Shown piece after piece: positions 1 to 19,328 of a stretch of DNA of 19,328 nt; positions within the stretch are counted from its first letter, which is position 1; the number at the start of each line of letters is the position of its first letter. Source of the stretch: Gemmatimonadota bacterium (GTDB lineage: Bacteria; Gemmatimonadota; Gemmatimonadetes; Gemmatimonadales; GWC2-71-9); the NCBI GenBank assembly GCA_039589275.1, contig JBDHHP010000070.1, forward strand, positions 1-19,328. The letters are read 5' to 3'. Below the pieces are notes generated by a model. The model was not told the DNA's origin and searched no databases. It saw only the letters and a program-made list of their open reading frames with translations. Both the position numbers and the translations under genes were made by a program.

Positions 1-103
1 TTGAATAGACTGATCTCGAGTATGGGCCCAGACTTGTAGCGCCGCAACAGACAGTTGCGTGACGGGGCCCGCCAAAGGCCATGCCGTTTCCCGCGATCAA
101 GTG

Positions 104-208
104 TGTCTCTCTTGCCTTCCGCAGCCGTCGAGAGGCCGCACAGACATCTAGCTACTCCCTGACCCTCTCGAGGCCCGGGGAAGCCCAGGAGAAGGCCCAC
201 GGAGACCA
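104..208. repeat. Degenerate copy of recurrent non-coding leader repeat family (copy 1)
   Basis: ctcttgccttccgcag...ctagctactccctgaccctctcgaggccc.gggaagcc...ggagacc resembles 361-460, 4231-4330 and 7517-7620. Confidence 0.6.
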
Positions 209-360
209 ACTCTCTCAGCTCCCGAACCTGTCGTCTGGCCGTCCCAACCGCAGGCCGCACTGGGGTGTACCGAGGACTACGAATCCTCTGACCGTATCGG
301 GAGGCCCGTCACGACGCGGCTCTCGGTGCCATGTGCTTCGCATGTGCTTCGGTGCGGCTT

Positions 361-460
361 TCTCTCTTGCCCTCCGTGAGTCTCGCCCCGCCGGATAGCT
401 ATCTCAATACTCCCTGACCCTATCAAGGCCAAGGGAAGGCAAAGGAAGGGCTAAGGAGAC
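361..460. repeat. Recurrent non-coding leader repeat family (copy 2)
   Basis: tctcttgccctccgtgagtctc...tagctatctcaatactccctgaccctatcaaggccaagggaaggcaa is near-identical in blocks to 4237-4322 and 7520-7602. Confidence 0.75.
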
Positions 461-672
461 CTGCTCGCTACTGAACCTCATGCCGACTCTTGCGGATTCG
501 AGTGCCGAGACACATATAATGTGACAACCTCATGTCAATATAGGATATCATAACCTGATCAAGTAGTGAACCCGTCAAGTACATGGGTCCTGACTCATGG
601 AGACCGCTAAGGAATGGATCCTGTGATCTTCGCTGGCGATAACAAGCATCAACACCCAATTAGGAGGGGCCA

Positions 673-1611
673 ATGGGTTTGAAGCGAGCAGTTGGACTGT
701 TCTGCGCCGCGTGCTTCACGGTGCTGCTGATGACTGCCTGCCAGGGCGCGGACGGCATCAACGGAACCGACGGCATGGATGGCCAGGACGGAATGAACGG
801 ACAGGATGGTCAGGACGGCGTGGACTTTCCAGGTCCGATTCCCGCAGAATACACCGCTGCGGACGGCATCCTCGGTGGTGCCGCGTACTCAAAGTGGTGG
901 ACAACGGATGCGGGAGGCAGCGGCACGCAGCCGACAACGACCGCCGAGGCCGATTTCTATCGCTGCAAGGCGTGTCATGCGTGGGATGGCATGGGCAGCG
1001 CTGCTTCGTATGCCAATCGGACCGGCCAGAGCACGCTGAGAGCCTCCCGTCCCGACGTAGCGTCGGTCAATCTGCGGAGCACTCCCGCGAACCAAACGTA
1101 TCTGGGGCTGTTTGACCTGGTCATGCATGTCGGCGCGCGTGACATAGATGCCCGGGACAATACACATCCGGACTACTCTCCATACCTCACGACCGAACAA
1201 GCGTGGAACCTTGTGAAATTCATGCGCGAGGAGTGGGTCGCTCCCAACCTGCTGTACGACATTGAGGTGACCGGTCCGGCCATGTACGTCGACTACACGG
1301 CCGATCCCGATACGGTGGTAGCACCGACGGTCACCTACAGCAATGTCGGAGCGCTCGGGGACGAAGCCAACGGCCAGACGCTGTATACGAGCCTCTGCGA
1401 AACATGCCATGGAGCCGACGGCACGGATGAGGACCTGGGTGGCAGGAGTCTCGGCCAGTTCGTGCGCGAAAAGCCAAACGAGGCTTGGTTCAAGGCGAAG
1501 TTCGGTGAACCCGGGACGGGCATGGCACCTGGCCTCGTGACCGAGCTGTCTGATCTGCAAGACCTGTATGCGGCGTTGGCAAATGCTGCGAACTTCCCCG
1601 ACCTCCCTTAA
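673..1611 (+). CDS. c-type cytochrome-like lipoprotein with collagen-like Gly-rich linker
   Basis: ATG preceded by AGGAGG. N-terminal hydrophobic segment ends ..LLMTAC (lipobox-like), followed by GADGINGTDGMDGQDGMNGQDGQDG. Two CxxCH haem motifs (CKACH, CETCH). Confidence 0.85.
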   Translation: MGLKRAVGLFCAACFTVLLMTACQGADGINGTDGMDGQDGMNGQDGQDGVDFPGPIPAEYTAADGILGGAAYSKWWTTDAGGSGTQPTTTAEADFYRCKACHAWDGMGSAASYANRTGQSTLRASRPDVASVNLRSTPANQTYLGLFDLVMHVGARDIDARDNTHPDYSPYLTTEQAWNLVKFMREEWVAPNLLYDIEVTGPAMYVDYTADPDTVVAPTVTYSNVGALGDEANGQTLYTSLCETCHGADGTDEDLGGRSLGQFVREKPNEAWFKAKFGEPGTGMAPGLVTELSDLQDLYAALANAANFPDLP

Positions 1612-1734
1612 CACCAACACGGGCACGTTCGCTGCAAATACGGAACCACTAGGCTGGCCCGGCAGTAGATCAGAGGCTGCCGGGCCAGCACGGTTCCGTA
1701 TACAGAGTGGTAGTGCCAGTCTTCATCTGTTCCT

Positions 1735-1911
1735 GACCTCGGCCCCGGCTACGAGCTGTTCCGGACTCGATGATGCCCACCGGGTAGCCGTCGCCCATAG
1801 AAGGACCCGTCCCAAGAGCTGCAGGAGTCCCTGGTCCCGATCGTCTTCGACTCCGGCCGACCCGAACTGCGGCCCGTAGTGTAGGCTCGGGACCACCGGA
1901 GAGCCTGTCGC
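1735..1911. repeat. 3' half of the leader repeat family, immediately upstream of kinase 1
   Basis: ggagtccctg.tcccgatcgtc..cgactc.ggc.gac...gcggc.cgtagt.taggc.cgggaccac..gagagcctg.cg.atg is shared with 4410-4499. Confidence 0.7.
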
Positions 1912-4227
1912 ATGTCGGATACCCTGGAGCGCCTCAAGTTGGCCCTCGCCGACCGCTACGCTGTCGAGCGCGAGATCGGCGCAGGCGGCATGGCGACGGT
2001 GTACCTCGCCGAAGACATCAAGCACCACCGCAAAGTGGCGGTGAAAGTGCTGCGGCCCGAACTCGCCGCTACACTGGGACCAGAGCGCTTTGTCCGCGAG
2101 ATCGAGATCGCCGCGCAACTCGCGCATCCCCACATCCTGCCGTTGTACGACTCCGGTGAAGCCGATGGGGTCCTCTACTACGTCATGCCATATGTGGAGG
2201 GCGAGTCGTTGCGCGAGCAGCTGGATCGCGAGGGGAAGCTCTCGGTGGAGGAGGTGGTTCGCCTTACCGATCAGATCGCGGCTGCGCTTTCCTACGCGCA
2301 TGAGCGTGGCATCGTCCATCGCGACGTCAAGCCGGAGAACGTCATGCTCACGGGCGGCCGGGCGGTGGTGGCTGACTTCGGGATTGCGCGTGCGGTGACT
2401 GTCGCGGGTGGAGAGCGGCTCACGGGGACCGGGTTCGCGGTGGGTACGCCCGCTTACATGAGTCCGGAGCAGGCGATGGGGCAGGATGACGTGGACGCCC
2501 GGAGCGACGTGTACGCGTTGGGATGCGTCGTCTACGAGATGGTGGCGGGGCGTGTGCCATTCGAGGGGAAGACACCCCAGGAGCTGTTGGCCAAGCACGC
2601 GGTGGACACGGTGCCTGGTCTCCGGCGCAGTGATGCCACAATCCCCGTCTTCGTCGAGCGGGCGGTAGAGCGGGCCATGGCCAAGAATCCTGACGAGCGC
2701 TTTCCGTCCGCAAGGGAGTTAGCGGAGGCGTTGACGTCGGAAACCGTGGTGGCGCGCGTTGGCAGACGAAGTTGGCGCATAAGAGCGACTGTCGCTGCAG
2801 TAGTCAGCCTCATGCTCCTGGCCGCGTGGGGGCTGCCAACGGTGTTCGGCGGTCCTGCATATGAACGCTTGGCCGTGTTGCCCCCGGTCAACCTCATGAA
2901 CGATCCAGAGCAAGAGTACTTCGTCCAGGGGATGCATAATGCGCTGATCTCGGAACTCCAGCGAGCCGGCGTTGCGGTGATCGCGCGCACGTCGGTGCTG
3001 CAATATGAGAACACGCAGAAACCGATCCGCGATATCGCTAGCGAGCTGAGGGTTGACGCCCTGATCGAGCCGTCGGTCTACCGGACCGCAGACAGCGTTC
3101 AGCTCGAGGTCAGGGTGGTGGACGGCAGAACGGAGCAGTACATGGCAGACCCGATCGTCCGTGGCGGTGAGTTCCGCAACGTGGTGGCGCTGTATCGCGA
3201 CGTGACAGGTGCGATTGCTGCTGAGATCCAGCTGGCAATGGCCCCGCAGGCTGAGGCCCGCCTGGCCGGCGGCCGCGCTGTCAATCCCGAATCGTACGAG
3301 GCCTACTTGAAAGGCCGCGAACGGTGGTACCGGGCCACGCCACCAGAGATCGCTATGGCGCAGGACTACTTCGAGCAGGCAATCGAGTTGGACTCGAACA
3401 ACGCATTGGCATTTGTTGGCCTCGCCGACGCCATGGCCCTGCCGGGCCACGTCGGGTGGGTACCAGCACCAGACGCCTTCACTGCAGCGAAGGCGGCACT
3501 GGCAAGAGCGTTCGAACTCGACGAGGAACTCGCGGAAGCGCACGATTTGCGGGCCAGGATACGATTTGCCTTTGATTGGGACTGGTCCAGTGCAGAGGAG
3601 GGATTCCAGCGCGCCTTCGAGCTGAATCCGCACCATCCGGACGCACACGTGGTGTATGCACAACTACTGAGCATCACTGGGCGGCGAGATGAAGCGCTTG
3701 CGGAAGTCCGGCGTGGCTTGGACGTGGATCCGCACAATGCCTTCTTCAAGCAGCAGTTCGCTCAACAGTTGTCGACGATGGGTCGGTATGATGACGCGAT
3801 CGAGCAGCTACAAGAGCTGCTCAAGGCGCAACCCGGCTACCCTCTGGCGCACGACGCGCTGTGGACCGCCTTCTACAAACAGCTAAGGTTTGAGGAGGCT
3901 TTGGACCACGCAATCTCGTCCGTTGCAGACACCGAAGTGGAGGAATCCCTTAGGCGTGGTTACGCAGCGGGCGGTTATGCGGAGGGAATGCGTCGTGCAG
4001 CGGAGACCCTTGTGGCGCGTTCCAAGCACCGGTACGTCGCACCCATACCAATTGCGAGATTCTATGCGCACGCAGGCGAAACCGACATGGCTCTGGAGTG
4101 GCTGGAGCGCGCCATAGATGTGCGCAATACGCAGATCGTGTACACACCGATGAACCCGGACTTCGAGGAGTTGTGGGTTCACCCGCGTTATCAAGAACTG
4201 ATGCGGCGAATAAATCTCTCGCTTTGA
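1912..4227 (+). CDS. Serine/threonine protein kinase (PknB-type) with transmembrane segment and C-terminal TPR-like region
   Basis: Motifs VAVKVLRPELA, HRDVKPENVML, DFGIARAVT, GTPAYMSPEQAMG; TM-like VAAVVSLMLLAAWGL; helical TPR-like C-terminus (ALAFVGLADAM, LDPHNAFFKQQFAQQLSTMGRYDDAI). Confidence 0.95.
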   Translation: MSDTLERLKLALADRYAVEREIGAGGMATVYLAEDIKHHRKVAVKVLRPELAATLGPERFVREIEIAAQLAHPHILPLYDSGEADGVLYYVMPYVEGESLREQLDREGKLSVEEVVRLTDQIAAALSYAHERGIVHRDVKPENVMLTGGRAVVADFGIARAVTVAGGERLTGTGFAVGTPAYMSPEQAMGQDDVDARSDVYALGCVVYEMVAGRVPFEGKTPQELLAKHAVDTVPGLRRSDATIPVFVERAVERAMAKNPDERFPSARELAEALTSETVVARVGRRSWRIRATVAAVVSLMLLAAWGLPTVFGGPAYERLAVLPPVNLMNDPEQEYFVQGMHNALISELQRAGVAVIARTSVLQYENTQKPIRDIASELRVDALIEPSVYRTADSVQLEVRVVDGRTEQYMADPIVRGGEFRNVVALYRDVTGAIAAEIQLAMAPQAEARLAGGRAVNPESYEAYLKGRERWYRATPPEIAMAQDYFEQAIELDSNNALAFVGLADAMALPGHVGWVPAPDAFTAAKAALARAFELDEELAEAHDLRARIRFAFDWDWSSAEEGFQRAFELNPHHPDAHVVYAQLLSITGRRDEALAEVRRGLDVDPHNAFFKQQFAQQLSTMGRYDDAIEQLQELLKAQPGYPLAHDALWTAFYKQLRFEEALDHAISSVADTEVEESLRRGYAAGGYAEGMRRAAETLVARSKHRYVAPIPIARFYAHAGETDMALEWLERAIDVRNTQIVYTPMNPDFEELWVHPRYQELMRRINLSL

Positions 4228-4230
4228 GTT

Positions 4231-4496
4231 GGCGGCTTCCTCCCTTGCCCTCCGTGAGTCTCTCCGGGCCAAGTAGCTATCTCGATATTCCTAGACATTC
4301 TCGAGGCCAAGGGAAGGCAACGGAGAGCGTCTGAGATACACTCGCTCGGGCACTTGATGCCGCACGGCGTTTCGGAGCCCTAACGAGGACCCGCAACCAG
4401 AAAGGACGGGAGTCCCTGCCTCCGATCGTCGCGGACTCTGGCTGACGGCAGCGGCAGCCCGTAGTTTAGGCCCGGGACCACTAGAGAGCCTGCCGT
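4231..4496. repeat. Full-length leader repeat between the two kinase genes
   Basis: Long blockwise identity with 7517-7735 (ccctccgtgagtctctcc; ggccaagggaagccaacggagagcgtc.gagatacactcgctcgg; gaggacccg) and with 1801-1911. Confidence 0.8.
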
Positions 4497-7481
4497 ATGC
4501 CTGACCTGCTGGAGCGTCTCAAAGCTGCGTTGGCTGACCGCTACGCCATCGAGCGGGAACTCGGTAGCGGTGGGATGGCCACGGTGTACCTCGCCGAGGA
4601 CCTGAAGCTGCACCGCAAGGTTGCGGTAAAGGTCCTAAGACCCGAACTCGCTGCTGCGCTTGGGCCTGACCGATTCCTGCAAGAGATCGAGATCGCGGCC
4701 CAACTGCACCATCCCCACATCCTACCGCTACACGACTCGGGTGACGCAGACGGGTTCCTGTATTACGTGATGCCTTATGAGGAGGGGCATTCACTTCGTG
4801 AGAAGTTGGCGCACGAGGGTGAGCTACCCATTGGTGAAGCCGTCAGAATCCTGAGGGACATAGTGGACGCTCTCGATCACGCCCACAAGCACAATGTAGT
4901 TCACAGGGACATCAAGCCGGACAACGTTCTGTTGACGGAGCGCCATGCTCTGGTGACCGACTTCGGCGTTGCCAAGGCCGTGAGCGAAGCCACCGGAAGG
5001 CAGCAGCTCACAACTGAAGGCGTGGCACTCGGCACACCAACCTATATGGCACCGGAGCAAGCCTCGGCCGACCCGCACATCGACCATCGGGTCGATATCT
5101 ACGCCGTCGGTGCCGTCGCATACGAGTTGCTCACCGGCAGACCGCCGTTCACTGGCACAACGCAGCAGGAGATACTGGCAGCACACATGACGCAGGCTCC
5201 GGAGCCCGTGACCAAGTATCGGGAGTCGGTGCCTCCTGCACTTGAGCAATTGGTGATAAGGTGCCTGGAGAAGAAGGCCGCTGATAGGTGGCAGAGTGCT
5301 GAGGAGCTGCTGCCGCAACTGGAAGCACTGACAACGCCGAGCGGCGGCGTAACACCGACTGAGACCAGACCGGTTTCCGCCACGCGCGCTCCTATGAGCC
5401 CGAAGACACGTACGGCCGCAGTAGCTGCTGTGGTTGTGGTCGGCGCAGTTGCTGCCTGGCTCCTACTGCTGCAGCCGTCCGGACCCGCCGCACCGAGACT
5501 CGATCCCAACGCCTTGGCCGTGTTGCCTTTCAGGATCACTGGCGACTCAGGTCTGATATACCTGCGGGAAGGCATGGTCGACGCACTCCACGCCAAGTTC
5601 ACCGGAGAAGGTGGACCGCGCGCAGTGGACCCGAGAACGACGATGAGCGCCTGGCGCGAGACGATTGAGGACGAGTCAGAAGACCTGCCACTCGACGAAT
5701 CGGTGCGGCTTGCGGGCCAACTCGGAGCGGGCCTGGTCCTGCTAGGAGGGATTGTCGAGGCAGGGAACCAGCTCACGTTGAGCGGATCTCTGCATGACGT
5801 TCCTGGTGGGGCAGAATTGGTGCAGGCCTCGGTCGCCGGCGCGGGTGACAGCCTGTCGGCCTTGATGGACCGTTTGGTGGTGCAGCTCCTCAGCCTGGAG
5901 GCGGGGGAGACCGCCGCGAGCGTCCAGACACTGAGCGGTTCGCTCGATGCGGTCCGCGCATATCTGGAAGGCCAGCGGGCCCTGCGCACCGGTTTCCCGC
6001 TGGAAGCTGTAAGGCACTTCGACCGGGCGATCGAGCTGGACTCATCCTTTGCCTTGGCGGCTGTGGGGCTTGCACGAGCCGGGTCGTTTGCGGGCAACAC
6101 CAACACCGACGCTGGGGGCCGGGGTGCGCGGCTCGCGTGGGAGTTGCGCGATCAACTGAGCGGCAGGGACCGTGCCCTGGTTACCGCTTGGCGGGGGCGG
6201 AACACACCTGGTTGGACCTCATGGGTAGATCGCATCCAAGATGCTGAGGTGGCAGTAGAGCTGGCACCCGACGACCCGGTCACCTGGAGCATGCTCGGAG
6301 GGCTACGTTCTCGTCTTGGGATATACCTCGGTGATTCGGCTGAGATCAGACGTGGCCTCGGTGCTCTGGATCGCGCGTTGGAGCTGGATTCGAGTCAGAT
6401 CGACGTGCTTTGGATGAGAGTGGACCGTGCCATGAGGTTGGGCGACACAGCGGTGGTCCGCGGATTGGGGCCGAGGCTCGTGGCAGCCGATTCGGCCACG
6501 GACTCGAGCGCGCTTACGCGATGGCAGATCGGAAGAGCGCTGAGTGATTCGCTAGAGATTGAACGTGCCCGGCAGGAGTTCGGCCGATCCCAACGCGAGG
6601 TCACGATCATAGGGTACCGCACGGCCGATGAGGGCTTACCGTACGACGATTGGGAGCTGTCGCTGGAACGGTTCGAAGCACAGGCCGTGACCGACAGGGC
6701 CCGGCAGCAGGCCATGGAACAGCACCGTAAGTTGGCCGGACTCAAGGGACAGCCCAGCAGGGAGATCGCCCTGGCTGACTCGCTCATTGAGATGGAGTTC
6801 TTCGAATGGTATATGGCCTCGTCTCACATCAGGCAGGCCATTTGGGGACCGGGCTACGACAGCGCCGCTGCGGAAAAGGCGGCTGTCTCCAAGTCATTCG
6901 CGCTGGATTCGAGCTGGACAGGTGTGAGCCAGTACTACGCTCTGTGTCCCTGGGGTGTGTGGGCAGCGTACCGGGGTGACGAGCGTGACGCCCGGGATGC
7001 CGTTGCGCTGATGGCGGAGATCGTAGCAAACGATGGCGCGAACCCCACTTGTCTGTACACCATAGAGGCCGTCCTCGAGACTGCGGGACCGGGTGGCGAG
7101 AGGCCGGCACTGGAACGACTCGATTCACTGATGCAGCTGGACGCGGGCCTCGGGTCATCACGTCTCAGGGGTGGACCAAGTTTCGGGGCGATGGCCAATT
7201 TCGCGGTAGCTCGCCTCCGAGAAGCTCAGGGCGACCTGCCGCGGGCTCTCGCCGCCGTCCGCCGTCGATGGATCGGGACGAACCCGGCCCAGCAGCAGTC
7301 GCTGCCGGCGTTCCTGCGAGAGGAAGGCCGGCTGGCGGCACTAGCCGGTGACACTGCAGGAGCGATCCGCGCCTACCAGCACTACCTTGTCCTGCGCACC
7401 GATCCGGAACCGACGGTACAGCCAGAGGTGGACGAGGTGCGACGAGCCCTAGCTCGGCTAATTGGGGAGCCCGGGCGCTAG
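4497..7481 (+). CDS. Serine/threonine protein kinase (PknB-type) with transmembrane segment and C-terminal TPR-like region (paralogue of upstream gene)
   Basis: VAVKVLRPELAAALGPDRF, HRDIKPDNVLLTERHALVTDFGVAKAVS, GTPTYMAPEQASAD; TM-like AAVAAVVVVGAVAAWLLLL; long helical C-terminus. Confidence 0.95.
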   Translation: MPDLLERLKAALADRYAIERELGSGGMATVYLAEDLKLHRKVAVKVLRPELAAALGPDRFLQEIEIAAQLHHPHILPLHDSGDADGFLYYVMPYEEGHSLREKLAHEGELPIGEAVRILRDIVDALDHAHKHNVVHRDIKPDNVLLTERHALVTDFGVAKAVSEATGRQQLTTEGVALGTPTYMAPEQASADPHIDHRVDIYAVGAVAYELLTGRPPFTGTTQQEILAAHMTQAPEPVTKYRESVPPALEQLVIRCLEKKAADRWQSAEELLPQLEALTTPSGGVTPTETRPVSATRAPMSPKTRTAAVAAVVVVGAVAAWLLLLQPSGPAAPRLDPNALAVLPFRITGDSGLIYLREGMVDALHAKFTGEGGPRAVDPRTTMSAWRETIEDESEDLPLDESVRLAGQLGAGLVLLGGIVEAGNQLTLSGSLHDVPGGAELVQASVAGAGDSLSALMDRLVVQLLSLEAGETAASVQTLSGSLDAVRAYLEGQRALRTGFPLEAVRHFDRAIELDSSFALAAVGLARAGSFAGNTNTDAGGRGARLAWELRDQLSGRDRALVTAWRGRNTPGWTSWVDRIQDAEVAVELAPDDPVTWSMLGGLRSRLGIYLGDSAEIRRGLGALDRALELDSSQIDVLWMRVDRAMRLGDTAVVRGLGPRLVAADSATDSSALTRWQIGRALSDSLEIERARQEFGRSQREVTIIGYRTADEGLPYDDWELSLERFEAQAVTDRARQQAMEQHRKLAGLKGQPSREIALADSLIEMEFFEWYMASSHIRQAIWGPGYDSAAAEKAAVSKSFALDSSWTGVSQYYALCPWGVWAAYRGDERDARDAVALMAEIVANDGANPTCLYTIEAVLETAGPGGERPALERLDSLMQLDAGLGSSRLRGGPSFGAMANFAVARLREAQGDLPRALAAVRRRWIGTNPAQQQSLPAFLREEGRLAALAGDTAGAIRAYQHYLVLRTDPEPTVQPEVDEVRRALARLIGEPGR

Positions 7482-7516
7482 AACAAACCAGGCCACATGA
7501 CCGGCCTCCTCCTACC

Positions 7517-7735
7517 GCGGCTTCCTCCCGTGCCCTCCGTGAGTCTCTCCCCGCGACATAGCTATCTCAATACACCCTGATATTCTTGAGGCCAAGGGAA
7601 GCCAACGGAGAGCGTCGGAGATACACTCGCTCGGCCGCCTGATGCTACCCGGTGTCTCGGAGCCCGAAGAAGGACCCGTCCGACCAGTCGCAGGAGTCCC
7701 TGACCTCCCCTCCGGTTCCGGCTGGATGGGAGGAT
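7517..7735. repeat. Leader repeat family copy downstream of kinase 2, with no kinase gene after it
   Basis: Aligns with 4231-4440 in several long exact blocks; followed by non-coding DNA instead of a kinase start. Confidence 0.75.
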
Positions 7736-8219
7736 ACCGTCGAGGGACTCGAACCCCGACACGCGGATTGTGATTATGGCACGTCGGGCGGACTCATCGT
7801 GACTCATCGTGACAAAACGGGAAGCCATAAGGCGTTATCGGATTGCTGGAACGCAACGTTTTCCCACTGAGTCACACTGAATGACGATCAGTACGGCACA
7901 CTGAAGGCACACTAGCCGAACTGCTCGCGTGAACTGGAAGCCAGAAGGGGAGGCCGGCCTCCCCTTCCCTTCTCTGGTTGACTCCCATCCCTGTCGTCAA
8001 GAACCTGACTCGATATCGAGCCACTGACTCGAACCCCGAACCTACTGATTAAGAGGCGGGCCAAGTCTTACATCATCTCGTTACATCTTGTTGTCAGCCT
8101 GCGAGCTCGTGTCGTCCGTCGTCGTACTTTGCACCCCTCGATGTAAGGCTTTGTAGGATCCAACTAACACAGGAACTGACACACCGCCGAGGCTACACCC
8201 TGTTCGCTTATTCCAATCC

Positions 8220-8882
8220 TCACACCTGCCGCAACACGGGCCCGAACCTATGAGTGTTCAGCATTTGAGCAAGGGTGAACGCGTCTTCTAGCGACAACAC
8301 GAACGTACCAGCATGTCGTTCGGTCCAGGTTCGGCCAGCCTCGGACGAGACCAGGAAGTAAACCTTGTGGCAGAAGCTCTTCATGGTCTCCGGTGCGGAC
8401 TGCTCGATGCGCAGCTCGTCCGGCAGTAAGAACGACACGACTGTCTCTATTGGCTCCACCGCCTCCACCCCACCTGGGGAAACCCGAAGCCGCACAGGTA
8501 AGTCTGTTTCCGGACAGGTCGACTCAACCTGCGCAGTCTTCCCTAGCAGCTCTGGTATGAACAGTGAGTCCCATGCGCACCAAGTGTAGAGCGTCTGACT
8601 GTTCACAATGAACTTGTGCGCCATCTCCACTACAGCCAGCCCGCCGAACCCAATAATCGCCTTCTGCTCGTCGTGGAACATCAGACAGCTCAGGGCGTCG
8701 CTATCGAGTACCTCATTCACTTCGCGGTCTGAAATATCCAAGGCTGACGCCAGTTGTTGGCGGTAAACCGGTGTTCCCTTTGCGAGTTCTCGGTAGAGAC
8801 CGAGTGCAACTGTCTGTTGACCTTCGTTTAGCTGTAGGTCAGCGGCTGAAAGCGGTGCAAAGATCTGTTCTAGATCGGGCAT
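8220..8882 (-). CDS. merB: Organomercurial (alkylmercury) lyase MerB
   Basis: YTWCAWDSLFIPELLGKTAQVESTCPETDLPVRLRVSPGGVEAVEP and SFCHKVYFL...W..RHAGTFVLSLEDAFTLAQMLN match MerB, including the catalytic Cys-Asp (WCAxD) and second catalytic Cys (SFC). AGGAGG upstream of the start. Confidence 0.93.
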   Translation of the reverse strand: MPDLEQIFAPLSAADLQLNEGQQTVALGLYRELAKGTPVYRQQLASALDISDREVNEVLDSDALSCLMFHDEQKAIIGFGGLAVVEMAHKFIVNSQTLYTWCAWDSLFIPELLGKTAQVESTCPETDLPVRLRVSPGGVEAVEPIETVVSFLLPDELRIEQSAPETMKSFCHKVYFLVSSEAGRTWTERHAGTFVLSLEDAFTLAQMLNTHRFGPVLRQV

Positions 8883-8891
8883 ATCTTGTCT

Positions 8892-9254
8892 CTACCTCCT
8901 GTCGCGCACCGTGGCTTCAAATCCTGTCATCCTCTCCAGTTCAGCAATGAACTGATCCGGCGTCGTCGCAGTCGAATCGAATGTCACCACCGCCTGTCCC
9001 GTCTCGTACGAAACGTCCGCACTCTCGACTCCATCAACTCGTCGTAGGGCCACACGGGCCGCTGCGGCACAGCCAGTTCACGTCATCCCGGTAACCAGGA
9101 GCGTCACGCTAGCGTAAGCCTCGGCTGCCATTTCCATGCTCATTGCGGACCCGTCGTCGTGTCCGGCCATGGCATCGTGATCGTGTCGCAGAAGTTGTGA
9201 CCCGACACCCACACCTATGACGGCTACGACGGCAACCCATTCGACTGTCTTCAT
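8892..9254 (-). CDS. merP: MerP-like periplasmic/membrane-anchored mercury-binding protein, predicted selenoprotein (UGA=Sec at codon 59, 9078-9080); not in the ORF track
   Basis: Minus-strand reading from ATG at 9254 (AAGGA upstream): MKTVEWVAVVAVIGVGVGSQLLRHDHDAMAGHDDGSAMSMEMAAEAYASVTLLVTGMT-U-TGCAAAARVALRRVDGVESADVSYETGQAVVTFDSTATTPDQFIAELERMTGFEATVRDRR, TAG at 8892-8894. Conserved HMA/MerP architecture on both sides of the UGA. Lies between merT and merB. Confidence 0.87.
9043..9066 (-). promoter_or_regulatory. Candidate bacterial SECIS-like stem-loop downstream of the merP UGA
   Basis: Minus-strand RNA CG-c-AG-c-GGCC-[CGUGU]-GGCC-CU-a-CG: 8 bp with one mismatch and one bulge. 5-nt apical loop with G at position 2, starting about 22 nt after the UGA. 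Confidence 0.6.
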
Positions 9255-9271
9255 TGTCTATTCCTTATCAC

Positions 9272-9613
9272 TCAGAGTACCCAGACTGACCATGTCGGAT
9301 AGGTGGCGAACAGCACGGCTACGCCCGTAGCGATCCACAGCATCGTCTTCATTCGTTGTCTCACTCTGGGTTCCGCGCATACCTTGCCGGGTTCACAGGC
9401 CTTCTGGTCCTCACGATGCAGAAGGAAGAACCCGAGGCCGAGAAACACGGCTGTGGCACCAAGGAGGTAGGGCCTGAGGGGCTCGAAGGTACTAGACAGC
9501 CCAGCGCCCGACACGCCCACTGCCACGGCAAGCAAGGGTCCTGCACAGCAAAGCGCGGATACAACGGCCGCAGCCACACCGGCGCCAGCGATTGCGACCG
9601 TCTTGCCAGTCAC
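9272..9613 (-). CDS. merT: Mercuric ion transporter MerT
   Basis: TM1 with vicinal cysteines (SALCCAGPLLAVAVGVSGAG), later Cys pair (KACEPGKVCA), three hydrophobic segments. GTG start overlaps the upstream stop (GTGA). Confidence 0.9.
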   Translation of the reverse strand: MTGKTVAIAGAGVAAAVVSALCCAGPLLAVAVGVSGAGLSSTFEPLRPYLLGATAVFLGLGFFLLHREDQKACEPGKVCAEPRVRQRMKTMLWIATGVAVLFATYPTWSVWVL

Positions 9614-9900
9614 ACTGCCTCCTCAATAGCAGCCCTTATTCCGTCGGCGGACGGCGTTCCATCCGCACGGCAGGCCGCGCCTCCCACACCCGCCTGGACA
9701 CCAGTCACGTCTCGACCGTTGACGAGGATGGTGGGTGATCCATGTTGCTTTACGTATTCCGGGACCTGTGGATCACCTTGCTCCCACTCCTGCCAGTCAG
9801 CGGATAGATCAAGGGCTGAGATAGCCTGCCGCAGGTTATTCCTAGCTGGCTCCGCGTTGGGACAGCCCTCGAAGTAGATCAGTTCAATCGTCGGGTTCAT
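9610..9900 (-). CDS. Small thioredoxin-fold-like protein in the mer operon
   Basis: IELIYFEGCPNAEPARNNLRQAI...VPEYVKQHGSPTILVNGRDVTG: beta-strand/CxN helix/SPTILVNG pattern typical of thioredoxin/glutaredoxin-like small proteins. GGAG upstream; 4-bp overlap with merT. Confidence 0.7.
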   Translation of the reverse strand: MNPTIELIYFEGCPNAEPARNNLRQAISALDLSADWQEWEQGDPQVPEYVKQHGSPTILVNGRDVTGVQAGVGGAACRADGTPSADGIRAAIEEAV

Positions 9901-9913
9901 AGTTGCGTCTCCA

Positions 9914-10312
9914 TTAGTCGGTCTCTAGCACCTCAAGAATGGGGCACTCTCCTGACGGTGCTCGCTTTGCGCAGTCCGCAGCGAGGGTGGCGAGTGCTTT
10001 CTTGATGCTTTCGAGTTCGCGGATCTTGGTTTCCACGAGCGCAATCTTTTGGCGTGCCTTCCGTTCCACAGCGCCACAAGCTCTAGGGGACCGTGCTCGC
10101 AACTCTAGCAGCTCCGCTATCTCAGACAGCGAGAATCCGAGATCTTGCGCCCGTTTGATGAACCGAATGCGGCGCACTGTGTCGGGTGAGTATTGCCGGT
10201 AACCCGATGGCGTCCGTTCCGGTTCGGCAATCAGACCGCGCCGCTCATAGAAGCGGACCGTCTCCACCTTGACCCGCGCCTGTTCCGCCAACTGTCCGAT
10301 GCGAAGTGCCAT
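9914..10312 (-). CDS. merR: MerR-type Hg-responsive transcriptional regulator
   Basis: MALRIGQLAEQARVKVETVRFYERRGLIAEPERTPSGYRQY HTH. Three cysteines in the MerR Hg-binding arrangement (RACG...ADCAKRAPSGECPIL). Start chosen at internal Met (10312); the ORF track extension to 10372 overlaps the promoter. Confidence 0.9.
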   Translation of the reverse strand: MALRIGQLAEQARVKVETVRFYERRGLIAEPERTPSGYRQYSPDTVRRIRFIKRAQDLGFSLSEIAELLELRARSPRACGAVERKARQKIALVETKIRELESIKKALATLAADCAKRAPSGECPILEVLETD

Positions 10313-10341
10313 TCCGCATCCCCTCTCCTTTACCATCAACA

Positions 10342-10372
10342 AGGTAAACCCCGTACCTAGGTACAGGGTCAA
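10342..10372 (-). promoter_or_regulatory. MerR-type promoter/operator for the merR-trx-merT-merP-merB operon
   Basis: Minus strand TTGACC-CTGTACCTAGGTACGGGGT-TTACCT: -35, 19-bp spacer, -10. The dyad ACCCcGTACCTAGGTACaGGGT spans 10348-10369, with perfect GTACCTAGGTAC at 10353-10364. Confidence 0.85.
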
Positions 10373-10565
10373 GACAAGATCATAGGGAGATTGTCAACCG
10401 CTGGGTGAGCGATGCGGGCCATACGTGATTGCATCCTTCCACACCGAATCGTTGAACACCGGCTGTCAGGACGCAGTCTACCTGAACCACGTGCGGCCCG
10501 AGGATGGTGGCGTAGAGCCTGATTGGGCAGTATTCAATTGAAAGACCAAGGCTTTGCGGCAGCAG

Positions 10566-11675
10566 TTAGATGTGAGCTGTGCGACGTCCCAGTAGGTTCA
10601 TCCGGGTGCTGCGCACCGTTGCAGGCTCGACCACCCGTCCGTCACTGAAGCGGAAGCGAAGGGCATCATCTGGGCATTGGACCACGCACGCCCCACATCG
10701 AATGCACTTGCTCCGCCCGGCTAACTCGACTCGCCGCAACTTCCCGTTCATCTGCAATACACCGCGTGGGCACACCTGAACACATTCGCCGGATCCGCTA
10801 CACCGATTGTCTGCTAGCTCGACTTCGAACTCATTCCCAAGGGAGTTAACGCCGCCAGGATACCAGGGCGTCGTTCCCGTGAGATCCAGGGAGAGGACGG
10901 ACATACCGCCGACAGACACGATTGCCAGTGCGAGAAGGGATGCTCCGCCTAGCTCACCGAGCAAGGCCAAAGCGCCGATGCCGGTCGCGAACCCCAACAC
11001 GGCGGTGGCACCATAGGTCAGCAACCGTCCGCGTCCGGTTACGCTCACCCAGGGTAGCGCCGCAAAAACCGCCGAAACCATGAGAACAGACACCGCTGCC
11101 GCGACCAGTCCTGCATGCCAACCCACTGAGAATCCGACGGCCAGAACGGCGATCAACATCATCAGCACCGTCCAGACGAGTGCCATTTCCATCCGCTCCC
11201 AGAGCGGAAAGCGCATGAGGCGGTGTGCCTTCCTGACCCGCTGCCCCCGGTCAAGGAACTCCGGCAGATCTTCGAGTCGGGCCGGCCCCCACCTCGCTTC
11301 CCAACCCGTGGCCTCAGTGATCTTGCTCCTTTCGATGCCGCTGGCCGAGAGTTGCGGGAGCACTAGGCTCCTATGTCGCACGAGCTGACCAATCCCTGAG
11401 GCACGGATGGCCGCGATAACATCGTGGTGCGTGAGATGGCCTCCACCAGCCGCACACCAAACATTGATGCCGTTGCTGTTCGCCACGAGCAACCAAGCGT
11501 CGCGCCCGGTTAACGCCTGCTTCACCCTCCGAACAGTCAGTCTGAAGTTGCCGGTTACCAGTACCGGTGCACTAGGTCCTGGTCGACCGATGCGATCGAG
11601 GCCGTGCGGGGCAGCATGGGGAAACAGCCGCAGCACCGTGTCACGAAGCCATCCTGGGAACTCACGCGCTTTCAT
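10566..11675 (-). CDS. HgcAB-like fusion protein: HgcA-like corrinoid-binding/membrane region plus HgcB-like ferredoxin domain
   Basis: Cap-helix-like motif NVWCAAGGG (11439-11465), about 5 predicted TM segments (res. ~163-265), C-terminal CSGSGECVQVCP and CIRCGACVVQCP ferredoxin motifs. Confidence 0.82.
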   Translation of the reverse strand: MKAREFPGWLRDTVLRLFPHAAPHGLDRIGRPGPSAPVLVTGNFRLTVRRVKQALTGRDAWLLVANSNGINVWCAAGGGHLTHHDVIAAIRASGIGQLVRHRSLVLPQLSASGIERSKITEATGWEARWGPARLEDLPEFLDRGQRVRKAHRLMRFPLWERMEMALVWTVLMMLIAVLAVGFSVGWHAGLVAAAVSVLMVSAVFAALPWVSVTGRGRLLTYGATAVLGFATGIGALALLGELGGASLLALAIVSVGGMSVLSLDLTGTTPWYPGGVNSLGNEFEVELADNRCSGSGECVQVCPRGVLQMNGKLRRVELAGRSKCIRCGACVVQCPDDALRFRFSDGRVVEPATVRSTRMNLLGRRTAHI

Positions 11676-12336
11676 GCTGCTCCTCCTCTTTCACCCCGCT
11701 CACGATCGAGAACGCACCAGATGAAAGCCGCTCCTCCTCCACCGCCACGAATCCGGCCTCACTCAGCTGCTCTGCAAGACGCTGAACCGGTCGGGTGGTG
11801 GTCTGCGTCAACACGAACGTGAGCAGGGCGACTGGTAACCGACCTAACCGATACCAGAGGCGGCGTACACGAGTACGCGGTAACACCTCGTCAGCGATGA
11901 CGATCGTTCCTCCAGGTCGCAGTCGGGAGTACACGACGTTGAGTACGTAGGACTGCTCCTCGGGCGAGAGCTCACTGAAGGTGATACACGAGGTGACCGC
12001 GTCAAACGCATCCTTGGCAAATCTGTCTTCGATCTCCATTGCGCTGAGTTCGAGCCACTCCACGCTCCCAGCGGACGGGCAGCGCTTGCGTTGAGCTATT
12101 TCGAGCATACCGGGACTGATGTCGATCCCGACCACGTCGGCCCCACGAGCCGCGCAGGCAAGCGCAACGGCACCGGTTCCGCACCCAACGTCGAGCACGC
12201 GCTTCCCCCGCGCCGCCACCCGCTCCGCCAAGTGCTCATACACTCGGCCGATCTTGCCACGGGAGAGCATGCGAATTCCCCGATCGTACCGCGCCGGACT
12301 CGACTCCAGCAGCCTCATGTACAGGAACGTGCTCAC
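11662..12336 (-). CDS. Class I SAM-dependent methyltransferase associated with the corrinoid-like protein
   Basis: VLDVGCGTGAVALACAARGADVVGIDISPGMLEIAQ motif I/II and LRPGGTIVIADE. Likely GTG start at 12336 overlapping the tetR stop (TAGTG) rather than the 12444 start in the track; 14-bp overlap with the downstream fusion gene. Confidence 0.85.
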   Translation of the reverse strand: MSTFLYMRLLESSPARYDRGIRMLSRGKIGRVYEHLAERVAARGKRVLDVGCGTGAVALACAARGADVVGIDISPGMLEIAQRKRCPSAGSVEWLELSAMEIEDRFAKDAFDAVTSCITFSELSPEEQSYVLNVVYSRLRPGGTIVIADEVLPRTRVRRLWYRLGRLPVALLTFVLTQTTTRPVQRLAEQLSEAGFVAVEEERLSSGAFSIVSGVKEEEQHESA

Positions 12337-12956
12337 TAGACCTCTCCAACGGAGGGAGCACTGCGAGCAGCGCCGTCCAGAAACGTCGTCACCGCAACGT
12401 CGGGGATCTGCTCGAGCGGAGGCCACACTCCACCGGTGCCCCAATGCTGCACAAACATCAACGACAGGATGCCGACGAAAAGCACTGCGAGTTCCGGGAT
12501 CGGCCTGTCGCTCCGGATCTGTTTCGCCGCGATGCCTTCCTCTAGGATTTCTGAGACTTTGGTTACAAACGGAGTAAGATGCTCCAGAATCAGGGGGAAC
12601 GTCTCGGGACGAAAGCTCATCGCTTCCCGCACCAGCACTTTCATGAAGCCCTCTTCTTCCCGCAGCACAGCGACATCGGCCGCCGCCAGAGCCCGTAGTC
12701 GCTCCCGCACCGAATCACCTGCCTCGGCGGCGTCATAGCGCGCCACTGCTCGAAAACAGGCCTCCTCGATCACTGCCGCGAAGAGCCGCTCTTTGCTCTC
12801 GAAATAGTTGTAGAGCGTGCCCTTTGCGAATCCCGCAGCGAGCGAGATGGCGTCCACGTTGGCTCCGTCGAGACCGCGTTCGGCAAAGTGGGTCGCAGCA
12901 GTTTCCAGAAGGCGTTTTCTCACGCCCTCCTTCGCCCTAGCACTAATCCGTGGCAT
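12336..12956 (-). CDS. TetR/AcrR family transcriptional regulator
   Basis: N-terminal HTH: RLLETAATHFAERGLDGANVDAISLAAGFAKGTLYNYFESKERLFAAVIEEA. Confidence 0.93.
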   Translation of the reverse strand: MPRISARAKEGVRKRLLETAATHFAERGLDGANVDAISLAAGFAKGTLYNYFESKERLFAAVIEEACFRAVARYDAAEAGDSVRERLRALAAADVAVLREEEGFMKVLVREAMSFRPETFPLILEHLTPFVTKVSEILEEGIAAKQIRSDRPIPELAVLFVGILSLMFVQHWGTGGVWPPLEQIPDVAVTTFLDGAARSAPSVGEV

Positions 12957-12960
12957 GTGA

Positions 12961-12990
12961 TTATTGTGGGTGACCAGTCACCCATAATAA
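12961..12990. promoter_or_regulatory. Probable TetR operator (30-bp inverted repeat)
   Basis: TTATTgTGGGTGACcaGTCACCCAtAATAA: 8-bp perfect core arms around CA plus 5/6 paired flanks; overlaps the predicted -10/TSS. Confidence 0.8.
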
Positions 12991-13014
12991 TATTCCCGGC
13001 TGCTTCCATGTCAA
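12987..13014 (-). promoter_or_regulatory. Sigma70-like promoter of the tetR-methyltransferase-HgcAB-like operon
   Basis: Minus strand TTGACA (13009-13014) - 16 bp - TATTAT (12987-12992). Confidence 0.75.
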
Positions 13015-13097
13015 GTGCCAAGCTGATTAGTCACACGAACGAGCACGGTACCGGCACCGTGGATGGGGAATCCACTGCGCATGGCTAAACCGTTGTG

Positions 13098-13400
13098 TCA
13101 CATTGGGCTGGTGACCACTGCGCCTTGAATGTGCCTTGACGGAATCGCGTCATCGATGATCTCGTCAGCGTCCGCTGGAGGTGCAGCGAGGGCCAAGGCA
13201 CCACAGACGCAAGAGCGCGATTGACAGATCAGACGGAGTTGAGCCGGCTTGTCAGCTAGGACACCGCACCACGGGCACTCCCACCCGGAGTCCGGCTCGG
13301 CGCTCAACGGCTCCATGAGCGATGCGTGGTCAACCTGGCTACTAGTATGCTCCAACGGTCCAGATCCGACCTTGCAAGCCGCACAGCATATTGCCGCCAT
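13098..13400 (-). CDS. Hypothetical small Cys-rich protein (possible zinc ribbon)
   Basis: From internal Met: MAAICCAACK...WECPWCGVLADKPAQLRLICQSRSCVCGALAL. Paired Cys motifs but no clear family; weak call. Confidence 0.3.
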   Translation of the reverse strand: MAAICCAACKVGSGPLEHTSSQVDHASLMEPLSAEPDSGWECPWCGVLADKPAQLRLICQSRSCVCGALALAAPPADADEIIDDAIPSRHIQGAVVTSPM

Positions 13401-13461
13401 TCGGTAGTCGTTTGCTGCGCGACTATCCGTCCGCCTAGGATGCACAGACGGTGGGTTGCGC

Positions 13462-13926
13462 TCATCTACCTCTCTCCAGGTACATGAGAGAGGGGACGAA
13501 TGCCCTCGGTATCGAACCGCTCGATTCGATTTGGTGTCGACGGATGCGGGCACCCTGCTGATTGGCGAGGTCGTGTCCCGCCGAAAGGAAATGCCGTATC
13601 AGGGCCTTTTCGAGTACGGCTAGGACCTTGACCATTTGCTGCCCTGGAAGGGTCACCGGAACACCAACTATGACCACCCGTCGGCCCGTCTTTGCCGACT
13701 CAAGGTGTTTCATCAATCTCAAGTTGTTCAGGTGACCGCGCATGCGACGACGGACGTTGCTCGCCCTTCCTACATACAGCGCCTCGTATGATTTGCCCCA
13801 CCTACGGGCAAAGACATAAACCCCTGCCTCGCGCTCGAAATGCTCAAGGTTCACCGTGTAGATGAGACCATCCTTGGCACCGCTGCGAAGAGGGACCGGC
13901 TTCAACCAGTCGATGAGCAGACGCAT
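13462..13926 (-). CDS. GIY-YIG nuclease-domain protein
   Basis: AGVYVFARRWGKSYEALYVGRASNVRRRMRGHL (GIY...YIG, Arg) and downstream LEKALI...DLANQQG (Glu/Asn) pattern. Confidence 0.75.
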   Translation of the reverse strand: MRLLIDWLKPVPLRSGAKDGLIYTVNLEHFEREAGVYVFARRWGKSYEALYVGRASNVRRRMRGHLNNLRLMKHLESAKTGRRVVIVGVPVTLPGQQMVKVLAVLEKALIRHFLSAGHDLANQQGARIRRHQIESSGSIPRAFVPSLMYLERGR

Positions 13927-14178
13927 AGACTACTCCATGATGACCGTGAACCGCATAATCGGACCCAGGGAGTCTCTTGGCTAAACCCCGGCGAACGCGA
14001 GGGCGACCGATCAAGCCTTGAGATGTTGAGCGCCAGAGAAGTCCACCAGGGCGATTCTGGGTCACGGAAGCGCCTAGAACGGGACGTTCGTCCCTGGCAA
14101 AAGTCCGGACACCAACATGGGGGGGTCGTTCTCGAGAAAGCAAGAGCGAGCCAGGCTAACTGCTTGGCTCGCTTATAG

Positions 14179-14240
14179 TTGCCCCGCCAGGGCTCGAACC
14201 TGGACTCTTCTGATCCAGAGTCAGACGTGTTGCCAGTGTA
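14179..14240 (-). tRNA. Partial tRNA-Gln(CUG), 3' portion only; putative att site
   Basis: Minus strand ACTGGCAACACG-TCTGA-CTCTGGA-TCAGA-AGAGT-CCAGG-TTCGAGC-CCTGG-CGGGGCA-A has anticodon arm, T arm and 3' acceptor strand. The 5' acceptor (would need TGCCCCG) is absent. Confidence 0.7.
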
Positions 14241-14401
14241 GCCCAGCGTCCGGTGGACGTGGGATTCCTAATCCTCAGCCCGTCAGAAACCTCAGTAAGA
14301 ACAAGGCCTCTGAGCTGATTGTGGCCGGATTGTGGCCAACGCCTGGGGTAAGGAACGAAAGGGCAATCCCGAATCCACAACGGCAGGGACAATGAGCTAG
14401 A

Positions 14402-14430
14402 TACGAAAGAAACGAATCAAACGAAATAAT
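14402..14430 (-). repeat. TTCGTTT-rich 29-mer (left copy, inverted relative to right copy)
   Basis: Reverse complement ATTATTTCGTTTGATTCGTTTCTTTCGTA matches 17824-17852 at 25/29 positions. Confidence 0.75.
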
Positions 14431-14476
14431 GCTGCGCAATTCCAAACCGCTGTTGACATGCACATCTGAGGATGTA

Positions 14477-14514
14477 GGGAGTGCCGGAGGTTTTCAGGGA
14501 TTGTCGGCACTCCC
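14477..14514. other. Strong 10-bp perfect inverted repeat with 18-nt loop
   Basis: GGGAGTGCCG-gaggttttcagggattgt-CGGCACTCCC; TTGACA at about 14453 just upstream. Confidence 0.6.
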
Positions 14515-15430
14515 CCTTGCCATATGAACTGTATTTCGGGCTTGAAATTGGGGTGTTCAGGGATCCGATTGACCTAGTTTAAGTCAAGGGCCAGGGGCGC
14601 GTGGATTACCCCTGATTGGGGTCAAAACGCCCAACAGAAGGCCGCCGAGCTACTGCACGTTCCCTCCTCGCTTTAGGTCCAGGCGGCGCGGCTCTAGTTT
14701 AAGCGGCAAGTACGTGGCCCAGCCACGACGATCACGCCGCTAAGAAGCTAAACCCGGGCTCTGTCCCGCTTCACTACCCTCAGCACGCGGCGGATTCGAC
14801 TGTTTAAGCCACAATCGGCGTCTACTCCAATCCACCCCCAGGGCCCTCAAAAGGTCAAAGCACACCATCATCTGGGTGAACCAGACCTAAATCAGAGCAC
14901 GTCTTTCGTCGGCCATAGTGACAGACTGTCGCAACTCGCTGGACTACAAGTAACAGCGAATGGACTCTAAGTTGTTGTCGTTAATCGACTTAGCGAGTCC
15001 GCTCCACGCCGTATAATGAACATTATGTTAAGTAGACCCCTACCCGGGATCTCTATGGGGACCCCCCGATTCACCATCCCTAACATGGGACGCCTGGTCA
15101 AAAAGAGGCAGTTTTGAGGTCGGTATCTGAGTTCTACTGGTCTCGAATGGGGCCCCAATTGCAGAAGGGTCCCTCTAACCCCCGCTAGTCTGTACTTGGA
15201 GGCCGATTCACTTCCTGGACCCGGCTCACTGTTTTACGATGGGCTTCGAGGGGCTAGTTTTGCGCCTGTCGACAACACCACTGATTTGAGGCGGGCAATC
15301 ACTGACCCGTGACTGTTCAGCGATGCGGTACTCTACTCATGGCTTCTTGACCACTGCGGCAAACTCGTCCCCGGCAGTAGCCCCGTCCAAAAACTTGCGA
15401 AATGTCCTATGATACGACATATTGTCAGGC

Positions 15431-16147
15431 ATGAAGACATATCACGGCCGCTGGATCCAAATCGGCATCAACTTGCTGCTGGAGCGCAGCGCGCTGCCGG
15501 GAGCTGGGGTAAAACTCGCACGCAGGGTATTTGGCCTCACTCAGCAGCACGTGGCCGACATGATCGGTGTGACCACCAGGACGGTCAACCGATGGGAAGG
15601 TGGTGCCACGACCCCCAAGACGCGGGATCTCCATTACTTGGCTGATAAGCTGCACGAGTACACGGTCCGCGAACTGCTGAAAGTCGACGCCTGCGTCCGC
15701 GAGTTGAATACCAGCTACCATCTTTCCGACCCTTCGGAGGAAGAACAATTACGGGCCGGGATCGAAGCAAGCTTCGAGGATATCGACCGCCGGACCGCGA
15801 CACTGGCGAAGTTCGCTGTCTTCGGCCTGCATACCCCATTTCCGATCGAAACTCTCGCTGAGTTTTTCGGCTTACCAACCAGCATTCTCAAGGTTCTGCC
15901 GCTGTCAGATAGCCCAGAAGGAAAAATGACGCTAGCGGACATCGGCATTGCCATTGAAGCGAGAGTCCGAGGAGTAGATACAGCGAAGTTTGTTGAGCAA
16001 TACAGTGGCGTCGTGGGACTGGCCCTGCTCTATGGTCAGCAGCGCGCAAGGGGCGAACTGCTTGTGGCTTGGGATCACATCTACAGCGCTCTTGTCCGGC
16101 AGTTCCCGATCGCATTGGGAATCGCAGAGGAATCTCCTGAAAGGTGA
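15431..16147 (+). CDS. HTH (XRE/Cro-type) DNA-binding regulator
   Basis: GLTQQHVADMIGVTTRTVNRWEGGATTPKTRDLHYLADKL HTH; ATG at 15431 preferred over TTG at 15422. Confidence 0.7.
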   Translation: MKTYHGRWIQIGINLLLERSALPGAGVKLARRVFGLTQQHVADMIGVTTRTVNRWEGGATTPKTRDLHYLADKLHEYTVRELLKVDACVRELNTSYHLSDPSEEEQLRAGIEASFEDIDRRTATLAKFAVFGLHTPFPIETLAEFFGLPTSILKVLPLSDSPEGKMTLADIGIAIEARVRGVDTAKFVEQYSGVVGLALLYGQQRARGELLVAWDHIYSALVRQFPIALGIAEESPER

Positions 16148-16218
16148 CCTAACAGAACCCCGGCCGGTCGCGGCAACGACCAACCGGGGTCAACCGTCAA
16201 CCTACAACGGCTTAGCAG

Positions 16219-16476
16219 ATGCAGGATAACAAGAACGAATCAAAGAATCCATTCGAGCAGTACCCTGCCCTGGAATTGTGGTGGAAGCGACTCGCCGCAG
16301 GAGTCGGCGGGCAGGACCCTGACAGACCATCAACTTGGATACTGGACCGGCTTTGGAGAGCGGCGTGCTGCGAGGCGTCCGCAATGGAAGCAGCCGCCTT
16401 GGACCAGTCGAACGGCTGGCGCGCTGACATGTTAAGGGCACGCACATTGGCCTTACGTGGCGAGAGGGCCGCATGA
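16219..16476 (+). CDS. Small hypothetical protein co-transcribed with the DUF3987-like gene
   Basis: ATG; stop overlaps the next start (ATGA at 16473-16476). Confidence 0.55.
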   Translation: MQDNKNESKNPFEQYPALELWWKRLAAGVGGQDPDRPSTWILDRLWRAACCEASAMEAAALDQSNGWRADMLRARTLALRGERAA

Positions 16477-17828
16477 GTACCGCAGCCAAGTTCAGTTTGG
16501 AGAAGGAGACGGCCTACCGCCACGCACTTGCCGAGATGGTCAACTTCGACGGGGAAACCCCTCAGCCAGTAACTCGGAGCTGGCCCGAACCACTGGGTGA
16601 AGCCGCCTACTGTGGGTTCATCGGCGAGATGGTGAGGGAGATTGAACCGCACACGGAAGCGGACCCTGTGGCGATTATGTCCCAAGCCCTGGTGATGGCT
16701 GGTAATGCCATTGGGTCCAGACCCAACTTCCAGGTCGAGAACGACATCCACCGGGTGAACGAGTACACGCTGATTGTGGCTGACACCGCATCAGGCAGGA
16801 AAGGCGTATCGCGGAACCAGGCACAAGGGCCGATTGCTCAATCCAACCCCGACTGGTCTCAGCGCATCGTGAACGGCCTCACCAGTGGCGAGGGAGTCAT
16901 CCATGCAGTACGCGACCCGATCGAGAAGCTGGAGCCGATGCGCGATGGGAAGAACGGGCCGATAACCGACTACCAGACTGTCGTGGTGGATCCTGGCGTG
17001 GATGACAAGCGCCTCATGGTAGTAGAGACCGAGTTCGCCTCGGCAATCAAGAAGATGTCGTTGCCTGGAAACACCTTATCACCAGTCATACGCCGTGCGT
17101 GGGACGGTGGGACTGAACCACTTACCACCCTGGCAAAGACGGCACATGAGAGGGCCACGGGAGCCCACATATCAATCATCGGCCACATCACGGCGTACGA
17201 GCTACAACACCGCATTGAGTCCACGGAGTTGGCGAACGGCTTTCTGAATCGGTTCTTGCTGGTGTGCGCCAAGCGCAGCAAGACGCTCCCAGATGGTGGC
17301 AACCTCTCCGAAGGCACCCGCACAGTGATGGCGAGCGCCATGGGCAAGGTTCTCAGCCGTGCTGCACAGGTGGACCGTATGGAACGCGACAAAGACGCAC
17401 GCGACCTGTGGCACGATGTGTACGCTGACCTCTCAGAACAAGTGGACGGTCTGGTCGGTGCCGTGATGGCAAGGGCCGAAGCACACGTTCTTCGGCTGTC
17501 GATGCTGTACGCTCTGCTGGATGAGAGTGCGGTCATCTGCCAACCTCACTTGGAGGCAGCACTCGAGTTCTGGAGGTACTGCAAACAGTCAGCCGAACAC
17601 TTGTTTGGGGATGTTGTAGGCGACCCTGACGTTGACCGGCTTATGAAAGCACTTCACAAGAATGGCGGCAAGATGGCCAAGACGGAGGTGTCTGCCCTCT
17701 ACAGCCGAAACAAGAAGACTGATCCGATTATCGACCGCGCCACAACGAAGGGACTGGTCGTGGTCGAAAAGGAACACACGAGCAGTCCCGGCCGGAACCC
17801 AGAGTACGTGCGACTCACGGGCAATTAA
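16473..17828 (+). CDS. DUF3987-like protein (mobile-element/plasmid type replication-associated)
   Basis: ADPVAIMSQALVMAGNAIGSRPNFQVENDIHRVNEYTLIVADTASGRKGVSRNQA (Walker A-like SGRKGVS), and central/C-terminal features (NRFLLVCAKRSKTLPDGG) as in DUF3987 proteins. Confidence 0.75.
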   Translation: MSTAAKFSLEKETAYRHALAEMVNFDGETPQPVTRSWPEPLGEAAYCGFIGEMVREIEPHTEADPVAIMSQALVMAGNAIGSRPNFQVENDIHRVNEYTLIVADTASGRKGVSRNQAQGPIAQSNPDWSQRIVNGLTSGEGVIHAVRDPIEKLEPMRDGKNGPITDYQTVVVDPGVDDKRLMVVETEFASAIKKMSLPGNTLSPVIRRAWDGGTEPLTTLAKTAHERATGAHISIIGHITAYELQHRIESTELANGFLNRFLLVCAKRSKTLPDGGNLSEGTRTVMASAMGKVLSRAAQVDRMERDKDARDLWHDVYADLSEQVDGLVGAVMARAEAHVLRLSMLYALLDESAVICQPHLEAALEFWRYCKQSAEHLFGDVVGDPDVDRLMKALHKNGGKMAKTEVSALYSRNKKTDPIIDRATTKGLVVVEKEHTSSPGRNPEYVRLTGN

Positions 17829-17852
17829 TTCGTTTAGTTCGTTTTTTTCGTA
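17824..17852 (+). repeat. TTCGTTT-rich 29-mer (right copy)
   Basis: ATTAATTCGTTTAGTTCGTTTTTTTCGTA, 12 bp upstream of the excisionase-like start. Confidence 0.75.
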
Positions 17853-17863
17853 GCCTCGGGGAA

Positions 17864-18160
17864 ATGAAGCAACACCTGGACCTGATAGCCGAGTTGAACG
17901 ACTGCTACAAGCAGCGGGTTGAACTGGACGCCCGCATCGCGGCGGCAATGGCTTCGGTCCTTAAAGGACTAGCCGAAGCCTACGGGAACACGAGCGAATC
18001 CGACGACGAATGGCTGACGGTCAAAGAGGTCGCAAAGGCTATGAAATGCTCAACCGATTACGTCTACGAACACAAGGAGACCTGGCCTTTCGCATACAAG
18101 GCCTGTGGGCGCTGGAAGTTCTCCAAGAACGGCCTTAGGCGCTGGATGGATGTACGGTGA
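17864..18160 (+). CDS. Excisionase/helix-turn-helix DNA-binding protein
   Basis: DEWLTVKEVAKAMKCSTDYVYEHKETWPFAYKACGRWKFSKNGLRRWMD: MerR-like/excisionase HTH immediately upstream of the integrase. Confidence 0.8.
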   Translation: MKQHLDLIAELNDCYKQRVELDARIAAAMASVLKGLAEAYGNTSESDDEWLTVKEVAKAMKCSTDYVYEHKETWPFAYKACGRWKFSKNGLRRWMDVR

Positions 18161-18188
18161 ACCTGTCACCCTCAAGGAGGGGGGCTGC

Positions 18189-19328
18189 ATGACCACTCGA
18201 AGGAGGCGTGACCACGGAACGGGACATATCTACCGGCGTGGTGGTGTGTGGTGGATTCAGACCCGATTCCACGGGAAGCGACACCGAGAATCGTCTCATT
18301 CAACCAAGAAGGGAGATGCCGTCAAGCTCTTGAAGCAACGGATAGCGGAACAGACGGATGGGACATTCAACCCGCGGGCCCAAGACGTGACGTTCGGTGA
18401 ACTGGCCGCCATGCTGCGGACCAACTACCGGATCAACGGCCGACGATCCAAGCGGCGTGCCGAATTGTCAATCCGACACCTGGAAGACGTCTTCGGCCAG
18501 GACAAGGCTGTGAACATCACTTATGACCGCCTGGAGAAGTACATCGAGTATCGGGCCGACGAAGGCGCGGCCCCGGCATCAATCCAGAACGAACTGGCAG
18601 CGCTGAAGTTCATGTTCAGCCTCGCAGTGAAGGCCAGGAAGTTGAACCAGAAACCCGCCTTTCCGACTGTGAAGGTCACTAACGCACGGGACGTGTTCTT
18701 CGATGATTGGGAGTTCGCGGCGTTGAAGAAGGAACTGCCGGACTACCTGAAGGGGTTAGCCGAATTCAGTTACCTGACTGGGTGGCGCATCAATTCGGAG
18801 CTTCTAGGTCTAGATGAAGGCCACCAGCCGCTGGAGTGGAACCAGGTACACTTCCAGGCTGGCGTCGTGACGCTGAAGGTGGGTACCACGAAGAACGACG
18901 AAGGCCGAACATTCCCGTTCGATGTGCTTCCCGAGTTGAAGGACATTCTGGCCCGCCAGCGAGGCTACACCGACCACTGGTCCAAGATCACCGGTAAGGT
19001 TGTCCCCTTGGTCTTCCACCGTCGCGGAGAACCCATCAAGAATTTCAGGCGTGCCTGGATGTCCGCCTGCAAGCGCGCAGACCTTGGCCGGAAGATCCCA
19101 CACGACTTCCGCAGAACCGCCGTCCGGAATCTCGAGCGGGCCGGTGTGCCCCGGTCTGTGGCAAAGAAGCTGGTAGGCCACAAGACCGACTCGATGTACA
19201 ACCGGTACGCAATCGCCAACGAGAAAGACCTACGGGAAGGCGTCCAGAAGCTTGCCGAGCTTCGCCAGGGCAAACAGGATGAAGCACCGAGAGTGTTAGC
19301 GATCGGTGGGGGAGGGAATCACGAGTGA
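18189..19328 (+). CDS. Tyrosine recombinase / integrase
   Basis: MTTRRRRDHGTGHIYRRGGVWWIQTRFHGKRHRES N-terminus; catalytic region YLTGWRINSELLGL ... HDFRRTAVRNLERAGVPRSVAKKLVGHKTDSMYNRY. Internal Met start preferred. Confidence 0.93.
   Translation: MTTRRRRDHGTGHIYRRGGVWWIQTRFHGKRHRESSHSTKKGDAVKLLKQRIAEQTDGTFNPRAQDVTFGELAAMLRTNYRINGRRSKRRAELSIRHLEDVFGQDKAVNITYDRLEKYIEYRADEGAAPASIQNELAALKFMFSLAVKARKLNQKPAFPTVKVTNARDVFFDDWEFAALKKELPDYLKGLAEFSYLTGWRINSELLGLDEGHQPLEWNQVHFQAGVVTLKVGTTKNDEGRTFPFDVLPELKDILARQRGYTDHWSKITGKVVPLVFHRRGEPIKNFRRAWMSACKRADLGRKIPHDFRRTAVRNLERAGVPRSVAKKLVGHKTDSMYNRYAIANEKDLREGVQKLAELRQGKQDEAPRVLAIGGGGNHE

What the first reader, a model, noticed from the sequence alone, without database searches (positions are those of the whole stretch)
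10566..11675. HgcAB-like fusion protein beside organomercury detoxification genes
The protein has an HgcA-type cap-helix motif (NVWCAAGGG versus the N(V/I)WCA(A/G)GK of HgcA), a multi-TM segment, and an HgcB-like ferredoxin domain in one chain. HgcA/HgcB are the corrinoid and ferredoxin proteins required for mercury methylation. A fused variant next to merB and a MeHg-type operon raises the possibility of corrinoid-mediated Hg methyl transfer or demethylation. I recall HgcAB-like fusions and an associated methyltransferase being named in protein family databases, but I know of no experimentally established function.
Basis: partly seen in the sequence, partly recalled or inferred. Interest (0 to 1): 0.82.

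Follow-up and report, generated by a model that had tools for sequence, protein, structure and literature searches.

The report
HgcAB-like corrinoid cassette beside mer genes
The gene is a real member of the known but functionally uncharacterised "fused HgcAB-like" corrinoid protein family, which travels almost everywhere with its own SAM methyltransferase, and its position next to mercury-detoxification genes here is a local peculiarity of one small lineage rather than a general link to mercury.

Summary
Window 10566-11675 (-) encodes a 369-aa HgcAB-like fusion protein (NCBIfam NF043039, 388 bits against a cutoff of 285). It has the NVWCAAGGG cap helix, four predicted TM helices and a C-terminal ferredoxin domain. 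The gene upstream overlaps it and encodes CpaM (NF043040).

The suggested mercury link is not supported as a general property. Across 174 related loci, CpaM is adjacent or fused in 160 (9 others are cut by contig ends). A conserved TetR with its operator accompanies 33 loci. MerB occurs in only one locus, the nearest relative, and MerT in none. The only MerR hit is weak (19.7 bits, L120) and looks like a generic family match. The closest MerB relatives sit in other contexts.

In the window the two units have separate regulators and promoters, TetR operator versus MerR operator, and lie on a lower-GC island that carries an integrase. The protein lacks the HgcB cysteines needed for Hg methylation and fails the HgcA and HgcB cutoffs. 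Cultured carriers of fused HgcAB do not methylate Hg.

Most likely mechanism: a self-contained membrane methyl relay, SAM to CpaM to Cys-ligated corrinoid (reduced by the fused ferredoxin) to an unknown acceptor. It is a known family, so this is a new member with moderate interest.

The parts
12960..13014 (-). Sigma-70-like promoter (TTGACA-16-TATTAT, 13014..12987) overlapped by a 15-nt-arm palindrome (12960-12991; minus strand ATTATTATGGGTGAC-TG-GTCACCCACAATAAT). This is the putative TetR operator.
   Evidence: The core GGGTGAC-NN-GTCACCC lies 29-51 nt upstream of tetR in 15 loci from several phyla and occurs nowhere else in the 1.27 Mb surveyed.
12336..12956 (-). TetR-family regulator, the first gene of the cassette.
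   Evidence: Pfam TetR_N 50.8 bits. Orthologues of 50-63% identity, and 88% in L013, lie directly upstream of cpaM in 33 of 174 loci.
11662..12318 (-). cpaM, the corrinoid protein-associated class I SAM methyltransferase. The likely start is the Met at 12318. The longer ORF from 12444 overlaps tetR.
   Evidence: NF043040 278.6 bits against a cutoff of 180. LDxGCGTG and other motifs are invariant in 77 sequences. The gene is adjacent or fused to the corrinoid gene in 160 of 174 loci.
10566..11675 (-). HgcAB-like fusion protein, 369 aa. Its start overlaps the cpaM stop by 14 nt.
   Evidence: NF043039 388 bits against a cutoff of 285. More than 1400 homologues were found, in at least 559 species genomes.
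11241..11621 (-). Corrinoid-binding domain (residues 19-145). The cap helix N71-G79 (nt 11439-11465) carries the invariant Cys74.
   Evidence: Pfam CdhD. [quoted passage not shown] Cys74 is present in 81 of 81 sequences.
10884..11204 (-). Membrane domain of four predicted TM helices (residues 158-183, 186-205, 216-239, 244-264).
   Evidence: Hydropathy analysis and the AlphaFold2 model, pLDDT above 90 in this region.
10650..10823 (-). Ferredoxin domain (residues 285-342). The motifs are C292-x5-C298-x3-C302-P and C324-xx-C327-xx-C330-xxx-C334-P, giving seven Cys, with no Cys downstream.
10341..10372 (-). MerR-type promoter/operator: TTGACC (10372..10367), a 19/20-nt spacer containing the dyad ACCCTGTACCT|AGGTACGGGGT (10348-10369), then TTACCT/TACCTT.
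   Evidence: Sequence read; inverted repeat I1. The resemblance to the Tn501 merO layout rests on my own knowledge.
9914..10312 (-). merR (true start ATG at 10312, preceded by AAGGAG), with three Cys in the Hg-type pattern.
   Evidence: TIGR02051 141.5 bits against a cutoff of 150.85; Pfam MerR_1 and MerR-DNA-bind; sequence read.
9610..9900 (-). DF-family (seleno)protein homologue, here with Cys. It is a regular partner of this MerB clade.
   Evidence: NF049942 46.9 bits. It lies directly upstream of merB in L176 (89% identity) and L177 (70%).
9272..9613 (-). merT.
   Evidence: Pfam MerT 72.3 bits against a cutoff of 32.9.
8892..9254 (-). MerP/HMA-like gene with an in-frame TGA (9078-9080) at the first Cys of GMTCxxC. 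It is a candidate selenoprotein with an N-terminal membrane anchor.
   Evidence: Translation. With C substituted for U: NF041115 'metal-binding (seleno)protein' 80.6 bits and MerP TIGR02052 54.3 bits.
8220..8882 (-). merB (organomercurial lyase family).
   Evidence: Pfam MerB 101 bits against a cutoff of 27; NF009710 178.7 bits against a cutoff of 193.
15422..19328 (+). Mobile-element genes: an HTH regulator, a DUF3987 protein, an HTH_17/excisionase-like gene, and a tyrosine integrase cut by the window end.
   Evidence: GC is 0.55-0.62 from about 7500 to the right end, against 0.63-0.65 to the left.

Best explanation
tetR-cpaM-hgcAB-like is a self-contained, horizontally mobile cassette that encodes a membrane-anchored methyl relay.

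Proposed steps:
1. A TetR-family repressor sits on a conserved palindrome over the promoter until an unknown ligand releases it.
2. CpaM binds SAM and methylates the cob(I)amide held by the N-terminal CFeSP-like domain of the fusion protein.
3. Cys74 of the cap helix becomes the lower axial thiolate ligand of the methyl-Co(III) state, as shown for true HgcA.
4. The fused C-terminal ferredoxin domain supplies the electrons that regenerate Co(I).
5. The methyl group is passed to an unidentified acceptor at the cytoplasmic face of the membrane.

The acceptor is probably not Hg(II) delivered as in HgcAB, because the Hg-handling cysteines of HgcB are absent.

The mer operon beside the cassette (merR, DF, merT, merP-like, merB) is a separate, MerR-controlled unit. 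It came to lie next to the cassette on a lower-GC island in one Gemmatimonadota lineage.

Shown here: family membership, domain anatomy, CpaM synteny and fusion, the TetR operator, separate promoters, and the absence of mer genes near relatives. Inferred: the direction of methyl flow, the role of CpaM as loader, and the nature of the acceptor.
For: - Membership: NF043039 at 388 bits against 285, and NF043040 at 278.6 against 180.
- Synteny: CpaM lies directly upstream on the same strand in 134 loci and is in the same polypeptide in 26, out of 174. Nine more loci are cut by contig ends. The triple fusion is confirmed by Pfam on L140, with Methyltransf at 2-146, CdhD at 251-369 and Fer4 at 530-581.
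- Coupling: the cpaM stop and the hgcAB-like start overlap by 14 nt.
- Regulation: the TetR palindrome GGGTGAC-NN-GTCACCC is found only upstream of tetR, in 15 loci across several phyla.
- Neighbours: 139 downstream and 130 upstream neighbour genes show no recurring family.
- Mer genes near relatives: MerB only in L013, MerT in none, MerR one weak hit in L120 at 19.7 bits.
- Separate MerR-type promoter between the two units.
- L001 kept the cassette after deleting the mer genes at a GCCG microhomology.
- The MerB clade occurs elsewhere without the cassette.
- Cys74 is invariant, and no Cys follows the last cluster Cys in 80 of 81 sequences.
- Literature: SAM is the methyl donor of true HgcAB, with Cys-thiolate ligation (PMC11588087). 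HgcB Cys73 and the C-terminal Cys are needed for Hg methylation (PMC7305189). Fused-HgcAB organisms do not make MeHg (PMC4646819, PMC10087281).
Against: - No biochemical data exist for any member of the family.
- Purified true HgcAB uses SAM without an extra methyltransferase (PMC11588087), so CpaM could have another role.
- merB is adjacent in two related genomes and a mer remnant survives in a third, so the adjacency is ancestral to a small clade. It could have been kept by selection.
- In L013 merB follows the hgcAB-like gene by 116 nt with no merR or recognisable promoter, so it may be co-transcribed with the cassette.
- No terminator was detected between the hgcAB-like gene and merR in the window, so read-through is possible.
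- A few other loci carry metal-handling neighbours: P-type ATPase in 10 of 174, DUF302 in 3, ArsR in 3. One is a Thermococcus locus flanked by ArsR and an HMA-type ATPase.
- The non-methylating organisms carry a clade only 34-39% identical to this protein.
Confidence: 0.6

Rival explanations
1. The adjacency is functional. In this lineage the corrinoid cassette acts on mercury species. It would either methylate Hg(II) or MeHg using SAM, or use Co(I) to take the methyl group from MeHg. It would work together with MerT, MerP and MerB in an operon that lacks merA.
For: - The cassette and merB are adjacent in the window and in L013. L001 retains a merP remnant directly after the hgcAB-like stop.
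- In L013 merB has no regulator of its own.
- No merA is present in the window.
- The protein keeps the HgcA cap-helix Cys, and true HgcAB uses SAM (PMC11588087).
Against: - 171 of 174 related loci have no mer gene or remnant nearby, apart from one weak generic MerR-family hit in L120.
- L001-L012 keep an intact cassette without mer genes.
- MerB relatives of 88, 80 and 69% identity lie elsewhere.
- The units have separate regulators and promoters.
- The HgcB Cys73 and C-terminal Cys are absent.
- HgcA and HgcB scores are far below cutoffs.
- Tested fused-HgcAB organisms do not methylate Hg (PMC10087281).
- merB is 69% identical at nucleotide level between the window and L013, against 87% for the cassette.
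Confidence: 0.08
2. CpaM is the terminal methyltransferase rather than the loader. In one version it methylates a small molecule or metalloid with SAM, as ArsM or UbiE do, while the corrinoid/ferredoxin protein supplies electrons or substrate. In the other, methyl flows in the opposite direction, from a methylated substrate through the corrinoid.
For: - After its own family, CpaM's best family matches are UbiE/MenG and ArsM-type enzymes at 48-60 bits.
- True HgcAB needs no separate methyltransferase to use SAM (PMC11588087).
- The presence of a TetR regulator fits small-molecule detoxification.
Against: - CpaM scores far below the cutoffs of UbiE, MenG and ArsM.
- Only Cys46 and Cys55 are conserved, with Cys111 at 84%, so no ArsM-like cysteine set is evident.
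- Recurrent fusion of CpaM to the N-terminus of the corrinoid domain, next to the cofactor-binding module, fits direct methyl transfer to cobalt.
- Class I SAM methyltransferases are not known to run in reverse (my own knowledge).
Confidence: 0.15
3. The fusion protein performs corrinoid chemistry unrelated to methyl transfer, such as reductive chemistry at the membrane. On this view CpaM is only a conserved neighbour.
For: - The membrane anchor plus ferredoxin plus corrinoid arrangement recalls respiratory corrinoid enzymes in outline (my own knowledge).
- No activity has ever been shown for the family (PMC10087281).
Against: - The corrinoid domain is of the CFeSP/HgcA methyl-carrier type.
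- About 97% synteny, together with covalent fusion to a SAM methyltransferase, argues for methyl chemistry.
Confidence: 0.04

Closest known systems
HgcAB-like fusion protein family (NCBIfam NF043039; the 'fused HgcAB' of Podar et al. 2015, e.g. Pyrococcus furiosus Q8U2U9, Kosmotoga pacifica, Methanococcoides methylutens)
   Same: Both are single chains with a CFeSP-type corrinoid domain, a GINVWC cap helix, a membrane domain and a C-terminal dicluster-type ferredoxin. A CpaM-like methyltransferase lies directly upstream in both (window; L173 Methanococcoides, L174 Thermococcus).
   Different: The window protein belongs to a separate subclade, only 34-39% identical to the thermophile and methanogen proteins. 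This subclade is found mainly in Gemmatimonadota, Myxococcota, Acidobacteriota, Actinomycetota and Alphaproteobacteria. It has a shorter TM2-TM3 loop, and the second Cys of the first Fe-S motif is always missing. About a third of the window-clade loci surveyed carry a TetR and its operator.
HgcA/HgcB mercury methylation system (Parks et al. 2013; Zheng et al. 2024, PMC11588087)
   Same: Shared features are the corrinoid-binding domain with a cap-helix Cys, the membrane anchor, a ferredoxin partner, and SAM as the likely methyl source.
   Different: - Scores are below family cutoffs: 162 vs 275 for HgcA, 49.9 vs 99 for HgcB.
- The cap motif ends GGG instead of GK.
- There are four predicted TM helices rather than five.
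- The ferredoxin is fused, has seven cluster Cys, and lacks Cys73 and the C-terminal Cys.
- A dedicated class I SAM methyltransferase is present.
- Tested carriers of the fused type make no MeHg.
Corrinoid iron-sulfur protein large subunit (AcsC/CdhE) of the Wood-Ljungdahl pathway
   Same: The C-terminal B12-binding Rossmann-like domain is homologous (2h9a_A residues 317-442, E 5e-13).
   Different: The window protein has no N-terminal [4Fe-4S] domain, no TIM-barrel domain and no small subunit. Cys replaces the non-ligating residue in the cap helix. It is membrane-bound, and its partner is a SAM methyltransferase rather than a methyl-folate methyltransferase.
Methionine synthase reactivation (MetH activation domain plus flavodoxin)
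   Same: The logic is the same: an electron donor reduces cobalt and SAM supplies the methyl group to cob(I)/(II)alamin.
   Different: The protein folds are unrelated. In MetH this is a repair route, whereas here it would be the main route. This comparison rests on my own knowledge and was not tested.

Membership tests
HgcAB-like fusion protein (NF043039) | Whole-protein score above the curated cutoff (285 bits) | tested here: met
   388 bits, aligned over residues 9-340 of the protein and positions 3-350 of the 350-position profile.
HgcAB-like fusion protein (NF043039) | One chain with a corrinoid domain carrying a cap-helix Cys, a membrane domain and a ferredoxin domain | tested here: met
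   CdhD at 19-138; NVWCAAGGG at 71-79; four TM helices at 158-264; Fer4 at 288-344.
HgcAB-like fusion protein (NF043039) | Partnered with the CpaM methyltransferase | tested here: met
   CpaM (NF043040, 278.6 bits against 180) overlaps the start by 14 nt. The same arrangement or a fusion is found in 160 of 174 loci.
HgcA, mercury methylation corrinoid protein (NF040863) | Score above the curated cutoff (275 bits) | tested here: not met
   162.2 bits.
HgcA, mercury methylation corrinoid protein (NF040863) | Cap-helix motif N(V/I)WC(A/S)(A/G)GK with the strictly conserved Cys | tested here: inconclusive
   The Cys and NVWCAAG are present, but the motif ends GG instead of K. The accepted motifs in PMC10087281 all end in GK.
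HgcA, mercury methylation corrinoid protein (NF040863) | C-terminal domain of five TM helices | tested here: not met
   Four helices are predicted, followed by a cytoplasmic ferredoxin domain. The five-helix count is from PMC7305189.
HgcA, mercury methylation corrinoid protein (NF040863) | Methylates Hg(II) | not testable with these tools
   Only literature on other fused proteins is available: no MeHg from P. furiosus or M. methylutens (PMC4646819, PMC10087281).
HgcB, mercury methylation ferredoxin (NF040864) | Score above the cutoff (99 bits) and two CxxCxxCxxxCP motifs | tested here: not met
   49.9 bits. The first motif is C-x5-C-x3-CP in 81 of 81 clade members.
HgcB, mercury methylation ferredoxin (NF040864) | Conserved Cys about 12 residues after the second motif (Cys73), and Cys at the C-terminus | tested here: not met
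   No Cys follows C334 in the window protein or in 80 of 81 relatives, nor in the Kosmotoga, Thermococcus, Methanococcoides or triple-fusion sequences.
CFeSP large subunit (AcsC/CdhE) | N-terminal [4Fe-4S] domain and TIM barrel preceding the B12 domain | tested here: not met
   Only the last ~125 residues of CFeSP align (2h9a_A 317-442). The window protein starts at that domain.
CpaM (NF043040) | Score above the cutoff (180 bits), with a class I SAM-binding motif | tested here: met
   278.6 bits. LDxGCGTG is invariant in 77 sequences.
mer operon (organomercurial resistance) | MerR with its operator, transport genes and MerB | tested here: met
   MerR, MerT and MerB pass Pfam cutoffs. A MerR-type dyad promoter is present, as is a MerP-like HMA gene. 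NCBIfam equivalog cutoffs are narrowly missed.
mer operon (organomercurial resistance) | MerA mercuric reductase | tested here: not met
   No ORF in the window matches a pyridine nucleotide-disulfide oxidoreductase. It may lie elsewhere in the genome.

The most novel reading that the evidence does not exclude
The cassette is a SAM- and corrinoid-dependent methylase for a soft metal or metalloid, which could include Hg species under conditions not yet tested. It would be recruited repeatedly into metal-handling islands. In this Gemmatimonadota lineage it would work with MerT, MerP and MerB as a methylation/demethylation or organometal-processing pair in aerobic bacteria.
Probability: 0.1. Interest if true: 0.85.

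Novelty: new member of a known kind. Interest (0 to 1): 0.42.

Why it matters
Fused HgcAB-like genes are routinely picked up in surveys for mercury methylators. They are then either set aside or counted with caution, because nobody knows what they do.

This work shows three things about the family:
- It is far more widespread than the literature implies. It is found in at least 559 species genomes, many from phyla better known (from my own knowledge, not tested here) for aerobic members.
- It is an autonomous cassette with its own SAM methyltransferase, which is sometimes covalently fused to it.
- It often carries a conserved TetR switch.

SAM was recently shown to be the methyl donor of true HgcAB. 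Together with that, these results give a concrete, testable biochemical model and point to a cultured carrier, Allgaiera indica DSM 24802.

The results also caution against reading the local merB adjacency as evidence of mercury chemistry.

Tried and rejected
- An exact-sequence look-up of the window protein found no contig on record. The same was true for Kosmotoga P0131.
- tblastn against 72,556 plasmids gave no match, so no plasmid-borne examples could be examined.
- The afdb50 fold library was unavailable. No other fold search was run, because sequence profiles already placed the domains.
- A SECIS-like hairpin after the in-frame TGA of the merP-like gene was not better than shuffled sequence (z = 0.07). 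The selenoprotein reading therefore rests on the motif position and family match only.
- My simple GC3-based gene caller missed many cpaM genes. Synteny counts were taken instead from tblastn and phmmer on six-frame ORFs.
- I considered whether the missing second Cys of the first Fe-S motif marks a SAM-binding, site-differentiated cluster. I rejected this as a family feature, because the Thermococcus and triple-fusion proteins have the full motif.
- I looked for a general metal theme among neighbours. P-type ATPase occurs in 10 of 174 loci, DUF302 in 3 and ArsR in 3. This is too weak to build on.
Full report
**Observation**

The ORF at 10566..11675 (minus strand, 369 aa, ATG start) is real. 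It scores 388 bits against NCBIfam NF043039 'HgcAB-like fusion protein' (cutoff 285). It scores only 162 bits against true HgcA (cutoff 275) and 49.9 against HgcB (cutoff 99). Pfam places a CdhD-type corrinoid domain at residues 19-138 and 4Fe-4S dicluster domains at 288-344.

The string NVWCAAGGG occupies residues 71-79. A hydrophobic block at 158-264 is modelled by AlphaFold2 as four helices with pLDDT above 90. The overall model has mean pLDDT 74, and both the cap helix and the ferredoxin domain are of low confidence. The closest solved relative is the C-terminal B12 domain of the CFeSP large subunit (2h9a_A, E 5e-13). No HgcA structure is in the PDB copy.

**Gene map around the ORF, all on the minus strand**

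| Feature | Coordinates | Evidence |
|---|---|---|
| TetR-family regulator | 12956..12336 | |
| CpaM, 'corrinoid protein-associated methyltransferase' | most likely 12318..11662 | NF043040, 278.6 bits vs 180 |
| HgcAB-like gene | 11675..10566 | start overlaps the cpaM stop by 14 nt |
| Non-coding gap | 194 bp to the ORF's TTG at 10372; 253 bp to the merR ATG at 10312 | |
| merR | 10312..9914 | |
| DF-family gene | 9900..9610 | |
| merT | 9613..9272 | |
| MerP/HMA-like gene | 9254..8892 | |
| merB | 8882..8220 | |

No merA is present in the window.

To the right lie an HTH regulator, a DUF3987 protein, an excisionase-like HTH gene and a tyrosine integrase cut by the window end. GC content is 0.55-0.62 from about 7500 to the right end, against 0.63-0.65 over the two Ser/Thr kinase genes on the left. 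The cassette and the mer genes therefore appear to share a horizontally acquired island.

**Two transcription units**

A sigma-70-like promoter lies upstream of tetR (TTGACA-16-TATTAT, 13014..12987). It is overlapped by a palindrome with 15-nt arms at 12960-12991.

Between the hgcAB-like stop and merR there is a different, MerR-type promoter. It reads TTGACC, then a 19/20-nt spacer containing the dyad ACCCTGTACCT|AGGTACGGGGT (10348-10369), then TTACCT. MerR carries three cysteines in the spacing expected of Hg-responsive MerR; this is a reading of the sequence and rests on my own knowledge. No terminator was detected between the units, so read-through cannot be excluded.

**How general is the mercury link?**

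I collected 174 loci encoding relatives:
- 12 from exact-protein look-ups of 71-86% identical proteins;
- 80 from one genome per species (at least 559 species carry a relative, the closest being a Gemmatimonadota MAG at 86%);
- 80 from metagenomes, down to 28% identity;
- 2 from isolates or MAGs of the literature clade.

Results of tblastn and phmmer with the window proteins against six-frame ORFs:
- CpaM is directly upstream on the same strand in 134 loci and in the same polypeptide in 26.
- Nine further loci are cut by a contig end.
- Only five loci have room upstream but no CpaM. Four of these are the most distant relatives.
- The TetR orthologue is present in 33 loci.
- MerB is present in one locus (L013, the closest genome). 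MerT and the DF protein are in none.
- MerR gives a single weak hit in L120 (19.7 bits, E 2e-4 to 9e-4), which looks like a generic MerR-family match.

A Pfam census covered the two nearest genes on each side in about 77 species loci, 139 downstream and 130 upstream genes. No family occurred more than four times.

From the MerB side, relatives of 88, 80 and 69% identity lie in three other contexts without the cassette. They are usually preceded by the same DF-family gene.

**History of the local adjacency**

L013 aligns with the window over tetR-cpaM-hgcAB-like at 87% nucleotide identity. It then jumps directly to merB at 69%, lacking merR, DF, merT and merP.

L001-L005 are 86% identical in the fusion protein and have no mer genes. 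They retain 66 bp of the 3' end of the merP-like gene immediately after the hgcAB-like stop, with a GCCG microhomology at the junction. The window-like arrangement is thus probably ancestral to a small clade and has since decayed, while the cassette stayed intact. Other close relatives (L006-L012) have unrelated neighbours.

It is met apart from these nearest relatives.

**What the cassette is**

Three observations tie CpaM to the corrinoid protein:
- about 97% synteny where it can be assessed;
- overlapping stop and start codons;
- 26 natural triple fusions of about 590 aa. Pfam on L140 gives Methyltransf at 2-146, CdhD at 251-369 and Fer4 at 530-581.

The TetR palindrome core GGGTGAC-NN-GTCACCC occurs 29-51 nt upstream of tetR in 15 loci and nowhere else in 1.27 Mb. 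A looser scan finds it in about 19 of 24 tetR loci. These loci come from Acidobacteriota, Myxococcota/'delta proteobacteria', Gemmatimonadota, Actinomycetota, Planctomycetota and the cultured alphaproteobacterium Allgaiera indica. This is a conserved operator, so about a third of the window-clade cassettes surveyed are ligand-switched.

CpaM has an invariant LDxGCGTG SAM motif and no evident ArsM-like cysteine set.

**Comparison with true HgcAB**

The literature defines the two proteins as follows (PMC7305189, PMC11588087):
- HgcA has the cap helix with a strictly conserved Cys and five TM helices.
- HgcB has two CxxCxxCxxxCP motifs, a strictly conserved Cys73 about 12 residues after the second motif, and C-terminal cysteines. 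Cys73 and at least one C-terminal Cys are needed for Hg methylation.

The window protein keeps the cap-helix Cys, which is present in 81 of 81 relatives. It differs in these respects:
- It has four TM helices, which places both soluble domains on the same side of the membrane.
- Its first Fe-S motif is C-x5-C-x3-CP in all 81 clade members.
- No Cys follows the last cluster Cys in 80 of 81 sequences. The same is true in the Kosmotoga, Thermococcus, Methanococcoides and triple-fusion proteins.

The organisms reported not to methylate Hg are P. furiosus and M. methylutens (PMC4646819, PMC10087281). They carry a clade that is 34-39% identical to the window protein. That clade also has a CpaM-like gene directly upstream.

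**Mechanism proposed**

SAM is now known to methylate cob(I)-HgcA, giving a Cys-ligated methyl-cob(III) (PMC11588087). The most economical reading of the cassette is a methyl relay:
1. CpaM loads the methyl group from SAM.
2. The fused ferredoxin regenerates Co(I).
3. Cys74 ligates the methyl-Co(III) state.
4. The methyl group goes to an unknown acceptor at the membrane surface.

The acceptor is probably not Hg(II) handled as in HgcAB, because the thiol relay is missing. The first three steps are inferred by homology and gene linkage. The acceptor is unknown.

**Rivals**

- The cassette acts on mercury species together with the neighbouring mer genes (about 0.08).
- CpaM is the terminal enzyme, or methyl flows in reverse (about 0.15).
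- The protein performs non-methyl corrinoid chemistry (about 0.04).

A weak metal theme keeps the first rival alive. P-type ATPases lie within 10 kb in 10 of 174 loci, DUF302 in 3 and ArsR in 3. One Thermococcus locus reads ArsR, HMA-ATPase, PEMT-like, CpaM, HgcAB-like, unknown, DUF302, ATPase.

**Novelty and verdict**

The family has been described since 2015 and named in NCBIfam together with CpaM. No function is known, and I found no paper that discusses CpaM. The window adds a new member in an unusual local context.

The by-products of this check may be of more use than the mer adjacency itself:
- the breadth of the family;
- the CpaM fusions;
- the TetR operator;
- the missing HgcB cysteines;
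- the availability of a cultured carrier.

Noticed in passing
window 8892-9254 (-), TGA at 9078-9080: The MerP/HMA-like gene between merT and merB has an in-frame TGA exactly at the first Cys of the GMTCxxC metal-binding motif, giving GMT-U-TGC. With C substituted it matches NF041115 'metal-binding (seleno)protein' at 80.6 bits and MerP at 54.3 bits. It is probably a selenocysteine-containing mercury-binding protein with an N-terminal membrane anchor. The downstream hairpin is not better than shuffled sequence.
   Followed up: partly
window 9610-9900 (-); L176 6672-6962; L177 6714-7004: A 96-aa DF-family protein with an EGCP motif sits in the mer operon. Its orthologues (89% and 70% identity) lie directly upstream of merB in two other contexts. 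DF-MerB therefore looks like a recurring pair in this MerB clade.
   Followed up: partly
window 8220-10372: The mer unit has merR, DF, merT, merP-like and merB, but no merA is found anywhere in the 19-kb window.
   Followed up: partly
window 12960-12991; 15 other loci, e.g. L048, L051, L076: A conserved palindrome, ATGGGTGAC-N2-GTCACCCAT, lies 29-51 nt upstream of the cassette's tetR gene in distant phyla. It was absent elsewhere in the 1.27 Mb surveyed.
   Followed up: yes
L134-L172 (26 loci), e.g. L140 5281-7035: Single polypeptides of about 590 aa join CpaM, the HgcA-like corrinoid domain, the TM domain and a ferredoxin domain. In these the ferredoxin has two complete CxxCxxCxxxCP motifs, and the cap helix reads NVWCASCGG.
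   Followed up: partly
L174 (Thermococcus argininiproducens CP080572.1, 251934-261076): In this isolate the cassette is embedded in metal-handling genes: ArsR-type regulator, HMA-domain P-type ATPase, PEMT/ICMT-like membrane methyltransferase, CpaM, HgcAB-like, unknown 298-aa protein, DUF302, and a second P-type ATPase.
   Followed up: partly
L001 10798-10869 versus window 10557 and 8961-8896: A relative without mer genes keeps a 66-bp remnant of the merP-like 3' end directly after the hgcAB-like stop. The deletion junction sits at a GCCG microhomology.
   Followed up: yes
window 15422-19328 (+) and 7482-8219: An integrase, an excisionase-like HTH gene, a DUF3987 protein and an HTH regulator lie at the right end, and about 740 bp to the left of merB has no convincing gene. 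GC is lower from about 7500 onward. The island boundaries and attachment site were not located, and no tRNA is present in the window.
   Followed up: partly
window 1912-4227 and 4497-7481 (+): Two large paralogous Ser/Thr protein kinases with TPR-rich C-terminal regions lie side by side. Similar kinases occur near the cassette in the related contigs L001 and L009.
   Followed up: no
L013 3587-4177 (-): In the closest genome, an AbiEii-type toxin gene (type IV toxin-antitoxin system) lies just beyond merB. This fits a mobile or accessory region.
   Followed up: no
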